IMG/VR virus record: IMGVR_UViG_3300006103_001171 | DNA from: an uncultured virus (IMG/VR IMGVR_UViG_3300006103_001171) | Lineage: Duplodnaviria; Heunggongvirae; Uroviricota; Caudoviricetes | Direction: 5' to 3' (one strand) | Length of the DNA: 51,901 nt | In this document: piece by piece, positions 1-51,901 of the stretch | Numbering within the stretch: position 1 is the stretch's first letter | How the letters are laid out: every line of letters starts with the position of its first letter | Translations under genes and position numbers: made by a program | Notes under the pieces: generated by a model | What the model was told of the DNA's origin: nothing | Databases searched by the model: none | What the model saw: the letters and a program-made list of their open reading frames with translations, nothing else

Positions 1-36
1 TTTTTAACATCGGATATTGATAATTTTATTACAAAA

Positions 37-531
37 ATGGCATATTTACTTGAAAATATAATGGAGGATAACGACCAAATTAGTTATGTTGAAAGCATGT
101 ATGATGAGGTAAATGAAGGTGGTTATGATTTTACCGTTGGTAATGAAGTAAATGAAAGAGTTAAAAGTGAGATTCAAGATGCCATATATGAATTTACATC
201 TCAAGATGATGAAGATGAAACAGATTATGCGAATAATTTAGATTCATCAAAAATTCATAAACTTAAAGGTGAGGTTATTAAATTATTAAATGATACACTT
301 CGTAATCTAGGTCAATCAGAAACTGCGTCAACAATTGAAAATGACATTGTAAGAATTGATATTGATAGACAAAGATTCCATTTAGATGGTAAAGTATTTG
401 TTAGTATAACTGACAAACAAAATAATAAAAAACATGATGGTTATGTTTATATAAAAGACTTACCAACTTACTTTAAAAATTATAAATTGTTTGAAACAAT
501 ACAAAGAATAAAATCAATAATTAAGTATTAA
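37..531 (+). CDS. hypothetical phage protein (acidic N-terminal part)
   Basis: 164-aa ORF, no recognisable motif. Confidence 0.6.
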   Translation: MAYLLENIMEDNDQISYVESMYDEVNEGGYDFTVGNEVNERVKSEIQDAIYEFTSQDDEDETDYANNLDSSKIHKLKGEVIKLLNDTLRNLGQSETASTIENDIVRIDIDRQRFHLDGKVFVSITDKQNNKKHDGYVYIKDLPTYFKNYKLFETIQRIKSIIKY

Positions 532-586
532 AACTAGTTCTTAAAGTCACTAAAAAAAAAATTTTTTAAAAATAATTCAAAAAAAA

Positions 587-628
587 CTTGACAATTCAAA
601 AACTTTTCGTATATTTGCATATATTTAT
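587..628 (+). promoter_or_regulatory. tandem promoters for tRNA array 1: Bacteroidota sigmaA-type (-33 CTTG, -7 TATATTTG 610-617) plus phage-type ATATTTAT (621-628)
   Basis: match to known Bacteroidota TTTG/TAnnTTTG consensus; ATATTTAT recurs upstream of many genes here. Confidence 0.75.
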
Positions 629-653
629 TAACAACAAGTAACAATTAAAAGAT

Positions 654-752
654 ATGAAAAAGGCATATACATATTATCAACCGAAAACGCAAGGGGGCAA
701 AACTCCTAATAGGCTGGGTGTATCTTTTTCTGATGAAGATGATTGTAAGTAA
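654..752 (+). CDS. leader peptide MKKAYTYYQPKTQGGKTPNRLGVSFSDEDDCK (putative attenuator of tRNA array 1)
   Basis: translated by hand; A-rich start context; followed by terminator; 12 of codons 5-18 are Tyr/Thr/Gln/Pro/Gly. Confidence 0.8.
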   Translation: MKKAYTYYQPKTQGGKTPNRLGVSFSDEDDCK

Positions 753-772
753 ACAATTAGTAAGATATAAGT

Positions 773-809
773 AAACCCCAGTCTGATGAAAATTCAAACT
801 GGGGTTTTT
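773..809 (+). terminator. intrinsic terminator / attenuator hairpin before tRNA array 1
   Basis: AAACCCCAGT...ACTGGGGTTT stem then T-tract; 711-718 AGGCTGGG can pair with its 5' arm. Confidence 0.85.
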
Positions 810-815
810 AATTTT

Positions 816-890
816 CGGGAAGTTCCACAGATGGCTATATGGGCTTGTTTTGGAGACAAGTGTTCGCTCGTTCGAATCGAGTTTTCCCGA
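816..890 (+). tRNA. tRNA-Pro(TGG)
   Basis: cloverleaf; anticodon arm CTTGT-TTTGGAG-ACAAG; TTCGAAT T-loop; no encoded CCA. Confidence 0.85.
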
Positions 891-939
891 CACAGATTGG
901 TTGGTACCGTAGACAGCAAAAATAAGGAACGGTATAAAA

Positions 940-1027
940 CTAAGTGTGTAGTCAATCGAAGACGACTCCCTTTGGAGCGGAGAATAGCTGTAAAAGGCTT
1001 ATGCAGGTTCGAGCCCTGTCACTTAGA
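940..1027 (+). tRNA. atypical tRNA-Pro(TGG) with long variable arm
   Basis: acceptor CTAAGTG/CACTTAG; loop TTTGGAG; about 20-nt variable arm; T-arm GCAGG-TTCGAGC-CCTGT. Confidence 0.65.
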
Positions 1028-1034
1028 CTAAAAT

Positions 1035-1106
1035 TGGGTTGTGGTGTAATGGTAACTACGTGTGGTTTTGGTCCACAAGTTTGGGGTTCGAGTCCCTACA
1101 ACCCAA
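1035..1106 (+). tRNA. tRNA-Gln(TTG)
   Basis: acceptor TGGGTTG/CAACCCA; TGTGG-TTTTGGT-CCACA. Confidence 0.9.
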
Positions 1107-1191
1107 CAAAGTAAAGAAGTAATTGGGTTAGCTGTTTTCCGTGGCTGGTCTGATGAAGGTTAAGTCCTTATGATTAAATAACGGATAAATT

Positions 1192-1263
1192 GGGATAGCC
1201 AGCAGGGTTCTGAAGACAGTCTGTAAAACTGAACTTCGTGTGTTTCGAGTACACCCTATCCCA
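1192..1263 (+). tRNA. atypical tRNA-Tyr(GTA), short variable loop
   Basis: acceptor GGGATAG/CTATCCC; loop CTGTAAA; irregular D- and T-arms. Confidence 0.55.
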
Positions 1264-1268
1264 CATTT

Positions 1269-1350
1269 GGGTCAGTCGCATAGAGGCAATTGCCGCGGAC
1301 TGTAAATCCGCTCTCTTCGGAGTTCACAGGTTCGAGTCCTGTTTGGCCCA
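1269..1350 (+). tRNA. tRNA-Tyr(GTA)
   Basis: GCGGA-CTGTAAA-TCCGC; long variable arm typical of bacterial Tyr. Confidence 0.9.
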
Positions 1351-1358
1351 CAAAAAAT

Positions 1359-1429
1359 GCCTCCAAAGCATATATGGTGATGTACCTGACTTGTAATCAG
1401 GGAAGTTGATTCGAGTTCAACTGGAGGCT
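1359..1429 (+). tRNA. tRNA-Thr(TGT)
   Basis: acceptor GCCTCCA/TGGAGGC; CCTGA-CTTGTAA-TCAGG. Confidence 0.9.
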
Positions 1430-1450
1430 CAAGAGTCTTATATAAAAAAT

Positions 1451-1522
1451 GCGGATATAGCACAGTGGTTAGTGTTGGGGTCTTCCAAACCTCAGACGTC
1501 AGTTCGAATCTGACTATCCGCT
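1451..1522 (+). tRNA. tRNA-Gly(TCC)
   Basis: acceptor GCGGATA/TATCCGC; loop CTTCCAA; U73. Confidence 0.9.
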
Positions 1523-1681
1523 CATTGGCTAATTTATTTTATAAAATAAATTTGTTTTGATTATGGAAAAAAATTGACTTTTATTGTATTTATATGTATA
1601 TTTGTGACGTAAAAAAGTTTTATAAATAGTGCTTTTGAAATATCTAAGCCACACATAACAAATAAAAATTAATTAATTAAA

Positions 1682-1954
1682 ATGGATTTAAAGTCTGGTA
1701 TCAGAAATCCCGAACAGTTACGGGTTGCAATTGAGATTGCTAAGTTAAATAATGAATTTTATTCTGATGCTGTATGGGCAATCCATAAGTATAAGTGGTA
1801 TAATTGGTATCAGAATCTGCACATTAAAGAAAATAGTCTAGAGGATATTGAGAATACTAAAATCTTTAATCAATTAGAAACTGAATATCCGAGTATTCAT
1901 GTGGATATTGAAAAAAATATTGATTATGAGATTATTAAAGCTAGTGCAAATTAA
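1682..1954 (+). CDS. hypothetical protein
   Basis: 90-aa ORF followed by hairpin AAAAGACGT..ACGTCTTTT. Confidence 0.55.
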   Translation: MDLKSGIRNPEQLRVAIEIAKLNNEFYSDAVWAIHKYKWYNWYQNLHIKENSLEDIENTKIFNQLETEYPSIHVDIEKNIDYEIIKASAN

Positions 1955-2057
1955 TTTAAGATTTAAAAAGACGTAGAAATACGTCTTTTTTTATTTAGTT
2001 GAGATTCAAAAAAAAAAAATATTTGTAAGTTTAAATTTAATTTTGTATATTTGCACT

Positions 2058-2306
2058 ATGACAAACACAATACTACTTGATTTAAATACTGAGAGAGACC
2101 CAATGATTCTATTCAGTAAACCTATGGAGCAGGACCCCCCAACTAATAGGGAAGAGATGCATAAGATGATAATTGAAGACATTGCATTTTTATCTGAAGC
2201 ATTAACGGTTATGATTAAACGTGCTGATGAAAATGGTTATTCCAATAAAGAAGCTCTTATTGAAGCTTCAATAAAAACACTTAATAGTCTTTTAATAGAA
2301 AATTAA
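2058..2306 (+). CDS. hypothetical protein
   Basis: ATG directly after TATATTTG promoter. Confidence 0.65.
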   Translation: MTNTILLDLNTERDPMILFSKPMEQDPPTNREEMHKMIIEDIAFLSEALTVMIKRADENGYSNKEALIEASIKTLNSLLIEN

Positions 2307-2352
2307 TAATAAAGTTGTAACGATAGAAATTAATTCGTATATTTGCATCGTA

Positions 2353-2661
2353 ATGAGAAAAAGACCTTCAGATACAAATTCAGAAAAACCGAAAGCACCA
2401 GTTAAAAAACAAGAAAGTGCTCTTGGTAAGTTACCACCAAAAAAGATGGTCATAACTAAGAATGGTATTGAAGAGGTTGATATTAAATTGGATACAACTA
2501 GAAAATCTGACAATAAAAAATACGTAAAGGTTTTAGCTACTGAGACAAGCTTAGTATTCAAGGAAATCGGTGATAGGGTAGCTAAAAAAGAATTAAAGTG
2601 GTCGTATTATACGACTGAAAACAATATTGGTGTACATTATTATCAAATATTAAACGATTAA
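2353..2661 (+). CDS. hypothetical protein
   Basis: ORF after own promoter, coupled to next gene. Confidence 0.65.
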   Translation: MRKRPSDTNSEKPKAPVKKQESALGKLPPKKMVITKNGIEEVDIKLDTTRKSDNKKYVKVLATETSLVFKEIGDRVAKKELKWSYYTTENNIGVHYYQILND

Positions 2662-2662
2662 A

Positions 2663-3058
2663 ATGAGTTTAAAGATTAAAATATCTGAAGATTTAAAAAC
2701 AGCGATGAAAGAAAAGAATACAATCAAATTAGGTATTCTTAGAGTTCTTAAGGCTGAGATTGAAAGAAATGAACAATCCGCTAATGGTAAAATTGAATTA
2801 CCAGATGGTGACGTTATTAAAATAGTTAAGAAACTAATTGAGGGTATAAAAGAAACTACTAAAGACCAAGTTGAAATTGATGCTTTAGATTTGTATTTAC
2901 CTAAACAAATGAATGAGGATGAAATAAAGGCCATTATTGCTCTTGTTAAACAATCTGGCATTTCACAGATGGGTGAATTCATGAAGTACTTCAAGGTGTA
3001 TCATGATGGTGAATATGATGGTAAATTATTAAGTAACCTTGTAAAAGAATCATTATAA
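2663..3058 (+). CDS. GatB/YqeY domain protein
   Basis: MSLKxKIxEDLKxAMK...LRVLKAEI...YLPKQM...MG signature. Confidence 0.9.
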   Translation: MSLKIKISEDLKTAMKEKNTIKLGILRVLKAEIERNEQSANGKIELPDGDVIKIVKKLIEGIKETTKDQVEIDALDLYLPKQMNEDEIKAIIALVKQSGISQMGEFMKYFKVYHDGEYDGKLLSNLVKESL

Positions 3059-3459
3059 TGGCATCATTATTACTTATCGAGATTTTCACAATTATATTTA
3101 TTCATTGGGTATCCGATTTTGTGTTACAAACAGATTGGGAAGCTAAGAATAAAAGCAAAGATGACTTAGCTTTACTGTCACATACATCAAAGTATTCGAT
3201 GTGCTGGTTTATTCCAATTTTTATTTTATTTACGAAATTTGGACATAATGGTGATGTCTATTATAGGGTTAATATATCGTTCTTTTTTTGTGTTATCACA
3301 CTTGTATCCCATACCATAACGGATTACTTTACATCGAGACTTAATTCTAAATTATGGGCTAAGGGTCATGTACATAACTTCTTTGTTAGTGTTGGTTGGG
3401 ACCAAATTTGTCATTACGTACAACTATTTTTAACATATTACTTATTAAAAACAATTTAA
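3058..3459 (+). CDS. DUF3307-like membrane protein
   Basis: HxxxDFxLQT, HxxxD and DQxxH motifs. Confidence 0.8.
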   Translation: MASLLLIEIFTIIFIHWVSDFVLQTDWEAKNKSKDDLALLSHTSKYSMCWFIPIFILFTKFGHNGDVYYRVNISFFFCVITLVSHTITDYFTSRLNSKLWAKGHVHNFFVSVGWDQICHYVQLFLTYYLLKTI

Positions 3460-4010
3460 TGGCAAATTCGCAAATTCACGAAACATTGGATGCAATGTTG
3501 GAAAATCCTAAAACTAAGAATTTTTTAGGTCACTTAGTTAAGAATTACTTTCCAACTTCTAACGTTCAGAAAGTCTTGAATCGTCCAACAGGACCATTCA
3601 AGTGTGTTTTAACCAAAGAGAATTTATTCTCAGTTCAAGACATCCTTGAAGGTATTCAAACTGAGGAATACAAAAAGGACTTTAATGAGTACTTAACTCG
3701 TTTCTTGGATACTAACTTTAGTGGTGAAACACCAATGGGTAAACTAATTGGTGATAAGAAAATGGGGTTCACTGGTAAAGAAACCACAACTTATATGTCT
3801 TTCACAGCATTACAAGAGTTTTATAACTGGGTTATAACTAAGTCTTTTGCTGGTGATAAACACATCAATTGGCTTTTAGGTGGTGTTAGAGATAATTTTT
3901 ATAGCAAACCTAAACAAGTCGTTGAGAAAAAAAGCAACGTATCAACGTATACACTTGGTGAAGTTGATGCATTTAAGAAATTAAAAGCCAAGTTCGAGAA
4001 TGAAAATTAA
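3459..4010 (+). CDS. hypothetical protein
   Basis: start MANSQ overlaps upstream stop. Confidence 0.7.
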   Translation: MANSQIHETLDAMLENPKTKNFLGHLVKNYFPTSNVQKVLNRPTGPFKCVLTKENLFSVQDILEGIQTEEYKKDFNEYLTRFLDTNFSGETPMGKLIGDKKMGFTGKETTTYMSFTALQEFYNWVITKSFAGDKHINWLLGGVRDNFYSKPKQVVEKKSNVSTYTLGEVDAFKKLKAKFENEN

Positions 4011-4611
4011 TATTGACGTTTCAGATGGTAAAAATGTATTTTTTATCAGTGATTTACACTTAGGTCATCGAAATGTTATTAAGTATGATAATCGACCATT
4101 TGTTACGGCAAATGGTGAACCAGACTTAGATTTAATGCATGAAACAATTATAAGAAATTGGAATTCTGTGGTTGGTGAATATGATGTTGTTTTTAATCTT
4201 GGTGATTTATGTTTCGGTAGTACTCAGTTAGCTAAAGAAGTTGTCTTTAAGTTAAATGGTAGAATCCATTATATAATAGGTAATCATGATAACTACAAGG
4301 ATATACTTAATTTAAATCGTTTTGATACTGTTAGTGATTTAATTGATTTAAACATATCTGGTGGTAAAGTATCTAAAAATTTACACATGGTACTGTGTCA
4401 TTATCCAATATACTCTTGGAATCGAGCACACCATAATAGTTATCATCTTCACGGCCATTGCCATGGTAATTTGCATCATGGTGAAAATGCTGATTATTAC
4501 ATCGGCAGAAGGGTTATAGATGTTGGTTGTAATCTTATAAATTATACACCAATATCATATATTGATGCTATAACAAAAATAGAAGAAAATTGGGTTAAAA
4601 AATCTAACTAA
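4000..4611 (+). CDS. calcineurin-like metallophosphoesterase
   Basis: SDLHLGH, LGD, GNHD, HYP, HGHCH motifs. Confidence 0.9.
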   Translation: MKINIDVSDGKNVFFISDLHLGHRNVIKYDNRPFVTANGEPDLDLMHETIIRNWNSVVGEYDVVFNLGDLCFGSTQLAKEVVFKLNGRIHYIIGNHDNYKDILNLNRFDTVSDLIDLNISGGKVSKNLHMVLCHYPIYSWNRAHHNSYHLHGHCHGNLHHGENADYYIGRRVIDVGCNLINYTPISYIDAITKIEENWVKKSN

Positions 4612-4633
4612 TCATATTAATAATATATAAAAA

Positions 4634-5941
4634 ATGGGAAGAAGTAAACAATTAGAAAAAATAATTAGAGAAATGGGAAAAAACACAAAAGCTGCTAGGG
4701 TTTCTAATGAAATCGAAGATTACATTGGTTATGATGAATTAGTACCCGTAATTTCGGATGATGAAATTGAGGAAGATTCTGAGTATCCAACAAATGGTGA
4801 GAGTTTTTCAATAACTTTCATTGAATTTGCGATATTTAATGAATATTTTTATGAGATTTATCGTAAAAAATCTGACGCTATAACTGTTAAAAGTTATGGT
4901 CACACAGATAGTGTTGGTAGGGTTAGCTTCGGCGCACCGTTCAATGTGACCAATAGTTGGTGGTTCAATGCAAATTTAGCTGATGATACAAATGATTATA
5001 TCTTCCAAACAAAGATGTTTTTGGATGGTAACCGTACAATCATCACAGAACTTCATGTAAGCCCTAAAAACGGCCTAAGTATGAAGAAATTAACCGAGGT
5101 TTATAAGAAAGTTAAAGGACTTGCTTTTAACAACTCTAAGTTCAAGGGTAAGTGTATTGAGGTTAAATTGTATGATGGTAACTTCAAGGGTATTGATATT
5201 ATCGATATGAGTAAGTACTCAACTAATCTTATACTTAGTGAGACACAAAGAAAATTCATTGACCACTTTATCAGTAGGGTTGCCAGAGGTGGTAACGCAA
5301 GATACTTGTTGAATGGTGAACCAGGTACGGGTAAAACTGAAAGCATTCGTGAAGTGGTTCAAAAGTTGATTCCAGATGTAACGTTTATCATACCTAAATT
5401 TAGTCAAGCTGAGGACCTTACAGTTATTCTTGAGGCTTGTGAAATATTCGATAAGGGTGTTATCATAATGGATGATATTGACTTGTACTTGGGTTCAAGA
5501 GACAGAGGTAGTTATACAAGCCTTTTAGGTCAATTTTTATCATTCTTTGATGGTGTTAAAAAGAGAAAAATCAGTCTTTTGGCATCAACTAATGATAAGG
5601 GTCTTGTGGATAAAGCTGCTGAAAGACCAGGTCGTTTCAACATGACCTTAGATTATACATTCCTTACGAGAGAACAAATTGAGGGTGTTTGTAAGATACA
5701 TCTTCCAGCTGAGTATTGCATTGAAGAAATCTATGATGTTTTAACAAGCAACATTGATGGTAAATCCGCTAAAATAACTGGTGCGTTTATTGCAAACCTT
5801 GCTGACAACATAAAGGAAATGTCTGAGGACAGTGATGATTGGAAGTTAGATGATACAATCTCTTTGATTAAAGAATCTTACAAGGGCTTCTACATGAGTC
5901 AAACCAATAAGAACGCTTCAATAGGGTTCAAAGTTAATTAA
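4634..5941 (+). CDS. AAA+ ATPase
   Basis: Walker A GEPGTGKT, Walker B IIMDDID, STN...RPGRF. Confidence 0.9.
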   Translation: MGRSKQLEKIIREMGKNTKAARVSNEIEDYIGYDELVPVISDDEIEEDSEYPTNGESFSITFIEFAIFNEYFYEIYRKKSDAITVKSYGHTDSVGRVSFGAPFNVTNSWWFNANLADDTNDYIFQTKMFLDGNRTIITELHVSPKNGLSMKKLTEVYKKVKGLAFNNSKFKGKCIEVKLYDGNFKGIDIIDMSKYSTNLILSETQRKFIDHFISRVARGGNARYLLNGEPGTGKTESIREVVQKLIPDVTFIIPKFSQAEDLTVILEACEIFDKGVIIMDDIDLYLGSRDRGSYTSLLGQFLSFFDGVKKRKISLLASTNDKGLVDKAAERPGRFNMTLDYTFLTREQIEGVCKIHLPAEYCIEEIYDVLTSNIDGKSAKITGAFIANLADNIKEMSEDSDDWKLDDTISLIKESYKGFYMSQTNKNASIGFKVN

Positions 5942-6009
5942 ATAAATAAATAAATAAAAAATATCGAGGAAACAATTGCTTTCTTCGATATTTTTTTGTA
6001 TATTTGCGT

Positions 6010-6411
6010 ATGCCAATTTATAATAAACCAGCCCCAGCTAGACTTAAACGACTTGAAGAATCTGATTATATTACAATAAAAGGTGAGCAAAAAGACATAA
6101 CTGTTGTAACTAAGCAAGAAACTAGGTCTGTAATTAAGGAGTTAATCGAAAAGGAATGCGGCCCTGCTCTAATCAAGGCTACAAGTAATGTATTATCAAC
6201 ATTTGATACAATGATTGGTAATAATATAAAGCCTGAACTGAATGAGAAATTTGCCGTAATGCAACGAGATGTTGTTGCTTATATTGATTTTAAGATTGAT
6301 TTATTATCACAAAAGATATGTGATATGTTAACAACTAGGAAGTTTAATGAGGAAGTGGATAAAAAGGTGAAGGAAAAATTAGAAAAATTAAAAATGAGTG
6401 GTAGATTTTAA
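6010..6411 (+). CDS. hypothetical protein
   Basis: ORF after TATATTTG promoter. Confidence 0.6.
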   Translation: MPIYNKPAPARLKRLEESDYITIKGEQKDITVVTKQETRSVIKELIEKECGPALIKATSNVLSTFDTMIGNNIKPELNEKFAVMQRDVVAYIDFKIDLLSQKICDMLTTRKFNEEVDKKVKEKLEKLKMSGRF

Positions 6412-6477
6412 ATTATAAAAAATATAGCTGTTTACAGGTCCTACTGAAGTTATTAAAGAAATACTAAAAAAAGAAAT

Positions 6478-6837
6478 ATGAGTGTTATAAAATTTGAGTT
6501 AAATGATAACCATGTTAAGTTGCTTAGACAACTTAAATGGTCTACTTCTACTGACAATAAGACTATTGTTAGTGTTGAGGATATTAATGAACCGTTGTTG
6601 TTCAACGAGAATAACGTTTACGAAGCGGTTGATTTGATATTGAATGGTGCACCAGCTAATTTGGACCCAATGAATACTTTTGATGCGCCAGTATATACCC
6701 CAGAGCAAATAGCTGAATGGGATAAGTTATTATCTGAATTACCTATGGCTTTGGATATTATTCTTTATAATGGTAATTTCAATTTGGGTATTTACAAAAC
6801 TAAATTCCACATAAGAGATTGGAAACTAATAAATTAA
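6478..6837 (+). CDS. hypothetical protein
   Basis: 119-aa ORF. Confidence 0.65.
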   Translation: MSVIKFELNDNHVKLLRQLKWSTSTDNKTIVSVEDINEPLLFNENNVYEAVDLILNGAPANLDPMNTFDAPVYTPEQIAEWDKLLSELPMALDIILYNGNFNLGIYKTKFHIRDWKLIN

Positions 6838-6844
6838 TAAAAAA

Positions 6845-8452
6845 ATGAAATTTAAAGATTTAACGGAAGAGAATAAAAAGTTACTAAAAGACTCTTACTT
6901 CAATAGAGCAAAATTGGGCTTAACTGTTGAAAAATTAGCCTCTAATTTGGGTAGTCAACTAAGTGTATCAGAAAGAACAATACGTAAGTGGTTTTCTGAA
7001 AAACTTGATTTAAAAGAAAAAGTTGATATTGAATCTGAGCAATATGAGTTAGCTAAAAAGAAAAAAGCTGATAAAACAAAAAAACGTTTTATTATAACAT
7101 GGGCCCAAAACAACACGCCAATTCATACTAAGTTTCTTAATAATGTTAAAGCTTATGCTAACCACATCGATGCTGACATTCATGTGATTGCTGGTAGGTA
7201 TAAAAACCCCACATCTGTATTTTCAGATAAGAATGAAGATGTTTGGGCTGATGAGGTTTTACCATACTTAGATGCTAACAGACATGATATTCACAAGTAC
7301 TTATCAATTATGTCTGACATAAAGATTCAACCAACCGCTACCAATCCAATGACTGGATTACAAGGTATGTCTGGAATCAATTCTTGTGTGTTTGGTAGTC
7401 CTAAAGTGCAAATGGAAATGATACCTGTATTAGAGGGTAAGAAACCTAAAATGATGCTTACCACTGGTTCTTGTACGCTTATGAACTATACCGATTCCAA
7501 ATCTGGTAAAAAAGGTGAATTTCATCATACAATTGGTTTTGTGGTTGTTGAGATTAAAGATAATGATAATGATACATTCTTTATCAGACAAGTAACCGCA
7601 CATGATAAAACTGGTTCATTTACTGATTTATTTTATAGGGTTGATAATTGTGAAATTAGTAAAGTTGAATCAATATCAGCTGCTGTTTTAGGTGATTTAC
7701 ACTACGGCCACCATGACCAACAAGTCTTAGATAAAACATTTGAAATGCTAAGCGTTTTAAAACCTAAGCATGTTATTCTACACGATGTCTTCGATGGTGA
7801 TTCTATAAGTCATCACCAAATGAAAGACCCATTCATTCAATTTGGTAAAGAAGTAAATGGAACTAATTCTCTTGAAAAAGAAATTAATTCAATGATTGAA
7901 GGGTTAAAGCCTTTTGAAAAGTATGAGAATGTGGTTATTGTTAGAAGCAATCACGATGACTTCCTTGACCGATGGTTAAAGAATGAAGATTGGAAAAAAC
8001 AACCAACAAGCAAAAATTCCATATTGTATATGGAATATAGTGCGATGCTTTTAAGACAATACTCTAAAGACCCTAATAATGTTAAGGGTGTAATCCCAGA
8101 GATTATTAATAAGTCTTACCCTAAATTTAAAACCCTTGGTCGCCGTGAATCATATACGGTTAACAATTGGGAGTTGGGTCAACACGGCGATGTTGGTGCT
8201 AGTGGTTCCAGAGGTTCTTTGCTTCAATTTAGGAAATTAAATACTAAAATTGTTGTTGGTCACTATCATTCCCCAGGTCGTAAAGACGGTGCCTTAGCGG
8301 TTGGTACCTCAACAAATCTAAGGGTTGGATATAATTTAGGACCTAGCTCTTGGTTACAATCACACGTATTAATCCATGAAGATGGAAAAGCACAGCATAT
8401 TAATTTTATTCAAGATAAGGACGGTAATATTGGTTTCACAACTCTAGTTTAG
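6845..8452 (+). CDS. N-terminal HTH plus C-terminal metallophosphoesterase-fold protein
   Basis: VSERTIRKW helix-turn-helix; GDLH, HDVFD, SNHD, HGD, GHYHS motifs. Confidence 0.75.
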   Translation: MKFKDLTEENKKLLKDSYFNRAKLGLTVEKLASNLGSQLSVSERTIRKWFSEKLDLKEKVDIESEQYELAKKKKADKTKKRFIITWAQNNTPIHTKFLNNVKAYANHIDADIHVIAGRYKNPTSVFSDKNEDVWADEVLPYLDANRHDIHKYLSIMSDIKIQPTATNPMTGLQGMSGINSCVFGSPKVQMEMIPVLEGKKPKMMLTTGSCTLMNYTDSKSGKKGEFHHTIGFVVVEIKDNDNDTFFIRQVTAHDKTGSFTDLFYRVDNCEISKVESISAAVLGDLHYGHHDQQVLDKTFEMLSVLKPKHVILHDVFDGDSISHHQMKDPFIQFGKEVNGTNSLEKEINSMIEGLKPFEKYENVVIVRSNHDDFLDRWLKNEDWKKQPTSKNSILYMEYSAMLLRQYSKDPNNVKGVIPEIINKSYPKFKTLGRRESYTVNNWELGQHGDVGASGSRGSLLQFRKLNTKIVVGHYHSPGRKDGALAVGTSTNLRVGYNLGPSSWLQSHVLIHEDGKAQHINFIQDKDGNIGFTTLV

Positions 8453-8491
8453 ATAAAACACTATTAATATTATCGTTATATTTTATTACAA

Positions 8492-8713
8492 TTACCACCA
8501 TTAAAGAACTTTATATTACCAAGAGGCGATGAAAAGGTTACTTTGATACATGTTTGTAGGACAATTTCACGCAGAGCAGAAATTGCTTGTATAGAAGCTG
8601 AAGCAAACCCAATAATTACAAAGTACCTTAACAGGTTAAGTGATTACTTTTTCGTATTATCAAGGTTTTATTTACATGAGGGTAATATGGATGAAAAAAT
8701 TTGGAAAAATTAA
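8492..8713 (+). pseudogene. C-terminal remnant of PduO-type cob(I)alamin adenosyltransferase
   Basis: hand translation LPPLKNFILPRG...HVCRTISRRAE...YLNRLSDYFFVLSR...EKIWKN*; upstream in-frame stop, no start. Confidence 0.85.
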
Positions 8714-8717
8714 AATT

Positions 8718-9059
8718 ATGAGTGAAGAATTAATAAGTTACGGAGAGTTTTTAGAAATAGCCAAAAAACTTGATATTAAATACGGTCAGGTAGTATCTGC
8801 TGAACGTATTGCAAAAAGTGATAAATTATTAAAATTGGTTGTTATTTTTGGTTCGGAAGAAGCTGACAAAAAAGTTGTTGTTACTAATTTAGGTGAAAAT
8901 TTTGAACCTTCAGCATTTGAAGGTTTAGTTTTACCATTTGTGATGAACTTAGTACCGTCTAAGATGATGGGTGTTACCAGTGAGGCTATGATTATGGTAC
9001 CTAAAATTGGTGATGTTATCGAATTAAATAACTATTCATTAGGTTCAAAATTGTTATAA
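8718..9059 (+). CDS. tRNA-binding OB-fold protein (CsaA/Trbp111/MetRS C-terminal-like)
   Basis: LDIKYGQVVSAE...SDKLLKL...NLVPSKMMGVTSEAM. Confidence 0.85.
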   Translation: MSEELISYGEFLEIAKKLDIKYGQVVSAERIAKSDKLLKLVVIFGSEEADKKVVVTNLGENFEPSAFEGLVLPFVMNLVPSKMMGVTSEAMIMVPKIGDVIELNNYSLGSKLL

Positions 9060-9060
9060 A

Positions 9061-9501
9061 ATGAGAAAAACCGCTGGTATATTTTTGGTAAAGAATGATG
9101 GTACTATTTTAGTTGGTCACCCTACAAACCATAAAAATGATTTCTTTAGCATCCCTAAAGGTGGTGTTGACGAAGGTGAAAGATTATTAGATGCTGCAAT
9201 AAGAGAAACTTATGAAGAATCTAATATTGATGTTTCTGATTATACATTTATTTGGACTTTAAATCCAAGAATGCATAAGAATAATAAAAAGATTTTCTAC
9301 CCTTATGTTTTACTTGAGAAGGAAAATCAATACGTTTTTGATGAGTTTGAAATTAAATGTAATTCAAATGTTACTATCGATGACTTTGAAATTCCAGAGA
9401 TGGATTCGTTTAAGTGGTTAACATTCGATGAGGCTAGGACTCATTTAAATCAAACACAAGTTGATTGTATTGATGAGGTTGAAAAATTATTTAACGCATA
9501 A
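9061..9501 (+). CDS. Nudix hydrolase
   Basis: PKGGVDEGE...[11 protein letters not shown]udix box. Confidence 0.9.
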
Positions 9502-9749
9502 TGTGGTATATTTATATAGTTGAGTGTGAAAAAGATGGGACACTCTATACTGGTATAACTACAGATGTAAATAGACGCATTTCAGAGCATAACTCTGGCA
9601 AGGGGGCTAAATACACTAGAACTAGAACACCAGTCGTTTTAAGAGCCTTATTTGAGGCTAATAATCGAAGCGAAGCTTCAAAAGAAGAATATAGAATTAA
9701 AAAACTTACAAAAATTGAAAAATTGAAACTATGCGACATAAAACAATAG
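9501..9749 (+). CDS. small GIY-YIG nuclease (UPF0213/YhbQ-like)
   Basis: [27 protein letters not shown]. Confidence 0.9.
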
Positions 9750-9952
9750 ACTTAGGTGAATACATAATAGAAATTGATTTTAATCCAGAGAATAATGATT
9801 TAGACATAAGCGTATTCGATGCTTTGGGTGAAATAATTGAATCAATGAATATTAGTGACGATGATGATGATGATGATGATGATGATTATGACGATGATGG
9901 TGATGATAAATCATTTAGTGGTCCATTAAATATTTCTTTTAATCTTAATTAA
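9731..9952 (+). CDS. small acidic protein with poly-Asp (GAT)n tract
   Basis: ORF; GAT trinucleotide run at about 9860-9907. Confidence 0.6.
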
Positions 9953-9978
9953 TTTAAATAAAGTTATATATTTGCAAA

Positions 9979-10302
9979 ATGTTTGATGTATTAAGAACAA
10001 GAAAGGGTAAATTGAAAGATAGAATTGAGTCTGAATTGGTTAAATCAAATCCAGATATTGATAATATCTTAGTCTATATTGATGATTACGAAACATCAAA
10101 CCTTGAAACAATTAAAAAATTAAAAAGAGCTAAGAAATTAGAGCTCAATAAAATAAACGGGGCTCTTAAACAAACAATATTTTTTCATGGCCCTATAACA
10201 AAAGAACTAATTAGTTCCGCATCTAAGCGTATATATGGTAGTCTATTGGACTCAGAAAAAGAAAGTGTTATAAAAAGAATAATAAAATGGATAAGAAAGT
10301 AA
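9979..10302 (+). CDS. hypothetical protein
   Basis: ORF after promoter. Confidence 0.65.
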   Translation: MFDVLRTRKGKLKDRIESELVKSNPDIDNILVYIDDYETSNLETIKKLKRAKKLELNKINGALKQTIFFHGPITKELISSASKRIYGSLLDSEKESVIKRIIKWIRK

Positions 10303-10841
10303 TTAAAAAAGTTTTAAGAGAATCAGTGGGTGATAAAATAACGAGATTAGCCGTCTTCGATTTTGACGGAACGTTATTGGATACACCATTACCAACCGAT
10401 GAAAATAAAGAAATTTATAAGGAAAAAACAGGTGAGGATTGGCCTAGTAAGGGTTGGTGGAGTAGACCAGAAACTCTTAATCAAGATATTTTTGATATTC
10501 CAGTTATTAAAGATGTTATTTCTGATTATAAAAAGGAAAAAGCTACACCTAACACTATGGTTATTATGCTAACTGGTAGAATACAAAAATTATCTAGTTA
10601 TGTTGAAGCTGTTTTGGCATCTAAGGGTCTTAAATTTGATGGTTATTTTTATAACACTGGTGGTAGTACTTTGGATAACAAAATCCATACAATGGAATCC
10701 ATATTAAAACAACATCCAACAATCAATCAAATAAATTGTTGGGACGATAGGTTAGAACACATTCCACACTTTCAAGCTTGGGGTGATAACCTTAAAGGTG
10801 TTGATTTTGAAATAACAATAGTTGAAAGCGGACATCATTAA
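10287..10841 (+). CDS. HAD-family phosphatase (RNA-repair HAD-like)
   Basis: VFDFDGTL, LTGR, WDDR motifs. Confidence 0.8.
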   Translation: MDKKVIKKVLRESVGDKITRLAVFDFDGTLLDTPLPTDENKEIYKEKTGEDWPSKGWWSRPETLNQDIFDIPVIKDVISDYKKEKATPNTMVIMLTGRIQKLSSYVEAVLASKGLKFDGYFYNTGGSTLDNKIHTMESILKQHPTINQINCWDDRLEHIPHFQAWGDNLKGVDFEITIVESGHH

Positions 10842-10898
10842 ACCCACACTTGTGGGTTTTTTGTTGTATGTGTGAAAATAAAATAGTATATTTGCGGT

Positions 10899-12848
10899 AT
10901 GATTAAAATAAATGATGTGATAGAAGGAAAAATAAGCGTTAACCATAGTGGTTCCGCTTATTTGGTTAGTGAGCAATCACCAAAGGATATTTATGTTCAT
11001 AAAAACAATATTAATAAAGCATTTCATTTGGATGTTGTTAAGATTAAAATAGTTAATGGTCGTGGTCGTGAACTTGAAGGTGTCGTTACTGAGATAGTTA
11101 AAAGATTCAGAGACGAATTTGTTGGTAGTATTCAAATATCAAAAAAACATGCATTCTTTATACCAGATAGTAACAAGATGCCGATAGATTTCTTTATACC
11201 TCTAACAAAATTAAAAGGTGCTAAAGATGCTCAAAAAGTTGTTGTTAAATTAACATCTTGGAAAGATAACAGTAAAAACCCTAATGGTGAAGTTATAAAG
11301 ATTCTAGGTGAAGCTGGTGATAATGAAGTAGAAATTCACTCAATACTCCATGAGTATGATTTACCCTATGACTTTGAACCTGACATTTTGGCTGAAGCTG
11401 AGGCGATATCGAGTGAGATAAGACAGTCTGACATAGATGCTCGTAGAGATATGAGGGATGTACTTACTTTTACAATTGACCCAGTAGATGCCAAGGATTT
11501 CGATGATGCTTTATCAGTACAATGGGTTAATGGTCAACTTGAAGTTGGTGTTCATATTGCCGATGTATCACATTATTTAAGACCAGATACGGACTTAGAT
11601 AAAGAAGCTTATCGTAGAGGTACCAGTGTTTACTTAGTTGATAGAGTTGTACCAATGCTTCCAGAAAGGCTTTCTAATGGCTTATGTAGTCTTAGACCAC
11701 ATGAAGAGAAGTTGTGTTTTTCAGCGATATTTACGCTTGACCAAAATGCAACAATTGTAAATGAATGGTTTGGAAGAACAATTATTAATTCTGACCATAG
11801 GTTTACATATGAAGGAGCCCAAGAAATAATTGAAGGTAAACCACATTTCTATGAGTCTGATGAACTTGATGTTAATGGTGGATATGTTAAAACGCTTGGT
11901 GGTATGATAAAAGATGCGGTATTAGCTCTTGATAAGTATGCTAAAAAGCTTAGAAAGCAAAGACTTGGTGAAGGTTCAATTACTTTCGATAAGCAAGAAA
12001 TAAGATTCAAATTGGATGAAAACAACAAGCCAGTTGACCTTATATTCAAGATAGCTAAAGACTCAAATCAATTGATTGAAGAATTCATGCTTTTAGCGAA
12101 TAGAAGGGTTGCTTATTTGTTAAATCACAATGATTACCCAGATATCAATCGTGTGCATGAGGAACCAAGTCAAGAAAAGCTTTTAGCATTAAAGCAATTT
12201 ATTAAGCAATTTGGTTATGATATTAAGGTAAATACACCTGAGGAAATAACTTTATCACTTAACAAATTACTTGCTAGTGTTAAGGGTAAAGCTGAAGAAA
12301 ACATAGTTTCTAACCTTGTGGTTAGGTCAATGCAGAAAGCGGCTTATTCTACAAAGAACTTAGGTCATTATGGTCTTGGATTTGAAGATTACGCTCATTT
12401 CACCAGTCCAATTAGAAGATATCCAGACGTAATGGTGCACAGACTTCTAGGACGCTATTTAGAGGCTAAAGCAGCCCCTAAATTAGATAAGTTGGAGTCA
12501 AGGTGCCAATACTTATCTGAACGTGAAAGAAAGGCTCAAAAAGCTGAAAGAGATAGCATCAAGTATATGCAATGCATATATATGAGTGAAAGAATTGGTA
12601 ATGTTTATAAAGGACTTATCACTTCGGTTACTGATTATGGTATGTTTATAACAATTTGTGAAAATAATTGTGAGGTATTGGTAAAATTAACATCAATCAA
12701 TGGAACTTGGTTGGTGGATTTAAAAAAATATCAAATAGTTGAATTTGACACTAAAGAAAAAATAAGATTAGGTGATTATGTTCATGTAGTTATTACTAAA
12801 GTTGATGTTGAAAAAAAGAATATTGATGCATCAATTATGCTTCTCTAA
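10899..12848 (+). CDS. rnr: ribonuclease R
   Basis: TIDPVDAKDFDDA, LIEEFMLLAN, HFTSPIRRYPD, C-terminal S1 domain. Confidence 0.95.
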   Translation: MIKINDVIEGKISVNHSGSAYLVSEQSPKDIYVHKNNINKAFHLDVVKIKIVNGRGRELEGVVTEIVKRFRDEFVGSIQISKKHAFFIPDSNKMPIDFFIPLTKLKGAKDAQKVVVKLTSWKDNSKNPNGEVIKILGEAGDNEVEIHSILHEYDLPYDFEPDILAEAEAISSEIRQSDIDARRDMRDVLTFTIDPVDAKDFDDALSVQWVNGQLEVGVHIADVSHYLRPDTDLDKEAYRRGTSVYLVDRVVPMLPERLSNGLCSLRPHEEKLCFSAIFTLDQNATIVNEWFGRTIINSDHRFTYEGAQEIIEGKPHFYESDELDVNGGYVKTLGGMIKDAVLALDKYAKKLRKQRLGEGSITFDKQEIRFKLDENNKPVDLIFKIAKDSNQLIEEFMLLANRRVAYLLNHNDYPDINRVHEEPSQEKLLALKQFIKQFGYDIKVNTPEEITLSLNKLLASVKGKAEENIVSNLVVRSMQKAAYSTKNLGHYGLGFEDYAHFTSPIRRYPDVMVHRLLGRYLEAKAAPKLDKLESRCQYLSERERKAQKAERDSIKYMQCIYMSERIGNVYKGLITSVTDYGMFITICENNCEVLVKLTSINGTWLVDLKKYQIVEFDTKEKIRLGDYVHVVITKVDVEKKNIDASIMLL

Positions 12849-13536
12849 ACCCTTTAGACAAATTATCATACCACCATAACGGTTGTAAATTGGATAATGC
12901 ATTTACAATCTTTATATCCGTATTTTTATCGAATGTTGAAACTGGTTTAATATGGTCGATGTGCCATTCACCATAATTATCCCAAGTCATATCTTCAGTA
13001 AATAACTTTTCAATATGATTTTTTAACTCTAAAGCTGAATAACCAAGTATATCAACTGTATTTTTCTCTTTCTTTTTATTAAATCTTCTTAATACAGATT
13101 TCAATGAACTTCTCCAAGCTCTTATATGTGGATTTTTTAAATCATATTGTTTTTTATATTCAGCAATTTTTTCTTTGTTGTTTTGTCTATATTCTTTTTG
13201 GTATTCCAATATATGTGATTTATTTTTTACATAATCTTCTTTTTTTAGCCTCTTAATTATTTCAGGATTTGAATCTCTATAGTTTTTACGATTAGTACTA
13301 ATAATATTTCGATTAAGCTTATAATATTCTAGATTTGTTTTTTTAATGCTATCAGATTCTTTCAAATATTTAATTTTTGATTTTTCACTTAATCTTTCTT
13401 TGTTTTTTTTATAAAAATTTTGTTTATCGATACTTATACAATTTTTACAAATTTTTTTATAACCATCAATAAAATTTTTATTTTTGTGAAATTCACAAAA
13501 ATCTTTTTTTTTATTACATTTTACACATTTTTTCAT
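12835..13536 (-). CDS. HNH homing-type endonuclease
   Basis: N-terminal CxxC, helical repeats, MTWDNYGEWHIDHIKP...NLQPLW..NLSK. Confidence 0.85.
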   Translation of the reverse strand: MKKCVKCNKKKDFCEFHKNKNFIDGYKKICKNCISIDKQNFYKKNKERLSEKSKIKYLKESDSIKKTNLEYYKLNRNIISTNRKNYRDSNPEIIKRLKKEDYVKNKSHILEYQKEYRQNNKEKIAEYKKQYDLKNPHIRAWRSSLKSVLRRFNKKKEKNTVDILGYSALELKNHIEKLFTEDMTWDNYGEWHIDHIKPVSTFDKNTDIKIVNALSNLQPLWWYDNLSKGFREA

Positions 13537-13615
13537 AATTACTTTTATTATAAATATCACCTAAAATGAAAAAGTTCGGTGTTTTTATTGAAATTATTTG
13601 TGAAAACCATTTTTT

Positions 13616-13828
13616 TATGGTATATTTGTTGAAGTATCAGAAAATAAATCTGAAGGTTTAATTAAACTAACAGATATTTCTGGTGATACTTATAGTGTCG
13701 ATATGAAGAATTATTGTGTTAGAGGTTTTAACACTGGTCGAGTATTAAGACTTGGGGATGAGGTTTTTATTAGTGTTGTAAGTGTTGACATTGAGAAAAA
13801 AAATATTAACTTTGCACTTATAAATTAA
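13616..13828 (+). pseudogene. displaced second copy of RNase R C-terminal S1 domain
   Basis: YGIFVEVSENKSEGLIKL...LRLGDEVFISVVSVDIEKKNINFALIN* aligns with rnr C-terminus YGMFITICENNCEVLVKL...IRLGDYVHVVITKVDVEKKNID. Confidence 0.9.
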
Positions 13829-13833
13829 AGATT

Positions 13834-14139
13834 ATGATAGATTTTAAAACGAACATTTTAGTTTGTGATTGCAACAGTGCTGAACATCAATTATTAGTTA
13901 GATACTTTGAAGATGATACTGATGGTGAAGTGTATGTTGAAACACACTTAACAAAAAAGCCACTTTTAGAAAGGCTAATTTACGGTATCAAGTATATCTT
14001 CGGTTATCAATCAAGATTTGGTGCTTTTGATGAGGTTGTATTAGGTCCTCAGCACATAAACAGCTTACAATCTGTAATTGACCATTTAAAGAAAATTGAG
14101 GGTGAGAAATTACAAACCGATATGTTTAATGACAGATGA
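13834..14139 (+). CDS. hypothetical protein
   Basis: CxC..H motif; 101 aa. Confidence 0.7.
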   Translation: MIDFKTNILVCDCNSAEHQLLVRYFEDDTDGEVYVETHLTKKPLLERLIYGIKYIFGYQSRFGAFDEVVLGPQHINSLQSVIDHLKKIEGEKLQTDMFNDR

Positions 14140-14569
14140 GATTCTAATAAATAATTTTTTAACCAGACATTATGATGTAATCATTAATAATGGTGAATTT
14201 TGTTTTCGGGATAAGTCATCAAAACAAACCCTTAAAATCGGTGAGCTTTCAATAGTATTTTCTAAAATTTTCAGTTATGATAAAACTGATGATTTAAAAA
14301 AACCGATGGAGATTGCTAAACTTTGGTTAGAAAGCAAGAGAATTGAATTAACTAAAATTATTAACGGTTATTTAGCCGATTATAAAGTTATATTAAATAA
14401 ATCTGATTGGGAAGTTAGAGATAAAGAAAATAATTTAGTAACAAATGAAACAATAATGAAATTAGCTACTAACGGTTCTATTGGTATGTTTTACGTATCA
14501 ATATTTGAAGAATGGTTAGATAATGAAATACTTATTGTTTCGTTAAAATTAATGGATGAATATGATTAA
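14129..14569 (+). CDS. hypothetical protein
   Basis: overlaps neighbours in operon. Confidence 0.6.
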   Translation: MTDEILINNFLTRHYDVIINNGEFCFRDKSSKQTLKIGELSIVFSKIFSYDKTDDLKKPMEIAKLWLESKRIELTKIINGYLADYKVILNKSDWEVRDKENNLVTNETIMKLATNGSIGMFYVSIFEEWLDNEILIVSLKLMDEYD

Positions 14570-15266
14570 ACTTATTTTTATAAGCGATACTCATGGTAAG
14601 CATCGTGATTTAGATAATGATTTAAAGGCCTTAGGTTATGATAATGAAACAATTATTATACATGCTGGTGACTGCACTAATACTGGTAAATCATATGAGT
14701 TGGTAAACTTTTTGGGTTGGTTTGGTGATTTACCTTATAAACATAAGGTTTTTATTGCTGGTAACCATGATTTTTGTTTTGAGTCGAGTACTTCAAGTCC
14801 AAATGTATATCCTAACATTTCACAAGAATTTAAAGATAAGGGTATTACATATCTAATGGATGAAATGGTTGAAATTGAAGGTTTAAAAATATATGGTAGT
14901 CCTTGGCAACCAGAATTTTATGATTGGGCGTTTAATGTAAAGCGTGGTGAAGCCATTGCGCAAAAATGGGTTAAAATACCAGAGGATTTAGATGTGCTTA
15001 TTACGCATGGTGGTCCATATGGTATTTTAGATTATACCTATACTGGAGTTAGGGTTGGTTGTGAAGAACTTTATAAAAAAGTGATGAAGGTTCGTCCAAA
15101 GATACATGCATTCGGACACATACATTATGCTTATGGTTATAAAGAATTTGATGGAATGTCATTCATTAATGCTGCTAGTTTAGGTGAAAATTATGAATAT
15201 CAAAACAAACCAATAATGTTAATATTAGATGATGATAAAAATATAATTGATATAAAAGTAAATTAA
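14562..15266 (+). CDS. metallophosphoesterase (MPPED-like)
   Basis: SDTH, HAGD, GNHD, THGGP, FGHIH. Confidence 0.9.
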   Translation: MIKLIFISDTHGKHRDLDNDLKALGYDNETIIIHAGDCTNTGKSYELVNFLGWFGDLPYKHKVFIAGNHDFCFESSTSSPNVYPNISQEFKDKGITYLMDEMVEIEGLKIYGSPWQPEFYDWAFNVKRGEAIAQKWVKIPEDLDVLITHGGPYGILDYTYTGVRVGCEELYKKVMKVRPKIHAFGHIHYAYGYKEFDGMSFINAASLGENYEYQNKPIMLILDDDKNIIDIKVN

Positions 15267-15317
15267 TTTGATTTTTAATCAAATTATTTTGTATATTTGC
15301 ACATCAATTTAATTATT

Positions 15318-15755
15318 ATGAACATTATTAACAAGAAAAAGGACGCATATTTTGAGTATGAAATACTTGATAAATTTACTGCTGGTATCGTTTTAATGGG
15401 TACTGAGGTAAAGTCAATCAGAGAATCTAAAGTTTCAATCTCTGAAGCTTATTGTACAATTATTAACGGTGAAATTTTTATACTGGGTATGCACATTTCT
15501 GATTATAAGAAAATAAAGCATACCAATCATGCACCATTACGCAATCGTAAACTTCTTTTGAATAGAAAGGAAATTGATAAATTATCCAAATCAATCAAAG
15601 AAAAGGGTTTAACAATTGTTCCATTATGTGTTTTTATATCTGATACTGGGTTAATTAAGATTGAAATCGGTTTAGGTAGAGGTAAAAAAGTCTACGATAA
15701 AAGAAACAGTATAAAAGAAAAAGACCAAAAAAGAAGTTTGGAACGAAATTATTAA
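15318..15755 (+). CDS. smpB: SsrA-binding protein
   Basis: AGIVLMGTEVKSIR, RKLLLNRKEI, GRGKKVYDKR. Confidence 0.95.
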   Translation: MNIINKKKDAYFEYEILDKFTAGIVLMGTEVKSIRESKVSISEAYCTIINGEIFILGMHISDYKKIKHTNHAPLRNRKLLLNRKEIDKLSKSIKEKGLTIVPLCVFISDTGLIKIEIGLGRGKKVYDKRNSIKEKDQKRSLERNY

Positions 15756-15812
15756 AATAAATTTGGTTAATAACTTTTTTACCCTTACATTTGCATAAAA
15801 TTTATAATAACT

Positions 15813-16661
15813 ATGAAAGTATTTAGAATACAAGACAAGATTACGTCTAGAGAAACTGGTACATTTAAGCAATACTTAAATGACATTGCAAACATTAAGC
15901 CATTTACACCTTCTGAAGAAGAAGCATGCGCAAAAATGGCTGCTATGGGTGATAAAGCGGCTATTGACGAGTTGGTAACACGTAATTTAAGATTTGTAGT
16001 AACAGTTGCTAAGCAATACGAAACATCAACCATAAGCCTAGAGGATTTGGTTAATGAGGGTAATATTGGATTAATACTTGCCGCTGAGAAGTATAATTTA
16101 ACCATGGGCTTTAAGTTTATCACTTACGGTGTATTCTGGATTAGAAAACTAATCTTGGAATATCTATCCAATCATAGCAAATTAATCAGGCTACCAACCA
16201 ATAAAATTTCTAACATTAGCAAATTAACACAAAAGGTTAATGCGTTAGAACAAAGCCTAGGTCGTGAGGTTGATATTACTGAAGTAAACTATGCTTCTGA
16301 TTCAGACCTATCTGATGAAGATATTTTAGAACTTCAAAGAATATCAAATATTAGTTTTGAATCATTTGATTCACCATTAGATGGTGATGAAGTTGGTTCT
16401 CGTTATGATTTTATTGCTAATACTAACGAAAAAACAACTGACCACATTGTGCTTGATACAGACTTAAAGAATCAAATTAATGATATATTAAATATTCTTA
16501 AGCCTAGGGATAAAAAGGTTATGATTTCTTTGTTTGGTTTAGATGGTTCAAATCCATTAACCCTAAAAGAAGTTAGTGAAGATGTTGGGTTAACTAGTGA
16601 GATGGTTAGAAAAATTAAGGAAAGCAGTCTTGTTAAACTTAGAAATAAGTTTACGTTATAG
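15813..16661 (+). CDS. RpoD/SigA-family sigma factor (short Bacteroidota type)
   Basis: NLRFVVTVAKQY, DLVNEGNIGL, FKFITYGVFWIR, region 4 HTH. Confidence 0.9.
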   Translation: MKVFRIQDKITSRETGTFKQYLNDIANIKPFTPSEEEACAKMAAMGDKAAIDELVTRNLRFVVTVAKQYETSTISLEDLVNEGNIGLILAAEKYNLTMGFKFITYGVFWIRKLILEYLSNHSKLIRLPTNKISNISKLTQKVNALEQSLGREVDITEVNYASDSDLSDEDILELQRISNISFESFDSPLDGDEVGSRYDFIANTNEKTTDHIVLDTDLKNQINDILNILKPRDKKVMISLFGLDGSNPLTLKEVSEDVGLTSEMVRKIKESSLVKLRNKFTL

Positions 16662-17238
16662 GGTTATGTACACAATATTTCTTTATGTCTCGATTAACCT
16701 TAGAACATAATGGTTGTAAATTAGAATAGTGGTTTAATCGAAGTAATTCAATTTCATTAATCGCTGAGTCTAAGGGTATTATATGGTCAATATCCCAACC
16801 ATAATTTAATTCACCATTATATAACCCACGATTATTCCAATTCATCCATGGTTCAAATTTTGATTCTAAATATAATTTAAAATCATCGTAAGAGCATCCA
16901 AGTATTTTTTCTGTTTTTGATAATTTTTTAAAATTATTATGTCTTAATGAGTTTCCGATTAAATTTCTTATATTAGTTTTTAATTTGAATAAGGTATCAT
17001 TATTACGTTTTACCTTATAATATTCGTTAAGTTTATTTTTATTTTCCTTAGCCCATTTTTTTGAGCTATCTAAGATTTTATCTTTATTTGTTTCGTAATA
17101 CGCTTTTTTACTTTCTTTAATTTTATCTCGATTGTTCTCTAAGTATTTTCTTCTTTTTTCTTTATTAGCTGCTTGATATGCTTTATCATAAATTCGTTTA
17201 GCCTCTTTTTTTTCCTCTAATGTTAATTCTTTTTTCAT
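16651..17238 (-). CDS. HNH homing-type endonuclease
   Basis: ILGCS...WMNWNN...WDIDHIIP...HYSNLQPLCS. Confidence 0.85.
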   Translation of the reverse strand: MKKELTLEEKKEAKRIYDKAYQAANKEKRRKYLENNRDKIKESKKAYYETNKDKILDSSKKWAKENKNKLNEYYKVKRNNDTLFKLKTNIRNLIGNSLRHNNFKKLSKTEKILGCSYDDFKLYLESKFEPWMNWNNRGLYNGELNYGWDIDHIIPLDSAINEIELLRLNHYSNLQPLCSKVNRDIKKYCVHNPIT

Positions 17239-17320
17239 AATATTCCTTTATTATAAATATTATGAAATGTACGAAAAAATAAAATATTTATTGTTTTGTA
17301 CACAATTGTGTACATAACCC
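16661..17320. mobile_element. HNH cassette inserted into a palindromic terminator, 10-bp direct repeat TGTACACAAT
   Basis: 16661-16676 is the exact reverse complement of 17305-17320; TGTACACAAT at 16667 and 17297. Confidence 0.75.
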
Positions 17321-17374
17321 CTTATTTTTTATTTTTTTTTATCTATCGCTGATATTTATTAATAAAGATATTTT

Positions 17375-17749
17375 ATGGATAAAAAGGAAATTAAAATAAA
17401 ATTAAAAGAAGGTATTACCGCATATTTACAATTGGTCGAAGCTAATAAGAAATCTGAAAAATCAGAGAAAAAAGAAAAATCTGATAATAAGGATGGTCCT
17501 CAAAAAGGAACCAAAAGTAAATCTGGTAAAAAAGAATACGCTGACGTACAAAGGTCATTTAAAAAACTAGGTGGACCTAGCATGGTTGACATCATGATTA
17601 TGACTGGTATTCCAGATGACGACAAAGGTACTAACCGTTCCTTATTTAGAAAGAAAGTCTTACAAAAAAAGAACAAAGATACTGGTTCATACTATCAGTT
17701 TGATGATGAAGAACTAGCAAAGGTTAGGGCAGCAATAGATTCTCAATAA
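17375..17749 (+). CDS. basic hypothetical protein (phage-type promoter)
   Basis: ATATTTAT upstream. Confidence 0.7.
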   Translation: MDKKEIKIKLKEGITAYLQLVEANKKSEKSEKKEKSDNKDGPQKGTKSKSGKKEYADVQRSFKKLGGPSMVDIMIMTGIPDDDKGTNRSLFRKKVLQKKNKDTGSYYQFDDEELAKVRAAIDSQ

Positions 17750-17878
17750 GCACAAGAAACCTTGAAACTTATAGACATACAAATAAAATCCTCACAAATT
17801 GTGGGGATTTTTCATTTTAACCTGCGAATATACGAAAAATACTTTAAATAAAAAAACCCCATTTCTGAGGTTTTAAAT

Positions 17879-18199
17879 TTATTCGGTTGGTTTAGTTGTA
17901 GTATCTGTTGTAGTATCGGTTTGTGTATCTGGTTTTGTAGTATCTGGAGCATTTTTAGTTAAGCCCTTTATACTAAATTTATCAACTGTATCGGCACCAA
18001 TACCCACTATTGCTAATAAAAGAACAGCATTAACAATAACATCTTCTAATTTTAGGTCTGATTTATAACAATTTATAAATAAAATAATACAAAGTGTTAA
18101 AGCGCAAATTAAACCAACAACTGGTTTAATTGAAGTTGAACCTCTTTCGTCACGAAATAAATCCTGCAACCAAGATATAAAACCCATTTTTTCTTTCAT
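17879..18199 (-). CDS. two-TM membrane protein, possibly holin-like
   Basis: two hydrophobic helices, Thr-rich tail, phage-type promoter. Confidence 0.55.
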   Translation of the reverse strand: MKEKMGFISWLQDLFRDERGSTSIKPVVGLICALTLCIILFINCYKSDLKLEDVIVNAVLLLAIVGIGADTVDKFSIKGLTKNAPDTTKPDTQTDTTTDTTTKPTE

Positions 18200-18271
18200 A
18201 TAACTAATTTAATAATAAATATCAAAGTATTTAAAAAAAACTTTTGGTAATTTGAAAACTATTCGTATATT

Positions 18272-19090
18272 TTATATTATATCACGTTTAACCCACCTAT
18301 TAACATAACTACATAACGGCTTGAGGTTTGTATAATGGTTTAATTTAACCACATCCTCTTCTGTTATAGCAGTTGTTACAGGAATGATATGGTCAATATC
18401 CCATGTCTTATTCGGTTCAAATAAACCGTCTTTAGGGTTACCGTAATTATCCCAATTCATCCATGATTCCCATTGAGATTCTAAGTGAAGTTTAAATTCA
18501 TCAAATGAACATCCAAGTATTTTTTCTGATTTAAGTGATTTTTTAAAGCCTTTATTTTTAATTGACGAGCGAATTAATTGCCTAATATTAGTTTTTATTC
18601 GGAAGAGTGGTTCTGTTTGTTTACGTTCCCTATTTCTAGCATTACGTTTATCCTTATCACCCTTAAATTTTTCTTTATTAGCCTGATAATACGTTTTATT
18701 GTAAGCGGCTCTTTCTTCGGGTGTTTTTGATTTTTTTACTTTAGGTAATTTATTTAATTTAACTAAACTACGTTGTTCTTTTAATCTTTGATTACGTTTT
18801 ATTTTATTTTCTTCTTTACTGCTATATATTTTATTTATGCTCGATATTTTAGATTTATTAACTTCTCGATATTCCTTGGCTTTTTTTGTTATCTTTTCTT
18901 TATTAGCCTCACGGTAATTTTTTTGTAATTCAATTAATTTAACTTTGTTAGCTTCACACCAAGCTTTTCGTTGTTCAGCTATTTTTTCTTTATTAGCTTT
19001 ACGCCATTGTTTTTGCTGTTCAGCTAATTTTTCTTTGTTAGCTTCACGCCAAGCTTTTCGTTGTTCAGCTATTTTTTCTTGTTTTGTCAT
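18272..19090 (-). CDS. HNH homing-type endonuclease with 14-aa N-terminal tandem repeats
   Basis: KEKIAEQRKAWREAN-type repeats; WDIDHIIP...HYTNLKPLCS. Confidence 0.85.
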   Translation of the reverse strand: MTKQEKIAEQRKAWREANKEKLAEQQKQWRKANKEKIAEQRKAWCEANKVKLIELQKNYREANKEKITKKAKEYREVNKSKISSINKIYSSKEENKIKRNQRLKEQRSLVKLNKLPKVKKSKTPEERAAYNKTYYQANKEKFKGDKDKRNARNRERKQTEPLFRIKTNIRQLIRSSIKNKGFKKSLKSEKILGCSFDEFKLHLESQWESWMNWDNYGNPKDGLFEPNKTWDIDHIIPVTTAITEEDVVKLNHYTNLKPLCSYVNRWVKRDII

Positions 19091-19184
19091 AAAATAAATT
19101 TGTTTGTTTCGTTATTAAGTATTACATTTGCACTCTATTAATAAATATCACGAAAAAATAAAAAAGTTATCTAAAACAAATTTT

Positions 19185-19793
19185 ATGTTAGAGGAATTAG
19201 TAAAAAAAGAACTTGAGTTTGACTTAATCAAAGTTTTAAATGTGATTGAAAGTGATGAAGACCTTGATGAAATATTTAGGGATGGTAGATTTACCACACC
19301 ATATAATATGCTATATACTATGGCATCACAAAATGCTTTACCTGAGGAAATGCTTGAAAGAGCAACTGGTATCTTTGAACACATAATACTTAAAAATCAA
19401 AAGCCTAAAATGGCTTATTGTAAATTTTTAAGAGAAAAAACAAAAACTGAAGTTTTAGATACGGCTGTTATCAACGAACCATTAGTTGAATCCGTAGAAA
19501 CAACACCAGAAGAGACTTCAGAAGAAGAAGAAGACAAATCTAAATACAAGTTACCAAAGCATTATGGTAAAGAGCGTATCTTAAAGGACATTGAAGAAAA
19601 CAATGGTAAAACTGAGTTAGATACTGCGATGCTTGCTTTGAATGACTTTAGAAACATCTATGCAAAATTAAAGAATCGTTGCATTAAGGATAAACTTAGA
19701 GGTACAAGTATTCTAACTCAAGCTGATTGCAGGGATATTGTTGCTGTTCTTAGAATAGTTGAAAACAAATTGGGTCACATCGCAAAAAAATAA
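19185..19793 (+). CDS. hypothetical protein
   Basis: start MLEELV. Confidence 0.7.
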   Translation: MLEELVKKELEFDLIKVLNVIESDEDLDEIFRDGRFTTPYNMLYTMASQNALPEEMLERATGIFEHIILKNQKPKMAYCKFLREKTKTEVLDTAVINEPLVESVETTPEETSEEEEDKSKYKLPKHYGKERILKDIEENNGKTELDTAMLALNDFRNIYAKLKNRCIKDKLRGTSILTQADCRDIVAVLRIVENKLGHIAKK

Positions 19794-19795
19794 AT

Positions 19796-20131
19796 ATGGA
19801 ATTAGTCAAGGAATTATTCGATGTTTTTAGTCGTATCAGTGCTGAAACAAAAGTTAAAACAGCTGAGCATTCGGCGATTGATTCAGAACTTAGTCAATGT
19901 TATCACAAGATTGAAGGTATGAAATTAGACCATGTTGCTAAGTCACATAATGCCATCAAGGAACTACAAGATGTGCTTAGAAGACGTAGACGGATAAAAC
20001 ACGAAGCATCGACATTACAGATAATGCATACTAATCTAGCACCATCAATGCAAAATCTTAGTGATAAACTAAAAGCATCTAAAGCTAAGCAGGAAAAGCT
20101 GTTAACGGACCTAGAAAAAAATTCCTATTAA
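19796..20131 (+). CDS. hypothetical coiled-coil protein
   Basis: YHxIE...RRxIK motif. Confidence 0.7.
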   Translation: MELVKELFDVFSRISAETKVKTAEHSAIDSELSQCYHKIEGMKLDHVAKSHNAIKELQDVLRRRRRIKHEASTLQIMHTNLAPSMQNLSDKLKASKAKQEKLLTDLEKNSY

Positions 20132-20181
20132 AATTGTGAATATTCAAGTATTTTACATATATTTGCATTAAATTTATAATT

Positions 20182-20529
20182 ATGAAAGAAAATAAAGGTT
20201 TAGAGTTAGCAGAAAAATTAACGGATTATGTTAATACGTTTTCAATGAGTGAAAAGACTAAGGACTTCATCGAGGGTTTTAATCGTCAACACAGAACACT
20301 TCAACAATCTTCATTTAGATTGATACTCTCCTTGATTGAGAATATCGCCAGTGATGATTTTCGTGTTGATGGTCGTAATGAGGCTAGTAAAAAAGTTGCG
20401 AAGATGCTTCTAAGCGGTTTTCAAGCGGAATATCATAAGGAGCTTATAGCTACTGGCATTTCTGAGGAAGCTGCCAAGAAGTACATCGGTCCAGATTTCA
20501 AACCAAGTAAACACTTACCATTCATATGA
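20182..20529 (+). CDS. hypothetical phage protein
   Basis: HRTLQQ...DGRNEAS motif; own promoter. Confidence 0.75.
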   Translation: MKENKGLELAEKLTDYVNTFSMSEKTKDFIEGFNRQHRTLQQSSFRLILSLIENIASDDFRVDGRNEASKKVAKMLLSGFQAEYHKELIATGISEEAAKKYIGPDFKPSKHLPFI

Positions 20530-20634
20530 TAACAGTTATTTTAGTATTCATGTTTTCACATATAACCTATGCTGAAACACTTAATGATAAATCACTTATC
20601 CCTAAAATCTTAAGGGGTAAATAAAACTTATAGT

Positions 20635-21000
20635 ATGCTAATAAAAGAAAAAAAAGTCACTGAAGATGATTTTTATGATAAGTATCGACCTATCAAAAAT
20701 CACTTAGACCCTGATGCTGGTTGGGATGGGTGTTTATATGAGACATTTTCGGATGAATTGGAATATTGTTTTGAGTTATCTAAAAAAGAAAATAGAGTAT
20801 GGACAATACTTGAATGTGATGATATTGAACATGAGGCCGATGATGAATTAGATGATATTTTTGATGAAAATCAAGATGATGATTATGAACCAACGTGTTT
20901 TGTTATTGTCTCTGGATTTCATTATGTTAATCGTATTGGATTCTTTGTTACTGAAATACCTTATGAAGATAATGAAGATATTTATATTAAATTAACATAA
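20635..21000 (+). CDS. hypothetical acidic protein
   Basis: RVWT...GFHYVNRIGFFVT. Confidence 0.7.
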   Translation: MLIKEKKVTEDDFYDKYRPIKNHLDPDAGWDGCLYETFSDELEYCFELSKKENRVWTILECDDIEHEADDELDDIFDENQDDDYEPTCFVIVSGFHYVNRIGFFVTEIPYEDNEDIYIKLT

Positions 21001-21341
21001 TGAAAAATACACTCATTGGTTGTATATATGGTCTCATCGCTCAATTCCTAACATTTATTCAACTACAAGGTAACGTAAAATATCATCTATATGAGAAATA
21101 CCCATTTTGGACGTTAGCTTTAAGTATACCAATAAGCTGGTTATATATTCAATCAGTCGATTACTTAGTTAAGAGCTTTAATGGTGAGATTTTTCCTAGT
21201 CGCTTTATTGGTTTTAGTATAGGTATGATTGTTTTCACTTCGATGGCGTTAATATTATTTAAAGAACCAATTACATTAAAGACATTTATTTGTATGGTTT
21301 TATCATTTGGAATATTTGCAATTCAACTTTTTATTAAATAA
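21000..21341 (+). CDS. small 4-TM membrane protein (DMT/SMR-like)
   Basis: four hydrophobic segments; LFKEPITL. Confidence 0.65.
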   Translation: MKNTLIGCIYGLIAQFLTFIQLQGNVKYHLYEKYPFWTLALSIPISWLYIQSVDYLVKSFNGEIFPSRFIGFSIGMIVFTSMALILFKEPITLKTFICMVLSFGIFAIQLFIK

Positions 21342-21591
21342 ATTTTCTATAACCAAAGGATTAATCATTCCAGAGGATATGATGAGAACAATCATCACAT
21401 ATGATTATAGAAATAAAATGGATGTTGTATCTGGTGAAAGAATCCGTGATGAATTGTATAAGTGTTTAAAATATAACACAATTGATACATTAGATTACTT
21501 GGGTGATTTCCCTAAATTGAGAAACTATATATTCACAAGGGTTAAAGCAGATAACAATCCATTATGGCTTGAACCAACATTTAAATTATAA
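21340..21591 (+). pseudogene. C-terminal remnant of a CCA/poly(A) nucleotidyltransferase
   Basis: VVSGERIRDEL matches ISGERIRDEF of the intact enzyme at 42617; catalytic head absent. Confidence 0.7.
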
Positions 21592-21592
21592 T

Positions 21593-22015
21593 ATGGGAAA
21601 GATGTTAGATGATTTAAAAAAGAAATTGGAACATCCAGAAGTGATAGAACGAATGAAAAAACATTATAAAGATATTCAGGATAAAAAAGAAAGGAATATT
21701 AAACGTGCTCGTTTATTCTTTAATGATGAAAAATCATTTGAAACTTTCTTATTAAAATTAATTGATAAACATGACCAAAGATGGGAAGATGTTTGTTATA
21801 ATAATGGTTATCAACCACATCCTTGGAATTTGATGTATGGAGTATTGTATATCGTACAACGTGGTGGGGATGAGGTTATGCCAGTTGATGATTTAACAAG
21901 GAACTTTTCAAGTTTATTAATGAAGTATAATGATTTTACATTTGCTTGGACATTTGGTCAGGGAACTTGTATTTCAATATTTGATAAAAATAATGAATTA
22001 ATTTATAGAACATAA
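21593..22015 (+). CDS. hypothetical protein
   Basis: C-terminal GQG motif. Confidence 0.65.
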   Translation: MGKMLDDLKKKLEHPEVIERMKKHYKDIQDKKERNIKRARLFFNDEKSFETFLLKLIDKHDQRWEDVCYNNGYQPHPWNLMYGVLYIVQRGGDEVMPVDDLTRNFSSLLMKYNDFTFAWTFGQGTCISIFDKNNELIYRT

Positions 22016-22243
22016 GTAAACAAATTAGTAAAGAACCTTGGAATACTACATATTTTTCACTTTTTTAATATATTCTTAAACAATATAAAATTTTAAAAAA
22101 TAACATTAGAATGTCCTAAGCTTTTAATTTTTTAATTAATTCATTAGTTAATGTTATTGATATTATTTTTTTCATATCTTTATTATAATAAAAATATTTT
22201 GCAAAGTCAATTAAATTATTTATCTTTGTTTAAATTTAAAATT

Positions 22244-23182
22244 ATGAATAGAATTGGGTATTGTTGTATTTCACTTGGGATAAACATAAACCGTAGTAAA
22301 AAAAATCATATTACAGTTAATCGTGGTATGGTTAAGAAAACATTTATCGAAAAAGGAATTAAATATGCATCAGAATTGGCATACTTAAACTTATGTGATT
22401 TACTGGAAATTTTAAAATACAACGTAAGAAAAAATATATATGTTTATCGGTTATCTAGTGACCTATTTCCTTGGATGTCAGAATACCAATTACAAGATTT
22501 ACCGAATATCAAATCAATCAAGAGTAAGTTGATAGAAATCGGTAATTTTATTAAAAAATATGATATTAGAACAGGGGCGCACCCAGGCCCGTTTAACGTT
22601 TTAGCAAGTGAAAATCAATCAGTTGTTACTAAGACAATATTTGAATTGAATCAACATGCTGAACTTATGGACTTGATGGGACTGGATAAATCACACTATT
22701 ACCCTATCAATATTCATATCAATACAACTAAGCCAACTAGAGAATTGGCAGCTGCGCGTTTCGTTGAGAATTTTAAGCTTTTGTCTGATTCATGTAAGGC
22801 TAGGCTTACTGTTGAGAATGATGATAGTCCTAATCAGTATTCAGTTAAAATACTACATGACTTAGTGCATGTTCAAACTGGCATACCGATTGTATTTGAC
22901 CAACATCATTTCAATTATGGTCAACAGGACCAAACTATGGAAGATGCGTTAAAATTAGCACATTCTACTTGGACTGTGAAGCCATTGACACACATGAGTT
23001 CTTCTAAGACCTTAGAGGATTCTAAGGGTGTAGCAACAGCACACGCTGATTACATATATGAAAAAATCCAAACTTTTGGTTTGGATTTTGATATTGAGAT
23101 TGAGGCTAAAGCTAAAGACTTAGCCGTATTGAAATACATCAATGAGTTTACTTCAAAGTTAGAAGATACTTTAGTTGATTAA
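22244..23182 (+). CDS. uvsE: UV-damage endonuclease
   Basis: RIGYCCI, YRLSSDLFP, HPGPFNVL, ENDD, FDQHH, HADY, EAKAKD. Confidence 0.92.
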   Translation: MNRIGYCCISLGININRSKKNHITVNRGMVKKTFIEKGIKYASELAYLNLCDLLEILKYNVRKNIYVYRLSSDLFPWMSEYQLQDLPNIKSIKSKLIEIGNFIKKYDIRTGAHPGPFNVLASENQSVVTKTIFELNQHAELMDLMGLDKSHYYPINIHINTTKPTRELAAARFVENFKLLSDSCKARLTVENDDSPNQYSVKILHDLVHVQTGIPIVFDQHHFNYGQQDQTMEDALKLAHSTWTVKPLTHMSSSKTLEDSKGVATAHADYIYEKIQTFGLDFDIEIEAKAKDLAVLKYINEFTSKLEDTLVD

Positions 23183-23185
23183 CAC

Positions 23186-23953
23186 TTAATTTTTGATTCT
23201 ACCGTGAACCCATCCATTTTGTATATAGTTTTCTAATTGAGACACATTAATTTTTTTGAATATATTAAGTGATAAGTTAGAGACCCATCTAAATTGTTTT
23301 GCTTGATTAGCTATATTTTTTTTATGTATGTCTGTTTTACTTTTACCCTTTAACCCTTCACTAATTTTATCTGACCAATCTATTTTTCTACCTTTATTCG
23401 CCTTTGTTATTTTATTTTTGGTTTCTTCTGAAACTATTTTTCCAATATGCGATTTAGAAATTTTAGCTTTGGTTTCTTCACTTAATTTATTATTCCCATT
23501 ATTTATCCTAGTCTCAGCTGCACGTTTAAACTTGTCTCTATCAATAACATTAATTTTTTTACCTGTTTTTGTTTTTGAAATTTTTTTATATATTTCGCTT
23601 TTTTCTTCATCTGTTTTTTTAGCTTTTGTTTTTAAAATTTTTTCGTATATCTTACTTTTTTCTTCTTTTGTTTTTCCTGCCATTGAATTTCCACCATCAC
23701 CACCTGTATGGATATTGTAAAAGTCATCCGATTCAACGGCTGAGTAGATTTTAATAAAATATTTTTCTTTTTCGTTTAAATCGTTAATATTAGTACACGT
23801 CTCAAGAATTTCTTTTTTAAAATTTTCTTTTCCGTATTTTTTGATAGCTTTTTTAAGTAAAACCCCAGAACCTAAATATTCTGGGTTATTTTTACTGTCT
23901 TTTCCAATATATTTTTTATTATTTAATAGATTCGTTGTTAAGTATATTATCAT
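23186..23953 (-). CDS. GIY-YIG homing endonuclease (Seg-like, NUMOD3-type repeats)
   Basis: IIY..KYIGK..YLGSG; SEETKAKIS repeats. Confidence 0.9.
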   Translation of the reverse strand: MIIYLTTNLLNNKKYIGKDSKNNPEYLGSGVLLKKAIKKYGKENFKKEILETCTNINDLNEKEKYFIKIYSAVESDDFYNIHTGGDGGNSMAGKTKEEKSKIYEKILKTKAKKTDEEKSEIYKKISKTKTGKKINVIDRDKFKRAAETRINNGNNKLSEETKAKISKSHIGKIVSEETKNKITKANKGRKIDWSDKISEGLKGKSKTDIHKKNIANQAKQFRWVSNLSLNIFKKINVSQLENYIQNGWVHGRIKN

Positions 23954-24095
23954 TTTTGTTTATTTTAGTTATTTCATCACTTATAAAATTTCTAATTTTT
24001 TGGCTCATATTTATTGAGTGTTTTTCACAAATCTTTCGATATTCATTATACATCGATTCATTAATTTTAATTAATATTGTTTTATTTTTTTTCAT
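23919..24095 (-). CDS. small ribbon-helix-helix-like protein (58 aa, not in ORF track)
   Basis: MKKNKTILIKINESMYNEYRKICEKHSINMSQKIRNFI..; follows ATATTTAT promoter, overlaps GIY-YIG start. Confidence 0.7.
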   Translation of the reverse strand: MKKNKTILIKINESMYNEYRKICEKHSINMSQKIRNFISDEITKINKNDNILNNESIK

Positions 24096-24182
24096 GGTAT
24101 ATATCTTTATATATAAATATATATTAAAAACAAAAAAGACACATAATTTATGTGTCTTAAAAAAAATAATTTCATTAAACCT

Positions 24183-24554
24183 TTATTTTAATGATAAAAG
24201 ATAACGCAACTTATTTACACTACCTAAAATTTCATCACGGATATTAAGAAGGTCAGAATCTTCTTCTGGTGAAAGTTGATTATTTAAATCAATTAAGAAA
24301 TCTATTATTGTTTTTATAAATATATTTATATCTAAGTCTTTTAGATTAAATAAATCAATAGTTGCTTTCTCACCAGAGAACTCAAAACGACCTTTTTTAC
24401 CCATACTAACTTCAACAAATTCATCAATATTCTCACCTAAGCTCTTATAGATTTTATCGTATGTTTTGTGTCTGGAATATGTTATTGTTTGCCAATGATA
24501 AATTTTAAATTGATTTTGAATTTGCATCAGCATTAACACTATATCTTCTTTCAT
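24183..24554 (-). CDS. ferritin/Dps-like phage protein (DUF5856-like)
   Basis: HWQT..Y..HK...D.FVE...NIRDE...LRYLL. Confidence 0.75.
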   Translation of the reverse strand: MKEDIVLMLMQIQNQFKIYHWQTITYSRHKTYDKIYKSLGENIDEFVEVSMGKKGRFEFSGEKATIDLFNLKDLDINIFIKTIIDFLIDLNNQLSPEEDSDLLNIRDEILGSVNKLRYLLSLK

Positions 24555-24626
24555 AATAGAACTTTATTTATAAATATTCGAATTTTTAATAAAAAATAAC
24601 GTATATTTGCGTTTAAATAATAAGAT

Positions 24627-24911
24627 ATGGATTATAACTTAAAAGAAGATAACGTTACAGTAAAATCATCAACGGTGATTAAATTATCTGAGTACTTAAC
24701 ATTAACAACTAAAGATGAAACTTTTGATTTAAGGGTTGATATTTTGGCTGATTTTGAAAATATACCCATAAAATATCATGAGGTGTTTTTAAACATGCTC
24801 ACAGCAAAGTACTTGAATAAGGTATCCTTTAGTGATAACCCATTCAGTGTTTGTCAATTAAATAAAAAAAGAAAATGGTGGAACTTTTTTAGAAAATTCC
24901 CAAAAAAATAA
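24627..24911 (+). CDS. hypothetical protein
   Basis: ORF after promoter. Confidence 0.65.
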   Translation: MDYNLKEDNVTVKSSTVIKLSEYLTLTTKDETFDLRVDILADFENIPIKYHEVFLNMLTAKYLNKVSFSDNPFSVCQLNKKRKWWNFFRKFPKK

Positions 24912-25109
24912 AATTATTTTTCACAATTAAAATATAAAAAATGCCTTCAGAAAAAAGTTTAAAATTGACCGCAAGTATAATATCTATACTATTATTAGTT
25001 TATTTGGTTTTCTTTCACATTGGTTTATTGTTGGTGATTATTGGGATTTCATTTCTTATAGTTATCGGAGTTTTACTCTTATTGAAAAAATTTAAAAACT
25101 TATTAGGTG

Positions 25110-25199
25110 ATGGAGATTAATAACGAATTATTTGAGAAAGCCCTTATATTTGCAGCGAAAAAGCATAAGGGTCAAAAAAGATTTGCAAGTTTAAAATAA
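25110..25199 (+). pseudogene. N-terminal remnant of SpoT/Mesh1-like HD-domain hydrolase
   Basis: MEINNELFEKALIFAAKKHKGQKR then runs into the next promoter; AxxFAxxxHxGQxR motif. Confidence 0.7.
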
Positions 25200-25223
25200 A
25201 AGTTGTATATTTGCATTTCTTAT

Positions 25224-25295
25224 GGTGAGGTAGCTCAGTAGTAGAGCACAATTTTGAAAAGATTGGTGTCGGTAGTGCGAATCTGCCCCTCACCA
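25224..25295 (+). tRNA. tRNA-Phe(GAA)
   Basis: acceptor GGTGAGG/CCTCACC; loop TTGAAAA; own promoter. Confidence 0.85.
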
Positions 25296-25299
25296 CACG

Positions 25300-25323
25300 A
25301 TATCGGGATATTCCGAAAAAGTC
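25300..25323. repeat. 24-bp palindromic element, copy 1
   Basis: ATATCGGGATATTCCGAAAAAGTC identical to 27659-27682. Confidence 0.85.
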
Positions 25324-25359
25324 ACGTCAATATTGACACGTAATTAAATACTTAATTTT

Positions 25360-26013
25360 ATGAGTTTAAAAGATTTGTTCATTGTTAATGATGAAAACGC
25401 ATCAAAACAAGCTGAACCTAAACAAGCAACATCGTTTCCAACTAGTGCGCCAGTTACAAGTTTTCCAACATCTGCACCAGCTTTCACACCGCAAGTTAAA
25501 GATGAACATCTAAACAAATTTGTTGAGCAGTATCAATCAACTTTTGATGCCCTTAACCAAGCTGGATATGATTTTTATGAATTTTTCAATGCCATCATTA
25601 AGACAAATGGTGTAGATAATCTACAAATGTATCAAATGGCTTTAAGTATGGCTACAGCCATGGATGCCAGTATTACTAAGGAAAAATTGGTATCTCAAGC
25701 GGATTATTACCTTAATGAACTTAATAAAGTTTATAATCAGTATGTTAGTGATGGGAACACCAAAAAATCTAATTTGGTTAATCAGAAAGAGTCTGAAAAA
25801 CAATCATTAACAAATGACTTAGCCTCACTTAATCAACAATTGTTATCTATTCAATCTCAAATTAGTGAGAAACAATCAGCTTTATCTAGCATTGAGGATA
25901 AATACTCACCACTTATTGCTGAAGTTGGTAGTAAGTTACTGGCTAATGATTCAGCAAAAAATGACCTTGTAAATAAGATTTCTAAGGTAAAAAATAATCT
26001 TTCACAAATTTAA
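25360..26013 (+). CDS. coiled-coil protein of OmpA/ABC module
   Basis: N..GYDFYEF motif, C-terminal coiled coil. Confidence 0.75.
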   Translation: MSLKDLFIVNDENASKQAEPKQATSFPTSAPVTSFPTSAPAFTPQVKDEHLNKFVEQYQSTFDALNQAGYDFYEFFNAIIKTNGVDNLQMYQMALSMATAMDASITKEKLVSQADYYLNELNKVYNQYVSDGNTKKSNLVNQKESEKQSLTNDLASLNQQLLSIQSQISEKQSALSSIEDKYSPLIAEVGSKLLANDSAKNDLVNKISKVKNNLSQI

Positions 26014-26065
26014 TTTGTTAGTTTAAAATAACTATCGTATCTTTGCGCAAATAAAAGTAAATAAC

Positions 26066-27205
26066 ATGCAAACACAAACTACAACAGCGACATCAACGCT
26101 ACAGGCAAATTTGATGCAATTGCCGATTCTTCAACACTTTGATTCAAATCAACTTGTTACTAGTGTGGATTCTTATCGTAAGGGTGAAAAGCCAATCAGT
26201 GGAATTTTAAAGCTATTGGCCCTTTTAGGTATTGGTTATGGCTTGTATCTAGCTATTACAACGATAATCCCACAATTCGTATTGGCTTTAGGTGTAATAG
26301 CCTATTATGGTACCATTGGTGCTGCAATTCTTTTTGGTATTGTTTTAACCCCTTGGATTTTTGGTAAAATGAGACAGCTAAGCAAATTCTTAGCTAAGAA
26401 CCTTATTCAAAGTGACCCATTTGGTGAATTAGCTACTCAAAAGCAAAAGATGATTCAAAACCAACAAGTGTTTAGAATTTCTAAGTCTAAAATTGATGCT
26501 CTTAAGAATGATATGCAGGTTGAAGCTAAGAAATCTGAGGATGATGCTAATAAACTTCAATCACAAGTTGTTAGTTTACAAGCTAAATGTTCAGCTCTTA
26601 AGACTAAACTAGATGATATGGTCAAGACTGGTGGTGCTGAGGCTAGAAATTCTGATGAATATGTAAATGGTCAATCTGATTTGATGAAAATGCTTGCTGA
26701 CAGCCAACGTATGTCAAATAAACTTACCCAAAGCAAAGACTTTATTCAAAAGTATGGTACTCGTGCTGCGGTTATGAAGAAAATGGGTCAAAAATTAGTG
26801 ATGGTTGAAGCTAGTATGGACATCAAAATAGCTGATTTCGATGCCACTGTTGAAATGCTTAAAAAGGATTATGATTTTGCTCAAAAATCTCGTGCTGCTA
26901 CTGATGCTGCTAAATCCGCTATGCTATTCGATAAATCTTGGGAATTGGATTATGCGTTGGATGTTGTTACAGCTACAATCGCTTCTGATATTGCCATTAC
27001 AAGTGGTAACCTTAGAGACATCGATAATCTTACAAGTAAGTATTCAATGGATTCTGACGAGTTGTACGCTAACCTTAACACTTTAGCTGATAATATCAAG
27101 GCTGGAAAAGACGATGTGCCAAGTGCTAAGCAATACAATAACGCTGATTATCAGTTCAGTGCTAGTGATAAACTTGGTTCTCAAGGTTTAACTGATATGT
27201 TCTAA
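26066..27205 (+). CDS. membrane-anchored long coiled-coil protein
   Basis: N-terminal TM helices then about 250 aa helical region. Confidence 0.75.
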   Translation: MQTQTTTATSTLQANLMQLPILQHFDSNQLVTSVDSYRKGEKPISGILKLLALLGIGYGLYLAITTIIPQFVLALGVIAYYGTIGAAILFGIVLTPWIFGKMRQLSKFLAKNLIQSDPFGELATQKQKMIQNQQVFRISKSKIDALKNDMQVEAKKSEDDANKLQSQVVSLQAKCSALKTKLDDMVKTGGAEARNSDEYVNGQSDLMKMLADSQRMSNKLTQSKDFIQKYGTRAAVMKKMGQKLVMVEASMDIKIADFDATVEMLKKDYDFAQKSRAATDAAKSAMLFDKSWELDYALDVVTATIASDIAITSGNLRDIDNLTSKYSMDSDELYANLNTLADNIKAGKDDVPSAKQYNNADYQFSASDKLGSQGLTDMF

Positions 27206-27272
27206 AAAAAAGTTGTAAAATATTTGGTGGAATGAAAGTTCCACCATATATTTGCATCATAAAAATAAAAAA

Positions 27273-27608
27273 ATGACAAAAGAAACAGTTGAAGTTAGTG
27301 TTGAATTTATTAAGCAAGCTTTTAAGGCTGCTTGTGATGGTTGGAAAGAAAAATTGCTCAATGAATTTCCAGATTTGGATTTATATGGTGGTCCTAAAAA
27401 GGGTGATTTACGTAAAGCTACAACTAGCTCATTAGTAGTCTATGTAACTAGAAATTCATTTGGTAATAGTTTTTCTGGTATTGTGGTAATTCCTGATGAG
27501 GAAAATAACTACCCAATTGGATATGTGAGTAAAGAATGGAGTGCGTCTAAATCCCAAATTTATGATGGTAAACCAATAGATGTCGCAGGAATTTTGGGGA
27601 TTAAATAA
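27273..27608 (+). CDS. hypothetical protein inserted in module between near-duplicate promoters
   Basis: TTTGGTGGA..CACCATATATTTGCATCAT on both sides. Confidence 0.65.
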   Translation: MTKETVEVSVEFIKQAFKAACDGWKEKLLNEFPDLDLYGGPKKGDLRKATTSSLVVYVTRNSFGNSFSGIVVIPDEENNYPIGYVSKEWSASKSQIYDGKPIDVAGILGIK

Positions 27609-27658
27609 AAAAAATTTGGTGGATTAAAATATTCACCATATATTTGCATCATTAATAA

Positions 27659-27682
27659 ATATCGGGATATTCCGAAAAAGTC
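27659..27682. repeat. 24-bp palindromic element, copy 2
   Basis: identical to 25300-25323. Confidence 0.85.
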
Positions 27683-27700
27683 GTTAAAAAAAAGTAAAAA

Positions 27701-29518
27701 ATGGGTAGTATTTTGAAAGTCAAGAATTTGACAACATTAGCAGAAGGTGTAATCGTATTCGTAGGATTGGCCGTAATTTTAACAGGTGTTTATTTCTTTG
27801 CGCCAGGTCTTCGAGTTTCGGGGTCAAAAGTCCTAAGTGGATTAAAGATTGGAAGTGAAAACATCGACAACGCTGGGGTAGCGGAGAAGATTAGTTTACC
27901 TTCAAAAGATGTATCAACAAAAGTAACAAGCAAGCCACTTAAGCGTATTGCTGAGTATGGTTGGAACGCAAACGCTGGTATGATTGTAGCAAATGGTGGT
28001 CCTCGTACAACTAAGGGTTCTATTTTAGAAGGTCTTGGTGAAAATATCGAAATCGTTAAGATTGACGGTGTATCAGATTTGCGTAACATGCAAGTAAGCT
28101 TTGTAGAAGAACTTAATTCAGGTAACGAAAATCCAGTAGGTGAAAAATCAGCGTTTGCTGTATCTATTATGGGTGATGGTGCCGTATTTTATGCAACCAC
28201 ACTTCAAGCAGAATTGGATAATAAATTTGGTAATGGTAAGTATCATGCACAAATAATTGGTGGTTATGGTTTATCATTTGGTGAGGATAAAGTTATCGGT
28301 CCAAGAATTTGGAAGGATAATCCTAAATCAATGGAAGGTGCTGTACTTAGTTCTGTAATCGGTGACGGTGACTGGGTTATTGCAATTAACTATTGCTTCG
28401 CAAACGGTTTAAAGGTTAATACAGATGCAACAACTTACGATGCACACGCCGTAAACTTTTTACCTAGTGAAAATGATGATTACATTAATTCTGTTAAGGA
28501 ACTTATTAAATCTCAAAAAAGTGGTTATACCGTATCATTGAAAGAAGTAGTTGATGGCAAATTGACAGGTAAAACTGTAAATAGAAAAATTGACGGTGCT
28601 ACTACATGGACCCCAGGTGACAAATTGGCATTCGAGAGTCTTTCTGGATTCACTGATGTAGTTTCTACTAGAGATTTCAATAACCAAATGTGTGCTGTAA
28701 TGGTAACCATTAAGGAATATGCGCTTAAGCATGACAAAGAAGTGTCGAACATACTTAAAGCGGCATATGAAGGTGGTAATCAAATCAAGACAAGTGATGA
28801 ATGGTTACATGCGGCTTCTGATGCGGTAGCTAAGACATACAACTTTGAAAATGGTAAGTACTGGTACGACATGTTTAAGGGTCAAAAAGGTACTAAAGAA
28901 GGTCTTGATTATAGTGTTGGTGGTAGTAAGGTGTTTAACTATGCTGATGCTTTGCAATACTTTGGTATCTCTGATGGTGTTAATCGTTATAAATCAGTAT
29001 ATGACCAAATCTCTAAATACTTAGTTGAGTTAAATCCATGTGATTTCAATAAGACATGTAAATCTGGTCCATTAGCTTATGATGATGCTGTTAATTTGTA
29101 CTTCTTGAAGTCTATTAATGATGTTCATACAGGTAAAAAGGATAGTGTTAGTTATGCTGAAAATAAGACAACTGTAATGGCTGATGGTAACTGGAAGATA
29201 AACTTTGCAACTGGTAGTTCAACTATTAGTGAATCATCTTCAAAGGACTTAGAAACAATTTACAACTTATTAATTCAAGCTGAAAATACTAAACTTAAGA
29301 TTATTGGCCACACCGATAATGTAGGAAATCCAGATGCTAATTTGACATTGTCTAAGGGTCGTGCAAATTCAGTAGCACAATACTTGAAAGATAAAGGGGT
29401 TCCATCTGAAAGGTTCCAATTAGTGGATGGTGCTGGTGATACACAACCTGTAGCTGATAATAGCACCGCTGCTGGTAAAAGTAAGAATCGCAGGACTGAA
29501 ATTCAATTATTAAAATAA
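27701..29518 (+). CDS. ABC substrate-binding (NitT/TauT-like) domain fused to OmpA C-terminal domain
   Basis: N-terminal TM; INFATGS, GHTDNVG..N..LS..RA, NRRTEI. Confidence 0.85.
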   Translation: MGSILKVKNLTTLAEGVIVFVGLAVILTGVYFFAPGLRVSGSKVLSGLKIGSENIDNAGVAEKISLPSKDVSTKVTSKPLKRIAEYGWNANAGMIVANGGPRTTKGSILEGLGENIEIVKIDGVSDLRNMQVSFVEELNSGNENPVGEKSAFAVSIMGDGAVFYATTLQAELDNKFGNGKYHAQIIGGYGLSFGEDKVIGPRIWKDNPKSMEGAVLSSVIGDGDWVIAINYCFANGLKVNTDATTYDAHAVNFLPSENDDYINSVKELIKSQKSGYTVSLKEVVDGKLTGKTVNRKIDGATTWTPGDKLAFESLSGFTDVVSTRDFNNQMCAVMVTIKEYALKHDKEVSNILKAAYEGGNQIKTSDEWLHAASDAVAKTYNFENGKYWYDMFKGQKGTKEGLDYSVGGSKVFNYADALQYFGISDGVNRYKSVYDQISKYLVELNPCDFNKTCKSGPLAYDDAVNLYFLKSINDVHTGKKDSVSYAENKTTVMADGNWKINFATGSSTISESSSKDLETIYNLLIQAENTKLKIIGHTDNVGNPDANLTLSKGRANSVAQYLKDKGVPSERFQLVDGAGDTQPVADNSTAAGKSKNRRTEIQLLK

Positions 29519-29541
29519 TTTAATCAGTTAATAAGTTAAAA

Positions 29542-29574
29542 AATAAGGTTAACCTTTAAAGGTTAACCTTATTT
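29542..29574. terminator. perfect palindromic terminator
   Basis: AATAAGGTTAACCTTTAAAGGTTAACCTTATT. Confidence 0.75.
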
Positions 29575-30224
29575 CTTTTTATATGTCTATTGTAATAACT
29601 ACACAGTGGTTGAAGATTACTATAATACCATAGTCTAATAAGTGTCTCTTCATCCTCAGCTAAACTTGTTGGAATTATATGGTCAATATCCCAACCATAA
29701 TTTAATTCACCATTGTATAGGCCATAGTTATCCCAATTCATCCATGATTCCCATTTAGATTCAATAAATAATTTAAATTGTTCACTTGAACATCCTAATA
29801 TATCTATAGTTCTATTTTTCTTACTGAAATTATTGGTCTTAAATATTTTTTTTAAATTTGTTCTAATGTTTTCTTTTAATGCGAAAAATCTATCTGAATG
29901 ATATTTCTTTTTTCTTTTGATTGTTTCATTCTTATTAATTTTTTCTTTATTTTGTTTATAATATGTTTTACGTTTCTCTTTAATAATTTCCGAATTTTCT
30001 ATATAATAAACTTTACGCTTCTGGCTAATAGTCTTTTTATTTTCAATATACCTTTTTTTTCTGTATTTGCTTATTTTTTCATCGTTTAAAATCGCTGTTT
30101 TTTTACTTCGTTCTATTGAGCATATTTTACAATCATTACGCCTACCATCAACAGCATCAAGTCTTTTATAAAAGTCGGTTAATGGTTTTTCAGTACCACA
30201 TTTATTACATATTTTTGTTTCCAT
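29556..30224 (-). CDS. HNH homing-type endonuclease
   Basis: CNKC..CKIC; WDIDHIIP...SNLQPLCS. Confidence 0.85.
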   Translation of the reverse strand: METKICNKCGTEKPLTDFYKRLDAVDGRRNDCKICSIERSKKTAILNDEKISKYRKKRYIENKKTISQKRKVYYIENSEIIKEKRKTYYKQNKEKINKNETIKRKKKYHSDRFFALKENIRTNLKKIFKTNNFSKKNRTIDILGCSSEQFKLFIESKWESWMNWDNYGLYNGELNYGWDIDHIIPTSLAEDEETLIRLWYYSNLQPLCSYYNRHIKRNKVNL

Positions 30225-30226
30225 AA

Positions 30227-30394
30227 TTAAAATATTTTATCTATAGTCTTATTTTTTAATAAATCATCATAAATTAATTTCTCAATATATGCAGATTTAT
30301 TTGGTTTAATTTTACCAATTAAGGTATCTAGTTCACGGTTTAATGTTACAGTAACCCGTACTTTTTTTTCTTCAGTTTTTAATTTTTTTCTCAT
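30227..30394 (-). CDS. small ribbon-helix-helix-like protein (55 aa)
   Basis: MRKKLKTEEKKVRVTVTLNRELD...NKSAYIEKLI. Confidence 0.7.
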   Translation of the reverse strand: MRKKLKTEEKKVRVTVTLNRELDTLIGKIKPNKSAYIEKLIYDDLLKNKTIDKIF

Positions 30395-30624
30395 ACTAAT
30401 AAATATCTTGAAATAATAAAAAGTATGAATTTTTATTTGTATCATTAAAATAATTTTCGTACATTTACATAAACACCTTATTTATAAGTAGTCGAAATTA
30501 CTCTATTAAAGTAATTCACTTAAGTATAAAATTTAAAGGAGACTGTAATGGTCTCCTTTTTTTTTAACAAAAATAAATTTGTTGGTATCAAATTAAGTTA
30601 TATATTTGCATTAAATTAAAAAAT

Positions 30625-30828
30625 ATGGAATTTACATTCGCAAACAACAGTCAGACATCAGTTTCTGTTTTTACAGTAGATGCACATTTACCGTTTTGTT
30701 TTTCAGTTAAGCAACAAACCAAAACAAAACGTGGTACTAGAATAAATACAGCTTATTGTGGCTTAGATAAAGAAGCTGCGATAAAATTTGCTAACAAGAT
30801 TCTAGAATTAGCAAAAGAAATTAAATAA
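30625..30828 (+). CDS. hypothetical protein
   Basis: ORF after promoter. Confidence 0.6.
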   Translation: MEFTFANNSQTSVSVFTVDAHLPFCFSVKQQTKTKRGTRINTAYCGLDKEAAIKFANKILELAKEIK

Positions 30829-30846
30829 TCAGTAAAAAAAGTAATA

Positions 30847-31620
30847 ATGAATAAAGTATTTAAGCCATTTGAGTTTATATCAGAAACCACAAAGCGAACT
30901 ATCATGCTTGGGTTTATCGGGTTAGTATTAGGGTTTTGGGTGGTAATGTCGGCAACATCAACAACTCATCTATTTCCCTCAGTTAAGCAAGTATTCGCAG
31001 GATTCTCAGACTTGTATGCTGATGGACTTGTGGTCCATGTATTTAGCTCATTAGGGCTGTTTTTAAAGGCTACACTCATCTCAATCATAGTTTCTCTCAT
31101 TCTTTGTTATTCTGCCCCAATTTCGGCTCTTAGACCCATAGCGGTATTTGTTTCTAAGCTAAGGTATTTACCATTAACAGGTATATCATTTTATATTGCA
31201 ATTTTGGTTCATGAAGCTAGGTCTGTTCAAGTCTGGATTCTAGTTGTGTTTATGACAACATTCCTCACAACTAGTCTTTTACAAATGCTTACTGATATTC
31301 CCGAAGAAGAATTAGACCATGCAAGAACACTTGGTTGCAGCCGATGGGAAATATTACTTGAGGTAGTTATAAAAGGTAGATTAGACTATGTATTTGAAAT
31401 GGTAAGACAAAATTTAGCTATGATTTGGATGCTTCTTGTATCAATTGAGAGTATACTTGCATCAGCTGGTGGTATCGGGTTTCTTATCAAAAATAATGAC
31501 AAGTTAGGTGATAACGGCAAAGTAATTGCTTTGCAAATTATCATAATAGCAATTGGTGTTTTTTTAGATTTCACATTAACAAAACTACGTAAATTAATCT
31601 TCAGATACTCAAATTTTTAA
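30847..31620 (+). CDS. ABC transporter permease (NitT/TauT family)
   Basis: multi-TM; EAA-like loop LDHARTLGCSRW; GGIG. Confidence 0.9.
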   Translation: MNKVFKPFEFISETTKRTIMLGFIGLVLGFWVVMSATSTTHLFPSVKQVFAGFSDLYADGLVVHVFSSLGLFLKATLISIIVSLILCYSAPISALRPIAVFVSKLRYLPLTGISFYIAILVHEARSVQVWILVVFMTTFLTTSLLQMLTDIPEEELDHARTLGCSRWEILLEVVIKGRLDYVFEMVRQNLAMIWMLLVSIESILASAGGIGFLIKNNDKLGDNGKVIALQIIIIAIGVFLDFTLTKLRKLIFRYSNF

Positions 31621-31622
31621 AA

Positions 31623-32462
31623 ATGAATTATACATCAACCGATACAATTTTATACCTTGATAAGGTTAGCGTGGGTTATAAAGATAAAAATGACCACAGC
31701 AAAGTAAATATGATACTTAAAGACGTATCATTGGAAGAAAAAGACATTCACCGTGAAGGTCATTCAGCTACTGGTCAAACAATAGCCTTTATTGGTCGTT
31801 CAGGTCGTGGTAAATCAACACTTTTTAAGGCCTTAACTGGTCTGTTGAAACCTACAAGTGGTAAAGTACTTATCATGGATGGTAACCCTAATATTCATAA
31901 TTCAGCTAAAGAAGTTGCTGAGGGCGATGTTGGATTTGTTGACCAGAAGTATACGCTTTTTCGTCATAAAACTCTCACCCAGATTCTACATTATGCGATG
32001 CGCAAGATAAACAAGACCAAACAAGAAAAGGATGCTATTATTGATAGTTATTTAGCTGATTGGGGTCTTGCTGAACATAAGGATAAGTACCCTTGTGAAC
32101 TATCAGGTGGTCAAAGGCAACGTACAGCGATACTTGAACAGATGCTTACATCTAAGCACTTTATCGTGTTGGATGAACCAGCATCGGGACTTGATGTTTA
32201 CGCAATCGAAAAGATGAAATCGTCATTTAATAAAATTTTATCTGATGATGAATTGAATACTATTATCTTTAGCACTCACGACATTAAATTAGCCGTTGAA
32301 ATGGCTGATAGTATTTATGTAATTGGTCGTCCAGAAGGTGTGGAATACAGTACTATTTTAAGACATTTTGATTTAAAACAAATGGGTATTGCTTGGCAAG
32401 AGTATGGAAATGCTCATAGACAATTAACTCAAGATATTAAAAGTTTATTACTTAATTCTTAA
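31623..32462 (+). CDS. ABC transporter ATPase
   Basis: GRSGRGKST, LSGGQ, VLDEP, STHD. Confidence 0.95.
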   Translation: MNYTSTDTILYLDKVSVGYKDKNDHSKVNMILKDVSLEEKDIHREGHSATGQTIAFIGRSGRGKSTLFKALTGLLKPTSGKVLIMDGNPNIHNSAKEVAEGDVGFVDQKYTLFRHKTLTQILHYAMRKINKTKQEKDAIIDSYLADWGLAEHKDKYPCELSGGQRQRTAILEQMLTSKHFIVLDEPASGLDVYAIEKMKSSFNKILSDDELNTIIFSTHDIKLAVEMADSIYVIGRPEGVEYSTILRHFDLKQMGIAWQEYGNAHRQLTQDIKSLLLNS

Positions 32463-33250
32463 TTATCACGTTTGATATTACGATTGTGATAACTACAAAG
32501 TGGTTGAAGATTGGAGTAATGATTTAATTTAATTACTTCGTCTTCAACTTTTGTTGTTTTAAGAGGTGTAATATGGTCAATATCCCAACCATAGTTTTCA
32601 GTTCCGTTATAAAGTCCATAGTTATCCCAATTCATCCATGGTTCAAATAACCCCTCAAGATGCTGTTTAAACTCTTCAAATGTGCAACCTAATATTTCGT
32701 ATGTCTTAGATTTTTTTGTATAACCACCGTTTTTTATACTAACATTTATTCTATGTCGAATAGCATCTTTAGCTCGATAAAAAGGGTCTTTACGTTTTTC
32801 TATCAGTGATAGTTTTTCACGTTTTCTAACTTTATCCCAGTTATTTTTTCTATACTCTTTTTGTCTAATTTTTATACGTTCTTTATTTGCTTCGTAATAA
32901 GCTTTTAGTTTTTCTTTATTCTTTTGCGTATATTCGAAAGATTTTTGTTTTATCTTATCTTTATTCGCTTCTCGATATTTAAGTTTAATTACTTTACTTT
33001 GTTCTTTAATACGGTCATTATTTTTCTGATACCATTGTTTTTTATATTCTTTTAGTTTATCAGAATTTAATTTAGCGTATTCTTTTTTTGTTACTGCGTA
33101 TTTATCAAAGTTTTTTAAATATTCGGTGTGTTTCTTTTCTTTTTCACAAGACTTACAATAAGACCTTAATTTATTCTTAGTTTTATTGTATATTGTAAAA
33201 CCAGATAATTGAATATCTAATTGGCATATACTACAAACTTTACTTTCCAT
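32459..33250 (-). CDS. HNH homing-type endonuclease
   Basis: CSIC..CKSC; WDIDHITP...HYSNLQPLCS. Confidence 0.85.
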   Translation of the reverse strand: MESKVCSICQLDIQLSGFTIYNKTKNKLRSYCKSCEKEKKHTEYLKNFDKYAVTKKEYAKLNSDKLKEYKKQWYQKNNDRIKEQSKVIKLKYREANKDKIKQKSFEYTQKNKEKLKAYYEANKERIKIRQKEYRKNNWDKVRKREKLSLIEKRKDPFYRAKDAIRHRINVSIKNGGYTKKSKTYEILGCTFEEFKQHLEGLFEPWMNWDNYGLYNGTENYGWDIDHITPLKTTKVEDEVIKLNHYSNLQPLCSYHNRNIKRDN

Positions 33251-33398
33251 CTGACTTAAATTTATTGAAATATTCAACTAATAACCAGTTGATTAGTTTT
33301 GATTTGTTCTCTTGGTTTAATAATTGATAATTTTCCTCAGAAATACTAATACTCAGTTTTTTCTTTTTGTTCTCAGTAGACTTTTGTTTTCTTCCCAT
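33240..33398 (-). CDS. small ribbon-helix-helix-like protein (52 aa, not in ORF track)
   Basis: MGRKQKSTENKKKKLSISISEENY...NKSKLINWLL; overlaps HNH start. Confidence 0.7.
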   Translation of the reverse strand: MGRKQKSTENKKKKLSISISEENYQLLNQENKSKLINWLLVEYFNKFKSDGK

Positions 33399-33425
33399 AA
33401 TTGTGATGTTTATATATAATAAATA

Positions 33426-33587
33426 TCACGAGTTTTCTGAAAAATTCGTATTGTTACGAATTTTATTTTTAAAATGTTCGGTAAGTAATGAATCAATTAG
33501 TTTAGATTTATTAAATTTACCCTCATCTAATTTTTTAAGAATTTCTTGGTCTAAGGCAATGCTAATTTTTTTTGGGTTATTTTTCAT
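33426..33587 (-). CDS. second small RHH-like protein (53 aa, not in ORF track)
   Basis: MKNNPKKISIALDQEILKKLD...NKSKLIDSLL. Confidence 0.65.
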   Translation of the reverse strand: MKNNPKKISIALDQEILKKLDEGKFNKSKLIDSLLTEHFKNKIRNNTNFSENS

Positions 33588-33674
33588 AAAAATAAATATA
33601 ATAAATTATTTGTCTAAGTCAATTAATGTTCGTATATTTGCATCCTAATCAATATTTATATAAAAAAAAAAGAA

Positions 33675-33842
33675 ATGAAAAGAGTTTTATCAGCATTAGC
33701 GTTAGTCGCTTTAGTAACTTTGGCAGCTTGTGGTTCGGGAACCAGCCAAAATGACACAACAAATGACACTTTGTCATCTGTAGGACCTGATACGTCTTAT
33801 GGTATAACAATTGATACTACCAAGTTAGATTCTACTAAGTAG
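33675..33842 (+). CDS. small lipoprotein (55 aa, not in ORF track)
   Basis: MKRVLSALALVALVTLAAC lipobox; several D(S/T)x motifs. Confidence 0.75.
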   Translation: MKRVLSALALVALVTLAACGSGTSQNDTTNDTLSSVGPDTSYGITIDTTKLDSTK

Positions 33843-33925
33843 AGTTAATAAGTGTTTCAAGCTAAGTGAATTACGGGTGTTCTTTTGAACACCCAAAATT
33901 TACACCCGAATTAAAAATTAATGTT

Positions 33926-34360
33926 ATGGATTTATTTGATGATTTATTTAATGATTTTTTTAAGAATCGTAAACCGATTAAAAAAGTTGATGATAAGCCA
34001 TTCATAAGTGAATTAAAAAGTCTTATGAATGCATTAAGTGATTTTAAAACCTTCGACCCAGAAGAAGGTGAAGAAATCCAAAATAAATTGGGTGAACCAG
34101 ATGAGGTTCAAAAATTTGTTGAAAATGACATGCACTTCACCAGATTAATCTGGAATACACCACATGGTAAATTCATTAAGGTTCTTGTTACAAATGACCC
34201 AGATTCTTTTGAATTACCAACATATGATAAGGAACCTAAATCTCTTCAAGAACAACTTGATGAAGCGGTTGAAGCTGAGAATTTTGAATTAGCTATCAAA
34301 TTAAGGGACCAAATCAACGGTACAAAAAAAGTTAAAAGAACTAGGAAAAAAGTTGAATAA
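33926..34360 (+). CDS. UvrB/UvrC-motif protein
   Basis: LDEAVEAENFELAIKLRDQI. Confidence 0.75.
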   Translation: MDLFDDLFNDFFKNRKPIKKVDDKPFISELKSLMNALSDFKTFDPEEGEEIQNKLGEPDEVQKFVENDMHFTRLIWNTPHGKFIKVLVTNDPDSFELPTYDKEPKSLQEQLDEAVEAENFELAIKLRDQINGTKKVKRTRKKVE

Positions 34361-34422
34361 AAATTTGTTAGTTTGAAATAACTAACGTATATTTGCAGAG
34401 TAATTAAAAACAAAGCAAATTT

Positions 34423-34493
34423 GGTTCTATAGCTCAACGGCAGAGCTGGACTCTCTAAAAGTCTTGATGTTGGTTCGATTCCGACTAGAATCA
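34423..34493 (+). tRNA. amber suppressor tRNA (anticodon CTA)
   Basis: full cloverleaf; GGACT-CTCTAAA-AGTCT places CTA at 34455-34457; own promoter. Confidence 0.85.
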
Positions 34494-34541
34494 CACTTTA
34501 CATTTTTTAACAATTATTGTATATTTATAAAAAAAAGAAAT

Positions 34542-34898
34542 ATGACACATTAGGTATCTAACACTGAGAAATTAAGAGTAATCACAAGAAGAGACTTGAG
34601 TTTAGGGTATCAAGCAACAATGGCATGTCATGCTGCAATAGACTTTCAGCACGAACATATAGCTGAGTCGATACAATGGCACAAGTCATCTAATTATTTA
34701 GCCATTTTAACTGTTAAAGACGAACAAGAACTTATTGACTTAATGGTCAAAGTTAGTCTTAGAGGTATTAAGTATACCATTTTCCGTGAACCAGATTTAG
34801 AGAATCAAATTACAGCTGTGGCTTTAGAAGCTACAAATGCTAGTAAAAAAGTAACAAGTTCTTTACCATTACTTGGAAAGGAGGTAAGTTATGTATAA
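34542..34898 (+). CDS. Pth2-like peptidyl-tRNA hydrolase with in-frame TAG at codon 4
   Basis: ATG ACA CAT TAG GTA.. continues in frame as KLRVITRRDLSLG..ACHAA..FREPDL..TAVA; conserved first strand lies upstream of the TTG chosen by the ORF track. Confidence 0.8.
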
Positions 34899-35241
34899 TT
34901 TACTAGAAAACGAAACTTGTAGTTTACAGGGTTGTTTAGCTGATAAAGCTTATGCTATTGTTGATTTATCAACGAAAAGGGTTCATAGAATAAGTTTCAG
35001 CAAATCATTATTAGAGCATATTATAGACACAACCGATAGTCCTTTTGTTGTAAAAGAGGTAACATTTGTTTTAGGTCGAAAATTGTTAAGTGGTGAAACT
35101 AGTTTAACGGGTATATATGCCTTGGTTAAGAGTAAAAATAATTGGACATTACGAATTTCTTTATTTAAAGATATTGCAAACTATCTTTGTGATTTTGAAA
35201 CTAGAAGTCTTAGAGAGTGTATAATAACAAAAATTAATTAA
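34891..35241 (+). CDS. hypothetical protein with internal duplication
   Basis: two YA(I/L)V...RIS units. Confidence 0.65.
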   Translation: MYNLLENETCSLQGCLADKAYAIVDLSTKRVHRISFSKSLLEHIIDTTDSPFVVKEVTFVLGRKLLSGETSLTGIYALVKSKNNWTLRISLFKDIANYLCDFETRSLRECIITKIN

Positions 35242-35245
35242 TAAA

Positions 35246-35453
35246 GCGCCTTTAGTTTAACTGGATAAAATATCCGAGTCGAATCGGAAGTGGTGTTGGC
35301 TTTTTAAGGTTGTGAAAGCTAGATTGAAACGTCAAAGGGAGGTTGCAACAGTACCGATGATTAGTAAACTAGTTAGTAATGGTAAACGGGCTAAAAAACG
35401 TATTTAGTCTCTTAACTGGTCAAACGGTGGGGGTTCGAATCCTTCAGGGTGCT
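35246..35453 (+). ncRNA. tRNA-Arg-like RNA (TCG, 6-nt loop) with 140-nt structured insert in the variable region
   Basis: acceptor GCGCCTT/AGGGTGC, D-loop GGATA, TCCGA-GTCGAA-TCGGA, T-arm GGGGG-TTCGAAT-CCTTC. Confidence 0.7.
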
Positions 35454-35570
35454 CATTAAATAACAAATTAAAAATAGAAAAATATGAGATAGGTAATCAG
35501 GGGTCCAACATGACTTTAAATTTTATAAAAAAAACATCAACAATAACAAAAAAAATAAAATTTAAAGAAA

Positions 35571-35870
35571 ATGAGTAAGATTAGTCACAACCCAACAACA
35601 ATGATAAAGAGCAAGTTCTCTAACGAAGTGCATAAATTAATTTTAGGCCCTAACATGGGTACAAAAACACGTGATAGGTGGCGTTTACCTAAAAAGAAAT
35701 TAACTGATGCTGAAAAGCTTGAGTTGTTTGATAAGATAGTGGAAGCGCATAATTCATGCACAGCTGAGTTAACAGCTTATCAATATGATAGGCGAGAAAA
35801 GAAAAGAATCAAAAAAGCACGTATTGCTCGTGGCTGGGTGCCAAAAGTTAAGACAAAAAAAGTAGCATAA
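35571..35870 (+). CDS. basic hypothetical protein
   Basis: 99 aa, followed by terminator. Confidence 0.7.
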   Translation: MSKISHNPTTMIKSKFSNEVHKLILGPNMGTKTRDRWRLPKKKLTDAEKLELFDKIVEAHNSCTAELTAYQYDRREKKRIKKARIARGWVPKVKTKKVA

Positions 35871-35959
35871 ATTAAAGGGAGAAGAAATTCTCCTTTTTTA
35901 TTTGGTAGTGTTAAGTAAATACCATATATTTGCATTTTATTAAACATAAAATTATACGC

Positions 35960-37930
35960 ATGAAAAATTTACTTACATTGATTTGCTTATTAGTAACATT
36001 TCAATTAATCGCACAAGACACAATTAAGTCAAAGACTCTAGAACCAATACAAATTACTTGTGTTAGGGCTGATAAGAAAATCCCAGTAACACAAAAAACG
36101 CTCTCCGATTCGGCTATTCAAGCGAATTATCAGGGTCAAGAAATACCTATGTTGTTAGGTTCTCAAACATCAATTTACACGAATTGTGATGGTGGTCATA
36201 ACGCTGGTTATAGTTACTTTAGCATCAGGGGTATTGACCAAACAAGAATAAACATAACTCTTAATGGTGTTCCATTGAATGAAGGTGAAGACATGGCTTG
36301 TTATACGTCTAATTATCCAAGTTTTACCAGCGCAATTCAATCTATGCAAATTCAACGTGGTGTGGGTACATCATCTAACGGCGCATCATCCTTCGGTGGC
36401 TCATTGAACTTTCAAAGCAAGGATGGCCTTATTAAGGGTACTGATATTCAAATAGGTGGTGGTTCATTTAATACATCAAGATTTGACATATCCACATCCA
36501 CAGGTTTATCCAAACACAAATTAGCCTTATTCGCTAATATTGGTGGTATACAAACTGATGGCTTTAGAGATAATTCAGGTTGTAAGGGTGGTTCCGCTTT
36601 TGTGAGTCTTGGTTACTTCGGGAAGTCTAGTATTACAAAACTTAACCTATTAACAGGAATATCACAAAACAAACAAGCTTGGATGGGTTCAAGTGATTCA
36701 GCATTAGCAGCTAATTATCGTGATAACCCAAGAGGTGGTGATAATATGGATAATTTCAATCAAACGAATGTTCAATTGCAGAACATAACAATGTTTAATA
36801 CACGGTTTAAATTAACCAGCACTGCGTTTTATAATTACTTAGATGGTCACTATAATGTGTTTAACTTAAAGGATATACCAGTTAATAATTATTTTGCATA
36901 CGAAAGCCAGTATTCACGATGGATTGGTGCGGTAACTCAATTAGATTATAACTATGGTGATTTTAAGGTTACTTCAAGCCTTTCAGCCAGTACTTATACG
37001 AGGTTCCATAATGGTTATGAGATTTACGATACAACACTTACTGAATATCCCTATACTAATAGTGGTAAAAAGAATGATGCAAATGCATTCATAAAGTTTA
37101 GTTATGACACTAAAAGAGTCTTGTATTATATCGACTTACAAGAAAGATTTGTTGATTATAAGTACTCTGGTGATACAAGTGTTTATCAAAGCTGGAAGTT
37201 CTTTAACCCAAAGGCTGGTGTTAAGTTCTTCATAAACAAGAGTTTGGATGTGTATTGGAGCGTAGGTTTATCTCATAGAGAACCAACACACTCAATAATG
37301 CTTAATGGTTGGTTGTACTTAAACTCTTATAATCCGATTACAATAGTTAAGCCTGAGGAAGTAATTGATAATGAAATAGGTGTAAATTACACGTCAAGTA
37401 AACTAAAATTACAAGCTAATGTTTATGTAATGAAATTTACGAATGAAATGATAGCTGCTGGGCCGATGGGTAATAACAGTCTTCCTATTATGATGAATGT
37501 TCCTAATAGTCTAAGATATGGCTTCGAATTTGATTGTACTTATAAAGTAAATAAGTCGTTTACTTATGATATTAATTCAACATTATCTAATGGTCAGTTT
37601 AAAGTTGATAGCGGTACGTATAGCTACTTATTTAATCCAAATTTTATGTTTAAGCATTCGATTAACTATACACATAATAAGTTATTTGTAAGCCTTAATC
37701 AAGCATATATTTCAAGAGTTTACATTGATAAGGCTAATCAATTTACTTTGCCAATATCATCTACAATCGGTTTGAATCTTGGATATACCTTTGGTCGTTA
37801 TCAAGTATCAATTCAGGGTAACAATTTAACAGGTGAGAAGACTTATAGCAATGGTTCAGTTACTGGTGTTAGGTATAGAATACCTAACGCTTTACAAAAT
37901 TACTTCATAACCCTTAAAATACACTTATGA
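35960..37930 (+). CDS. TonB-dependent receptor
   Basis: signal peptide, plug SIRG..TRINITLNGVPLN, QIQRG..GG, barrel strands. Confidence 0.9.
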   Translation: MKNLLTLICLLVTFQLIAQDTIKSKTLEPIQITCVRADKKIPVTQKTLSDSAIQANYQGQEIPMLLGSQTSIYTNCDGGHNAGYSYFSIRGIDQTRINITLNGVPLNEGEDMACYTSNYPSFTSAIQSMQIQRGVGTSSNGASSFGGSLNFQSKDGLIKGTDIQIGGGSFNTSRFDISTSTGLSKHKLALFANIGGIQTDGFRDNSGCKGGSAFVSLGYFGKSSITKLNLLTGISQNKQAWMGSSDSALAANYRDNPRGGDNMDNFNQTNVQLQNITMFNTRFKLTSTAFYNYLDGHYNVFNLKDIPVNNYFAYESQYSRWIGAVTQLDYNYGDFKVTSSLSASTYTRFHNGYEIYDTTLTEYPYTNSGKKNDANAFIKFSYDTKRVLYYIDLQERFVDYKYSGDTSVYQSWKFFNPKAGVKFFINKSLDVYWSVGLSHREPTHSIMLNGWLYLNSYNPITIVKPEEVIDNEIGVNYTSSKLKLQANVYVMKFTNEMIAAGPMGNNSLPIMMNVPNSLRYGFEFDCTYKVNKSFTYDINSTLSNGQFKVDSGTYSYLFNPNFMFKHSINYTHNKLFVSLNQAYISRVYIDKANQFTLPISSTIGLNLGYTFGRYQVSIQGNNLTGEKTYSNGSVTGVRYRIPNALQNYFITLKIHL

Positions 37931-38469
37931 TAGAGTTTATTGGTGCTTTATTCACGCTTTTATCAGCATATTATACTGTAAAAGAAAAGGTCATTTGTTG
38001 GCCGTTAGCGATAGCATCAACGATTATCTACATATATTTACTATATATTGAGAAATTGTATGGTCAGGTATTTGTCGATATATTAACGTTATTTCAATGC
38101 GCTTACGGTTGGTATTATTGGGATAAAACTGATAATAAGCAGCCTGAAAGACTTAAACCCATTAAGTTTGTTAGAGATATATTTCTTTTAGTTCTAATAT
38201 CTAGTATTACAATATACTACATAAGAACATATACTAATAATCCACAACCAGTATCGGATATTACGTCAACATACTTAGCACTTTTAGCTAATTGGTATTT
38301 AGCTAAGAAGTTTATTGATGGGTTTTATGTTTGGGTTATAGCCGATATAATACTAGCGTATATGTTTTATTATCAACATATGTATTGGTCAATGGGTTTA
38401 TTTATTATTTTAATAGGGTTCGCCCTTCAAGGTCAATTCGCATGGCAAAAGAGTTTAAAAACGGACTAG
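37927..38469 (+). CDS. pnuC: nicotinamide riboside transporter
   Basis: multi-TM; WP, YGWYYW, W...D motifs. Confidence 0.88.
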   Translation: MIEFIGALFTLLSAYYTVKEKVICWPLAIASTIIYIYLLYIEKLYGQVFVDILTLFQCAYGWYYWDKTDNKQPERLKPIKFVRDIFLLVLISSITIYYIRTYTNNPQPVSDITSTYLALLANWYLAKKFIDGFYVWVIADIILAYMFYYQHMYWSMGLFIILIGFALQGQFAWQKSLKTD

Positions 38470-39443
38470 TACTTGGGAAATGTTTTCCATTTCACTTAGG
38501 ACATAAATATCTTATTGATTCAGCAATTAAGCAATGTGATACGGTTCACGTTATGGTTTGTTCACTTAAACGTGAAAATATAGCTGGTGAATTACGTTAT
38601 GAATGGGTTAAAGAAACATATATGAATAACCCTAGTGTGAATGTTATTCATTGTGATGATGAAAATCCTCAACATCCACCAGAATGTGCTAGTGTTGATG
38701 AATTTTATAATAAGTATTGGGTACCGACTGTATACAAGCATGTTAAGGAACTGGATGTTGTATTTACTTCTGAGGATTACGGTGATGAATTTGCCAGTTA
38801 CTTAGGTGTTAAGCATGTGCTTGTTGATAAAGCTAGAACAGCTTATCCTGTATCTGGAACTTCGGTTAGAGAGAATCCTTATGCAAATTGGGATTTAATA
38901 CCTGATAATGTTAAAAAATACTTTATTAAAAAGATTGTTATTTTAGGTCCTGAATCTGTTGGTAAATCAACGATGGTTAAAAAGTTGGCTGAGCATTTGG
39001 GTTGTAAGTATATCGATGAGTTCGGTAGGACTTATACTGAATTAACTGGAACTGATAATCTTCAAATATTTGATTTTGAAGCGATAGCTCATTGGCATAA
39101 TCATCATATTGAAAAGGCTGAAATTGATAAGTACTTAATAATTGATACAGAAGCGATTACAACTAAGATATTTGCTGAAATGTACTTAGGTAAACGTGAA
39201 AGTGAATCTAAATTCATAGATGAAATCATAAGTGAGCAACATTTCGATTTATACTTAGTGCTAAACGTTGATGTTCCTTGGGTTGATGATGGTACAAGAG
39301 ACTTTCCAGAGGGTCGTGAAGAGCATCTAAACACTATTATCTCTAATTTAGAGGAAAGAGGTTTAGAATACAAGCTTATTAGCGGTGATAATTACGATGA
39401 AAGATTTGAAAAAGCCTTAGAAGAAGTTAAAAAGTTGGGATGA
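38442..39443 (+). CDS. nadR: NadR-type NMN adenylyltransferase / ribosylnicotinamide kinase (no HTH)
   Basis: GKxFPFHLGH, SGTSVR, GPESVGKST, PWVDDGTR. Confidence 0.9.
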   Translation: MAKEFKNGLVLGKCFPFHLGHKYLIDSAIKQCDTVHVMVCSLKRENIAGELRYEWVKETYMNNPSVNVIHCDDENPQHPPECASVDEFYNKYWVPTVYKHVKELDVVFTSEDYGDEFASYLGVKHVLVDKARTAYPVSGTSVRENPYANWDLIPDNVKKYFIKKIVILGPESVGKSTMVKKLAEHLGCKYIDEFGRTYTELTGTDNLQIFDFEAIAHWHNHHIEKAEIDKYLIIDTEAITTKIFAEMYLGKRESESKFIDEIISEQHFDLYLVLNVDVPWVDDGTRDFPEGREEHLNTIISNLEERGLEYKLISGDNYDERFEKALEEVKKLG

Positions 39444-40771
39444 CATTTAAATAACAATTAAATCGTTATTTATTTGATTACGGACATTATTGTTCATAAT
39501 CACACTAGTGTAATCCAGTGGCTTTGTCATTGAAGCAAGGTGATTGTCGTAATATCTTTTCATTATGTTGATAGCTGAGTTTAAATCTCTATCTATTTCG
39601 ACATTATCACTTAGTTTAACAGTTCTATCCTTTAACTCAACTTTATCTTTAAATAGCTTACCAGTAAGACTATTCAATTGAGTGGTGTATTTTTCATCAA
39701 TCTTAATTAAATCACATTGTTTATTTTGTGACTTATACTTAAGAAATTCTAAGAACATATTAATATTAGATTCATTAAATGATTTTCTAATACCCTTTTT
39801 ATTCTTATTTACTCCTTCTGTTGACATAAGGGTTTTTACTGTTAAATCGCCAACTACAATTGTTTTGTAGTTCATATTCACTAATTTTTTACTCTGAATA
39901 TGTAGAGTTTGTTTAATTTGACTATTCTTCTTATTATATAGTTTTCTTTTAACTTTATTTAATTTATTAAAGGATTTACTATTCTTTTGTTTTTTGCTTA
40001 ACTTAGACTTAATCTTATTAATCTGTTTACCGAAGTACTGATTAATCCTCTTTGATTTATTTTTAAGAATAACAACGGTACCATTGTTATCCACACCAGT
40101 ACCTAAATTCTTTAGACCTAAATCAATAGCGAGTACTCTTGATTTAATTATTAAATCATCTGAGTAGTTTATTTTATCATCGACAACAATATCACAAAGC
40201 CACTTATTATTAATAAATTTGACTCTAATTTCTTTAATATTTAATTCAGATAAGTTTGTTAAATGACTTGAATATTTAAAATTAATTTTATTTATTGAAA
40301 TTATACTATTTTCTTTGAATATCCAACCATTTAGGTTAAAAACTAATGTATGATACTTTCCGAGTTCTTTTGTCTTTGGTGGTCTAGCTGTATTATCTTT
40401 TTTAATAAGTGTGAAGAAAGATTGGTATGATTGAAATATTTCAGCTGCCACAACTTGTGCTGCTTTTGCATTAAATTGTTTCCAAGATTCCTTGGTTGAA
40501 TATTTCAATGGTGGAATGAGGTTAATTAAATCAAACTTTGAGTATACCTTTTTAGTTGATTCATAGTGTTTTTGCTGAATATCAATAAGAGTGTTCCAAA
40601 TATCCATACGAATATCAGACAACTGTTTTAGTTGAGATACCTGTTCTGTTGTTGGGTGTAACCTTATTGAGTATGTTTTCATTTAATATATAATTAACTT
40701 TATTCTCTGTTATATATTATAAATATCAGGTAAAAATAAAAAAGACAATAAATTTCGAAAAAAGTTGGGAT
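39429..40771. mobile_element. TnpB cassette with 13-bp direct repeat AAAAAGTTGGGAT, no transposase
   Basis: repeat at 39429-39441 and 40759-40771. Confidence 0.75.
39447..40682 (-). CDS. tnpB: TnpB-family RNA-guided nuclease, rearranged RuvC, no Zn finger
   Basis: KTYSIRLHPT; AIDLG; VVGDL; IDEKYTTQ; DRDLNSAINI. Confidence 0.88.
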   Translation of the reverse strand: MKTYSIRLHPTTEQVSQLKQLSDIRMDIWNTLIDIQQKHYESTKKVYSKFDLINLIPPLKYSTKESWKQFNAKAAQVVAAEIFQSYQSFFTLIKKDNTARPPKTKELGKYHTLVFNLNGWIFKENSIISINKINFKYSSHLTNLSELNIKEIRVKFINNKWLCDIVVDDKINYSDDLIIKSRVLAIDLGLKNLGTGVDNNGTVVILKNKSKRINQYFGKQINKIKSKLSKKQKNSKSFNKLNKVKRKLYNKKNSQIKQTLHIQSKKLVNMNYKTIVVGDLTVKTLMSTEGVNKNKKGIRKSFNESNINMFLEFLKYKSQNKQCDLIKIDEKYTTQLNSLTGKLFKDKVELKDRTVKLSDNVEIDRDLNSAINIMKRYYDNHLASMTKPLDYTSVIMNNNVRNQINNDLIVI

Positions 40772-40796
40772 ATTTATAATAAATATCTTAACAAAT

Positions 40797-41657
40797 ATGA
40801 TTTCAAATATAAGAAAAATTTTAAGGGAAAACGTTGATAAAACGATAACTTGTCAGAAGTGTGGTTGGCATTGGAAAGAGTCTGAATCTTCAAAAGAAGA
40901 GATGTATAAGTGCCATAAGTGTGGCCATGATAATAAACTACCAAGACCATTTGTTGACCCAAACCAATTATCATTATTTGAATCGTTAAGGTCTAAAGTA
41001 CTTAACAAAAAGCCTCTAAATGAAAAACTCTTATTAAAGAGTTGGGATGAATATGCTAAACTAGTAACCAAAGCATACGCTGAGGCACCAGAATACGAAT
41101 CAGATGCTGTAAGGCATTGGAACGCTCTTAATCAATCCAATTATACACTATTTAAAAGGCTTTTAAGTAAAATCAATGTACTTTTTGTTACGGTAGATAA
41201 ATCTAAAGTTGGTGGTGTGAATATTCTTGGTAGAAACTATAAGATAATATATCAAGCTGGCGAACCATACGCAACTCAAAGTGAAATGAAAGCTGATTTA
41301 CAAAAAACAGGGACACTTAAAATTAATATAGATTATTCTGACCATCCTATTTTTTCTGTTGAAGATAATATAGTATTTAGAACAGTACATGATTATATTG
41401 TTCATATCTTAGGTAATAAACAATTTGGTGCACAAGGTGAAATAGCTTCATATAATTTACACGCTAAATTAGTACCTAGAGAAGCTATACCAGCCATATT
41501 TACAGAGGTTGTTGGTCAAGCATGTACTAGGGTTGTAACTGGTAGTTTCCCAGTACAAAAAATTGCAATTCTTAAAGGTTTCGATTATCTAAATATTGGT
41601 AAAGTTGAAGACTATGAAATAAAAAATAAAGAATTAGATTTGACTAATCCAAAATAA
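40797..41657 (+). CDS. hypothetical protein (Zn ribbon; FRxVHD...H motif), phage-type promoter
   Basis: CQKC..CHKC; IRKILRE N-terminus. Confidence 0.75.
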   Translation: MISNIRKILRENVDKTITCQKCGWHWKESESSKEEMYKCHKCGHDNKLPRPFVDPNQLSLFESLRSKVLNKKPLNEKLLLKSWDEYAKLVTKAYAEAPEYESDAVRHWNALNQSNYTLFKRLLSKINVLFVTVDKSKVGGVNILGRNYKIIYQAGEPYATQSEMKADLQKTGTLKINIDYSDHPIFSVEDNIVFRTVHDYIVHILGNKQFGAQGEIASYNLHAKLVPREAIPAIFTEVVGQACTRVVTGSFPVQKIAILKGFDYLNIGKVEDYEIKNKELDLTNPK

Positions 41658-41748
41658 AGTCATATATTTGCAGCATGAAACAGTTTATAAAGGATAGAGT
41701 TGAAGATACTTTTCGTATATTTCGATATATTTATTATAAAAGAAAAAT

Positions 41749-42612
41749 ATGCGAACATTTTGGAAGACTGAAGAAGTTGAATTATTAAAAGAATTGTATG
41801 AAAATCAAGGTTTGTCGATAAGTGAATTGTATCCGATTTTTAGTTTGAGATTTAATAGAACTTTAGATAGTGTTAAAGTTAAAATGGGTAAACTTAAACT
41901 AAAACATACTAAAGAACAAATAGCTAAATTAAAATCAAGGTTGAATTCTGGTGAATTAAATGGGATGTACAATAAAACATCTGCAATGAAGGGGTTAACT
42001 AAAGAAAATTCTGAAATTGTTAGATTAAAATCAGAAAAAACGTCTAAAACTAGAATAGAAATGTATAAAAAAGGATTATTACCAGATGTATCTGGGGAAA
42101 ATAATCCAATGTTCGGGGCAACTCCTTGGTCGAAAGGTAAAACAAAATTTAATGATATTAGATTATATAATATTGGGATTAAAAGTTCAATTAGTAAAAA
42201 AGAATTGTGGTTAAAGAAAACTAATGAGGAAAAAGAAATCATAATAAGAAGATTAAATGATGCTATGATTCAAGTTAGGAAACCAACTAAAATTGAATTA
42301 AAAATGGTCGATTATTTAAGTAAATTAGATATTGAATTTATTAAAAATTTTAGAATAAAGAATTTTTTAGTTGATTTTTATTTACCTAATAATAATTTAG
42401 TTATTGAATGTGACGGTGATTATTGGCATGCAAATCCATTAATTTATGAAGGAAAAGAGTTAGATAAGATTCAACTAAAAAATCGTAACAGAGATAGAAA
42501 AAAGGAAGAAATGTTAATAAAATCCAACATTAATCTTGTTCGTTTTTGGGAATTTGATATTAAAAATCATTTTGAAAGTGTTGAACAGAAATTATTAACA
42601 ATGTTAAAATAA
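41749..42612 (+). CDS. Vsr/DUF559-like homing endonuclease
   Basis: GENNPMFG repeats; VDFY..VIECDGDYWH..RFWE. Confidence 0.85.
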   Translation: MRTFWKTEEVELLKELYENQGLSISELYPIFSLRFNRTLDSVKVKMGKLKLKHTKEQIAKLKSRLNSGELNGMYNKTSAMKGLTKENSEIVRLKSEKTSKTRIEMYKKGLLPDVSGENNPMFGATPWSKGKTKFNDIRLYNIGIKSSISKKELWLKKTNEEKEIIIRRLNDAMIQVRKPTKIELKMVDYLSKLDIEFIKNFRIKNFLVDFYLPNNNLVIECDGDYWHANPLIYEGKELDKIQLKNRNRDRKKEEMLIKSNINLVRFWEFDIKNHFESVEQKLLTMLK

Positions 42613-42616
42613 ATAT

Positions 42617-43759
42617 ATGATAGATAAAATTGGTATTAGATATACGTTTAAGATTTCGGTACCACTAGATGTTTTAAAGATAAAAGAAGTTTTTACTAAG
42701 AATGGTCATCAACTATTTCTAGTTGGTGGTTGTATTCGTGATACCATATTAAATGTAACACCTAAAGATTTTGATTTAGTTACAAATGTTTCGCCAGAAG
42801 AGGTTATTAGAATTTTAAAGCATGAAAAGTTTGTTACAACAATATTAGAAACTGGAAAATCATTTGGTGTTATTAATGTTATAACTAGCGATAATGAATT
42901 TGAAATTGCTACGATGCGCAATGATGTGTTTAGTGATACACCAAATGGGAGGCATCCAGACCGTGTTATCTTTGGTGATATTTTTACTGATTGTATGCGA
43001 AGGGATTATACCATGAATGCGCTTTTTTATGACTTAGATACTAATGAAATAATTGACTTCGTTAATGGTGTTAATGATATTGAAAAATCTTTAATTAAGG
43101 CGGTTGGGAATCCAGAAGAAAGATTTAAAGAAGATAAATTACGCAAACTTAGGGGCGTTAGGCTGGCGGCCAGATTTGGCTCTGAATTGGACCCTGAGAT
43201 TGATGCCGCATTAAAAAGAGATGCCAGTCTGGAAGGTATATCTGGTGAAAGAATCAGAGATGAGTTTATAAAGGGTATCAAATCAGCTAAGTCAGTTGTT
43301 AAATTCTTGGAAATGCTTGATAGGTATCATTTATTTAATTGGATATTTAAGGGCTTACATGTAAATAAAGACTTTATTGAGGATAGAAATGTTGTAGTTC
43401 TTATTGCTATTTTATTAAAGGGTAACAACATAGGTGTTATAGCTAAGCAATTGAACAATCTTAAGTATTCTGTTGATGAGATTAAATCAATCACATTCTT
43501 ATTGAGTTTATTGCATTTAACACCTGAGACAGCAGTTGCTTTAAAGAGACAACAAAAGAACGCTTACACATCAAATCATCAAATAATTGATTTTGCTAAC
43601 CGTGAAGGTTTAAATACAAGATTGATACATGCGTTTTTAAATTTTGAGTTGACCGTTACTGGCGAAGAAGTTATGCAAAAGTTCAATTTGAAGCAAGGCA
43701 AAGAGTTAGGTGATATGATAAATAAATTGGAATTGGATAATTTTAAAAAAAGTTTGTAA
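42617..43759 (+). CDS. cca: tRNA nucleotidyltransferase (CCA-adding / poly(A) polymerase family)
   Basis: VGGCIRD..KDFD, RRDYTMNA, RFKEDKLR, SGERIRDE; the tRNA genes here lack encoded CCA. Confidence 0.88.
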   Translation: MIDKIGIRYTFKISVPLDVLKIKEVFTKNGHQLFLVGGCIRDTILNVTPKDFDLVTNVSPEEVIRILKHEKFVTTILETGKSFGVINVITSDNEFEIATMRNDVFSDTPNGRHPDRVIFGDIFTDCMRRDYTMNALFYDLDTNEIIDFVNGVNDIEKSLIKAVGNPEERFKEDKLRKLRGVRLAARFGSELDPEIDAALKRDASLEGISGERIRDEFIKGIKSAKSVVKFLEMLDRYHLFNWIFKGLHVNKDFIEDRNVVVLIAILLKGNNIGVIAKQLNNLKYSVDEIKSITFLLSLLHLTPETAVALKRQQKNAYTSNHQIIDFANREGLNTRLIHAFLNFELTVTGEEVMQKFNLKQGKELGDMINKLELDNFKKSL

Positions 43760-43833
43760 AAAAGTTGTTTATTCAAAATAAGTTCGTATATTTGCATTAT
43801 AATTATAATTTTTAAATTTAAAAAGGTAAAAAG

Positions 43834-44058
43834 ATGAAGACAATCACGTTAGAACCGAGTACTAACACTCACACAATGACAGATGTTTTGGAATCAACAG
43901 CAATTGATACAAGCATCCTTAAGTTAAAAACAAACAAAAAGAGCAAGGTGGTTCACGGCGAACACGGCACTTTGGGTATCGAAAGCGAACACGTAATCAA
44001 ATACGTTCAGCAAGAACTTAACCCGATTACCAAGAAGTTGCAAAACGCTTGGGACTAA
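43834..44058 (+). CDS. hypothetical protein
   Basis: HGEH motif; own promoter and terminator. Confidence 0.7.
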   Translation: MKTITLEPSTNTHTMTDVLESTAIDTSILKLKTNKKSKVVHGEHGTLGIESEHVIKYVQQELNPITKKLQNAWD

Positions 44059-44184
44059 AAAATTTAGAAAAGAGAAAGCCAAAAACTTTCTCTTTTTTAT
44101 TTTAAAAAAAAATTTGTTCGTTTCAAAAAAAGCTGTATATTTGCATTCTAAATAATTTATTAATAATTAAAAAAAAAAAAGACA

Positions 44185-44943
44185 ATGAAATTAATTTGGA
44201 GAGAGTTTAATTTTAATTCAGTTTATTACGACACTGAAAAAAAAGAAATGGTTAGTTGTACAACAGCTGAATTTCTTAGGTACTTAAAGGGTGTTTATAC
44301 CAATAAGGAGCGATTCATTAATCGTTTCATTGATAGGCACAAAGCAACAATGGTAGAATATGACTTGAAGGGTCATAGTGAGCCAGATTACAATATCTGC
44401 ATTGAGTTCTTTGATAAGTTGGTAGCTGATTACGATGCTGCGAAACCATTCACTTTCAAGGAATCATTCGAGTTGGAAAACAAAGAGTTTCAAGCATTGG
44501 TATTCTCTTCAATTGATATTACCGATATGATTTCTCAATTGGGTGCTAAGAGAATTAAGACTGATGGTATTGAGTTGGACCAAAATATCTATGATGATGA
44601 TGGTAACCTTCTTGGTAAAGAAAAGAGGTCTAATATCTACGAGGTTCACGAAGTTGATGGTGAGAAATTGGGCTTGGAAGAAAAGTTGTATGTTGTTAAG
44701 TGCTGGTGTACAACAACAGATAAGGAACATTGGTTGTGGATTGATGATAAATACAAAGACGACCCATTAACAGCGATTGCCTCAACGTTCATGGTGCACG
44801 AAAATGTTATCCCACATATTAAGTGCTTAAAAAGACAAGGTGATGTTCTTTTGGCTGAAATGACTAAGGAAGTTACACCTGAGGGTGAGATTGTTTCTTT
44901 GACAAAAGACCAATACTTCTCTTTGTTAGCAGCACAAGCTTAA
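44185..44943 (+). CDS. hypothetical protein
   Basis: VKCWCTTT..H..W; RQGD motifs. Confidence 0.75.
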   Translation: MKLIWREFNFNSVYYDTEKKEMVSCTTAEFLRYLKGVYTNKERFINRFIDRHKATMVEYDLKGHSEPDYNICIEFFDKLVADYDAAKPFTFKESFELENKEFQALVFSSIDITDMISQLGAKRIKTDGIELDQNIYDDDGNLLGKEKRSNIYEVHEVDGEKLGLEEKLYVVKCWCTTTDKEHWLWIDDKYKDDPLTAIASTFMVHENVIPHIKCLKRQGDVLLAEMTKEVTPEGEIVSLTKDQYFSLLAAQA

Positions 44944-44999
44944 AGTTTATTTTTTAATTTATAAAGGAGAGGGCAACCTCTCTTTTTTATTATAACTAT

Positions 45000-45308
45000 A
45001 TGAATCAATTAAACGAAAAAAGTCAACCACATGGCTTATGGGTTGAATATTATAAAGACGGTAAAATACGTAGTGAGCATAATTGGTTAAATAGTGACCG
45101 ACATGGTGTTTGTAAGGACTATCATGAAAATGGTGTCCTGTTTATTGATGCTGTGTATAAAAATGGCAAAAGAGTTACTTGGTCTAGATATTTCGAAAAT
45201 GGTAGTCTAGAAGTCTTTGAGCTTTATGATAAAATGGGTTTATGTTATATGAAATTTTTTAATCACAGTGGTGATATAAACCAACGTTTTCATCGTTTTT
45301 TACTTTAA
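45000..45308 (+). CDS. MORN-variant repeat protein
   Basis: HG.W.EYYKDG / HG..KDYHENG repeats. Confidence 0.75.
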   Translation: MNQLNEKSQPHGLWVEYYKDGKIRSEHNWLNSDRHGVCKDYHENGVLFIDAVYKNGKRVTWSRYFENGSLEVFELYDKMGLCYMKFFNHSGDINQRFHRFLL

Positions 45309-45343
45309 CATTATTTGCATATATTTATTAGAAAAATAAATAT

Positions 45344-45694
45344 ATGGCAAAATATCTTGTAATTTTTAGTGATAATCACGGTGAAGAATTTGATGTTAAT
45401 GGCTTTAGACTTATGACTGAAAAAGAAGCTGATAAGTTTGAGGATTTAGCGAATAACATTAATTTTGAATTTCATTATTACGCAAACTCAGAGTCTTTAT
45501 CTTATTCAAATGGTGAAGACTTCTTATCCAGAATTGAATTTAAGCAAGTATCTAACGAAGAGTACGAAAAACTTGATAAGTTATTTGGTGGTCAATTTGG
45601 AATCTTTATTGGTGAAGAGTACTTAAATATGGTTCTTAAAGGTGAATCAGATGATAACGATGAAGAAAACGATGATTATAATGACAATTGGTGA
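45344..45694 (+). CDS. acidic hypothetical protein
   Basis: phage-type promoter. Confidence 0.65.
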   Translation: MAKYLVIFSDNHGEEFDVNGFRLMTEKEADKFEDLANNINFEFHYYANSESLSYSNGEDFLSRIEFKQVSNEEYEKLDKLFGGQFGIFIGEEYLNMVLKGESDDNDEENDDYNDNW

Positions 45695-45763
45695 AAAACT
45701 TTAAAAAAGATTTGTCTAATTCAAAATAACCACGTATATTTGCACTTCAAATAGCTAATAAAG

Positions 45764-47056
45764 ATGAAGTGTATTAAAACAAGGAAAATTCAGTTGTTGC
45801 CATTAGGTGATTTTAATGAAACCTACAAATACGTTAATAATTTAAGTTCAGGCTTAGCGTCACTCGGTAATGAAATGATAAGGAGACATGTTTTATCATT
45901 TTATGAAATGGACGTACTAAAAGATTCAACTCCAGATGCTAAAACTAGAACTAATCTAATGAAGGAAAAATACGGAATGTCACTCCAAAATATGGGTTAT
46001 GATGTTTCAAAAAAGTATTCAGCCACAATTCCTTCGAATATTCGCACAACATTTAATCAAAAGGTCTTTAAAAAAATAAAAGACAGTTATTTTGGTATTT
46101 CAATAAATAAAGAATCTATACCATCATTCAGAAAAGACTCAATGGCAATTCCATTTAGTTATGATAATAATATCAGTTTGAACGAATTTGGGGTGTATGA
46201 TTTTAAATTCTTTAATAATGTCAATTTTAAATTAAACTTTGGACGTGATAGGTCTAATAATAAAGTTATCATTGACAGAATTTTATCTAATGAATATAAG
46301 CCATTATCTTCACATATAAAAATTGATAAGAAAAAAATATTCTTAGATTTAACATATTCTTTTGACTCAGATGAAAATGTTAACATATCTAAAGATAAAA
46401 TTGTTGGTGTTGATTTAGGTATAAATAGACCTATGACAATTGCTAGGGAAGATGGTACTTATGCAAAACAAATAGAAATCGGTGGTAAGATTCAATACTC
46501 TAGATTATCAATTCAAAAACAAAGAAGAAGCTTACAAAGTGCTTTAAGGCATTCATCTGGTGGTCATGGTACTGGTAAAAAAATAGCTAAATTAAAATCA
46601 TTAAAAGATTATGAACATAATTTCATGAAAACCACTAATGATACACTAAGTCGTGAATTAATAAAATATTGCGTTAATGAAGGTGTTGGTGTAATTAAAT
46701 TAGAAAATCTAACTGGTATAACAGAAAATGCTAATAATTTTCTTAAGTCTTGGTCTTATTATCAATTACAACAAATGATTGAGTATAAAGCTGCTGAATT
46801 TGGAATTACAGTATTATATGTTAATCCTAGATATACCTCTCAAACTTGTCCAACTTGTGGCAATATTGATAAAACTCAAAGAGATTCAAAGGATAAAACA
46901 AAATTTGCTTGTTCAAATGAAATTTGTTCTGATATTAATATAAATAAAGATGCTGATATTATTGGTGCCTTTAATATCTCAAAAAGAGATGGTGTTATCG
47001 CTTCTAAAAAAATATTACAAGAAAAAAGTGATAAAAAGTTGTTAGTTTCAGAATAA
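45764..47056 (+). CDS. compact type V effector, Cas12f-like (430 aa)
   Basis: RuvC-I GVDLG, RuvC-II KLENL, YTSQTCPTC Zn finger, RuvC-III DADIIGAFNI; adjacent to CRISPR array. Confidence 0.85.
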   Translation: MKCIKTRKIQLLPLGDFNETYKYVNNLSSGLASLGNEMIRRHVLSFYEMDVLKDSTPDAKTRTNLMKEKYGMSLQNMGYDVSKKYSATIPSNIRTTFNQKVFKKIKDSYFGISINKESIPSFRKDSMAIPFSYDNNISLNEFGVYDFKFFNNVNFKLNFGRDRSNNKVIIDRILSNEYKPLSSHIKIDKKKIFLDLTYSFDSDENVNISKDKIVGVDLGINRPMTIAREDGTYAKQIEIGGKIQYSRLSIQKQRRSLQSALRHSSGGHGTGKKIAKLKSLKDYEHNFMKTTNDTLSRELIKYCVNEGVGVIKLENLTGITENANNFLKSWSYYQLQQMIEYKAAEFGITVLYVNPRYTSQTCPTCGNIDKTQRDSKDKTKFACSNEICSDININKDADIIGAFNISKRDGVIASKKILQEKSDKKLLVSE

Positions 47057-47074
47057 GTTCGTATATTTGCATAA

Positions 47075-47240
47075 ATAAAAAAAGTTCTTTTACATATTGA
47101 GCCTAACGGCTGGGCTGGTTGTTCAGCCTTAAGGTGAATCCACGAATAAACGTGGTGATACTCTAGAGTATTGGAGGAAACTCACTCACCAAATACCTTT
47201 AAATATAGGGTTTATAATGTCGTTAATGGTATAAACAATT
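47075..47240 (+). ncRNA. putative tracrRNA (ends approximate)
   Basis: promoter TATATTTG 47062-47069; anti-repeat ATACCTTT-AAATATAGGGT 47193-47211; hairpin loop GTTGTT 47118-47123 complementary to repeat 3' end AACAAC. Confidence 0.75.
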
Positions 47241-47257
47241 AAGAAATGCGCTATTCA

Positions 47258-47886
47258 GGTGTTAATGACCCTAATTTGAAAGGTATAAACAACTAACGCT
47301 TGCAATGCAGTTCAGGTAGTGTTGGTGTTAATGACCCTAATTTGAAAGGTATAAACAACAGTATTATATAATTGTTGTTGCATTTGATGGTGTTAATGAC
47401 CCTAATTTGAAAGGTATAAACAACAGAGGTGTTCTAGCTTGACTTCACTAATATGGTGTTAATGACCCTAATTTGAAAGGTATAAACAACGGACTGGCAT
47501 CGTTAATGGTTGCTGGTCACGGTGTTAATGACCCTAATTTGAAAGGTATAAACAACAAAACTTTAATAGACCACTCTTAGGGTCTAGGTGTTAATAACCC
47601 TAATTTGAAAGGTATAAACAACCATAATATTATTTTTAATTCACCGCAATGTGGTGTTAATGACCCTAATTTGAAAGGTATAAACAACGGGTTGAGTTAA
47701 CTGGTCTGTTATTGTCATGGTGTTAATGACCCTAATTTGAAAGGTATAAACAACGAAACTGAACGTTTACTAAAAGACAAAGAAGGTGTTAATGACCCTA
47801 ATTTGAAAGGTATAAACAACGAGACTGAACATTTACTAAAAGACAAGGAAGGTGTTAATGACCCTAATTTGAAAGGTATAAACAAC
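47258..47886 (+). CRISPR. CRISPR array: 10 x 36-nt repeat GGTGTTAATGACCCTAATTTGAAAGGTATAAACAAC, 9 spacers (eight 30 nt, one 29 nt)
   Basis: repeats start at 47258, 47324, 47389, 47455, 47521, 47587 (one G>A change), 47653, 47719, 47785, 47851. Confidence 0.98.
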
Positions 47887-47937
47887 TTCGTCACTCAGGT
47901 ACGTATTTAATTTTTTTTAAAGTTTTTAGTGAAAAAA

Positions 47938-48016
47938 CTTGACAATTCAAAATAAGTTTGTATATTTGCATTGTAATTAAAAAATTTTACACTTTTTAAA
48001 AAAGTGACATATTTAT
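47938..48016 (+). promoter_or_regulatory. tandem host-type (TATATTTG 47961-47968) and phage-type (ATATTTAT 48009-48016) promoters for tRNA array 2
   Basis: shares AAAAAACTTGACAATTCAAAA with the array-1 promoter. Confidence 0.75.
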
Positions 48017-48047
48017 AACAAAAGGGAAACCCATAAACAAAAAGATA

Positions 48048-48131
48048 ATGATAAACGTTAACAACATATTTAATTTTAATTTTGAAGCAGCTGAGGCAGA
48101 TTTTAGCCATCAGAGGGTTGAGGTATTGTAG
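48048..48131 (+). CDS. leader peptide MINVNNIFNFNFEAAEADFSHQRVEVL (putative attenuator of tRNA array 2)
   Basis: hand translation; Ile/Asn/Phe/Glu/Ala/Asp-rich; followed by terminator. Confidence 0.8.
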   Translation: MINVNNIFNFNFEAAEADFSHQRVEVL

Positions 48132-48160
48132 TTAACGAATCGAAAGAAACATATTAAACG

Positions 48161-48191
48161 AAAGCCCTTAACCAAAAGTTAAGGGTTTTTT
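48161..48191 (+). terminator. intrinsic terminator / attenuator hairpin before tRNA array 2
   Basis: GCCCTTAAC-CAAAA-GTTAAGGGT then T-tract; 48116-48123 GGTTGAGG can pair with 5' arm. Confidence 0.85.
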
Positions 48192-48200
48192 ATTTATATT

Positions 48201-48271
48201 CGAGGTGTAGTTTAGTGGTAAAATGCCGCACTGTCTATGCGGTGTCACGATTTCGATTATCGTCATCTCGG
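48201..48271 (+). tRNA. tRNA-Asp(GTC)
   Basis: CCGCA-CTGTCTA-TGCGG; G73. Confidence 0.85.
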
Positions 48272-48273
48272 CA

Positions 48274-48358
48274 CGGAAAAAATTCCTAGGGATAGGAACT
48301 ATCTTGATAAAGATAAGTACTGCACGAATCATAATAAGTTCGAATCTTAATTTTCCGC
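48274..48358 (+). tRNA. degenerate/atypical tRNA-Ile(GAT)-like
   Basis: acceptor CGGAAAA/TTTTCCG; TATCT-TGATAA-AGATA (6-nt loop); TTCGAAT. Confidence 0.45.
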
Positions 48359-48398
48359 AACGGAGAATCACAACTCTAAAAAAAATGTGAAACTGGAG

Positions 48399-48471
48399 GG
48401 GGGGTCATGTACCAAGGCTGGCGAGAAATACTTGCAATATTTCTGGAAGATTTCAATTATCTTACTCTCCA
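48399..48471 (+). tRNA. tRNA-Ala(TGC)
   Basis: AAATA-CTTGCAA-TATTT; G3:U70 and A73. Confidence 0.8.
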
Positions 48472-48534
48472 CAGGTGTCACTGATATACTGACCGAGCAT
48501 GGGGATTAGTAATAATCCCTAGTATATCTAATAA

Positions 48535-48609
48535 GGTGCCGTAGCTGAGATGGTTTAGCGGTTGGTTGAAGCCCAGCGACTTACAAGGGTTCGATTCCCT
48601 TCGGTACCA
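48535..48609 (+). tRNA. tRNA-Phe(GAA)
   Basis: GTTGG-TTGAAGC-CCAGC; acceptor GGTGCCG/CGGTACC. Confidence 0.85.
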
Positions 48610-48666
48610 GATAGTCAATGTTAATCCACCTGCACGTTGGTGATTATCGCACACTAGGAATAGTGA

Positions 48667-49060
48667 CTAAGTGATTAACAAAGTTCTTTGATTTATGATA
48701 TTAGCAATAATATCAAGAAATTTTTTAGATGTATTTATTTTGAATTTTTGTTGAAATGATGTATCAATAATACATAAATCAATTTTATTTTCAATACATG
48801 ATTTAAATTTATTCTGGTCATTTATTTGTGTCTGGTTTAATTTATTAATACCGAAAATCGGTTCATAATGAAATATTCCATTCAATTCAAATGCTAAATT
48901 AAGTGACGGAATGTAGATGTCTAATTCAGAACCGATTGCATCCTTCTTATTATAGTCTATTTGTAGATTAGGGTAAAGAATTGTTAATTGTTCTTCAAGA
49001 TATATTTCGAGTTTAGAGCGTCTTGTGCCAGTTGTTTTATGTTTATTATAATTGTGAGTA
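48667..49060 (-). pseudogene. C-terminal remnant of PD-(D/E)XK/Vsr-like homing endonuclease
   Basis: SKLE...ELDIYIPSLNLAFELNGIFHY; no plausible start before it runs into tRNA-Glu antisense. Confidence 0.65.
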
Positions 49061-49074
49061 AATTGAATAAAAAT

Positions 49075-49160
49075 GCTATGGTCGACTAGTGGCTCAGGTC
49101 GCATCCCTTTCAAGGATGTGGGGAGAAATCCCCTCACGGGTTCGAATCCCGTCCATAGTA
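49075..49160 (+). tRNA. tRNA-Glu(TTC) with long variable arm
   Basis: CATCC-CTTTCAA-GGATG; variable hairpin GGGA-GAAA-TCCC. Confidence 0.85.
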
Positions 49161-49482
49161 CAAATGTTTTAGTTATGATTAAGCGAACAATTAGTGGTAG
49201 TTTTACTAATATGGTAAAACCTGACCCAAGTGTTATGAAAGATAGTGATTTTGATTTGTTATCGTTCTGATAGAACACTGGTTGTATTCACAATATGTAA
49301 GAGCGCATATACCAATTGCTGCTTTATGGGACAGAAAAGTTGAGGGGAAAGTTCGATTCTTTCGAAGGACACATTATTAACAAGTTAAAAAAAATGAGCG
49401 CAATGAAACAGCTGGACGCAATGTCACCAATCAGATAAGAGAAGAAAGAAAGGTTCTGATTGGTACGAGACAAACACGAAAA

Positions 49483-49875
49483 TTGAAGAAATATTCTGAT
49501 AACTTCAATACAATTTTTACTTTCTTTCTAAAGTCTTATAGGAGTGGTATATTAACATTTAGTGGTGTTGATGTTCCTGTTCATTATGACATAAATGGTC
49601 CTGAGGGTAAATTCACATTCCGAAAATTTGAGAATGGTGATTACGTTAAGGACATTATTACTTCATGTCACCCAAATATTATTAAGGGTGTAATAATTGC
49701 AAAAAAAAGTTGGGGGTTACACATAAAATTATGGAGCGAAGGTATTGCTGATTGGTGCTTTACCGAAGAAGAAATCCTGAAGCAATTCAGCGATAAGGGT
49801 ATTCTTATTCCTGAACCTCTTTTAAACGACTTCAAGAATCACGTAAATAAGGCTAAACAAAAAAGATATGAATAA
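49483..49875 (+). CDS. hypothetical protein (start uncertain)
   Basis: 130-aa ORF, TTG start. Confidence 0.6.
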   Translation: MKKYSDNFNTIFTFFLKSYRSGILTFSGVDVPVHYDINGPEGKFTFRKFENGDYVKDIITSCHPNIIKGVIIAKKSWGLHIKLWSEGIADWCFTEEEILKQFSDKGILIPEPLLNDFKNHVNKAKQKRYE

Positions 49876-49926
49876 TATTTGGTAATATCAAATAAAATCG
49901 TATATTTGCACTCTAAATTATAACAC

Positions 49927-50172
49927 ATGAAATTAATACACATTGTTGAAACGATTGATGAAAAAGTATCATCAATATTGTCTTTTCCTGTTAAGGATGA
50001 ATCAAAAGAAAAAGAAGTTGAAGAAGAAGTAAACGCTAAGTTTATTGAACTTATCAATCAATTTCAGTACCCAGCAACACTATCAGAGGATAGTGAAAAG
50101 CACTGGATACAACAAAAAATCTATCATCATAAAAATCATCTTCGTTTAGAAATCTCTTCATCACAAATATAA
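49927..50172 (+). CDS. hypothetical protein
   Basis: ORF after promoter. Confidence 0.6.
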   Translation: MKLIHIVETIDEKVSSILSFPVKDESKEKEVEEEVNAKFIELINQFQYPATLSEDSEKHWIQQKIYHHKNHLRLEISSSQI

Positions 50173-50182
50173 ATTATAAAAT

Positions 50183-50746
50183 ATGATACATACAATTGCC
50201 CATTTATTAGGTATTAAACTTGAAGGTTCTGAGTGTTCCGCCGAGATTGAAAAGAAAGTTGTTGAACAACTGGAGAAAGTTCCTTACATTCAATACCCGA
50301 CAGCTTTCCATACGGTAGACATCATTGCTACTCGTCAAGGTGAATCTGGTTTTGAATTGCTATTAGGTCGTAAACACAAATCCACTGAATGGGTTTTCAT
50401 TGGTGGTTTTGTTGAACCAAAACAAACAGCTGAAAGTGCTGCCTTGCGTGAATTACACGAAAAAACTAATATCCTTATCGAGAATGAATCAAGACTGGTT
50501 TATTTAGGTTCTCATTTCATTGATGATGCAAGATACAAGGATTCTTGTCATAAGATTTCAACCAGCCTATTTACAATTCAATTAACCGATGAAGAAGCTG
50601 CGCAAGCTAAAGGTGGTGACGATATTTCAGAAACCAAATGGCTTAAATTGGGTGAAATTGAAGTTAACTTAAAAGAACATCATAGAGTTTTGCTTTATAA
50701 GTTTTTAATTAGTACTTCAAAATGGCATCATTCACATAATCTTTAA
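50183..50746 (+). CDS. Nudix hydrolase, ADP-ribose pyrophosphatase-like
   Basis: TVD, GGFVE...AALRELHEKT, DDAR, GGDD. Confidence 0.8.
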   Translation: MIHTIAHLLGIKLEGSECSAEIEKKVVEQLEKVPYIQYPTAFHTVDIIATRQGESGFELLLGRKHKSTEWVFIGGFVEPKQTAESAALRELHEKTNILIENESRLVYLGSHFIDDARYKDSCHKISTSLFTIQLTDEEAAQAKGGDDISETKWLKLGEIEVNLKEHHRVLLYKFLISTSKWHHSHNL

Positions 50747-50804
50747 AAAAAAGATTTGTTAGTTCCAAATTAATTCGTATATTTGTATTCTAAAAAAAAA
50801 AATT

Positions 50805-51320
50805 ATGAACCCTGTTTGGCATTCTGAGTCATCCGTTAGACACTTTGGTGGAAAATTAGAGGATTATTTAAAAATTCATGAAAAAATGGATTGTCATAAA
50901 GCATATGTTTCTGATAATCGTGCGAGAGTACTTACACATACAATGTTTTGGGTTATCGAAGTTATGATACCAATATTTGGTTCGTATATAACCCTTGAAA
51001 GTGGTAGAAAAGTCTCTGTAAAGGATATATGTGAGCGACACATCCTAGAGGACTTTAAGATGAAATTTATCCCAACGCCACAAGATTTCATCCAAGAAAT
51101 GGACTTCAAGTCTTGGATGCAAAATGGTAACGGTGTTTGTCCATCGGCTGCAAAGCTTTATAAGGAATTAGTTCCAGAAGAAATTAAATCTGAGGAAGTT
51201 AAGCCTGAGAAACCTGAGATTAGAGTAGGTCGGCCATTTAGACCACTTCCAATGATTTTGGATGGTACTAAGCGTAATCGTGGTGGTCGTAGTGGTTATG
51301 AAAGTAAAATTTTAGATTAA
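50805..51320 (+). CDS. DUF6915-like phage protein
   Basis: MNP..HS.SS...FGG..EDY..IH..MD...ERHI.ED. Confidence 0.75.
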   Translation: MNPVWHSESSVRHFGGKLEDYLKIHEKMDCHKAYVSDNRARVLTHTMFWVIEVMIPIFGSYITLESGRKVSVKDICERHILEDFKMKFIPTPQDFIQEMDFKSWMQNGNGVCPSAAKLYKELVPEEIKSEEVKPEKPEIRVGRPFRPLPMILDGTKRNRGGRSGYESKILD

Positions 51321-51321
51321 T

Positions 51322-51630
51322 ATGACAATAAAAGAAAGATTCTCACCAGAGAACACGGAAGCCAAGCTCAGGGCTAAAATTGAGAAAAAATTCGGCAAAG
51401 AACACAATATCAAAACGGCTATCTTCAAGGCTGTTAGTGAGTACAATGACGAATACGATAACTACAACCCAATTCTTATCTTAATTGATAAGGACTTTAA
51501 TGAGGTTGACCATAACATTCAAGTTTTGGATTTATGTCCCGATATGGAAGACCAAGGTATTTTCGATGAAGAAAATAATTACGATTCATGGGAAACGTTA
51601 TCAGTTGAGGATTTAACCATTAAATTTTAA
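51322..51630 (+). CDS. acidic hypothetical protein
   Basis: 102-aa ORF. Confidence 0.65.
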   Translation: MTIKERFSPENTEAKLRAKIEKKFGKEHNIKTAIFKAVSEYNDEYDNYNPILILIDKDFNEVDHNIQVLDLCPDMEDQGIFDEENNYDSWETLSVEDLTIKF

Positions 51631-51901
51631 TAAACATTTAACTCCATTTACTTTTTTTGTGTTTATTGTATATTTATAGTACATCAATTTACAATGGATG
51701 AATTAGTTAAAAAATTTATAGGGGATAAATATAGGACTACTATTGACTTTGTATCTGTTATAGAATACCCAACATTAATTAATTATTCAAATTGGTAATT
51801 ATGACCCCCACCTCTATCTACACCTTCATCGCAAAGCGTGACGGGATACCAACTAGCGAGGCACTGATGCAAATGCAATTAGACCGCTATAAAAGATTAA
51901 T

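Follow-up and report, generated by a model that had tools for sequence, protein, structure and literature searches.

A probable leader-peptide attenuator ahead of a phage tRNA array is one of four paralogous units whose leaders mirror the amino acids of their own arrays

We analysed a window of 51,901 nt from an uncultured Caudoviricetes virus (IMG/VR record IMGVR_UViG_3300006103_001171; positions refer to the whole window), the source of which is a phage of roughly 350 kb with Bacteroidota-type promoters. A promoter, a leader ORF, an intrinsic terminator and a tRNA array follow one another on the plus strand near the start of the window (unit A), and a second such unit (unit B) lies near its end (Table 1). 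The records G001-G009, L001 and L002, among them a complete relative of 362 kb (G007), were used for comparison. Megablast of window positions 1-4000 against an annotated phage collection returned zero matches, and blastn of 540-1700 matched only tRNA genes in unrelated phages of that collection. The nearest records (G001, L001 and L002) show complete identity over the unit A locus and therefore provide no comparative signal, and zero variant letters were found at 560-1000 where contigs of four DNA runs cover it; among RNA runs, none was listed as matching 560-1560. Matches L016-L019, obtained with the promoter word, were dropped as unrelated DNA.

Table 1. Features of units A and B and of the RNA segments within unit A (positions in the window)
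Feature	Position	Strand	Remarks
Unit A promoter	587-619	+	TTGACA 588-593, 16-nt spacer, TATATT; box GTATATTTGCA 609-619
5' untranslated leader, A-rich	620-653	+	94% identity to G002
Leader ORF A, 32 codons + TAA	654-752	+	starts ATG; peptide MKKAYTYYQPKTQGGKTPNRLGVSFSDEDDCK
Control block, codons 2-18	657-707	+	16/17 residues in K/T/Y/Q/P/G; exception Ala4
Region 1	655-675	+	655-662 pairs with 726-733 and 669-675 with 717-723 when ribosome-free
Region 2	709-733	+	710-721 can pair with terminator 5' arm; 717-733 pairs with region 1
Intrinsic terminator A	773-815	+	hairpin 773-807, T-tract 805-815
tRNA array A	816-1523	+	seven tRNAs; ARAGORN and Rfam
Pro-like tRNA	816-891	+	ARAGORN default; unseen by Rfam
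Pro-like tRNA	940-1028	+	ARAGORN default; Rfam 942-1025 at 20.9 bits, below gathering score
Gln tRNA	1035-1107	+	ARAGORN default; Rfam gathering score reached
Tyr-like tRNA	1192-1264	+	only with ARAGORN thresholds lowered to 80%
Tyr tRNA	1269-1351	+	ARAGORN default; Rfam gathering score reached
Thr tRNA	1359-1430	+	ARAGORN default; Rfam gathering score reached
Gly tRNA	1451-1523	+	ARAGORN default; Rfam gathering score reached
Unit B promoter	47938-47970	+	starts TTGACAATTCAAAA like unit A; box GTATATTTGCA
Leader ORF B, 27 codons + TAG	48048-48131	+	residues 8-19: F x4, A x3, E x2, D x1
Terminator B	48160-48200	+	hairpin -15.1 kcal/mol and T-tract, directly before tRNA at 48201
tRNA array B	48201-49161	+	ARAGORN and Rfam; Asp, Ala-like, Phe, Glu
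Asp tRNA	48201-48272	+	array B
Ala-like tRNA	48399-48472	+	array B; relaxed threshold only
Phe tRNA	48535-48609	+	array B
Glu tRNA	49075-49161	+	array B

The unit A promoter agrees with the sigma-70 consensus at 11 of 12 positions, and the window holds 29 copies of its box GTATATTTGCA with at most one mismatch (2.4 expected), 27 of them on the plus strand; copies of the extended promoter precede each of the other tRNA units. A Shine-Dalgarno-like run is absent from 620-653. The control block of the leader ORF draws, save for one residue, on K, T, Y, Q, P and G, the amino acids served by the complete A array of the relatives. A first-pass annotation of the DNA had singled out a narrower block, codons 5-18 (666-707), as reading Y-T-Y-Y-Q-P-K-T-Q-G-G-K-T-P with 12 of 14 residues in {Y,T,Q,P,G}, and this reading is correct. 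Among 1055 short ORFs from the window, G002 and G003, a null in which the leaders are counted, 5 match the 14-residue one-set run of the window's leader A. The terminator hairpin (5' arm 773-786, 3' arm 794-807; 88% identity to G002 for the terminator) folds at -17.6 kcal/mol and TTTTTAATTTT runs to 815; the first tRNA call begins at 816, so that a second promoter cannot fit in between. Promoter, 32-aa ORF and terminator lie where the first-pass annotation had placed them ahead of the tRNAs, and unit A has both a short 5' ORF (654-752) with clustered codons for the amino acids to be sensed and an intrinsic terminator before the genes to be gated, with no later promoter.

ARAGORN at default settings calls six tRNAs in array A, and four (Gln, Tyr, Thr and Gly) reach the Rfam gathering score. 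All seven tRNAs originally listed (Pro, Pro, Gln, Tyr, Tyr, Thr, Gly) stand, three of them with low scores, and these three may possibly be decaying. The window's array A is without Lys, Gly(gcc) and Thr(ggt), for all of which leader A still has codons. The window's own array can read 9 of the leader's first 18 codons, compared with 16 of 18 in G002, and the co-variation of leader and array is therefore imperfect in the window. A gene for a CCA-adding enzyme is found in the same phage (42617-43759).

Unit A is one of four paralogous units (A, B, C and D) that share this promoter. Two of them lie in the window (654-815 and 48048-48200) and the remaining two upstream, in the near-identical or related records G001, G003 and G005. 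Each comprises the common promoter, an ORF of 25-34 codons, a hairpin with T-tract and then the tRNAs, the hairpins having a GC-rich stem (-11 to -17.7 kcal/mol) followed by a T run. Leader B carries a third E at residue 25, outside its central block. In the D units and in the B unit of G007 a protein gene intervenes between the terminator and the first tRNA, and a fifth promoter copy precedes a tRNA-Met, with no obvious leader ORF there. Scanning 0.95 Mb (ten contigs, plus strand as oriented) for the promoter box, an ATG-initiated ORF of 15-45 aa and a hairpin with T-tract yielded 33 rows: 24 leaders of tRNA arrays, 2 alternative frames of such leaders and 7 rows without a tRNA within 900 nt.

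The arrays of G007, as called by ARAGORN, carry the sets GKPQTY, ADEF, CLV and HIMNRSW, with each of the 20 amino acids falling in exactly one of them, and the set of the own array is the best match for all four leaders. The one-set runs in these leaders span 17, 11, 5 and 16 residues. For each of the three longest, the null of 1335 short ORFs, in which the leaders are counted, contains 1-3 that do as well, numbers that fit the leaders themselves, and the 253 long ORFs (86,854 aa) contain none. When leader residues are tabulated by array set (4x4), 66 of 115 fall on the diagonal (chi2 = 70, p ~1e-11); the sets in this table were defined after the leaders had been seen, and ARAGORN-only sets in G007 came out identical. 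Co-variation of leader and array, which the first-pass annotation had put forward as a check in related phages, is imperfect. The match is seen at the level of amino acids, with no significant contribution from the choice of synonymous codons: 25 of 25 anticodons in G007 find a readable codon in their own leader, with 22.7 given by synonymous resampling (P = 0.06), and codon-level tuning judged by such resampling was likewise not significant in G008 (P = 0.09) and G002 (P = 0.30). Whole-peptide enrichment in single B leaders is weak (binomial p = 0.018-0.035; 512 of 1335 short ORFs as good), and array C of G001 is without Val, its leader still having Val codons.

The leader is conserved, with orthologues of ORF A in six records (G002, G004, G006, G007, G008 and G009). 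The second clade, whose neighbouring protein is ~36% identical, retains all four units, and in its unit A the control residues are reordered with their composition kept. Between the window and G002, identity is 100% in the promoter and 96% in codons 1-19, as against 57% in codons 20-32 and 61% in the first tRNA.

As in trpL, region 1 of leader A holds control codons, region 2 is the antiterminator strand and regions 3 and 4 form the terminator. The pairing of the region 2 core AGGCTGGG (711-718) with CCCAGTCT in the terminator 5' arm (777-784), reported in the first-pass annotation, was recovered and extends to 710-721 with 775-785 (RNAduplex, -15.8 kcal/mol; of 300 dinucleotide shuffles, 1.3% do as well), an antiterminator helix that would exclude the terminator. 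Nucleotides 717-721 are common to this 2:3 helix and to the 1:2 helix, which is present in the consensus structure that RNAalifold gives for six A units (15 pairs, of which 2 are changed on both sides and several broken in some rows) and in the single-sequence MFE structure, and which loses to 2:3 in equilibrium folding of the truncated transcript. Since the alignment offsets the two clades by one column at the terminator, 2:3 was judged by per-sequence duplex calls and not by covariation counts. The best pairing of leader and terminator arm begins at ORF nt 56-71 in all A, C and D units of both clades, and in these units region 2 varies along with the terminator arm between clades. Duplex scores of single units are only modestly unusual relative to shuffles (p 0.013-0.13). 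Compared with the cognate arm, arms of other unit types were as good in 0-2 of 12 cases for A and 0-1 of 12 for D of the second clade. In unit B of the second clade the duplexes reach -4.4 to -6.4 kcal/mol and other-type arms equal or outdo the cognate arm in 5, 9 and 12 of 12 cases (three units); in the window's unit B, 3 of 12 do so, and the 2:3 probability is at most 0.15 in every state.

With the A site of a ribosome at codons 2-16 of leader A, the mean 2:3 pairing probability is 0.64-0.80; it is 0 when the A site occupies codons 18-26. Folding with and without a ribosome footprint was a check proposed in the first-pass annotation. Equilibrium folding of the truncated transcript also gave 2:3 a probability of 0.74 without a ribosome and 0.82 with a ribosome at the stop codon. 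Because 2:3 forms in both of these states, termination in the unstalled case must depend on kinetics or sterics. No more than 6-14 nt separate region 2 from the stop codon in the C and B units that belong to the window's clade, a spacing like that of trpL. Unlike trpL, the A and D ORFs extend 19-33 nt past region 2, so that a ribosome at the stop codon leaves region 2 uncovered.

Taken from the sequence evidence, 587-815 is probably a ribosome-mediated (leader-peptide) transcription attenuator that gates the phage tRNA array, one of four paralogous gates. The geometry of attenuation proposed in the first-pass annotation gains support from the four units with own-array leaders, from the second clade and from the 2:3 site in A, C and D. 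We infer that the leader is translated and that ribosome stalling operates the switch, as follows. Transcription would begin at the common promoter and a ribosome would translate the 32-codon leader. A shortage of aminoacyl-tRNA for K, T, Y, Q, P or G would stall it within codons 2-16, where it would keep region 1 away from region 2; region 2 could then pair with the emerging terminator 5' arm, blocking the 773-807 hairpin and letting polymerase enter the tRNA genes. When decoding is fast, the ribosome would cover region 2 (A site at codons 18-26) and then leave it on reaching the stop codon. With region 2 cleared, 1:2 could re-form, the terminator would fold 20 nt past the stop codon and the transcript would end at 815. 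The net effect would be a negative feedback loop in which decoding speed sets how much of the decoding tRNAs is supplied. Given an array-matched leader and a terminator before the tRNA block, the phage probably makes the tRNA set only when the corresponding codons are read slowly. Sensing a loss of host tRNAs to anticodon nucleases or Cas13, as proposed in the first-pass annotation, may be one use of such a gate among others.

Leader translation might instead act on the pre-tRNA transcript without an antiterminator helix, with the hairpin affecting RNA processing or stability, or with termination or RNase access responding directly to where the ribosome stands. We consider this unlikely: it would fit the lack of a convincing 2:3 helix in unit B, the distance of the A and D stop codons past region 2, unlike the classical trp layout, and the failure of equilibrium folding alone to predict unstalled termination, but the hairpins have the complete form of intrinsic terminators, in A, C and D changes in region 2 go together with changes in the terminator arm, and the 1:2 and 2:3 helices use overlapping nucleotides.

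Attenuation also accounts better for the leaders than does a role as functional small peptides (a membrane peptide in the case of leader C, for example), with the hairpin ending their mRNA and the tRNAs arising from unregulated read-through or upstream transcription. The C leader is indeed rich in Leu/Val and transmembrane-like, the C-terminal halves of the A leaders retain some peptide-level similarity, and promoter, small ORF and terminator form the usual early-gene layout in the window. Against this, four distinct peptides each mirror the set of their own array in two clades, with the order of residues shifting and the composition staying; the nucleotides of the control block are better conserved than the remaining ORF; and in units A, B and C the first tRNA begins only 6-19 nt after the T-tract, with no promoter box in between. 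This alternative is quite improbable. Chance, whereby an accidental ORF in an AT-rich spacer happens to favour the amino acids of its array, could draw on the weak whole-peptide enrichment of single B leaders but is practically negated by the 4/4 own-array matches in G007, by the rarity of the 11-17-residue runs and by the recurrence of every unit in a clade as distant as the second.

Attenuation by a leader peptide is textbook knowledge for genes whose products make or charge amino acids, and multivalent attenuators are found in enterobacteria, the ilvGMEDA leader having Ile/Leu/Val codons and the thr leader Thr/Ile codons. Like these, the phage units combine a short translated leader, clustered codons for several amino acids and an intrinsic terminator, with overlapping 1:2, 2:3 and 3:4 pairings and with stalling read as shortage. 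Unlike these, they occur in a phage with Bacteroidota-type promoters, their four leaders share out all 20 amino acids, and they would gate tRNA genes instead of biosynthetic enzymes; the genes downstream neither make nor charge the sensed amino acids. As the gated genes are tRNAs, the decoding-speed signal would feed back on the decoders themselves. The units also differ from trpL in having six or seven control amino acids and not one. With T-box riboswitches they would have in common a terminator switched by the state of a given tRNA; T-boxes, however, work without translation, by direct binding of uncharged tRNA, and the genes under their control are mostly aminoacyl-tRNA synthetase and amino-acid genes. 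Neither the T-box nor the Trp, His, Leu, Thr or Phe leader families of Rfam matched the window at gathering score or 540-1700 at E <=10, the sole leader match in 540-1700 being a weak L10_leader (23.7 bits, cut-off 44).

In being clustered, the phage tRNA genes resemble the T4 tRNA cluster, and T4-type clusters give precursor transcripts that host enzymes trim; such clusters are not known to have a translated leader or an attenuator, nor do we know of a case of leader-peptide attenuation controlling tRNA genes. The first-pass annotation had likewise known of no attenuation-controlled phage tRNA arrays, and a literature search at listing level found no published account of leader-peptide attenuation over tRNA genes or phage tRNA arrays.

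The tRNA sets of phages have mostly been seen as supplementing codon usage or as a reserve against defences that cleave tRNAs. We lean, if only slightly, towards the view that the four units together form a four-channel homeostat of decoding capacity, in which each leader would sample the amino acids of its own array and the phage would top up only those tRNA sets that run short; its translation would then be largely independent of the host tRNA pool, also under starvation, host shut-off and tRNA-cleaving defences. The units measure only ~230 nt, are modular and respond, as read here, each to its own group of amino acids; they could therefore serve as decoding-speed sensors. With the ribosome on test codons as sensor and the tRNAs that read these codons as product, each unit would constitute a direct closed loop. 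If true, this would account for the regulation of tRNA sets in large phages, and when and why phages express tRNAs would become testable, as each gate predicts a specific response when a defined amino-acid group runs short.

Unit A, which heads the first tRNA array of the window, was recovered at 588-816 with the promoter, short ORF, terminator and tRNAs that the first-pass annotation had described, and 12 of the 14 residues encoded by codons 5-18 of its leader are Tyr, Thr, Gln, Pro or Gly. The annotation had read this arrangement as an attenuator, and comparative and structural evidence supports that reading: judged from sequence and folding models, it is quite probable that the tRNA array is controlled by leader-peptide attenuation. 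The promoter box GTATATTTGCA occurs 29 times in the window at no more than 1 mismatch (2.4 expected; 27 of 29 on the + strand), indicating that it is a genuine promoter type of the window's phage, and it appears to agree with the TAnnTTTG form of Bacteroidota promoters. As to the seven tRNAs noted originally, ARAGORN called six (Pro, Pro, Gln, Tyr, Thr and Gly), while the second Tyr (1192-1264) emerged only when thresholds were lowered to 80%. The Rfam gathering score was reached by Gln, Tyr, Thr and Gly only; one Pro-like gene (942-1025) scored 20.9 bits, under gathering score, and the other (816-891) had no Rfam match. By these weak scores three of the seven array A tRNAs look degenerate, and the window's phage seems to be in the process of losing tRNA genes with the leaders retained.

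Features of the tRNA-array units and of the surrounding phage genome (low-scoring, below the Rfam gathering score or found only at relaxed ARAGORN thresholds)
Feature	Sequence	Position	Strand	Remark
Unit A promoter	window	588-593 (TTGACA)	+	spacer 16 nt, then TATATT
Unit A promoter box GTATATTTGCA	window	609-619	+	
Unit A untranslated leader	window		+	A-rich, 34 nt, between promoter and ORF
Unit A leader ORF	window	654-752	+	ATG start, 32 codons
Unit A spacer	window		+	stop codon to hairpin, 20 nt
Unit A hairpin	window	773-807	+	-17.6 kcal/mol; T-run on to 815
Unit A first tRNA call	window	from 816	+	
Unit B promoter	window	47938-47970	+	second copy of unit A promoter
Palindrome and TATTTATAA, unit B	window; L005	47971-48047; 1350-1408		
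Unit B leader ORF	window	48048-48131	+	27 codons
Unit B hairpin with T-tract	window	48160-48200	+	
Array B	window	from 48201	+	tRNA-Asp, then low-scoring Ala-like gene, Phe, Glu
Low-scoring tRNA-like genes	window	816-891; 940-1028; 1192-1264; 48399-48472		
HNH or homing-endonuclease genes	window	48667-49278	-	
HNH or homing-endonuclease genes	G007	354660-355060; ~324540-324940	reverse	
HNH or homing-endonuclease genes	G002	~100-900		
Fifth promoter copy to tRNA-Met	G003	61998-62201		
Fifth promoter copy to tRNA-Met	G005	3543-3947	reverse	
Fifth promoter copy to tRNA-Met	G007	303620-304076	reverse	
56-58-aa protein gene, unit D	G003	63775-63951		
56-58-aa protein gene, unit D	G005	6348-6518	reverse	
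tmRNA gene	G003 (L038)	61088-61448 (1088-1448)		Rfam 66.9 bits, gathering score 47
CTA-anticodon tRNA	window	34423-34494		own promoter box 34387-34397
TnpB/Cas12f-like gene and array	window	45764-47886		promoter box 47061-47071; array 47258-47886
Second TnpB-like gene	window	39447-40682	-	
CCA-adding enzyme gene	window	42617-43759		PHROGs match
Sigma-factor-like gene	window	15813-16661		PHROGs match

Nine related contigs, fetched whole or in large parts, fall into two clades, G001-G005 with the window and G006-G010 (represented in the comparison by G006-G009), and the protein encoded upstream of unit A in the second clade is 35-37% identical to that of the window. CheckV completeness was 100% for G007 (362 kb) and 17% for G001 (60.5 kb), which puts the window's phage at ~350 kb. 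Units were present in every fetched contig covering the region. We scanned 0.95 Mb for ATG ORFs of 15-45 aa that have a promoter box no more than 150 nt away and a hairpin/T-tract 8-50 nt past the stop. Of the 33 rows returned, 24 are leaders that immediately precede tRNA arrays, 2 represent alternative frames overlapping C leaders, and the remaining 7, whose hairpins range from -7.0 to -14.8 kcal/mol, lack any tRNA within 900 nt; the scan overlooked the B unit in G002, where the box has a terminal A in place of G. Between the window and G002, unit A is 100% identical in the promoter, 96% in codons 1-19 and 88% in the terminator, versus 57% in codons 20-32 and 61% in the first tRNA. The A leaders of the two clades differ in the order of control residues and are alike in composition.

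Unit A is one of four such units. Residues 8-19 of the unit B leader in the window comprise four Phe, three Ala, two Glu and one Asp. G001, identical to the window over the unit A locus, has a third promoter copy (unit C) ~5.7 kb upstream of the window start, followed by a 26-codon ORF rich in Leu, Val and Cys, a terminator, tRNA-Cys and three tRNA-Leu. The fourth copy (unit D, in G003 and G005) encodes a leader in which Ile, Asn, Met, Ser, Trp, Arg and His abound, with Trp, Ser, His, Ile and Arg tRNAs 3' of it; since the last 74 bases of G003 are the first 74 of G002, this array continues with Asn, four Arg and Ser. In the window's clade, D units also hold a conserved gene for a 56-58-aa protein of unknown function between terminator and tRNA-Trp, which would be gated along with the tRNAs. 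Only in B units is the stretch from promoter to leader ORF marked by a perfect palindrome followed by a second box-like TATTTATAA, kept in both clades, which may be an operator or second promoter. The shared promoter occurs a fifth time ahead of tRNA-Met, and the 150-420 nt that separate the two are conserved, non-coding and devoid of an obvious leader ORF; this may denote a different, non-translational control of initiator or elongator Met. HNH or homing-endonuclease genes have inserted within tRNA arrays or at their head; one in G007 comes after the B terminator and before the first tRNA, and the reading frame in the window overlaps tRNA-Glu on the opposite strand.

Leader composition follows array content at the level of amino acids. 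ARAGORN calls as they stand divide the arrays of G007 into GKPQTY, ADEF, CLV and HIMNRSW, a partition of the 20 amino acids, and the best-fitting set is that of the own array in 4/4 leaders. Whole-peptide binomials were strong for A (1e-6), C (2.5e-5) and D (5e-7) and weak for B (0.035). Because control residues are clustered, we scored the longest one-set run: 17 (A), 11 (B), 5 (C) and 16 (D) residues. The A, B and D runs are equalled by just 1-3 of the 1335 short ORFs of G007, a set that includes the leaders and counts that the leaders themselves could account for, and by 0 of 253 long ORFs (86,854 aa); the C run is equalled by 58 short and 21 long ORFs, and its counterpart of 10 residues in the window's clade by 4 of 1055 short ORFs. 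Tabulating leader residues against array sets (4x4) gave chi2 = 70 (p ~1e-11, 66/115 on the diagonal) and a second orthologue set chi2 = 72.5, with sets that were made after the leaders were seen and are identical to the ARAGORN-only sets of G007. Under strict wobble, all 25 distinct array anticodons of G007 have a readable codon in their own leader, compared to a mean of 22.7 on synonymous resampling from the phage's own usage (P = 0.06; G008, P = 0.09; G002, P = 0.30), so the match is shown for amino acids, not codon choice. Co-variation is imperfect in reduced arrays: that of unit A in the window reads 9 of the first 18 leader codons versus 16/18 in G002, which additionally has Lys, Gly(gcc) and Thr(ggt), and the C array of G001 is without Val while its leader retains four Val codons. 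Leaders therefore lag behind, or are indifferent to, recent tRNA gene loss.

For every distinct unit we determined with RNAduplex the best pairing of the leader (ATG to hairpin) with the terminator 5' arm (region 3). Among A, C and D units it starts, in either clade and without exception, at ORF nt 56-71, immediately past the control block, and the partner (region 2) changes with the arm: 710-721 pairs with 775-785 in the window (-15.8 kcal/mol), both strands are altered to a perfect 8-bp helix in second-clade A units, region 2 fits each of three differing arm sequences in unit C, and a perfect 7-bp helix forms with a quite different terminator in second-clade D. Dinucleotide shuffles gave p 0.013-0.13 for single units; cognate arms won clearly over other-unit arms in A and second-clade D and moderately in C, whereas those of B had no such advantage. 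A consensus fold built from six A units contains a helix of 655-675 (ORF 5' end) with 717-733 that overlaps region 2, which would be the 1:2 pairing required of an attenuator. When the unit A transcript was cut just before the 3' arm and folded with a 28-nt ribosome footprint moved along the ORF, the mean probability of the antiterminator helix 2:3 was 0.64-0.80 with the A site at codons 2-16, 0 at codons 18-26, 0.52-0.87 from codon 27 onward and 0.74 with no ribosome. Equilibrium folding thus backs the proposal that a stall gives the antiterminator, but alone it does not yield termination in the unstalled case. Termination there would have to depend on prior formation of 1:2 and on a ribosome at the stop codon that keeps region 2 apart from region 3. 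The stop follows region 2 by 6-14 nt in the C and B units of the window's clade, which is the classical attenuator layout, and by 19-33 nt in A and D. Unit B gave no convincing 2:3 helix with the moved footprint (probability <=0.15).

The tRNA-array units are predicted from sequence to operate in the manner of multivalent leader-peptide attenuators known from amino-acid operons. One feature that defines that family is its control of genes for biosynthesis or charging, whereas the genes gated in the phage are tRNAs, so the units lack this feature. Full-text literature searches, judged on titles and abstract openings, returned no case, phage or cellular, of tRNA genes under leader-peptide attenuation. 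Against Rfam, unit A matched no leader family and is not a T-box.

Elsewhere in the window, a tRNA with anticodon CTA (reading TAG) directly follows its own promoter box with no leader ORF upstream, a hint that part of the genome recodes TAG; G002 has one such tRNA within its A array and a second copy elsewhere. The phage also carries a candidate compact type V CRISPR system: a TnpB/Cas12f-like protein of 430 aa, with Pfam matches to the Cas12f1-like TNB domain and OrfB_IS605, is encoded ahead of a promoter box, after which come ~190 non-coding nt and then a CRISPR-like array (~10 copies of a 36-nt repeat, spacers of ~30 nt); a second TnpB-like gene is on the minus strand. G003 encodes a tmRNA just upstream of its tRNA-Met unit. 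The CCA-adding tRNA nucleotidyltransferase and sigma-factor-like genes are in keeping with a phage that handles much of the translation and transcription itself. By the logic of the circuit, the leader of unit A may sense loss of tRNAs through anticodon nucleases or Cas13, as first suggested; simple homeostasis of the tRNAs that the phage itself supplies, or timing in infection, fits equally well.

Follow-up and report, generated by a model that had tools for sequence, protein, structure and literature searches.

A probable single insert carrying a substitute S1 tail and an antisense HNH endonuclease gene within the RNase R gene of a huge freshwater phage

How can a free-standing nuclease gene come to lie inside an RNase R gene (rnr) that still encodes its entire product? 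The question is raised by a locus in a huge freshwater phage (343-kb metagenome contig), analyzed here in a stretch of 51,901 nucleotides (IMG/VR IMGVR_UViG_3300006103_001171, hereafter the window). An earlier note on this DNA had described an intact rnr, an antisense HNH gene behind it, and then a diverged, start-less and stop-free second copy of the last ~70 rnr codons, preceded by a short third echo. All of these elements are present: 10899–12848 (+) forms a single 649-aa ORF, the second copy occupies 13616–13828, and the echo, from 13566, comprises 13 codons. Full-length RNase R is hence still encoded despite the insert, which we judge, with good though incomplete confidence, to be one 980-bp segment (12636–13615) placed inside the RNase R gene and made up of the HNH gene and a foreign copy of the last 70 rnr codons. 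Read in this manner, the locus is laid out as follows.

10899–12635, plus strand: resident rnr body, codons 1–579 (OB/CSD, RNB and linker, up to the conserved ...SVTD before Tyr-Gly)
12636–12848, plus strand: foreign S1 tail (type B′) serving as the working C-terminus, codons 580–649 and TAA, fused in frame at Tyr-Gly
12835–13536, minus strand: free-standing gene for an HNH endonuclease (233 aa when read from the ATG at 13536)
13537–13565, no strand: 29-nt spacer sequence between the HNH start codon and the echo
13566–13610, plus strand: echo, a third, 13-codon S1 start behind an ATG, carrying the family S1-start motif in a frame that differs from that of the remnant
13611–13615, no strand: TTTTT joint from echo to remnant, part of a T7 run (13609–13615)
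13616–13828, plus strand: displaced native S1 tail (type A remnant), 70 codons and TAA, no start codon
13834–14139, plus strand: following resident gene (101 aa), marking where the disturbed region ends on the right

The rnr product has the RNase R architecture, with N-terminal OB/CSD, RNB catalytic and C-terminal S1 domains in one polypeptide (Pfam OB_RNB, CSD2, RNB at residues 182–522 with E 2.3e-110, and S1 at residues 565–646 with E 5.1e-9); its 649 residues equal the length of P0003, the relative closest to it in the body tree (below). The alignment switches from body to foreign tail at YG|MF, and two type-B-like residues lie upstream of this junction (the L of PKLDK and the C of YMQC).

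Comparison with relatives indicates that body and tail have separate origins. The six nearest relatives by body (P0003–P0008) have bodies 88–93% identical to that of the window (P0003, 92.6%), and their tails are 83–84% identical to the remnant versus 42–48% to the working tail. The latter is nearest to P0039 and P0040 (73%), the bodies of which are 67–68% identical to that of the window, and a tail-only database search returned nothing closer than 72%. The earlier note had set beforehand that HNH-free relatives should end in the 13616–13828 type of tail, and that finding the present C-terminus in them would speak against an insertion; it is the former that the six relatives carry, as does the locus L008, an empty site with a single remnant-type tail, ~230 nt without an HNH gene, and the same downstream gene. 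This downstream gene (PHROG 12660 “virion structural protein”, E 2.5e-7) has homologues after rnr in L008 (61.6%) and L009 (53.8%), and further off in L018 (41%).

Phylogenies of the two parts are discordant. In the body tree the window is sister to P0003 (SH-aLRT 99), and a constraint with P0039 is rejected (p-AU 6.6e-6); in the tail tree the working tail is sister to P0039 (SH-aLRT 99), and the remnant falls within an 8-row clade with P0003–P0008, P0029 and P0030 (SH-aLRT 95). Reverse tail groupings are rejected by AU tests (p 0.010 and 0.028), including that in which the working tail is forced together with the tails of its nearest body relatives (p-AU 0.010). The 3′ part of rnr thus differs in history from the 5′ part, and the native 3′ end is kept behind the endonuclease gene, where it matches close relatives. 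Tail identities, the empty site in L008 and the discordant trees together support the earlier proposal of an HNH gene inside rnr that is accompanied by a substitute C-terminus restoring the gene.

The same data bear on a simpler history, in which the S1 tail was duplicated in tandem in place, the copies diverged, and the HNH gene inserted between them at a later stage. The two copies do share an orientation, 980 nt apart; however, the identity between them is 45%, as against 93% between the body and its relatives, and the working copy groups with the tail of another lineage (SH-aLRT 99), its placement in the local clade being rejected (p 0.010). We regard this sequence of events as highly improbable. 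Much the same small weight is given to an assembly chimera, in which the rnr ends of two strains were joined by the metagenome assembler. The sequence does derive from metagenome assemblies, and the right junction (~13546–13651) is unbridged by the contig pieces listed for four public runs (X5, X7, X8 and X10), yet the same 3.3 kb is 100% identical in the IMG/VR record and the 343-kb metagenome contig, and in three further runs Logan contigs span, between them, the left junction and the rnr/HNH overlap and show no difference at these places (X5 12200–12700; X7 12542–12875; X8 12398–12658 and 12818–13126). Four runs, which may be the source samples, contain all sampled words of 12200–14200. Part or all of this interval is present in 24 freshwater public runs, with no RNA run listed as containing it, and the Logan contigs of X5, X7, X8 and X10 show neither an empty allele nor its joints.

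We then consider the state of the remnant. Against rnr residues 580–649 it is identical at 31/69 positions (45%, BLASTP E 4e-20), and it matches Pfam S1 by itself (E 3.9e-6). Its frame contains stops upstream, and from the last of these stops to the Y-G codons there is no ATG, GTG or TTG; not until 13703 does an in-frame start (ATG) appear. Its first 14 nt are those found at the same place in the empty-site relative L008. Relative to P0003 the remnant differs at 11/70 positions (15.7%) and the body at 43/579 (7.4%), i.e., 11 differences observed where 5.2 would be expected at the body rate (Poisson p ~0.02). Two of the changed positions are ≥90% conserved among 113 relatives, and a cysteine kept in 111/113 of them is absent. 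From these substitutions the remnant appears to be drifting without a start codon behind the HNH gene.

The extra divergence could equally mean that the remnant arrived from another host with the cassette. In such a scenario the finished composite locus (foreign tail, HNH gene, echo and remnant) was built in another phage and entered whole, via flanking recombination or homing with long co-conversion, such that the remnant is not the old tail of this lineage. The roughly twofold greater distance from P0003 of the remnant than of the body (15.7% versus 7.4%) would agree with this, and the type-B-like L (PKLDK) and C (YMQC) upstream of the junction might be traces of a longer conversion tract. 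The divergence is accounted for equally well, however, by relaxed selection on a dead fragment, and the remnant still sits in the clade of the nearest body relatives (SH-aLRT 95). We consider such an import unlikely, while noting that it would alter the place of the event and not the nature of the structure.

A further possibility is that the remnant remains in use, for instance by being translated into a small S1-like protein, either from the ATG at 13566 via a −1 slip on the T7 run (13609–13615), or from the internal ATG at 13703. Slippery sites for −1 frameshifting follow the pattern X XXY YYZ, which T TTT TTT fits, and a −1 shift here reads straight into Y-G-I-F; in addition, 70 codons stay open at 31% G+C, for which we estimate a chance of ~0.002 in random sequence of such composition. 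A recently displaced coding piece would, though, be expected to remain open for a while, T runs are common in this genome, the cysteine kept in 111/113 relatives is lost, and the product would have its first strand twice, all of which makes continued use very doubtful.

The echo (13566–13610) translates as MKKFGVFIEIICENH, its version of the S1 start being KFGVFIEIICENH (13 codons). A family S1-start motif, [FY]G[IVLM]F[IV].[IV].{1,2}EN, composed after viewing the three copies, has just three matches in the window when all six frames are translated (12636, 13575 and 13616) and is present in 0/200 mononucleotide shuffles. Scored at 12 positions, the echo agrees at 8 with several relatives, at 7 with the present tail and at 5 with the remnant. 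The earlier note had also drawn attention to a 9-mer, TTATGGTAT, at both junctions. It is indeed present at 12635 and 13615, but recurs in the window at 3311 (minus strand) and 33797 (4 matches versus 1.3 expected, with 4/100 shuffles reaching 4). Eight of its nine bases belong to the Tyr-Gly-Ile/Met codons that the two tail copies share, and it therefore marks the start of homology between them, a better reading than that of an insertion footprint. A target-site duplication was rejected as unproven.

The HNH gene lies antisense to rnr in an ORF (12835–13560) that is open to a GTG at 13560, the real start probably being the ATG at 13536. Its 3′ end overlaps that of rnr by 14 nt, so that the last codons of both genes overlap, and the two edges of the foreign DNA coincide with the HNH gene, the coding ends of HNH and tail sharing these 14 nt. 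The protein combines an N-terminal CxxC...CxxC zinc ribbon with eight predicted helices of 14 residues each and, at the C-terminus, an HNH motif (W-H-I-D-H-I-x-P ... N ... N-L-Q-P-L-W ... N), of which D194, H195, N216 and N225 are invariant in 30 relatives and also in 11 sequences that include four paralogues from the window. It matches PHROG 1035 “endonuclease VII” (E 2.1e-20), with a Pfam HNH score of 16.8 bits (under the 21.4 cut-off). The AlphaFold model (pLDDT 89) places strands at 191–195 and 217–221 followed by a helix at 222–231 (beta-beta-alpha), and motif and fold together assign the protein to the HNH (beta-beta-alpha-metal) superfamily. A profile search of PDB sequences gave nothing at E <= 1, and Foldseek with the whole model no match at E <= 0.001; structure matches are weak (best VIA Z 4.2, to PacI, rmsd 4.9 over 86 residues), with nearly all top rows being HNH domains. 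Because all motif residues are invariant across the 30 relatives, the enzyme looks active.

An Rfam search of 10500–16000 gave no intron family at E <= 1 (the sole match being a chance snoRNA, E 0.7), and this, with the antisense placement of the HNH gene, indicates that neither intron nor intein is involved, in agreement with what the earlier note had proposed. The gene is a putative free-standing homing endonuclease gene (HEG), situated outside any intron or intein and present or absent at the same site among relatives; as such it would also cut the nuclease-free allele at a specific site and be inherited preferentially in mixed infections. Promoter-like sites are not enriched in 12400–14000 (14 found versus 12.5 expected), none being called on the minus strand in the spacer (13537–13565), and the promoter/terminator scan of the locus returned 0 terminators.

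This HNH family has four more copies in the window, none with flanking duplications, and 7 matches in G001 (a 60.5-kb copy of the phage sequence, identical over the 3.3 kb compared). Loci of HNH relatives were collected from IMG/VR via the window HNH (37) and via P0122 (80, P0122 being an HNH relative discussed below), and from metagenomes (80), this phage's own contig being among them; rnr at the HNH 3′ end was found in 0/36 other IMG/VR, 0/79 other metagenome and 0/79 further IMG/VR loci, and in L209 an rnr begins 1.2 kb downstream of an HNH gene. A coding duplication across the HNH gene is seen in 1/129 distinct family loci with both flanks, which is this phage's own (the other flank repeats being two short non-coding ones, in L132 and L204), and the family thus normally lies between genes without such a cassette. 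Searches from the rnr side (IMG/VR loci: 24 via the window protein, 23 via P0025 and 80 via P0040) revealed neither a second tail nor an HNH gene at the 3′ end of rnr in any of 23 other IMG/VR and 80 further rnr loci; two tails were present in 1/22 loci with a tail match, again the window's own contig only. No donor genome was found among the IMG/VR and metagenome loci, the nearest tail being 72–73% and the nearest HNH 73% identical.

Tail exchange is nonetheless widespread among the relatives. P0025 and P0030 have bodies 99% identical and tails 56.5% identical, P0011 and P0024 bodies 95% and tails 59% identical, in both cases with the swap at the same boundary as in the window, and the body tree requires at least 7 changes of tail class besides the window's own. 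P0025–P0027 and P0011 have type-C tails on bodies that are 95–99% identical to type-A genes. These comparisons mark the body/S1-tail boundary as an exchange hotspot, although the swaps in relatives, seen at the protein level, could be ordinary recombination at a conserved motif. The window's arrangement might then reflect two unrelated events, in which the tail was both copied and swapped through ordinary recombination during co-infection (an unequal or illegitimate event at the conserved S1-start codons), and an HNH gene of an abundant family landed in the gap by chance. Several observations would accommodate this: abrupt swaps are common without a known nuclease link (the at least 7 further tail-class changes), the genome is full of this HNH family (four more window copies and 7 matches in G001), and typical family members lack a flanking duplication (1/129). 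Against it, the foreign segment and the HNH gene have both borders in common and their coding ends interlock over 14 nt; moreover, the only close relative of the tail and that of the HNH both stand at 73% identity, and these two relatives satisfy a coding-overlap test (described below) passed by 3/5194 pairs, a result that argues for co-inheritance. On balance we think two separate events rather improbable.

The coding-overlap test concerns the single insert of tail plus HNH, and whether the two move as a unit. The tail of P0040 is foreign to its own body: the body is 84–91% identical to those of L251–L256, P0091, P0105 and P0079, the tail only 53–60%. The only close relative of the HNH protein is P0122 (73% identical, the same divergence as between the tails). 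We deduced a putative adjacency of P0040 and P0122 from the coding compatibility of their protein ends: a single DNA could encode the two C-termini on its opposite strands at just one overlap length, 17 nt, and for the window's tail/HNH pair the sole fitting antisense overlap is likewise the true one of 14 nt. Cross pairs among the window, P0040 and P0122 gave no fit (overlaps of 8–26 nt tried), and control pairs fitted in 3/5194 cases at 17 nt and 4/5194 at 14 nt; P0113 and P0102 also fit P0122 in this test. What is new here is that the working tail's only close relative is likewise foreign to its own body, and that its C-terminus fits an antisense overlap with P0122. S1 tail and HNH probably travel as one unit: a second rnr body, only 67% identical, carries this tail lineage too and probably this HNH lineage as well, and P0040 and P0122 pass a coding-overlap test that few control pairs pass.

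A route by which the insert may have arisen can be modeled on yeast WHO elements and fungal mitochondrial mobile ORFs. During mixed infection the HNH enzyme would nick or cut a cassette-free rnr allele at the conserved S1-start codons, with repair of the break templated by a cassette-bearing genome. The left end would recombine within the conserved rnr body, and the right end rejoin out of register, at or near the start of the recipient's own tail, leaving the echo and then the complete old tail. The out-of-register junction on the right is not what simple homologous repair would lead one to expect, and the echo is probably a relic of a previous target that was carried along by the cassette. 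The diverged substitute tail would keep rnr working and shield the new allele from recutting; cleavage of the empty allele by the HNH enzyme and loss of the cut site via the substitute tail are proposed by analogy with the same systems.

WHO elements, at the yeast aldolase gene FBA1 (Coughlan et al, 2020, eLife, PMC7282813), swap the 3′ end of the gene for a diverged copy upon each integration, and the former 3′ end becomes a downstream fragment that need not stay open; the mobile unit is the endonuclease gene with the resistant 3′ end upstream of it, cleavage has been demonstrated for WHO6, and that paper makes no mention of phages. As described there, WHO loci resemble the rnr locus in having an endonuclease gene directly behind a full-length host gene (an essential one, for WHO), a displaced 3′ end downstream, contradictory trees for the 5′ and 3′ parts of the host gene, and relics stacked by repeated rounds, which may explain the echo here. 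They differ in that WHO proteins are intein-like with zinc fingers and reside in a yeast nuclear genome, whereas the enzyme here is an HNH protein of a phage, encoded antisense and overlapping the end of the host gene; the downstream fragment is a site of homologous recombination in the WHO model, unlike the out-of-register junction seen here; and WHO6 cleavage is experimental, whereas cleavage by the present HNH enzyme is a prediction.

Fungal mitochondrial mobile ORFs (mORFs) with a foreign C-terminus are described for Glomus sp. atp6, atp9, cox2 and nad3 (Beaudet et al, 2013, PMC3630166, which also cites an atp6 mORF of Allomyces macrogynus). In the cases reported there, the native C-terminus is 91–98% identical to close relatives at the nucleotide level and the inserted copy 64–81%, clustering elsewhere in trees; inserted C-terminus, endonuclease ORF and downstream native C-terminus follow one another much as in the window. 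The mORF enzymes as described are LAGLIDADG or GIY-YIG proteins, often in frame with the host gene in organellar genomes, in contrast to an antisense phage HNH gene and the exchange of a whole folded domain (S1). As an HNH enzyme, the protein has no homology to the intein-like LAGLIDADG proteins WHO, HO and VDE, or to mitochondrial LAGLIDADG/GIY-YIG ORFs; the rnr locus works in the manner of WHO and mORF elements without descending from either family.

Closer in host range are the HEG-islands of ICP1-like and other phages (Barth et al, 2023, preprint, PMC10055350), where free-standing HEGs lie at the edges of exchanged essential genes and small genes that “appear to be fragments of essential cargo” are proposed as recombination substrates. 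They share with the rnr locus the placement of a free-standing HEG beside an exchanged gene and gene fragments; no explicit in-frame substitute end with a displaced native end behind the nuclease is apparent there, though the figures or supplements of that preprint may be relevant. In intronless homing by T4 Seg and Mob enzymes, and in the HEG-split genes Aeh1 nrdA/mobE and T4 gene 60/mobA (Edgell et al, 2010, PMC2988022), free-standing phage HNH or GIY-YIG genes likewise lie next to or within a conserved gene, their presumed target, and spread by break repair with flank co-conversion; in these cases the flank is simply converted or the host gene split into two polypeptides, with no duplicate gene end retained (the word stem “duplicat” is absent from that review). 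Our literature search returned no paper on a phage nuclease gene preceded by an in-frame replacement for a gene end and followed by the native end so displaced; Barth et al (PMC10055350) comes closest.

The principle of 3′-end replacement by an endonuclease element is thus already established in yeast and fungal mitochondria, and is extended here to phages; gene fragments beside phage homing genes are also already in print. It is possible, though short of what we would favor outright, that the S1 tail and antisense HNH gene constitute a self-contained phage counterpart of WHO that homes repeatedly into the RNase R genes of huge phages and swaps a whole RNA-binding domain, leaving relics behind it (an earlier round being recorded in the echo, the native gene in the remnant) and driving domain mosaicism in the rnr family, with interlocked 3′ ends tying the nuclease to its “antidote” tail.

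The locus shows a route by which a free-standing homing nuclease can enter a useful gene with no intron or intein and no splitting of that gene, by bringing a replacement for the part it displaces. It also offers a target-and-enzyme pair with which to study an uncharacterized HNH family found abundantly among huge phages. The second chimeric body suggests that the unit is mobile; were this so, domain exchange in phage proteins would have selfish nucleases as a direct cause (the domain here being the RNA-binding S1 of RNase R, an enzyme tied to ribosome rescue), and stranded gene fragments would be datable footprints of past invasions.

The rnr region of the window, an AT-rich stretch (31% G+C) with nearly every gene on the + strand, bears out the coordinates and description given in an earlier note for the RNase R gene, an antisense HNH gene, a short echo of the S1 start and a second, start-less copy of the final rnr codons (the remnant), all of which were recovered in place:

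10899–12848, + strand: rnr, 649 aa, complete RNase R domain set
12835–13560, − strand: HNH ORF, likeliest start the ATG at 13536, as in relatives; 3′ end within the last four rnr codons
29 nt: spacer between the HNH gene and the echo
13566–13610, + strand: echo, a 15-codon piece, MKKFGVFIEIICENH
5 T's: stretch between the echo and the remnant
13616–13828, + strand: remnant, 70 codons plus stop, 45% identical to rnr residues 580–649 (E 4e-20), with a separate Pfam S1 match
From 13834, + strand: next gene, downstream of the remnant

The stop codons of rnr, HNH and the remnant are all TAA. Over 3.3 kb the window is 100% identical to an IMG/VR viral record, and a metagenome contig of 343,332 bp matches it as well. 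Of the deposited phages, those that match it best are uncultured huge phages of 630–735 kb. The motif TTATGGTAT is present at both junctions, as the note had observed, but as an insertion footprint it is unproven (four occurrences in the window, eight of its nine bases being the Tyr-Gly-Ile/Met codons that the copies share); it is a start of homology between the copies rather than a proven footprint.

Several other genes in the window deserve mention. A stand-alone GIY-YIG protein of 82 aa (9501–9749, +; Pfam E 1.5e-19) is encoded immediately 3′ of a NUDIX gene and 1.1 kb 5′ of rnr. An SmpB gene (15297–15755, +; Pfam E 1.5e-55) lies 2.4 kb from the RNase R gene, so that ribosome rescue is represented by two of its components; no tmRNA in the window was called by ARAGORN. 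The same program listed 11 tRNA genes, one of which (34423–34494, +, anticodon CTA, labelled tRNA-Pyl) would act as an amber suppressor; suppressor tRNAs are known from huge phages.

To establish which of the two tails is native, the window RNase R was cut at Tyr-Gly (residue 580), and its body (codons 1–579), its present tail (codons 580–649) and the remnant were each compared with relatives, namely the best 119 from a search with the C-terminal 250 residues. The six closest bodies (P0003–P0008, 88.3–92.6% identical) carry tails that are 82.9–84.3% identical to the remnant, as against 42.0–47.8% to the present tail. The latter is closest to those of P0039 and P0040 (72.9%), whose bodies are just 67–68% identical to that of the window. 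In the alignment the window tracks P0003 and P0005 through ...ERIGNVYKGLITSVTDYG, switching thereafter; the left crossover is not exactly placeable, because at two positions upstream of the switch (L in PKLDK, C in YMQC) the window already shows the other clade's usual residue.

Trees bear out this discordance. Of the 119 relatives, 113 were ≥600 aa and splittable at the motif (96 distinct), and the first 70 by rank were used. The window body is sister to P0003 (SH-aLRT 99) and the present tail to P0039 (SH-aLRT 99), with the remnant falling in an eight-row clade alongside P0003–P0008, P0029 and P0030 (SH-aLRT 95). Constraining the body with P0039 cost 400 log-likelihood units and was rejected (p-AU 6.6e-6); on the short tail alignment, placing the present tail in the local clade (p 0.010) or the remnant with P0039 and the present tail (p 0.028) was likewise rejected.

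The empty site is seen in L008, a fetched rnr locus without an HNH gene, with a body 80% identical to that of the window and a single tail sharing 78.6% identity with the remnant; ~230 nt past this tail lies a gene homologous to the one that starts at 13834 in the window. At the site, L008 reads ...GTTACTGAG/TATGGTATATTTGT... (slash at the junction), equal to the window's left flank followed by the remnant's first 14 bases. Relatives lacking the HNH gene (the P0003–P0008 tails and the L008 empty site) carry the remnant-type C-terminus and not the present one, and so the earlier note's reading stands: the comparisons support a putative insertion of the endonuclease in rnr together with a substitute C-terminus, for which cutting, protection against recutting and a donor genome are proposed elements.

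We take the 233-aa protein to be an intact HNH endonuclease, as predicted from its profile matches, conserved residues and model. It matches PHROG 1035 “endonuclease VII” (E 2.1e-20), its Pfam HNH score lying under threshold, and alignment of 30 among 4877 database relatives reveals C4/C7...C30/C33 plus D194-H195...N216...N225 to be invariant or almost so. The AlphaFold model (pLDDT 89) comprises a small strand unit at the N-terminus, then eight helices of 14 residues each and finally a strand–strand–helix unit at the C-terminus; structure searches with it gave weak matches (none by Foldseek at E ≤ 0.001, best VIA Z 4.2), the top rows being nearly all HNH domains (PacI, Gme HNH, Cas9 HNH, phage GVE2 HNH). 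No intron family is present at the rnr/HNH locus and the gene is antisense, making this a free-standing nuclease gene. Four further paralogues in the window, ~30% identical to the rnr copy, are all intergenic and antisense to + strand genes, and none of the four has duplicated flanks:

16651–17238, − strand: HNH paralogue, same family as the rnr copy
18272–19090, − strand: HNH paralogue, same family
29556–30224, − strand: HNH paralogue, same family
32459–33277, − strand: HNH paralogue, same family

A 60.5-kb copy of the region (G001) has seven matches to this family. In locus L002 (1433–1849; G001 ~8767–9183), an N-terminally shortened paralogue of 138 aa, 60–61% identical over the nuclease half and 72% at the DNA level, is squeezed between two larger genes; basic motifs recur in nearby ORFs, where a GIY-YIG-like start is also suggested by eye, and nuclease genes seem to be crowded here.

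Common borders, a misplaced P0040 tail and the compatibility of P0040 with the HNH relative P0122 suggest that the S1 tail and the nuclease would constitute one unit. The foreign DNA and the HNH gene have both borders in common, their coding ends interlocking over 14 nt. The P0040 body is 84–91% identical to L251–L256, P0091, P0105 and P0079, its tail merely 53–60%; the P0039/P0040 tail is thus misplaced on its own body, such that one tail lineage sits on two bodies (67% identical) and is native to neither. When the tail alone was searched against a 5.8-billion-protein set (7 hits among 13 candidates), nothing closer than P0039/P0040 came up. P0122 is the sole close relative of the nuclease (73% identical), a divergence equal to that of the tails. 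We asked whether an rnr C-terminus and an HNH C-terminus could be encoded by the two strands of a single DNA segment. The ends of P0040 (...SIIRL-stop) and P0122 (...KDVL-stop) are compatible at a 17-nt overlap only, which is the window geometry plus P0122's one extra codon, and the window's own pair solely at its true 14 nt; neither cross pair (window against P0040/P0122 ends) fits at overlaps of 8–26 nt. In a control of 49 × 106 distinct C-termini, 3/5194 pairs fit at 17 nt (all with the P0122 end) and 4/5194 at 14 nt. The partner of P0122 is not uniquely identified, because the rnr ends of P0113 and P0102 fit too; the result points indirectly to another genome, where a nuclease of this lineage would overlap the end of a tail of this lineage.

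By sequence comparison the S1 boundary is a recurrent swap point, a hotspot, in the huge-phage rnr family. Bodies that are 99.0% (P0025/P0030) and 95.2% (P0011/P0024) identical carry tails only 56.5% and 59.4% identical, both pairs switching after ENKC, 12 codons past Tyr-Gly; with P0040/P0091 (bodies 91%) included, tail identity across the three pairs is 56–59%. With the window excluded, tail class changes at least seven times on the body tree, a rough figure (three classes, with two class boundaries weakly supported).

In intact relatives the tail diverges at about the rate of the body. The remnant differs from the P0003 tail at 11/70 positions and the body at 43/579, where ~5 remnant differences would be expected at the body rate (Poisson p ~0.02, our own arithmetic); its substitutions include an Ile conserved in 110/113 relatives and a Cys conserved in 111/113, and no stop or frameshift interrupts it. 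This fits a displaced, unselected piece, probably not very old since a stop or frameshift is yet to be acquired; a piece from a slightly different host would also fit.

The echo is a true third copy of the S1 start. It covers precisely the 13 codons that separate the two switch points of the rnr family. It lies out of register, 5′ of the complete remnant, an order that in-register homologous repair, the model outlined for yeast WHO homing elements in PMC7282813, does not yield. Two readings of this right-hand junction, which we leave unranked, would accommodate it: either the cassette (foreign S1 tail plus antisense HNH gene) brought along a short leftover from a previous target, with repair finished by microhomology or end joining in the T-run, or two rounds of invasion were followed by a deletion. 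The T7 run (13606–13618, C-A-T-TTT-TTT-A) also fits a −1 slippery heptamer, and a −1 slip there would carry translation from the echo ORF (ATG at 13566) into the remnant frame; given how AT-rich the genome is, this fit is probably a coincidence.

The arrangement is unique among the fetched loci, recurring in 0/23 other rnr loci and 0/80 further ones. Two tails occur on the window's own contig only, among 22 loci of one rnr set, and a coding duplication across the HNH gene at its own locus only, among the 129 loci of the HNH family for which both flanks were available. Locus L267 (and identically L268), from another huge-phage contig, may be a 5′-end counterpart: a 15-codon rnr start with ATG, MIKINDILEGRLSMN (2420–2464; tblastn E 0.014 across just 13 aa), lies just past the point where an antisense HNH gene (2477–3205) ends. 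On the other side of that gene the full rnr (3501 onward) opens with ...R-I-N-V-G-D, and the position where its start codon should be holds neither ATG nor GTG nor TTG. Direct repeats of ~69 nt flank same-family HNH genes on two unrelated contigs (L132, 830–898 / 1946–2014; L204, 3877–3945 / 4930–4998); these are non-coding, with stops inside (tblastx E 1e-7 and 3e-5).

Among phages, gene fragments from essential genes beside homing nuclease genes are mentioned by Barth et al. (PMC10055350), and the excerpted T4 literature (PMC2988022) describes flank conversion and split genes but not retained duplicates. The layout and the discordant 5′/3′ histories are the same as those described for the WHO elements at FBA1 (PMC7282813) and for fungal mitochondrial mobile ORFs (mORFs) with a foreign C-terminus (PMC3630166). 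Unlike the WHO and mORF enzymes, that of the window is an HNH nuclease, and the locus therefore belongs to neither family by descent; by analogy, it would work the way they do. Replacement of a 3′ end in this layout is already known from yeast and fungal mitochondria, and the rnr locus of the window would represent a phage case.

What the first reader, a model, noticed from the sequence alone, without database searches (positions are those of the whole stretch)
34388..34898. Amber-suppressor tRNA directly upstream of a Pth2 gene that needs amber read-through
Seen: a clean tRNA with CUA anticodon (34423-34493), followed 48 nt later by ATG ACA CAT TAG GTA..., in frame with a complete Pth2-like hydrolase whose conserved first strand (LRVITRRDL) has no other start codon upstream. 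Long genes in this window are intact in code 11 and several end in TAG, so this is not genome-wide recoding. Inference: a local recoding switch in which Pth is made only when suppression outcompetes RF1 termination, possibly sensing release-factor status or peptidyl-tRNA build-up. The anticodon loop CTCTAAA is one base from the Trp loop CTCCAAA; the charged amino acid is unknown.
Basis: partly seen in the sequence, partly recalled or inferred. Interest (0 to 1): 0.86.

Follow-up and report, generated by a model that had tools for sequence, protein, structure and literature searches.

The report
Amber-gated Pth2 with own suppressor tRNA
A giant bacteriophage carries a tRNA that reads the TAG stop codon right beside a peptidyl-tRNA hydrolase gene whose fourth codon is TAG, and the same pairing recurs in over a hundred related phages, so the enzyme seems to be made only when the phage's own suppressor tRNA is working.

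Summary
The window is part of an AT-rich jumbo phage that uses the standard code. It holds a canonical tRNA(CUA) at 34423-34493. A promoter-like site follows, then ATG ACA CAT TAG GTA, in frame with a complete Pth2-fold protein.

In 146 unique homologous loci, 125 have ATG, 0-6 codons, then an in-frame TAG just before the first strand. No locus at 40% identity or more has a sense codon there. At least 98 of the 125 have a CUA tRNA in the fetched flank.

The codons between TAG and the first canonical start are protein-constrained. The window's TTG 34596 is TTG in only 3 of 121 loci. The base after the gate TAG is a purine in 124 of 125 loci; true TAG terminators prefer T.

A complete 362.5-kb relative shows no TAG recoding, and pth2 is its only early-TAG gene. 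Cultured phages (pT24, XacN1, Xoo-sp13, CM1) share the motif. The XacN1 authors reported suppressor tRNAs without identified targets.

Best reading: Pth2 synthesis is gated by the phage's own amber suppressor. Not known: the inserted amino acid, the biological purpose, and any RNA or protein evidence. I found no paper describing this.

The parts
34365..34393 (+). promoter-like site TTGTTA-17-TATATT upstream of the tRNA gene
   Evidence: Consensus scan, 9 of 12 matches. The scan found 3 sites against 4.2 expected in shuffles, so this site alone is weak evidence.
34423..34493 (+). tRNA with anticodon CUA (amber suppressor type). Anticodon loop CUCUAAA, G1-C72, discriminator A73, short variable arm, no encoded CCA.
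   Evidence: ARAGORN. Rfam tRNA 61.5 bits, E 4e-13, full length. Acceptor features.
34497..34525 (+). promoter-like site TTTACA-17-TATATT between the tRNA and pth2; it would give a leader of roughly 10-15 nt, A-rich and without a Shine-Dalgarno
   Evidence: 10 of 12 matches. The same TTGACT-N17-TATATT layout recurs at this position in many homologous loci (listing). The transcription start is inferred.
34542..34550 (+). start codon and two-codon leader ATG ACA CAT (M-T-H)
   Evidence: Sequence. An in-frame ATG lies 1-7 codons before the TAG in all 125 gated loci, by definition of that class. There are 27 different leader peptides.
34551..34553 (+). in-frame TAG gate, codon 4 of pth2
   Evidence: Conserved in 125 of 146 unique loci. 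Seen unchanged in contigs of runs X6 and X7.
34554..34556 (+). codon after the gate (GTA); +4 base is G
   Evidence: The +4 base at the gated TAG is A in 100, G in 24, C in 1 and T in 0 of 125 loci. At true TAG stops of long ORFs it is T 15, A 7, G 3, C 1 (n=26).; Fisher p 4e-14.
34554..34898 (+). Pth2-like coding region after the gate (114 codons plus TAA). Strand beta-1 (LRVITR) is encoded at 34572-34589, before TTG 34596.
   Evidence: Pfam PF01981. PDB profile hits to archaeal Pth2. AlphaFold2 pLDDT 90.9. Foldseek TM 0.72-0.80 to Pth2/Bit1.
34878..34885 (+). AAGGAGGT, a Shine-Dalgarno-like run inside the pth2 3' end, 5 nt before the next ATG
   Evidence: Sequence. It encodes the conserved C-terminal G-K-E-V. 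Function is inferred.
34891..35241 (+). downstream ORF (116 aa, no family hit) overlapping the end of pth2 by 8 nt; possibly translationally coupled
   Evidence: Of the 107 gated loci with a downstream ORF called, the members printed for three families (50, 3 and 2 loci) start at -8. Coupling is inferred.
42617..43759 (+). tRNA nucleotidyltransferase (CCA-adding enzyme); accessory, because the suppressor gene encodes no CCA
   Evidence: phrog_2244, E 6e-50. Only 3 of 54 pth2-linked CUA tRNAs encode CCA. The link to this module is inferred.

Best explanation
This is a two-part module of a standard-code jumbo phage: an amber-suppressor tRNA(CUA) gene and, just downstream, a Pth2-type peptidyl-tRNA hydrolase gene that begins ATG-ACA-CAT-TAG. 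Proposed course of events: ribosomes start at the ATG, the first AUG of a short A-rich leader. After two codons they meet UAG in a purine +4 context that favours suppressor tRNA over RF1. Either RF1 releases a tripeptide and no enzyme is made, or the phage tRNA(CUA) inserts an amino acid and the full 118-residue Pth2-fold protein is made. Pth2 output is therefore set by the ratio of suppressor activity to RF1 activity, like an AND gate of mRNA and working suppressor. Placing the gate at the very start means failed attempts cost only a tiny peptide. SHOWN: the anatomy; the conservation of the TAG; the tRNA linkage; protein-level constraint upstream of any canonical start; the special +4 context; the standard code elsewhere. 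INFERRED: that the neighbouring tRNA is the decoder; which amino acid it carries; and the purpose. The purpose I favour is to tie a peptidyl-tRNA recycling enzyme to the level of stop-codon suppression that the phage imposes on the infected cell.
For: (1) Gate conservation. 125 of 146 unique homologous loci have ATG, 0-6 codons, then in-frame TAG before the domain. Among loci at 40% identity or more, none has a sense codon at that place. Gated proteins diverge to 24% pairwise identity (median 55%), form 36 clusters at 70% identity, and have 27 different leaders.
(2) Linkage. ARAGORN finds a CUA tRNA within 400 nt upstream on the same strand in 59 of 125 loci, and elsewhere in the fetched flank in 37 more. 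L030 and L152 have one directly upstream that the programs missed.
(3) The stretch after the TAG is translated. K6 is kept in 119 of 121 loci, L7 in 120 of 121 using 6 codons, R12 in 121 of 121 using 5 codons, and D14 in 118 of 121. The first canonical start after the TAG lies inside the domain in 107 of 125 loci, is absent in 15, and lies before the strand in only 3.
(4) Context. The +4 base is a purine in 124 of 125 gated TAGs, against T in 15 of 26 true TAG stops. A passage in PMC6266110 states that +4 purines raise amber suppression, citing Bossi & Roth 1980 and Bossi 1983.
(5) Start-site signals. A conserved promoter-like TTGACT-N17-TATATT lies just upstream. In XacN1, CM1 and Xoo-sp13 a Shine-Dalgarno sits 8-9 nt before the ATG that precedes the TAG.
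(6) The gate is local. The window, G002 (160 kb) and G003 (108 kb) show no TAG recoding. In the complete 362,532-bp relative G004, the 20 longest ORFs are unchanged by TAG recoding, TAG ends 31 of 338 long ORFs, and pth2 is the only early-TAG ORF (1, against 9 for TAA and 11 for TGA).
(7) The product is a real Pth2 fold.
(8) Seven database proteins that show 'Q' at this place match loci letter for letter where the DNA reads TAG, so that Q comes from the gene caller's code, not from the DNA.
Against: There is no RNA, ribosome or protein evidence; no RNA run holds the stretch. 29 of 125 gated loci show no CUA tRNA by ARAGORN in the fetched flank. Six of those have under 400 nt of upstream sequence, two have a tRNA the programs missed, and pT24's lies 2.5 kb away. 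In 29 loci the tRNA is downstream, not upstream. The codon after the TAG is ATT in 91 of 125 loci, against ATA in 3 and ATC in 0. That is more than a purine rule or a conserved Ile explains, and AUU can serve as a start codon. Two loci (L070, L156) have TAA at the gate place with no tRNA seen. L004/L005 look like pseudogenes. XacN1 and Xoo-sp13 have an ATG 4 codons after the TAG, so read-through is not strictly required there. In mycobacteriophages Catera and Myrna a GTG follows the TAG directly, with Shine-Dalgarno spacing that fits the GTG; their nearby 'CUA tRNA' has a 9-nt loop and fails the Rfam threshold. The protein lacks the GKGK loop of archaeal Pth2, and a Glu aligns with the DAG Asp, so its substrate may differ. 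About 290 kb of the window's own genome was not available.
Confidence: 0.75

Rival explanations
1. Termination-reinitiation without suppression. The ATG-NNN-TAG is a mini-ORF that loads ribosomes. They terminate at TAG and restart at the adjacent codon (AUU in most loci), so Pth2 begins after the TAG and the tRNA linkage is incidental.
For: The codon after TAG is ATT in 91 of 125 loci and ATA in 3; AUU is a known rare bacterial start (recalled). In Catera and Myrna a GTG follows the TAG with good Shine-Dalgarno spacing.
Against: In 30 of 125 loci, including the window (GTA), the next codon is not a near-cognate start: GTA 11, GTT 9, AAC 4, AAT 1, GGN 3, ACG 1, CTT 1. A mini-ORF in a 30% GC genome should end in TAA, as 55 of 64 window ORFs do, yet the gate is TAG in 125 loci and TAA in 2. 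This model does not explain why at least 98 of 125 loci carry a CUA tRNA beside the gene.
Confidence: 0.08
2. The phage is a code-15-type phage. TAG is read as an amino acid in many late genes, and pth2 is merely one recoded gene in a part of the genome that otherwise looks standard.
For: Phage-encoded CUA suppressors are typical of TAG-recoded phages (abstract and passages of bioRxiv 10.1101/2021.08.26.457843). Only 52 kb of a 343-kb contig is in the window. The huge phage LR756501 has a second, internal TAG in its pth2.
Against: In the complete relative G004 (362.5 kb), no long ORF gains from TAG read-through. TAG terminates 31 of 338 long ORFs. Only 3 TAGs have 80 or more open codons on both sides, a rate of 0.0003 against 0.0004 for TGA, and none of them is a split gene. 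pth2 is the single early-TAG ORF. G002, G003 and the window give the same picture. TAG-spanning cross-genome alignments are no commoner than for the controls: TAG 32 of 215, TGA 68 of 357, TAA 86 of 618.
Confidence: 0.05
3. The TAG is read by a host tRNA (near-cognate read-through or a host suppressor), not by the phage tRNA, which serves another purpose.
For: About a fifth of gated loci show no CUA tRNA nearby. The amino-acid identity and charging of the phage tRNA are unknown.
Against: The tight and recurrent physical linkage. pT24 has only 4 tRNAs and one of them is CUA. The complete genome G004 shows no other use for a suppressor.
Confidence: 0.05
4. Broken or truncated gene. The protein starts at TTG 34596, or the locus is a pseudogene.
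For: A TTG at 34596 gives a 100-aa ORF. Some database entries are 100-aa calls. L004/L005 carry a frameshift and an in-frame TAA.
Against: That codon is TTG in only 3 of 121 loci. The codons before it are under amino-acid constraint and form strand beta-1 of the fold. 37 invariant columns across 21 sequences show purifying selection.
Confidence: 0.02

Closest known systems
TAG-recoded ('code 15') phages with suppressor tRNAs (crAss-like, Lak and other gut phages)
   Same: A phage-encoded tRNA(CUA) decodes in-frame TAG in phage genes while the host uses the standard code. The cited work proposes recoding as a post-transcriptional regulator (abstracts; passages of the bioRxiv preprint).
   Different: In those phages many late, structural and lysis genes carry in-frame TAGs and coding density collapses under code 11. 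Here the genome is standard code, TAG still terminates about 9% of long ORFs, and a single gene carries one TAG at codons 2-8.
Orphan amber-suppressor tRNAs of cultured jumbo phages (Xanthomonas phage XacN1)
   Same: XacN1 has two CUA tRNAs. Its authors read through 18 amber stops and found no target genes (passage of PMC5852040). XacN1 ORF364 is a Pth2-domain protein preceded by a Shine-Dalgarno and ATG AAG TAG.
   Different: In XacN1 the Pth2 domain is the C-terminal part of a 280-aa protein, the tRNAs lie in the terminal repeats rather than beside it, and an ATG 4 codons after the TAG offers a normal start.
prfB (release factor 2) autoregulation by an early in-frame UGA (recalled, not looked up)
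   Same: A translation-factor gene carries an in-frame stop near its 5' end, so its output reports how that stop codon is being decoded in the cell.
   Different: prfB escapes by a +1 frameshift and senses its own product. Here the frame continues unshifted and the escape needs a dedicated tRNA. No frameshift site was seen.
Phage lambda bar minigenes and host Pth (recalled, not looked up)
   Same: Two- to three-codon mini-ORFs are tied to peptidyl-tRNA hydrolase biology. Without suppression, the pth2 leader is such a minigene.
   Different: The bar minigenes are separate from any pth gene and end in a true stop. Here the mini-ORF is the 5' end of the hydrolase gene itself.
PTH2 of jumbo phages as described by Iyer et al. 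2021
   Same: [quoted passage not shown]
   Different: The passages found by my term search mention no amber codon and no suppressor tRNA ('suppressor' 0 occurrences; 'amber' only in the reference list).

Membership tests
Pth2 peptidyl-tRNA hydrolase (Pfam PF01981) | Profile match above the curated cut-off over the whole domain | tested here: met
   31.3 bits against a cut-off of 23, profile positions 3-114 of 115. The PDB profile search hits 2zv3 (E 6.9e-7), 1rzw, 24bt, 1q7s and 1wn2.
Pth2 peptidyl-tRNA hydrolase (Pfam PF01981) | Pth2 alpha/beta fold | tested here: met
   AlphaFold2 mean pLDDT 90.9, pTM 0.84. The top 13 Foldseek hits are Pth2, Bit1 or Pth2-family structural-genomics entries, TM 0.72-0.80 for 12 of them and 0.57 for the NMR model.
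Pth2 peptidyl-tRNA hydrolase (Pfam PF01981) | Catalytic residues of archaeal Pth2: a Lys in the GKGK loop and the Asp and Thr of the DAGxT motif (residue roles recalled, not looked up) | tested here: inconclusive
   In the alignment to 2zv3 and 1rzw the GKGK loop falls in a 2-residue gap, and the DAG Asp aligns with the Glu of the invariant R-E-P-D. R12, D14, H26, E79, D81 and T87 are invariant in the phage family.
Pth2 peptidyl-tRNA hydrolase (Pfam PF01981) | Hydrolysis of peptidyl- or N-acyl-aminoacyl-tRNA | not testable with these tools
   Needs an enzyme assay or complementation of a pth(ts) strain.
Amber suppressor tRNA | Canonical cloverleaf with a 7-nt anticodon loop carrying CUA, U33 and a purine at 37 | tested here: met
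   Rfam tRNA 61.5 bits, full length. Loop CUCUAAA in the window and in 83 of 108 unique CUA tRNAs from the loci.
Amber suppressor tRNA | Is aminoacylated and decodes UAG on the ribosome | not testable with these tools
   The identity set is unclear. G1-C72 in 44 of 54 and A73 in 44 of 54. The acceptor stem GGTTCTA is shared with the phage's own tRNA-Arg(UCG) and short tRNA-Leu genes. The sequences are very divergent from one another.
Genome-wide TAG reassignment (code 15 phage) | Many genes interrupted by in-frame TAG; ORFs lengthen markedly when TAG is read as sense | tested here: not met
   Window, G002 and G003, complete G004.
Genome-wide TAG reassignment (code 15 phage) | Phage-encoded tRNA(CUA) | tested here: met
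prfB-type autoregulatory recoding | Early in-frame stop escaped by a programmed frameshift | tested here: not met
   The Pth2 frame continues in frame 0 straight through the TAG. The early in-frame stop itself is present.
Pyrrolysine system | tRNA-Pyl architecture together with pylS and pylBCD genes | not tested
   ARAGORN's label 'tRNA-Pyl' is only its name for any CUA anticodon. No search for pyl genes was made.

The most novel reading that the evidence does not exclude
The module is a self-setting homeostat for stop-codon suppression. On this reading the Pth2-like enzyme lacks the canonical Lys loop because its substrate is not bulk peptidyl-tRNA. It acts instead on the acylated or peptidyl form of the suppressor tRNA, or on products of UAG read-through. 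More suppression then makes more enzyme, which lowers suppression or its damage. That would be a tRNA-based counterpart of the prfB loop. It would let a standard-code phage run a controlled level of amber read-through in its host. It would also explain why CUA tRNAs sit beside pth2 even in distant relatives that have a normal start (L071, L076).
Probability: 0.12. Interest if true: 0.93.

Novelty: new variant of a known kind. Interest (0 to 1): 0.82.

Why it matters
Phage suppressor tRNAs have so far been linked to wholesale code change. This case shows a dedicated pair instead: one tRNA and one gene, kept across very deep divergence in standard-code jumbo phages that infect different bacterial phyla. 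The gated gene is itself a translation quality-control enzyme.

It offers a concrete candidate target for suppressor tRNAs whose targets could not be identified, as the XacN1 authors reported. It could also be the kind of intermediate stage (suppressor acquired, first TAG tolerated) that the code-change model of Borges et al. calls for.

There is a practical consequence as well. Gene callers either truncate this gene (100-aa calls, or the late start annotated in pT24) or silently write Q at the TAG. The feature is therefore invisible in protein databases.

The idea is directly testable with a small reporter, and several cultured phages carry the motif.

Tried and rejected
- No whole genome is held for the window. 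The 343-kb source contig could not be searched. I used relatives G002, G003 and G004 instead.
- blastn of the region against GenBank phages found no match.
- Earlier findings of this scan: nothing by words or by sequence.
- Expression: no RNA holder is listed among 24 runs. The contigs laid can only show that the DNA is present.
- Amino-acid identity of the tRNA: pairwise comparison with about 80 other phage tRNAs gave no close isotype. Best matches were spread over Arg 36, Leu 20, Phe 15, Lys 9 and others. No conclusion was drawn.
- The cross-genome 'alignment spans the stop' test was confounded by off-frame nucleotide conservation. I used it only as a comparison of TAG with the TGA and TAA controls.
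- Other gated genes: the early-stop scan of all locus flanks gave TAG 12, TAA 15, TGA 8, so no enrichment. The 'MK#I' ORF after pth2 in LR756500 is under 40 aa and was dropped. Candidates in G002 and G003 were ordinary gene ends or antisense frames.
- Ribozyme or other RNA element near the tRNA: no Rfam match at E up to 1 apart from tRNA and one chance hit.
- A pattern search for CUA tRNAs in five large relatives found them in 2 of 5. The pattern is too strict to count absences.
- Bacterial and archaeal genomes: only 2 hits, both phage-like contigs binned into MAGs. No cellular counterpart was found.
- The downstream 85-aa protein, the XacN1 N-terminal domain and the pT24 C-terminal extension have no Pfam family.
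- I considered the mycobacteriophage cluster C genes (Catera gp153, Myrna gp84) as members of the gated class and set them aside as ambiguous.
- Supplementary files of the papers were not consulted.
Full report
**What is in the window**

ARAGORN finds 11 tRNA genes; the one at 34423-34494 has anticodon CTA. Rfam's tRNA model matches 34423-34493 full length at 61.5 bits against a gathering score of 29. Its anticodon loop is CUCUAAA.

Forty-eight nt downstream lies ATG (34542) ACA CAT TAG (34551-34553) GTA. The frame then stays open to TAA at 34896-34898. The read-through product matches Pfam PTH2 over profile positions 3-114 of 115, at 31.3 bits against a cut-off of 23.

A profile built from 21 family members hits archaeal Pth2 structures (2zv3, E 6.9e-7). 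An AlphaFold2 model (mean pLDDT 90.9) superposes on Pth2 and Bit1 structures at TM 0.72-0.80. In the model, strand beta-1 is LRVITR, encoded at 34572-34589. The only canonical start after the TAG, TTG 34596, would remove that strand.

The surrounding genes are those of a large phage: a T5 A1-like DNA transfer protein, a sigma factor, a CCA-adding enzyme, NadR and PnuC, NUDIX enzymes and many homing endonucleases. GC content is 30.6%. The identical stretch lies on a 343-kb metagenome contig.

**Is the window standard code?**

Of 64 ORFs of 90 aa or more, 55 end in TAA, 5 in TGA and 4 in TAG. Reading TAG as sense adds less ORF length than the TGA control does. So the window itself looks standard.

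**Is the TAG private?**

It is not. I fetched 164 homologous loci from viral and metagenome contigs and 11 from GenBank phages. After removing duplicates there are 146 unique loci.

- 125 have an in-frame ATG, then 0-6 codons, then TAG, at most 15 codons before the matched domain.
- 3 are cut by a contig end.
- 2 (L070, L156) have TAA at that place.
- The remaining 16 are mostly distant relatives at 30-39% identity: most have an ordinary ATG start, three are the Xanthomonas/Stenotrophomonas fusions described below, and Myrna has TAG without an upstream ATG (Catera's ATG-TAG-GTG falls inside the 125).

No locus at 40% identity or more has a sense codon at the gate.

The gated proteins are old. 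Pairwise identity goes down to 24% (median 55%), they form 36 clusters at 70% identity, and they have 27 different leader peptides such as MK, MT, MTH, M and MKDT.

The 'MTHQVS...' N-termini in the protein database come from gene calling, not from the DNA. Seven such proteins match my loci letter for letter except that the DNA has TAG where they show Q.

In the window's own lineage, contigs of two other runs cover the TAG unchanged. Those runs may belong to the same sampling campaign.

**Linkage to the tRNA**

Among the 125 gated loci, ARAGORN finds a CUA tRNA as follows:

| Position of CUA tRNA | Loci |
|---|---|
| Within 400 nt upstream, same strand (median 65 nt from tRNA 3' end to TAG) | 59 |
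| Further upstream in the locus | 7 |
| Downstream | 29 |
| Opposite strand | 1 |
| None found | 29 (6 of these have under 400 nt of upstream flank) |

L030 and L152, both in the 'none' class, do have a CUA tRNA-like gene directly upstream. It has an odd D arm, and both ARAGORN and Rfam missed it. So 98 of 125 is a lower bound.

The tRNAs themselves are very divergent from one another. They keep the CUCUAAA loop in 83 of 108 unique sequences. Among 54 pth2-linked ones, 44 have G1-C72, 44 have A73, and only 3 encode CCA. The window encodes a CCA-adding enzyme.

**Is the stretch after the TAG translated?**

Across the 121 of 125 loci that could be placed in register, the ten codons for K-L-R-V-I-T-R-R-D-L are held at the amino-acid level while codons vary freely:

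- L7 is Leu in 120 of 121, using six codons.
- R12 is Arg in 121 of 121, using five codons.
- D14 is Asp in 118 of 121.

The codon that is TTG 34596 in the window is TTG in only 3 of 121 loci. After the TAG, the first canonical start lies inside the domain in 107 of 125 loci, is absent in 15, and lies before the strand in 3. Translation must therefore enter from upstream, and the only conserved entry point is the ATG before the TAG.

**Signals around the gate**

Between the tRNA and the ATG, many loci share a TTGACT-N17-TATATT layout (listing). In the window it is TTTACA-17-TATATT at 34497-34525, matching 10 of 12 positions. That would give a short A-rich leader whose first AUG is the gate ATG; the transcription start is inferred.

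In the Xanthomonas and Stenotrophomonas phages, a Shine-Dalgarno sits 8-9 nt before the ATG that precedes the TAG.

The base after the gate TAG is A in 100 loci, G in 24, C in 1 and T in 0. At TAG codons that really end long ORFs in the window, G002 and G003 it is T 15, A 7, G 3, C 1 (Fisher p 4e-14). A passage of PMC6266110 states that +4 purines raise amber suppression, about 10-fold for C-to-A with supE, citing Bossi & Roth 1980 and Bossi 1983.

One point is unexplained. The whole next codon is ATT in 91 of 125 loci, against ATA in 3 and ATC in 0. That is more than a purine rule or a conserved Ile predicts.

**Is it part of genome-wide recoding?**

I read G002 (to base 160,000 of 160,281; 80% identical pth2), G003 (108 kb, whole) and G004 (362,532 bp; IMG/VR reports direct terminal repeats and CheckV 100% completeness; 59% identical pth2).

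In G004:

- The 20 longest ORFs (up to 2292 aa) are identical under code 11 and with TAG read as sense.
- Reading TAG as sense gains less than the TGA control in 18 of 19 segments.
- TAG ends 31 of 338 long ORFs.
- The early-stop pattern (ATG within 7 codons upstream, at least 80 open codons after, no canonical start in the first 8) occurs once for TAG, and that one is pth2. It occurs 9 times for TAA and 11 for TGA.
- Only 3 TAGs have 80 or more open codons on both sides, a rate of 0.0003 against 0.0004 for TGA; none looks like a split gene.

G002, G003 and the window give the same picture. So these phages use the standard code, and the suppressor's only evident client is pth2. The window's own remaining 290 kb could not be read.

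**Cultured phages**

- Tenacibaculum phage pT24 has ATG AAA TAG ATA before a PTH2 domain. The GenBank CDS BPT24_235 starts 32 codons into the match. pT24 has only 4 tRNAs, and one is CUA, about 2.5 kb upstream.
- Xanthomonas phages XacN1 (ORF364) and Xoo-sp13 and Stenotrophomonas phage CM1 carry a 280-aa protein with a C-terminal PTH2 domain. It is preceded by a Shine-Dalgarno and ATG AAG (AAG) TAG.
- CM1 has both CUA and UUA tRNAs.
- The XacN1 paper reports two CUA suppressor tRNAs and says that reading through 18 amber stops found no target genes (passage, PMC5852040).
- XacN1 and Xoo-sp13 also have an ATG 4 codons after the TAG, so read-through is not obligatory there.
- The huge phages LR756500-LR756504 and LR745206 show the same gate.
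- Mycobacteriophages Catera (ATG TAG GTG) and Myrna (GTG TAG GTG) are ambiguous. The GTG after the TAG has the better Shine-Dalgarno spacing, and the nearby 'CUA' tRNA-like gene has a 9-nt loop and fails Rfam's threshold.

**How it most likely works**

Shown: the anatomy, its conservation, the tRNA linkage, the protein-level constraint, the distinct context, and the standard code elsewhere.

Inferred: ribosomes start at the ATG and meet UAG after 0-6 codons. Either RF1 ends a tiny peptide, or the phage tRNA(CUA) carries the ribosome into the Pth2 frame. Enzyme output then follows the ratio of suppressor activity to RF1 activity. A gate at the very start wastes least when it fails.

The purpose is open. 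My preferred reading is that a peptidyl-tRNA recycling enzyme is tied to the level of suppression the phage imposes. Three observations fit a translation-rescue toolkit:

- A phage tmRNA lies beside the gated gene in L066.
- Iyer et al. read jumbo-phage PTH2 as a ribosome-rescue enzyme (passage, PMC7824862).
- An ORF overlaps the pth2 stop by 8 nt behind an AAGGAGGT in the window and in the loci printed for three downstream-ORF families (50, 3 and 2 of 107 loci), so a second protein may be coupled to the gate.

The enzyme departs from archaeal Pth2 at the Lys loop, and a Glu stands where the DAG Asp aligns. Its substrate may therefore be narrower, which keeps a feedback model alive.

**Novelty**

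Five full-text searches and passages from seven papers found no description of an amber-gated pth2 or of a tRNA(CUA)-pth2 pair. The papers and calls were: PMC5852040, PMC6102473, PMC13037316, the bioRxiv preprint 10.1101/2021.08.26.457843, PMC7824862, PMC5966550 and PMC7162821. I saw search listings, abstracts and term-matched passages only, not whole texts or supplements. Subscription-only papers are outside that library.

I rate this a new variant of a known kind: suppressor-tRNA read-through in phages, here reduced to a dedicated one-gene gate on a translation-factor gene.

Noticed in passing
window 940-1028 and 49075-49161; G002 and G003 tRNA lists: Many tRNA genes of isotypes that normally have short variable arms are 84-92 nt long: Pro 89, Glu 87, and in relatives Val 91, His 91, Asn 88, Ala 88, Met 86. 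This suggests insertions or introns. The Glu gene is overlapped on the opposite strand by an HNH-endonuclease-like ORF at 48667-49278.
   Followed up: no
window 35930-37930: A 666-aa ORF with a signal-peptide-like N-terminus and a TonB-dependent receptor Plug domain (PF07715, E 9e-11) inside a phage genome. Together with TAnnTTTG-like promoter motifs after some genes in G002 (motif recalled), it points to a Bacteroidota host.
   Followed up: no
window 37927-39443: A PnuC-like transporter followed by a NadR-like NMN adenylyltransferase. The PnuC ORF is one of the few that end in TAG, so a working suppressor would extend it.
   Followed up: no
window 39447-40682 (-) and 45764-47056 (+): Two transposase-family ORFs (phrog_506 and phrog_12300; their kind is not typed here) in a phage tRNA and auxiliary-gene region.
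   Followed up: no
L066 738-1095: A phage-encoded tmRNA (Rfam 89.3 bits) and three tRNAs lie directly upstream of a TAG-gated pth2.
   Followed up: no
L152 2471-2738 and about 1355-1430; L030 about 1385-1455: A group I intron (105 bits) lies downstream of pth2 in L152. In L152 and L030 the CUA tRNA directly upstream has an aberrant D-arm region and escapes both ARAGORN and Rfam.
   Followed up: partly
L070 1492; L156 107; CM1 record position 176611: Two homologues have TAA instead of TAG at the gate (ATG ACG TAA GTA; ATG ... TGG TAA GTA). Stenotrophomonas phage CM1 also encodes a tRNA(UUA), so an ochre version of the gate may exist.
   Followed up: partly
L004/L005 (also L067/L068) 2989-3330: A pth2 copy with the early TAG plus a frameshift after 'NWFK' and an in-frame TAA. 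It is identical in contigs from two metagenomes: a decaying copy or something odder.
   Followed up: partly
L009 357-429 and about 684-1480: A second CUA tRNA followed by a second 'MTH-TAG-ISNNEKLRIVTRRD' start that runs into an unrelated 262-codon frame. This looks like a duplicated module front fused to another gene.
   Followed up: no
L184 (LR756501, 735-kb phage) pth2: This homologue has a second, internal TAG (EFP-TAG-IYEQW). That genome may read TAG as sense more widely.
   Followed up: no
L190 1975-2046 (Myrna); L191 2105-2178 (Catera): tRNA-like genes with 9-nt anticodon loops (CUUCUAAAC and CUUCUAACC) lie next to the mycobacteriophage pth2. GenBank labels them tRNA-Ser and tRNA-Arg, ARAGORN reads CUA, and Rfam does not pass them.
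   Followed up: partly
L007 1838-2095 and 49 other loci: A conserved 85-aa ORF with no Pfam family. In the members printed, its ATG overlaps the last codons of pth2 (start at -8).
   Followed up: partly
G002 position 28578 (in L168): A second CUA tRNA in the same phage, clearly derived from the neighbouring tRNA-Lys(UUU) genes (alignment score 43 against 22 or less for all others), far from pth2.
   Followed up: no
window 33866-34360: The gene just upstream of the tRNA encodes a 164-aa protein with a UvrB/UvrC (UVR) motif (PF02151, E 1.4e-10). Its role is unknown.
   Followed up: no

Follow-up and report, generated by a model that had tools for sequence, protein, structure and literature searches.

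Whether a compact RuvC-type gene and the repeats that follow it on a huge-phage contig form a working CRISPR-Cas system, and against what such a system would be directed, is the question raised by this locus. The window analysed here is a 51,901-nucleotide stretch of DNA from an uncultured virus (IMG/VR record IMGVR_UViG_3300006103_001171), and all the mapped parts of the locus described below lie on its plus strand. The initial annotation, made from the sequence alone, proposed a phage-encoded minimal Cas12f-like system without adaptation genes. Our analysis leads us to consider it likely that this is a predicted working type V-F1 CRISPR-Cas12f system of a ~343-kb phage with a Bacteroidota host, probably from the Flavobacteriaceae, and that it acts against competing mobile DNA, at least partly smaller tailed phages.

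The cas12f gene (45764..47056) encodes a protein of 430 amino acids with a RuvC triad composed of D217, E314 and D398 and a zinc ribbon composed of C362, C365, C383 and C388. In an alignment of 41 homologues all of these residues are invariant, in agreement with the initial description of a 430-residue RuvC nuclease carrying three acidic residues and a Zn finger. Pfam matches are to Cas12f1-like_TNB (6e-19) and OrfB_IS605 (3e-9), and PADLOC identifies the full-length protein as Cas12f (1.6e-89) and Cas12u3 (6.7e-89). A PDB sequence search returns Al3Cas12f (1e-51), AsCas12f (5e-42) and CnCas12f (4e-36), compared with 2e-3 for ISDra2 TnpB, so that the profile comparison against Cas12f, V-U and TnpB suggested at the outset places Cas12f at the top. 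Indeed, the AlphaFold model of the protein (pLDDT 85.7) can be matched from end to end to the folds of Al3Cas12f and AsCas12f, with TM scores of 0.76-0.80. NCBIfam files the protein solely under the broad subfamily guided_TnpB (172 bits, cut-off 100); Cas12f2, the only Cas12f model among the NCBIfam matches, reaches 86 bits where the cut-off is 450, and IS200_TnpB 42 bits where it is 425. The size, the split RuvC domain with its D-E-D triad and the four-Cys zinc-ribbon (TNB) insertion in RuvC fit the definition of V-F1 (~400-550 aa). Judged from its sequence, the protein is a Cas12f1-type nuclease of type V-F1 (former V-U3), and cutting is predicted.

Each transcription unit of the locus is preceded by a predicted promoter of the Bacteroidota type. 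The cas12f promoter (45712..45744) has a TTG box at 45712 and a TAnnTTTG-type −7 box within CGTATATTTGCA at 45733-45744, with the ATG 20 nt further on. Allowing one mismatch or none, the window holds 22 copies of CGTATATTTGCA where 0.26 would be expected, all but one of them on the plus strand, which agrees with the earlier proposal that the gene has its own host-type promoter. A second promoter of like type (47039..47071) overlaps the cas12f stop codon and carries its copy of the motif at 47060, ahead of the RNA genes; related loci have a TAnnTTTG box at the equivalent position. We infer that this second promoter drives the tracrRNA, and it probably drives the array as well; no terminator-like site was found from the promoter up to 48160.

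The interval between gene and array contains a tracrRNA (47078..47226), whose core at 47111-47203 is shown by homology and whose ends are presumed. A covariance model built from 14 other Cas12f loci with the window excluded, largely Alistipes and other Bacteroidales of the branch, finds this core with 48.5 bits (E = 5.8e-9), the runner-up scoring 15.9 bits (E = 0.15). Among 100 loci searched, the model matches 52, invariably on the strand of the gene (14 of the 52 being its own training rows), and gives zero matches to array-less TnpB-type loci. Furthermore, RNAalifold finds compensatory changes in 7 of 11 consensus pairs. The tracr-like RNA of the initial annotation is hence placed where it had been proposed, by a significant match as well as by covariation; an Rfam scan of 44000-51901 returned nothing but tRNAs. 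Within the RNA, the hairpin GGGCTG-GTTGTT-CAGCCT (47112..47129) presents a loop complementary to the final six bases of each repeat, AACAAC, as a pseudoknot contact. This pairing is complete (6/6) in 14 of 18 loci, which together hold five distinct combinations of loop and repeat end. The anti-repeat (47192..47222) forms an imperfect duplex with the first ~30 positions of the repeat (−21.1 kcal/mol), and its position is kept in related loci. By duplex energy it is not the best segment of the window, since among the 10,226 other 60-nt windows there are at least 12 with better values (−22.1 to −23.5 kcal/mol), so the tracrRNA call is based on homology and covariation instead. The covariation shows two predicted contacts of the tracrRNA with the repeat, one through the anti-repeat and one from the loop to the repeat 3′ end. 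A twofold contact of this kind with the repeat is also seen in Cas12f guide RNAs of solved structure. Two related loci (L024 and L028) have their array on the upstream side of the gene, and even there the tracrRNA-then-array unit stays together.

The CRISPR array (47258..47886) starts 201 nt past the cas12f stop codon on the same strand, a layout also seen in relatives, and consists of ten repeats of 36 nt separated by nine spacers, all of 30 nt except for a single one of 29 nt. Nine of the repeats are identical and the one at 47587 is a single base off, so the array is as nearly homogeneous as first described. In array-linked loci every repeat lies on the strand of the gene and ends in ..ACAAC or ..CCAAC. 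The tracrRNA, both of its repeat contacts and the array can all be read from the sequence, as had been claimed for the RNA parts of the system.

Two spacers have exact matches outside the array. Spacer 3 (47425..47454) has a 30/30 protospacer in a metagenome contig (L158, 1757-1786), within a gene for a 609-aa protein, and spacer 6 (47623..47652) is matched exactly on a contig in one run, where the flanks are unlike the array. An alignment search finds the 609-aa family on 14 IMG/VR contigs of about 30-46 kb (the protein as a single query found none there), and two of the three such contigs scanned, L169 and L167, carry terminase and portal genes. Its named homologues are in Flavobacterium and Lutibacter genomes. 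The protein has nothing in Pfam or PDB profile searches, one weak PHROG match of unknown function, only unnamed clusters in the Atlas, no match among GenBank phages and none in 201 genomes from the family that includes G034. The terminase and portal genes on contigs with the spacer-3 target family suggest that the spacers are aimed, at least partly, at smaller tailed phages. A scan of metagenome runs for exact matches to three spacers showed that freshwater runs holding the phage also hold the exact spacer-3 and spacer-6 contigs with foreign flanks; a spacer-3 target that coexists with the phage could be an escaper. Of the 24 runs listed, none is recorded as RNA. On their 5′ sides the two protospacers read ..AAATG (spacer 3) and ..GTTA (spacer 6), which agree only in having T at −2 and a purine at −1, and two known flanks do not establish the T-rich PAM of the relatives. 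The spacer search advocated in the initial annotation has thus yielded targets and not the 5′ PAM.

The remaining seven of the nine spacers are without a match. Spacers 8 and 9 (47755-47784 and 47821-47850) are two versions of a single sequence that differ in 3 places; searched as one IUPAC pattern they are absent from IMG/VR, as are spacers 3 and 6. The whole array gave a best E of 0.6, at chance level, against GenBank phages, all spacers gave no match in 1.35 Mb of related loci or elsewhere in the window, and comparison of the array with 33 related viral or MAG records found repeat-to-repeat similarity only. Among 401 genomes from the order to which G034 belongs, 33 gave single weak matches to the array, and none of the four inspected lay within an array; the E-values predict ~4 such matches, so their number is inflated by composition and they are treated as chance. 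In one run spacer 2 matched partially and with gaps, which was judged too weak.

Directly ahead of the array, the tracrRNA reads straight into a degenerate, shortened first repeat (47219-47239; tail GTATAAACAAT), which lacks the middle 15 nt and retains just the tracrRNA-contacting bases, and which is followed at once by an 18-nt pseudo-spacer (47240-47257) of guide length. A repeat tail behind the anti-repeat is present in 4 of 16 loci, every one of them viral. Elsewhere than at the locus, copies of the repeat tail are no more numerous than chance predicts. A search for targets of the 18-mer found none; one 10-nt seed match lies at a tRNA promoter, against ~0.1 expected by chance. Altae-Tran et al. 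(2023) propose a stage with a "half repeat next to the tracrRNA" that leads from Cas12f back to omega-RNA (PMC10691335). Perhaps the shortened unit folds in cis as a natural single-guide RNA beside the normal array, representing this half-repeat stage and possibly having a regulatory target, a tentative reading that we think has only a small chance of being right.

These elements suggest how the system could operate. The Bacteroidota-type promoter would drive cas12f, and the promoter at the stop codon, which faces the conserved tracrRNA and then the array on one strand, would supply the guide RNAs. As the covariation indicates, the tracrRNA would dock on the repeat with its anti-repeat against the 5′ and middle part and with the loop GUUGUU against the last six bases. 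By analogy with solved relatives, the RNAs would be trimmed by a host RNase, a Cas12f dimer would take up one tracrRNA:crRNA pair and read a short 5′ PAM, and the target would be unwound and cut on both strands by the single RuvC site D217/E314/D398. The phage itself would presumably not make its own spacers, because the whole branch is without Cas1, Cas2 and Cas4.

Indeed, Cas1, Cas2 and Cas4 families were not detected in the 69 of 76 called window ORFs that were scanned, nor in any of five records (G001, G012, G013, G014 and G007), among them a 60.5-kb sister record and three genomes of related phages that are complete or nearly so, with control genomes giving positives. Within the phage's own genome, the search for these genes and for self-targets covered 74 kb of ~343 kb. 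At Al3Cas12f, too, the array comes after the gene and no cas1, cas2 or cas4 lies alongside, and missing adaptation genes are the norm across this Cas12f branch, in cells and phages alike, both in the loci compared here and in a published survey (PMC10691335). The idea of a minimal system without adaptation genes holds for the window ORFs scanned, as a branch-wide norm and not as a special trait of this locus.

Of the alternatives, the one that survives best is that the system is real and does not cut, acting as a "dCas12f"-like guide system that binds and represses, or persisting as a decaying relic with a frozen array. Precedents exist: a phage Cas14 that is without a catalytic residue and aimed at a host gene (PMC7162821), and inactivated branches of Cas12f (PMC10691335). 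The failure to find adaptation genes and the occurrence of the spacer-3 target and the phage in the same runs would also suit such a reading, which we nevertheless hold to be improbable, given that D217, E314, D398 and the zinc ribbon are all intact here and do not vary in any of the 41 homologues, that nine of ten repeats are identical, that the covarying tracrRNA-repeat contacts have been kept, and that two spacers match present-day DNA exactly over 30 nt. A cutting Cas12f remains the preferred interpretation.

A further alternative concerns the replicon rather than the enzyme. If the contig were a plasmid or a piece of Bacteroidota chromosome, the locus would be ordinary host defence, and several observations point that way: no capsid, portal or terminase gene was found in the 74 kb of the ~343-kb genome that was scanned; the window contains the cell-like genes for a TonB-receptor plug, OmpA, an ABC transporter and sigma-70; the nearest "cellular" relative (L078) is a contig of 248 kb from a Flavobacteriaceae MAG; and the Bacteroidales relatives sit amid housekeeping genes. 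The contig that holds the window is 343,332 bp long (>200 kb), and its source record is classed as a virus in IMG/VR, with a CheckV-estimated genome of ~350 kb; positions 1-20000 of the window are identical to another IMG/VR record (G001), which CheckV rates 17% complete. The remaining members of the phage's own Cas12f clade are viral contigs, two of which, G013 (288 kb) and G014 (365 kb), carry terminal repeats and receive a rating of complete. Furthermore, homing endonucleases interrupt the DNA-ligase and RNA-ligase genes, many ORFs match PHROGs (among the phage-type genes, phrog_1745 at 5e-152), and the genome encodes 11 tRNAs, SmpB, RNase R and a CCA-adding enzyme, as is also seen in published huge phages (PMC7162821). 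A plasmid or chromosomal origin is, on this evidence, very improbable, and the carrier appears to be a freshwater phage with a genome of ~343 kb, in accord with the initial view of a phage-encoded locus. Its host would be a member of the Bacteroidota, probably of the family Flavobacteriaceae.

The relation of the protein to TnpB was examined in a tree of 100 proteins, obtained by a quick search with SH-aLRT support only and leaving out rows that were shorter than 330 aa or interrupted by stops, exact duplicates and 22 named near-identical loci. One relative, P0002, is 83% identical and comes from a contig of 40.7 kb. The window protein falls inside a clade of 66 rows (SH-aLRT 98) that includes 48 of the 49 array-linked rows; an array lies within 1.5 kb in 48 of the 65 other rows of this clade, as against 1 of 33 outside it, and clades of Bacillaceae and archaeal-type TnpB-like proteins have no arrays. 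It does not, then, group with IS-associated TnpB, the placement that the initial annotation had named as telling against its proposal. The window ORF scan found no TnpA or transposase adjoining cas12f, the locus is without transposon ends, and the window contains no second copy of cas12f; a second TnpB-like ORF, 5 kb upstream, has 25% identity to Cas12f over 218 residues. The idea of a transposon-borne TnpB with an omega RNA, its repeats not being a CRISPR array, can draw on the OrfB_IS605 and guided_TnpB matches and on this neighbouring TnpB-like gene, and it is already contradicted, and in our view scarcely credible, given the regular 65-66 nt spacing of the array with its unique spacers, the separate tracrRNA with its own promoter, the lack of a nearby TnpA, the clustering of the protein with array-linked proteins and the mere 25% identity of the second TnpB.

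Comparison with characterised systems places the phage Cas12f among known enzymes. AsCas12f1 (Acidibacillus sulfuroxidans, 422 aa; PDB 7WJU, 8J12 and 8DZJ) is near the window protein in size and matches its model over the whole length (TM 0.78-0.80); it comes from a Firmicute chromosome, in contrast to the phage location here, and the two guide RNA sequences could not be aligned with the tools used. The PAM of AsCas12f1 is NTTR, and we take this enzyme to represent the V-F1 (former V-U3) group, which fits the Cas12u3 match of the window protein. ISDra2 TnpB (IS200/IS605; PDB 8EXA/8H1J) shares the RuvC and zinc-ribbon core, which is ancestral to Cas12f, and also has its RNA gene downstream of the protein gene. 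Its fold match is lower (TM 0.52-0.59), and the window locus differs from it in taking guides from a nine-spacer array via a separate tracrRNA and in having neither transposon ends nor TnpA. CasPhi (Cas12j), which is not known to need a tracrRNA, is larger (~750 aa) and matches the window protein weakly (E ~1e-3). It is likewise a compact type V nuclease carried by huge phages (Biggiephages) without adaptation genes (PMC7162821). The closest relative of known structure is Al3Cas12f (Cas12f-MG119-28, from an Alistipes-assigned contig; PDB 9NZO/9NZR), the best match both in sequence and in fold (E = 1.4e-27, TM 0.76, Foldseek identity ~28%), which has in common with the window system a Bacteroidota background and a tracrRNA-dependent guide (PMC13186708). 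Unlike Al3Cas12f, the window system is phage-borne, and its protein, at 430 aa, compares with 433-488 aa for the four new representatives, Al3Cas12f included, that are described in the paper; a T-rich PAM and an obligate dimer have been measured there for Al3Cas12f (PMC13186708).

Phage-borne V-F (Cas14) systems without adaptation genes were already published in 2020 (Al-Shayeb et al., PMC7162821), and the window system therefore adds an example to a known kind. The huge-phage systems of that paper and this one share a compact array, retained catalytic residues and anti-phage spacers; Cas1, Cas2 and Cas4 are absent from the former and were not found in the 74 kb scanned here, and the present phage differs in its freshwater origin and its Bacteroidota-type promoters (PMC7162821). 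What it contributes is a fully parsed example of a 430-residue Cas12f, comprising the gene, two promoters, the tracrRNA with both contacts, the array and at least one natural target. Since its guide-RNA parts are all readable from sequence, it is a candidate for PAM and activity screening beside AsCas12f and Al3Cas12f. The example does not change the picture of such systems, and it supports the view that huge phages wield miniature CRISPR systems against smaller phages in a shared host.

The locus, judged from its sequence, is a complete and apparently active type V-F1 Cas12f cassette carried by a huge phage, and the initial annotation is right in both its observation and its interpretation. 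The 430-aa protein (45764-47056, +) had been described as a RuvC nuclease with its catalytic residues and a zinc finger; indeed, an alignment of 41 homologues shows no variation at D217, E314 and D398 or at the four cysteines C362, C365, C383 and C388. Pfam assigns to it the Cas12f1-like TNB zinc-ribbon domain (6e-19) and also OrfB_IS605, and NCBIfam the broad "guided_TnpB" subfamily (172 bits, cut-off 100), with the specific transposon models and the Cas12f2 model all below their own cut-offs. The nearest solved structures by sequence are Al3Cas12f (9NZO/9NZR, 1e-51), of the nearest characterised enzyme family, Cas12f-MG119/Al3Cas12f, and AsCas12f from Acidibacillus sulfuroxidans (5e-42), followed by SpCas12f1, CnCas12f1, OsCas12f and RhCas12f, whereas ISDra2 TnpB reaches only 2e-3. 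The AlphaFold model (pLDDT 85.7) superposes over its whole length on Al3Cas12f and AsCas12f (TM 0.76-0.80, ~28% identity), and TnpB structures rank behind (TM 0.52-0.59). Because the PADLOC profiles Cas12f (1.6e-89) and Cas12u3 (6.7e-89) both match end to end, profile comparison places the protein in V-F1, the former V-U3.

The grouping with Cas12f rather than with transposon TnpB is supported by the loci of relatives (58 viral and 79 genome loci). A simple array finder detected 65-66-nt periodic arrays adjoining nearly all long-match relatives, and no array beside Bacillaceae or archaeal-type relatives. In a quick IQ-TREE phylogeny of 100 proteins (excluding rows <330 aa, internal stops, duplicates and 22 near-identical loci), the window protein lies within a 66-row clade (SH-aLRT 98), apart from the array-less TnpB types; an array occurs within 1.5 kb in 48 of the 65 other rows, compared with 1 of 33 rows outside. 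Within this clade it belongs to a 9-row subgroup (SH-aLRT 99) whose other members are seven viral-contig rows and a 248-kb contig of a Flavobacteriaceae MAG, and its sister is the viral relative L025 (51% identity). All repeats share the strand of the gene, and their 3′ ends read ..ACAAC or ..CCAAC. One 246-kb IMG/VR contig, L022, has two arrays flanking cas12f (4710-4970 upstream, 6504-6968 downstream), with related yet different repeats.

The window also encodes a second TnpB-like protein of 411 aa (39447-40682, −), with an NCBIfam guided_TnpB score of 152 bits, an N-terminal HTH_OrfB_IS605 and 25% identity to Cas12f across 218 residues. It is without the CxxC zinc-ribbon cysteines, the RuvC-II glutamate position reads G-D (VVGDL), and no TnpA lies beside the gene; such a TnpB may have an altered nuclease or act as a repressor.

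The proposed intergenic tracr-like RNA is borne out by covariation. Relatives have an equivalent of the 201-nt stretch that separates gene and array, and the RNAalifold consensus of 16 aligned gaps of this kind contains 11 pairs, 7 with compensatory changes, which form a long-range stem as well as a hairpin with the loop GUUGNN. In 14 of 18 loci the six loop bases complement the 3′-terminal hexamer of that locus's own repeat; the count is 15 if L084, where the hairpin was wrongly picked, is read from the alignment. Five kinds of loop/repeat-end pair occur, GUUGUU/AACAAC in the window and GUUGUA/UACAAC, GUUGUG/CACAAC, GUUGGA/UCCAAC and GUUGCA/UGCAAC elsewhere. A covariance model (R1) built from 14 loci, with the window left out, matches 47111-47203 (+) with 48.5 bits (E 5.8e-9), the next-best site in the window scoring 15.9 bits. 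Across 100 loci it gives 54 matches in 52 loci, including the 14 training rows, all on the gene's strand and none in array-less TnpB-type loci. The match precedes the array even at L024 and L028, whose arrays are upstream of the gene, so tracrRNA followed by array is the conserved unit. At 47192-47222 (+), an anti-repeat pairs with the repeat from position 1 to ~30 at −21.1 kcal/mol; this energy is unexceptional, as no fewer than 12 of the 10,226 other windows are stronger.

The array (47258-47886, +) consists of ten 36-nt repeats and was rightly called nearly homogeneous: nine are identical and the repeat at 47587 has one change. Eight spacers are 30 nt and one is 29 nt long. Spacers 8 (47755-47784) and 9 (47821-47850) are variants of one sequence with three differing positions, and the repeat separating them is identical to both flanking repeats. 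Because two of the three differences fall on third codon positions of an open + frame, the pair fits two alleles of one coding target, although three sites are too few as proof; the alternatives are capture from two alleles of the same target and duplication of one unit with later divergence. The least ordinary feature of the locus is a shortened first repeat (47219-47257, +, including an 18-nt pseudo-spacer), which lacks the middle 15 nt, keeps the tail and lies directly 3′ of the anti-repeat, fused to the tracrRNA end. Three viral relatives (L025, L017 and L029) share this repeat tail, with 28-30 nt after it. The shortened repeat and its 18-mer, for which no target was identified, could constitute a natural single guide.

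The cassette was credited with its own host-type promoter, and a copy of CGTATATTTGCA does lie 20 nt 5′ of the cas12f ATG, with further copies at the stop codon, directed towards the tracrRNA, and downstream of the array. With up to one mismatch, this motif occurs 22 times in the window against 0.26 expected, 21 times on the + strand (sites include 608, 2336, 33631, 43785, 45733, 47060 and 49899). The TAnnTTTG inside it is presumably the −7 box of Bacteroidota promoters. The 12-nt box sits in a conserved ~60-nt stretch with an upstream TTG, which stands before most + strand genes and tRNA clusters. No terminator-like site was found in 47071-48160, and a single transcript likely spans tracrRNA and array.

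Exact matches were obtained for spacers 3 and 6; their 5′ flanks (..AAATG and ..GTTA, respectively) are two cases, too few to define a PAM. Parts of the locus are present in 24 freshwater or lake metagenome runs; in the four compared with it, spacer 3 is matched exactly in two runs and spacer 6 in a third, the flanks of the matching contigs all being unlike the array. Scanning metagenomes with spacer 3 recovered, besides the phage's own contig, one of 3,254 nt (L158), where the protospacer (1757-1786) lies inside a 609-aa ORF. The product of this ORF has >590 homologues, among them named genes of Flavobacterium and Lutibacter genomes as well as many on 30-50-kb contigs, some with HNH/NUMOD4 inserts. 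With an alignment as query, the family is found in 14 IMG/VR loci; two of the three scanned (L169 and L167) carry large terminase, portal and virion structural protein genes, L169 also a small terminase. From these genes and the Flavobacterium and Lutibacter homologues, spacer 3 most likely targets a smaller tailed phage that infects the same group of hosts.

As stated in the initial annotation, the window is without adaptation genes: no Cas1, Cas2 or Cas4 family was found in 69 scanned ORFs. The three Pfam families, positive in 6-8 of 14 control genomes, gave nothing in the sister record G001 or in the related records G012, G013, G014 and G007. Ten chromosomal Bacteroidales loci from this branch have gene and array amid housekeeping genes, with no cas1, cas2 or cas4 among 67 flanking proteins. 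This absence agrees with one survey, according to which arrays are the only association of the greater Cas12f branch and lie downstream of the gene (PMC10691335).

The huge-phage setting is also upheld, an identical Cas12f protein being encoded on a 343,332-bp contig, the phage's own contig in the spacer-3 scan (L157). The window and 22 kb upstream contain 11 tRNAs, SmpB, RNase R, YqeY, PTH2, CCA-adding enzyme, sigma-70, many homing endonucleases and a strong phrog_1745 match, and no virion genes in these 74 kb. The sister record G001 (60.5 kb; CheckV completeness 17%) is 100% identical to window 1-20000 and shares 73% of the window's sampled words; we infer that it ends around window 38,600, ~1 kb before the 411-aa TnpB-like gene. 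In its first 20 kb, DNA ligase (phrog_114) and RNA ligase (phrog_548) genes are each split by an HNH/homing endonuclease ORF (6095-8588 and 9200-11567). Terminal repeats are present in two related genomes rated as complete, G013 (288 kb) and G014 (365 kb).

Several further features were observed in the window. Endonuclease VII/HNH ORFs lie on the minus strand at 12835, 16651, 29556, 32459 and 48667. A tRNA at 34423-34494 (+; labelled "Pyl" by ARAGORN) carries the anticodon CTA and reads TAG; it could act as an amber suppressor in the recoding of late genes, a feature of some Bacteroidota phages. The 72 called ORFs end in TAA (63), TGA (5) or TAG (4). A 45/90-nt tandem repeat (4.2 or 2.1 copies; 18890-19080) lies within a minus-strand ORF (18272-19090) that has no family match. 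Envelope-type genes (35930-37930, 27701-29518 and 30847-32462) encode a TonB-dependent receptor plug protein, an OmpA-domain protein and an ABC transporter permease and ATPase.

In the literature on phage-encoded Cas12f/V-F/V-U3, supplements and trees aside, we found no description of this particular phage. Al-Shayeb et al. describe almost all phage systems as without Cas1, Cas2 and Cas4, the arrays as compact and the spacers as directed against other phages (PMC7162821), and later surveys place Cas12f-like proteins in huge phages of soil and oral origin (PMC11748809, PMC12297358). Cas12f-MG119/Al3Cas12f is described as an obligate dimer with T-rich PAMs and 129-156-nt guide RNAs (PMC13186708). 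This kind of system is already known, and the window cassette is a further example.

What the first reader, a model, noticed from the sequence alone, without database searches (positions are those of the whole stretch)
47938..49160. Second, independent leader-peptide attenuator matched to tRNA array 2
Seen: same architecture with an unrelated leader sequence. Promoters, then MINVNNIFNFNFEAAEADFSHQRVEVL* (48048-48131), then terminator (48161-48191), then tRNAs Asp, Ile-like, Ala, Phe, Glu. Codons 2-19 are all I/N/F/E/A/D except one Val, and GGTTGAGG (48116-48123) pairs with CCTTAACC of the terminator 5' arm. The control blocks of the two leaders use non-overlapping amino-acid sets, each matching its own array, which argues against chance. 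The five Asn codons have no matching tRNA in the window, which predicts a lost tRNA-Asn in the ancestral array. The leader ends in TAG, so the phage amber suppressor might also affect it (speculative).
Basis: partly seen in the sequence, partly recalled or inferred. Interest (0 to 1): 0.92.

Follow-up and report, generated by a model that had tools for sequence, protein, structure and literature searches.

The report
Leader-peptide switch gating phage tRNA genes
A tiny translated gene written mostly in phenylalanine, aspartate, glutamate and alanine codons sits, with a switchable transcription stop, just before a giant phage's tRNA genes for those same amino acids, so the phage probably makes these tRNAs only when ribosomes read those codons slowly.

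Summary
The architecture is real: promoter (47939-47971), 27-codon ORF (48048-48131), strong terminator (48160-48191) ending 10 nt before tRNA-Asp, then tRNA-Phe and tRNA-Glu. The "Ile-like" one is a tRNA-like element without an anticodon loop. "Ala" is called only at a relaxed threshold.

On the window alone the codon/tRNA match is weak (p about 0.02). Comparison makes the case. 21 related loci carry the same short ORF. The tRNAs called behind it are almost only Phe, Glu, Asp and Ala (56 of 58 named calls in 15 distinct loci). The stretch that can pair with the terminator's 5' arm changes together with that arm (52 of 40,320 permutations do as well). A search that fixed only the first codons found sister leaders whose composition follows their own arrays (0 of 200,000 permutations).

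Most likely this is a ribosome-mediated attenuator that opens the array when Phe/Asp/Glu/Ala codons are decoded slowly (confidence 0.72; no expression data). The lost tRNA-Asn and amber-suppressor ideas are not supported. Six literature searches found no description. This scan's own unchecked notes report the same idea on other DNA (72 notes, at least 67 genomes).

The parts
47939..47971 (+). Promoter: upstream hexamer plus Bacteroidota-type -7 box (47961-47968). Inferred transcription start near 47973.
   Evidence: The same 30-nt promoter heads array 1 at 588-617. The start site is inferred from the G at -5 rule quoted in PMC6847099 (passages).
47986..48013 (+). Second promoter-like site. It is conserved in G002, where the upstream promoter is absent.
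48024..48032 (+). Small 5' stem-loop about 15 nt before the start codon.
   Evidence: Four of the five relatives folded (L020, L024, L033, L038) show a hairpin of different sequence at the same relative place.
48048..48131 (+). Leader ORF: 27 codons, ATG start with A at -3, TAG stop.
   Evidence: An intact ATG-started ORF of 25-32 codons is present in 21 related loci.
48069..48104 (+). Control block, codons 8-19. In the window 9 of 12 are Phe/Glu/Ala/Asp codons; in relatives 10-11 of 12.
48082..48121 (+). Candidate 1:2 (anti-antiterminator or pause) helix: 48082-48085 pairs with 48118-48121, enclosing the inner hairpin 48091-48113.
   Evidence: The helix is conserved but shows no compensatory change.
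48116..48123 (+). Region 2, the antiterminator strand. It lies inside the last five codons and pairs with 48166-48173.
48160..48191 (+). Intrinsic terminator (regions 3 and 4): stem 48163-48172 with 48178-48187, T run 48186-48191.
   Evidence: In relatives 7 of 9 stem pairs show compensatory changes.
48201..48272 (+). tRNA-Asp (gtc), starting 10 nt after the T run.
   Evidence: It is conserved in G002 with a changed loop base. It is not called as a tRNA.
48399..48472 (+). Sub-threshold tRNA-Ala (tgc), probably decayed.
   Evidence: ARAGORN at 90% threshold only. No call. Relatives hold standard tRNA-Ala(tgc) in this array.
48535..48609 (+). tRNA-Phe (gaa).
48667..49104 (-). Homing/HNH-endonuclease-like ORF inserted in the array on the opposite strand.
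   Evidence: phrog_559, E = 1e-12. Its start is uncertain. As listed, the frame overlaps tRNA-Glu.
49075..49161 (+). tRNA-Glu (ttc) with a long extra arm, the last called tRNA of the array.
   Evidence: It is conserved in G002. No -7 box lies on the + strand between 48085 and 49900.

Best explanation
This is a ribosome-mediated (leader-peptide) transcription attenuator that gates a phage tRNA array.

Proposed mechanism:
1. Transcription starts at the promoter near 47973. A ribosome translates the 27-codon leader while RNA polymerase moves on.
2. If Phe, Asp, Glu and Ala codons (block 48069-48104) are decoded quickly, the ribosome runs onto region 2 (48116-48123) and the stop codon. The terminator (48160-48191) then forms and the transcript ends 10 nt before tRNA-Asp.
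3. If acylated tRNA for any of these codons is scarce, the ribosome stalls in the block and region 2 stays free. Region 2 pairs with the terminator's 5' arm (48166-48173), and polymerase reads into the Asp, Ala, Phe and Glu tRNA genes.

Because the products are the very tRNAs whose shortage is sensed, the circuit is a demand-driven negative feedback on tRNA supply.

Shown here by computation: the parts, their conservation, the identity match between leader codons and tRNAs, and the co-change of region 2 with the terminator.

Inferred: that the ORF is translated, that stalling is the signal, that read-through follows, and that the physiological trigger is tRNA shortage (codon-usage mismatch, or host tRNA loss during infection).
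For: 1. Anatomy. Promoter, ORF, terminator and tRNAs are in place. No -7 promoter box lies on the + strand between the terminator and the end of the array, so the tRNAs need read-through. The window's two solitary tRNAs instead have a promoter box 18-35 nt upstream and no leader.

2. Conservation. The ORF is found in G002 by BLAST at 80% identity. It is also found in 7 of 19 IMG/VR pattern hits and in 14 of 14 metagenome pattern hits. That makes 22 rows counting the window, with 10 distinct peptides, all ATG-started and 25-32 codons long.

3. tRNA identity. In 15 distinct loci ARAGORN calls Phe 17, Glu 17, Asp 14, Ala 8, Val 2 and undetermined 3 behind the leader. The order of the tRNAs differs between lineages. 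Against the set Phe/Ala/Asp/Glu the window's leader has 10 of 12 in its best stretch, p = 1.9e-4.

4. Switch. Each lineage's region 2 is complementary to its own terminator 5' arm (-8 to -18.5 kcal/mol). In 8 lineage representatives the summed own-pair energy is -101.8 against -79.7 (sd 6.7) for permuted pairs, and 52 of 40,320 permutations reach the own-pair value. Terminator stems show compensatory changes at 7 of 9 pairs.

5. Geometry. I modelled a footprint from 18 nt before to 12 nt after the A-site codon. In this model the antiterminator forms for stalls at codons 2-19 in 9 of 11 sequences. It never forms (5 or more pairs) once the A site is past codon 20, through the stop codon. The block ends where stalling stops being effective.

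6. Generality, from searches blind to the control block.
- The promoter-only scan gave 8 of 8 loci with a short ORF, a hairpin and tRNAs, in three other leader classes.
- In G003+G002, four arrays cover 19 amino acids. Each leader fits its own array best: 25/33, 10/25, 23/29 and 12/24 residues, against at most 9 for any other array.
- A scan fixing only the first codons gave 15 distinct short ORFs with a terminator, all 15 followed by tRNAs. It gave 23 without a terminator, 1 followed by tRNAs.
- Among the 14 distinct leaders from that scan, 0 of 200,000 permutations reach the observed leader-to-array match.
- In that sample the block varies in sequence but keeps its composition. It gains Tyr codons where a tRNA-Tyr is in the array.
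Against: - There are no expression or biochemical data. Translation, stalling and read-through are all inferred.
- On the window alone the match is weak (7 of 12, p = 0.016; whole peptide 8 of 26, p = 0.10). In addition, the window's tRNA-Ala is sub-threshold and one Asp codon of the block is Asn.
- The invariance of the core is partly forced by my search patterns.
- Within the block the synonymous sites are almost fixed although the patterns allowed variation. In the unforced codons, variable columns are spread 9/7/10 over codon positions. The substitution pattern therefore gives no independent proof of translation and fits RNA-level constraint as well.
- The 1:2 helix has no compensatory change.
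- Without a ribosome, the minimum-energy fold already shows the antiterminator in 4 of 11 sequences. The default state is therefore unclear.
- With a shorter assumed footprint (15 nt upstream), a ribosome at the stop codon still allowed the antiterminator in 3 of 6 sequences.
- L028/L039 have a weak own duplex (-7.9 kcal/mol, reached by 47% of shuffles).
- L046 lacks region 2 through a 17-nt deletion but keeps the ORF and terminator.
Stalls there would also open it in the model.
Confidence: 0.72

Rival explanations
1. Same switch, different signal. The leader reports general translation capacity or amino-acid supply (charging), or acts as an infection-stage timer. It does not report the abundance of the four tRNA species. 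Any slowing of ribosomes on the leader opens the array.
For: In the footprint model, stalls at any codon from 2 to 19 free region 2, including the conserved Asn/Ile codons that this array does not serve. Classical attenuators respond to charged-tRNA level, which depends on amino acids as well (recalled textbook knowledge of trp and his).
Against: A non-specific sensor would not need four leaders, each spelled in its own array's amino acids. Nor would it need control blocks that change composition together with the array. Making more tRNA does not relieve amino-acid starvation (inference).
Confidence: 0.1
2. The short ORF encodes a small peptide with a function of its own. The hairpin is an ordinary terminator or insulator that leaks constitutively into the tRNA genes. 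The composition match is a by-product.
For: The core of the peptide is highly conserved. The Cys/Val/Leu sister leader looks like a hydrophobic membrane peptide.
Against: Outside the block the peptide varies freely. In the unbiased sample the block changes sequence but keeps composition. Region 2 tracks the terminator arm. Four leader classes each match their own array. A promoter followed 190 nt later by a strong terminator with no promoter behind it makes little sense without a switch.
Confidence: 0.06
3. An RNA-only sensor. The codon-like triplets of the leader bind tRNA anticodons directly, in a T-box-like way, without translation. This stabilises the antiterminator.
For: Nucleotide-level conservation of the block, including synonymous sites, is compatible with an RNA ligand site.
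Against: No T-box or other Rfam family matches 47000-49500 at E up to 10. Every one of the 21 loci keeps an ATG, an open frame and a stop in the same register. Length differences keep the frame. The start context is A-rich with A at -3 in the window, as favoured in Bacteroidota.
Confidence: 0.05
4. The TAG stop is read through by the phage suppressor tRNA (34423-34494), which carries ribosomes across the terminator and switches the array on late in infection.
For: Read-through of TAG continues in frame for 17 codons to a TAA at 48180-48182, inside the terminator's 3' arm. A tRNA with anticodon cta is present.
Against: TAG occurs only in the window and its identical copy. All 19 other loci whose ORF end is held end in TAA. 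The window's genes show no TAG recoding: frames of 80 or more codons cover 38,993 bases with TAG as stop and 40,225 with TAG as sense, and stop use is TAA 55, TGA 6, TAG 5.
Confidence: 0.02

Closest known systems
Multivalent leader-peptide transcription attenuators of amino-acid operons (ilvGMEDA and thr leaders of enterobacteria; recalled, not from a call)
   Same: A short translated ORF with a cluster of control codons for several amino acids. An intrinsic terminator, an overlapping antiterminator, and ribosome position as the signal.
   Different: The regulated genes are tRNA genes, not enzymes. The element belongs to a phage with Bacteroidota-type promoters and no Shine-Dalgarno site. Several such leaders in one genome divide the amino acids among them. 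No sequence relation exists: no Rfam leader family matched.
pheST attenuator (pheM leader) controlling phenylalanyl-tRNA synthetase in E. coli (recalled)
   Same: A Phe-codon leader controls a component of the translation apparatus for the same amino acid.
   Different: The product there is a synthetase protein and one amino acid is sensed. Here the products are the tRNAs themselves and four amino acids are sensed.
T-box riboswitches
   Same: They sense tRNA status and decide between terminator and antiterminator upstream of translation-related genes.
   Different: T-boxes bind uncharged tRNA directly and need no translation. Their conserved motifs are absent here (no Rfam match at E up to 10).
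This scan's own earlier, unpublished notes on leader-gated phage tRNA arrays in other genomes
   Same: The same logic: promoter, short ORF spelled in the array's amino acids, switchable terminator, tRNA array.
   Different: They concern other DNA. No look-alike of this leader is indexed. They are unchecked AI notes and I do not use them as evidence.

Membership tests
Leader-peptide (ribosome-mediated) transcription attenuators | Short ORF with start and stop codons between the promoter and the first regulated gene | tested here: met
   ORF 48048-48131 lies behind the promoter 47939-47971. It is intact in 21 related loci.
Leader-peptide (ribosome-mediated) transcription attenuators | Cluster of control codons for the amino acid(s) that the regulated genes serve | tested here: met
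   In codons 8-19, 9 of 12 (window) and 10-11 of 12 (relatives) are Phe/Asp/Glu/Ala codons. The tRNAs behind are Phe 17, Glu 17, Asp 14, Ala 8, Val 2. For the window alone with its three called tRNAs, p = 0.016.
Leader-peptide (ribosome-mediated) transcription attenuators | Intrinsic terminator between the leader ORF and the first regulated gene | tested here: met
   A 13-pair stem plus T run lies at 48160-48191, 10 nt before tRNA-Asp. Compensatory changes occur at 7 of 9 pairs.
Leader-peptide (ribosome-mediated) transcription attenuators | Antiterminator that shares a strand with the terminator and is masked by a ribosome that completes the leader | tested here: met
   48116-48123 pairs with 48166-48173. 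Own pairs beat permuted pairs, with 52 of 40,320 permutations as good. This is computation only and depends on the assumed footprint.
Leader-peptide (ribosome-mediated) transcription attenuators | 1:2 pause or anti-antiterminator hairpin that gives termination when the leader is not translated | tested here: inconclusive
   A consensus helix is predicted but shows no compensatory change. Without a ribosome the antiterminator still forms in 4 of 11 folds.
Leader-peptide (ribosome-mediated) transcription attenuators | Read-through rises when the cognate charged tRNA is limiting | not testable with these tools
   This needs reporter or cell-free assays. No RNA run was listed.
T-box riboswitch (Rfam RF00230) | Conserved T-box sequence and Stem I architecture detectable by the covariance model | tested here: not met
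   No match in 47000-49500 at E up to 10.
Rfam amino-acid operon leader families (His, Thr, Trp, Leu leaders) | Match to the family covariance model | tested here: not met
   Only tRNA matches and one chance-level match were found in 47000-49500.
CRISPR leader of the adjacent array (47258-47886) | AT-rich region kept next to the repeat array in relatives | tested here: not met
   The repeat is present next to the leader in only 1 of 21 other loci, the identical copy L048. It is absent from G002, G003 and G006.

The most novel reading that the evidence does not exclude
The whole tRNA complement of this phage group is run by a set of homologous attenuator modules. These modules share a promoter and first seven codons, but each has a control block rewritten to spell the amino acids of its own array. 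In G003+G002, four arrays cover 19 amino acids. The block is re-spelled when tRNAs move between arrays. This would be a modular, codon-addressed sensor of decoding capacity. It would let a phage replace exactly the tRNA classes that run short, for instance after host anticodon nucleases or host shut-off deplete them.
Probability: 0.3. Interest if true: 0.95.

Novelty: new variant of a known kind. Interest (0 to 1): 0.85.

Why it matters
Leader-peptide attenuation is textbook for amino-acid operons. I found no description of it controlling tRNA genes in six full-text searches.

If it works as proposed, four things follow:
- Phage tRNA genes are demand-regulated rather than constitutive.
- It would explain why tRNAs are grouped by amino acid in these arrays.
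- It gives a direct, testable link between host tRNA status, including tRNA-targeting defences, and phage gene expression.
- It offers compact, re-programmable sensors of the decoding speed of chosen codons.

Tried and rejected
- No RNA holder was listed for the stretch, so I had no look at expression.
- The whole genome is not held.
- Public phage records hold only short tRNA or promoter look-alikes, in Lak phages and others. These are not orthologues.
- CRISPR-leader reading: rejected.
- Lost tRNA-Asn: rejected.
- TAG recoding of the window: no sign.
- Column-wise covariation of the antiterminator could not be counted, because the pairing register slides between lineages. I used own-versus-permuted duplex energies instead.
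- Codon-position analysis gave no third-position excess.
- Searches for papers on leader-peptide attenuation in Bacteroidota found nothing useful.
- This scan's index holds nothing on this genome or this sequence.
The statistic was then computed from stored files.
Full report
**What is in the window**

The region lies in AT-rich phage-like DNA. A 12-nt motif holding the Bacteroidota -7 promoter box occurs 22 times in the window, always on the + strand. The consensus TAnnTTTG is quoted in PMC6847099 (passages read).

One such promoter sits at 47939-47971. Its 30-nt core fits the same pattern as the promoter of array 1 at 588-617. Behind it come the following parts:
- A second promoter-like site at 47986-48013.
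- A small stem-loop at 48024-48032.
- An ATG-started ORF of 27 codons at 48048-48131 that ends in TAG.
- A 13-pair hairpin with a T run at 48160-48191.
- tRNA-Asp(gtc), 10 nt after the T run. tRNA-Phe(gaa) and a tRNA-Glu(ttc) with a long extra arm follow.

- At a relaxed ARAGORN threshold a tRNA-Ala(tgc) appears at 48399-48472.
- The 'Ile-like' piece (48274-48358) is a tRNA-like element. Its anticodon arm is replaced by a 6-bp stem with a 4-nt loop. It is conserved in a relative with one changed loop base.

A homing-endonuclease-like ORF lies on the minus strand between tRNA-Phe and tRNA-Glu.

No -7 box lies on the + strand between 48085 and 49900. The array can therefore only be reached through the terminator. 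By contrast, the two solitary tRNAs of the window (25224 and 34423) have a promoter box 18 and 35 nt upstream and no leader.

**Is it more than chance?**

Only 8 terminator-like hairpins lie on the + strand of the window. Two of them end 7 and 10 nt before the two multi-tRNA arrays.

On the window alone the composition argument is modest. With the three called tRNAs (Asp, Phe, Glu) the best 12-codon stretch has 7 matching codons (p = 0.016). The whole peptide has 8 of 26 (p = 0.10). The case rests on relatives.

**Relatives**

No whole genome is held, and public phage records hold only short look-alikes.

- A scan of IMG/VR with the promoter alone gave 8 loci. All 8 show a short ORF, a hairpin with T run and tRNAs. 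They fall into three other leader classes.
- BLAST against the records behind those loci found an orthologue of this leader in G002 at 80% identity.
- A degenerate pattern for seven core codons found 7 leader-type loci among 19 IMG/VR hits.
- A longer pattern found 14 loci in the metagenome collection, and all 14 are leader-type. One of these, L048, on a 343-kb contig, is identical to the window.

In all there are 22 rows counting the window, with 10 distinct peptides. Each starts with ATG and has 25-32 codons. The stop is TAA in all 19 other loci whose ORF end is held. TAG occurs only in the window and L048. L050's ORF runs off the contig end.

**The tRNAs behind the leader**

In 15 distinct loci ARAGORN calls Phe 17, Glu 17, Asp 14, Ala 8, Val 2 and undetermined 3. 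The order differs between lineages.

The conserved 12-codon block (codons 8-19) is made of Phe, Asp, Glu and Ala codons at 10-11 of 12 places in relatives and at 9 of 12 in the window. Against that four-letter set, the window's best 12-residue stretch, one residue further on, scores 10 of 12 (p = 1.9e-4).

No tRNA-Asn follows this leader anywhere. The predicted lost tRNA-Asn is therefore not supported.

**The switch**

In each lineage a stretch in the last codons of the ORF is complementary to the 5' arm of that lineage's own terminator, and the two differ between lineages together.
- Own duplexes have -8 to -18.5 kcal/mol.
- For 8 lineage representatives the summed own energy is -101.8, against a permuted mean of -79.7 (sd 6.7). 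Only 52 of 40,320 permutations reach it.
- The terminator stem itself shows compensatory changes at 7 of 9 pairs.

I modelled a ribosome footprint from 18 nt before to 12 nt after the A-site codon.
- The antiterminator forms when the ribosome is held at codons 2-19 in 9 of 11 sequences.
- It never forms with 5 or more pairs once the A site is past codon 20, through the stop codon.
- The control block ends exactly at that boundary.

Weak points of the switch model:
- A candidate 1:2 helix is conserved but without covariation.
- Without a ribosome the antiterminator already forms in 4 of 11 minimum-energy folds.
- With a shorter footprint it still formed with the ribosome at the stop in 3 of 6 sequences.
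- One lineage (L028/L039) has a weak duplex.
- L046 has lost region 2 by a 17-nt deletion.

**Generality, tested blind to the control block**

G003 and G002 overlap end to start (74 nt, 100% identity). Together they hold four leader-headed arrays that cover 19 amino acids, with Met apart. Each leader fits its own array best: 25/33, 10/25, 23/29 and 12/24 residues, against at most 9 for any other array.

This leader and the Cys/Val/Leu leader share their first seven codons almost base for base. The leaders therefore look like copies of one module with rewritten blocks.

A scan that fixed only those first codons gave 69 loci with 48 short ORFs.
- Among distinct ORFs, 15 have a terminator, and all 15 are followed by tRNAs.
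- 23 have no terminator, and 1 of these is followed by tRNAs.
- For the 14 distinct leaders with arrays, 0 of 200,000 permutations reach the observed leader-to-array match. Collapsed to 10 classes with different tRNA sets, 2 of 200,000 do.
- In this sample the block of the Phe/Asp/Glu/Ala class varies in sequence but keeps its composition.
- A variant with added Tyr codons heads an array with tRNA-Tyr.

This argues for codon identity, not a particular peptide, as the selected property.

**What it most likely does**

It is a ribosome-mediated attenuator in which slow decoding of Phe/Asp/Glu/Ala codons frees the antiterminator and lets transcription enter the tRNA genes for these amino acids. 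This gives negative feedback on tRNA supply. Translation, stalling and read-through are inferred, and no RNA run was available.

The rivals are listed with their odds in their own section:
- a general translation or starvation signal;
- a free-standing peptide with a leaky terminator;
- an RNA-only tRNA sensor;
- the amber read-through idea.

TAG read-through would indeed run into the terminator's 3' arm. However, TAG is private to this lineage, and the window shows no TAG recoding. The neighbouring CRISPR array is incidental.

**Novelty**

Six full-text searches found no paper on leader-peptide control of tRNA genes (listings and abstracts seen only). The comparison with ilv, thr and pheST attenuators rests on recalled textbook knowledge.

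This scan's own earlier notes report the same logic in other genomes (72 notes in at least 67 genomes). They are unchecked and concern other DNA.

Noticed in passing
window 45764-47886: A 430-aa Cas12f/TnpB-like protein (Pfam Cas12f1-like TNB and OrfB_IS605) is followed by a promoter copy and a CRISPR-like array of 10 identical 36-nt repeats with 29-30-nt spacers. The two spacers in units 8 and 9 are near-identical (the 66-nt units are 95% alike). The repeat is absent from the relatives G002, G003 and G006.
   Followed up: partly
window 654-815 with tRNAs 816-1523: Array 1 has the same build: the same promoter, a 32-codon ORF, and a terminator 7 nt before tRNA-Pro. Its best 12-codon stretch has 10 of 12 codons for Pro/Gln/Tyr/Thr/Gly (p = 7e-5). 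In G002 the array also holds three tRNA-Lys, matching the Lys codons of the leader.
   Followed up: partly
window 49075-49161; G002 91612-91698: A tRNA with a Glu anticodon (ttc) carries a long extra arm of the type normally seen in Leu/Ser/Tyr tRNAs. It is conserved in a relative at 94% identity.
   Followed up: no
window 48274-48358; L011 about 1786-1870 and 2425-2515: tRNA-like elements with acceptor, D and T arms but a stem and 4-nt loop instead of an anticodon loop. They are conserved between relatives and present twice in G002.
   Followed up: partly
L011 2134-2207 and 2302-2374 (G002 88983-89223); G003 64452-64538: tRNA genes that ARAGORN reports with two-base anticodons (six-membered anticodon loops) sit inside the arrays of relatives.
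   Followed up: no
window 34423-34494: A tRNA with anticodon cta (amber-reading) has its own promoter. The window's genes show no sign of TAG as a sense codon, and TAA ends 55 of 66 long frames.
   Followed up: partly
window 10899-12848, 15813-16661, 42617-43759, 39447-40682(-): Gene content points to a very large phage that invests in RNA and translation. It holds an RNase R/II-like protein, a sigma-70 family factor, a poly(A) polymerase/CCA-adding-type nucleotidyltransferase, and a second TnpB-like gene. It also holds OmpA, TonB-plug and ABC-transporter-like genes.
   Followed up: no
L011 58-150 and 1261-1350: Two near-identical tRNA-like units with a long insert flank about 1.1 kb of apparently non-coding, structured-looking DNA just upstream of the leader in G002. 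There is no promoter box next to the leader there.
   Followed up: no
L009 and L010 (G003 63607-63966): In the Trp/Ser/His/Ile/Arg class a 58-codon ORF lies between the terminator and the first tRNA. That attenuator would therefore also gate a protein gene.
   Followed up: no
window 47000-50200: DNA runs that hold half or more of the sampled words (8 runs in 8 studies) are labelled freshwater metagenome. One may be the window's own source.
   Followed up: no
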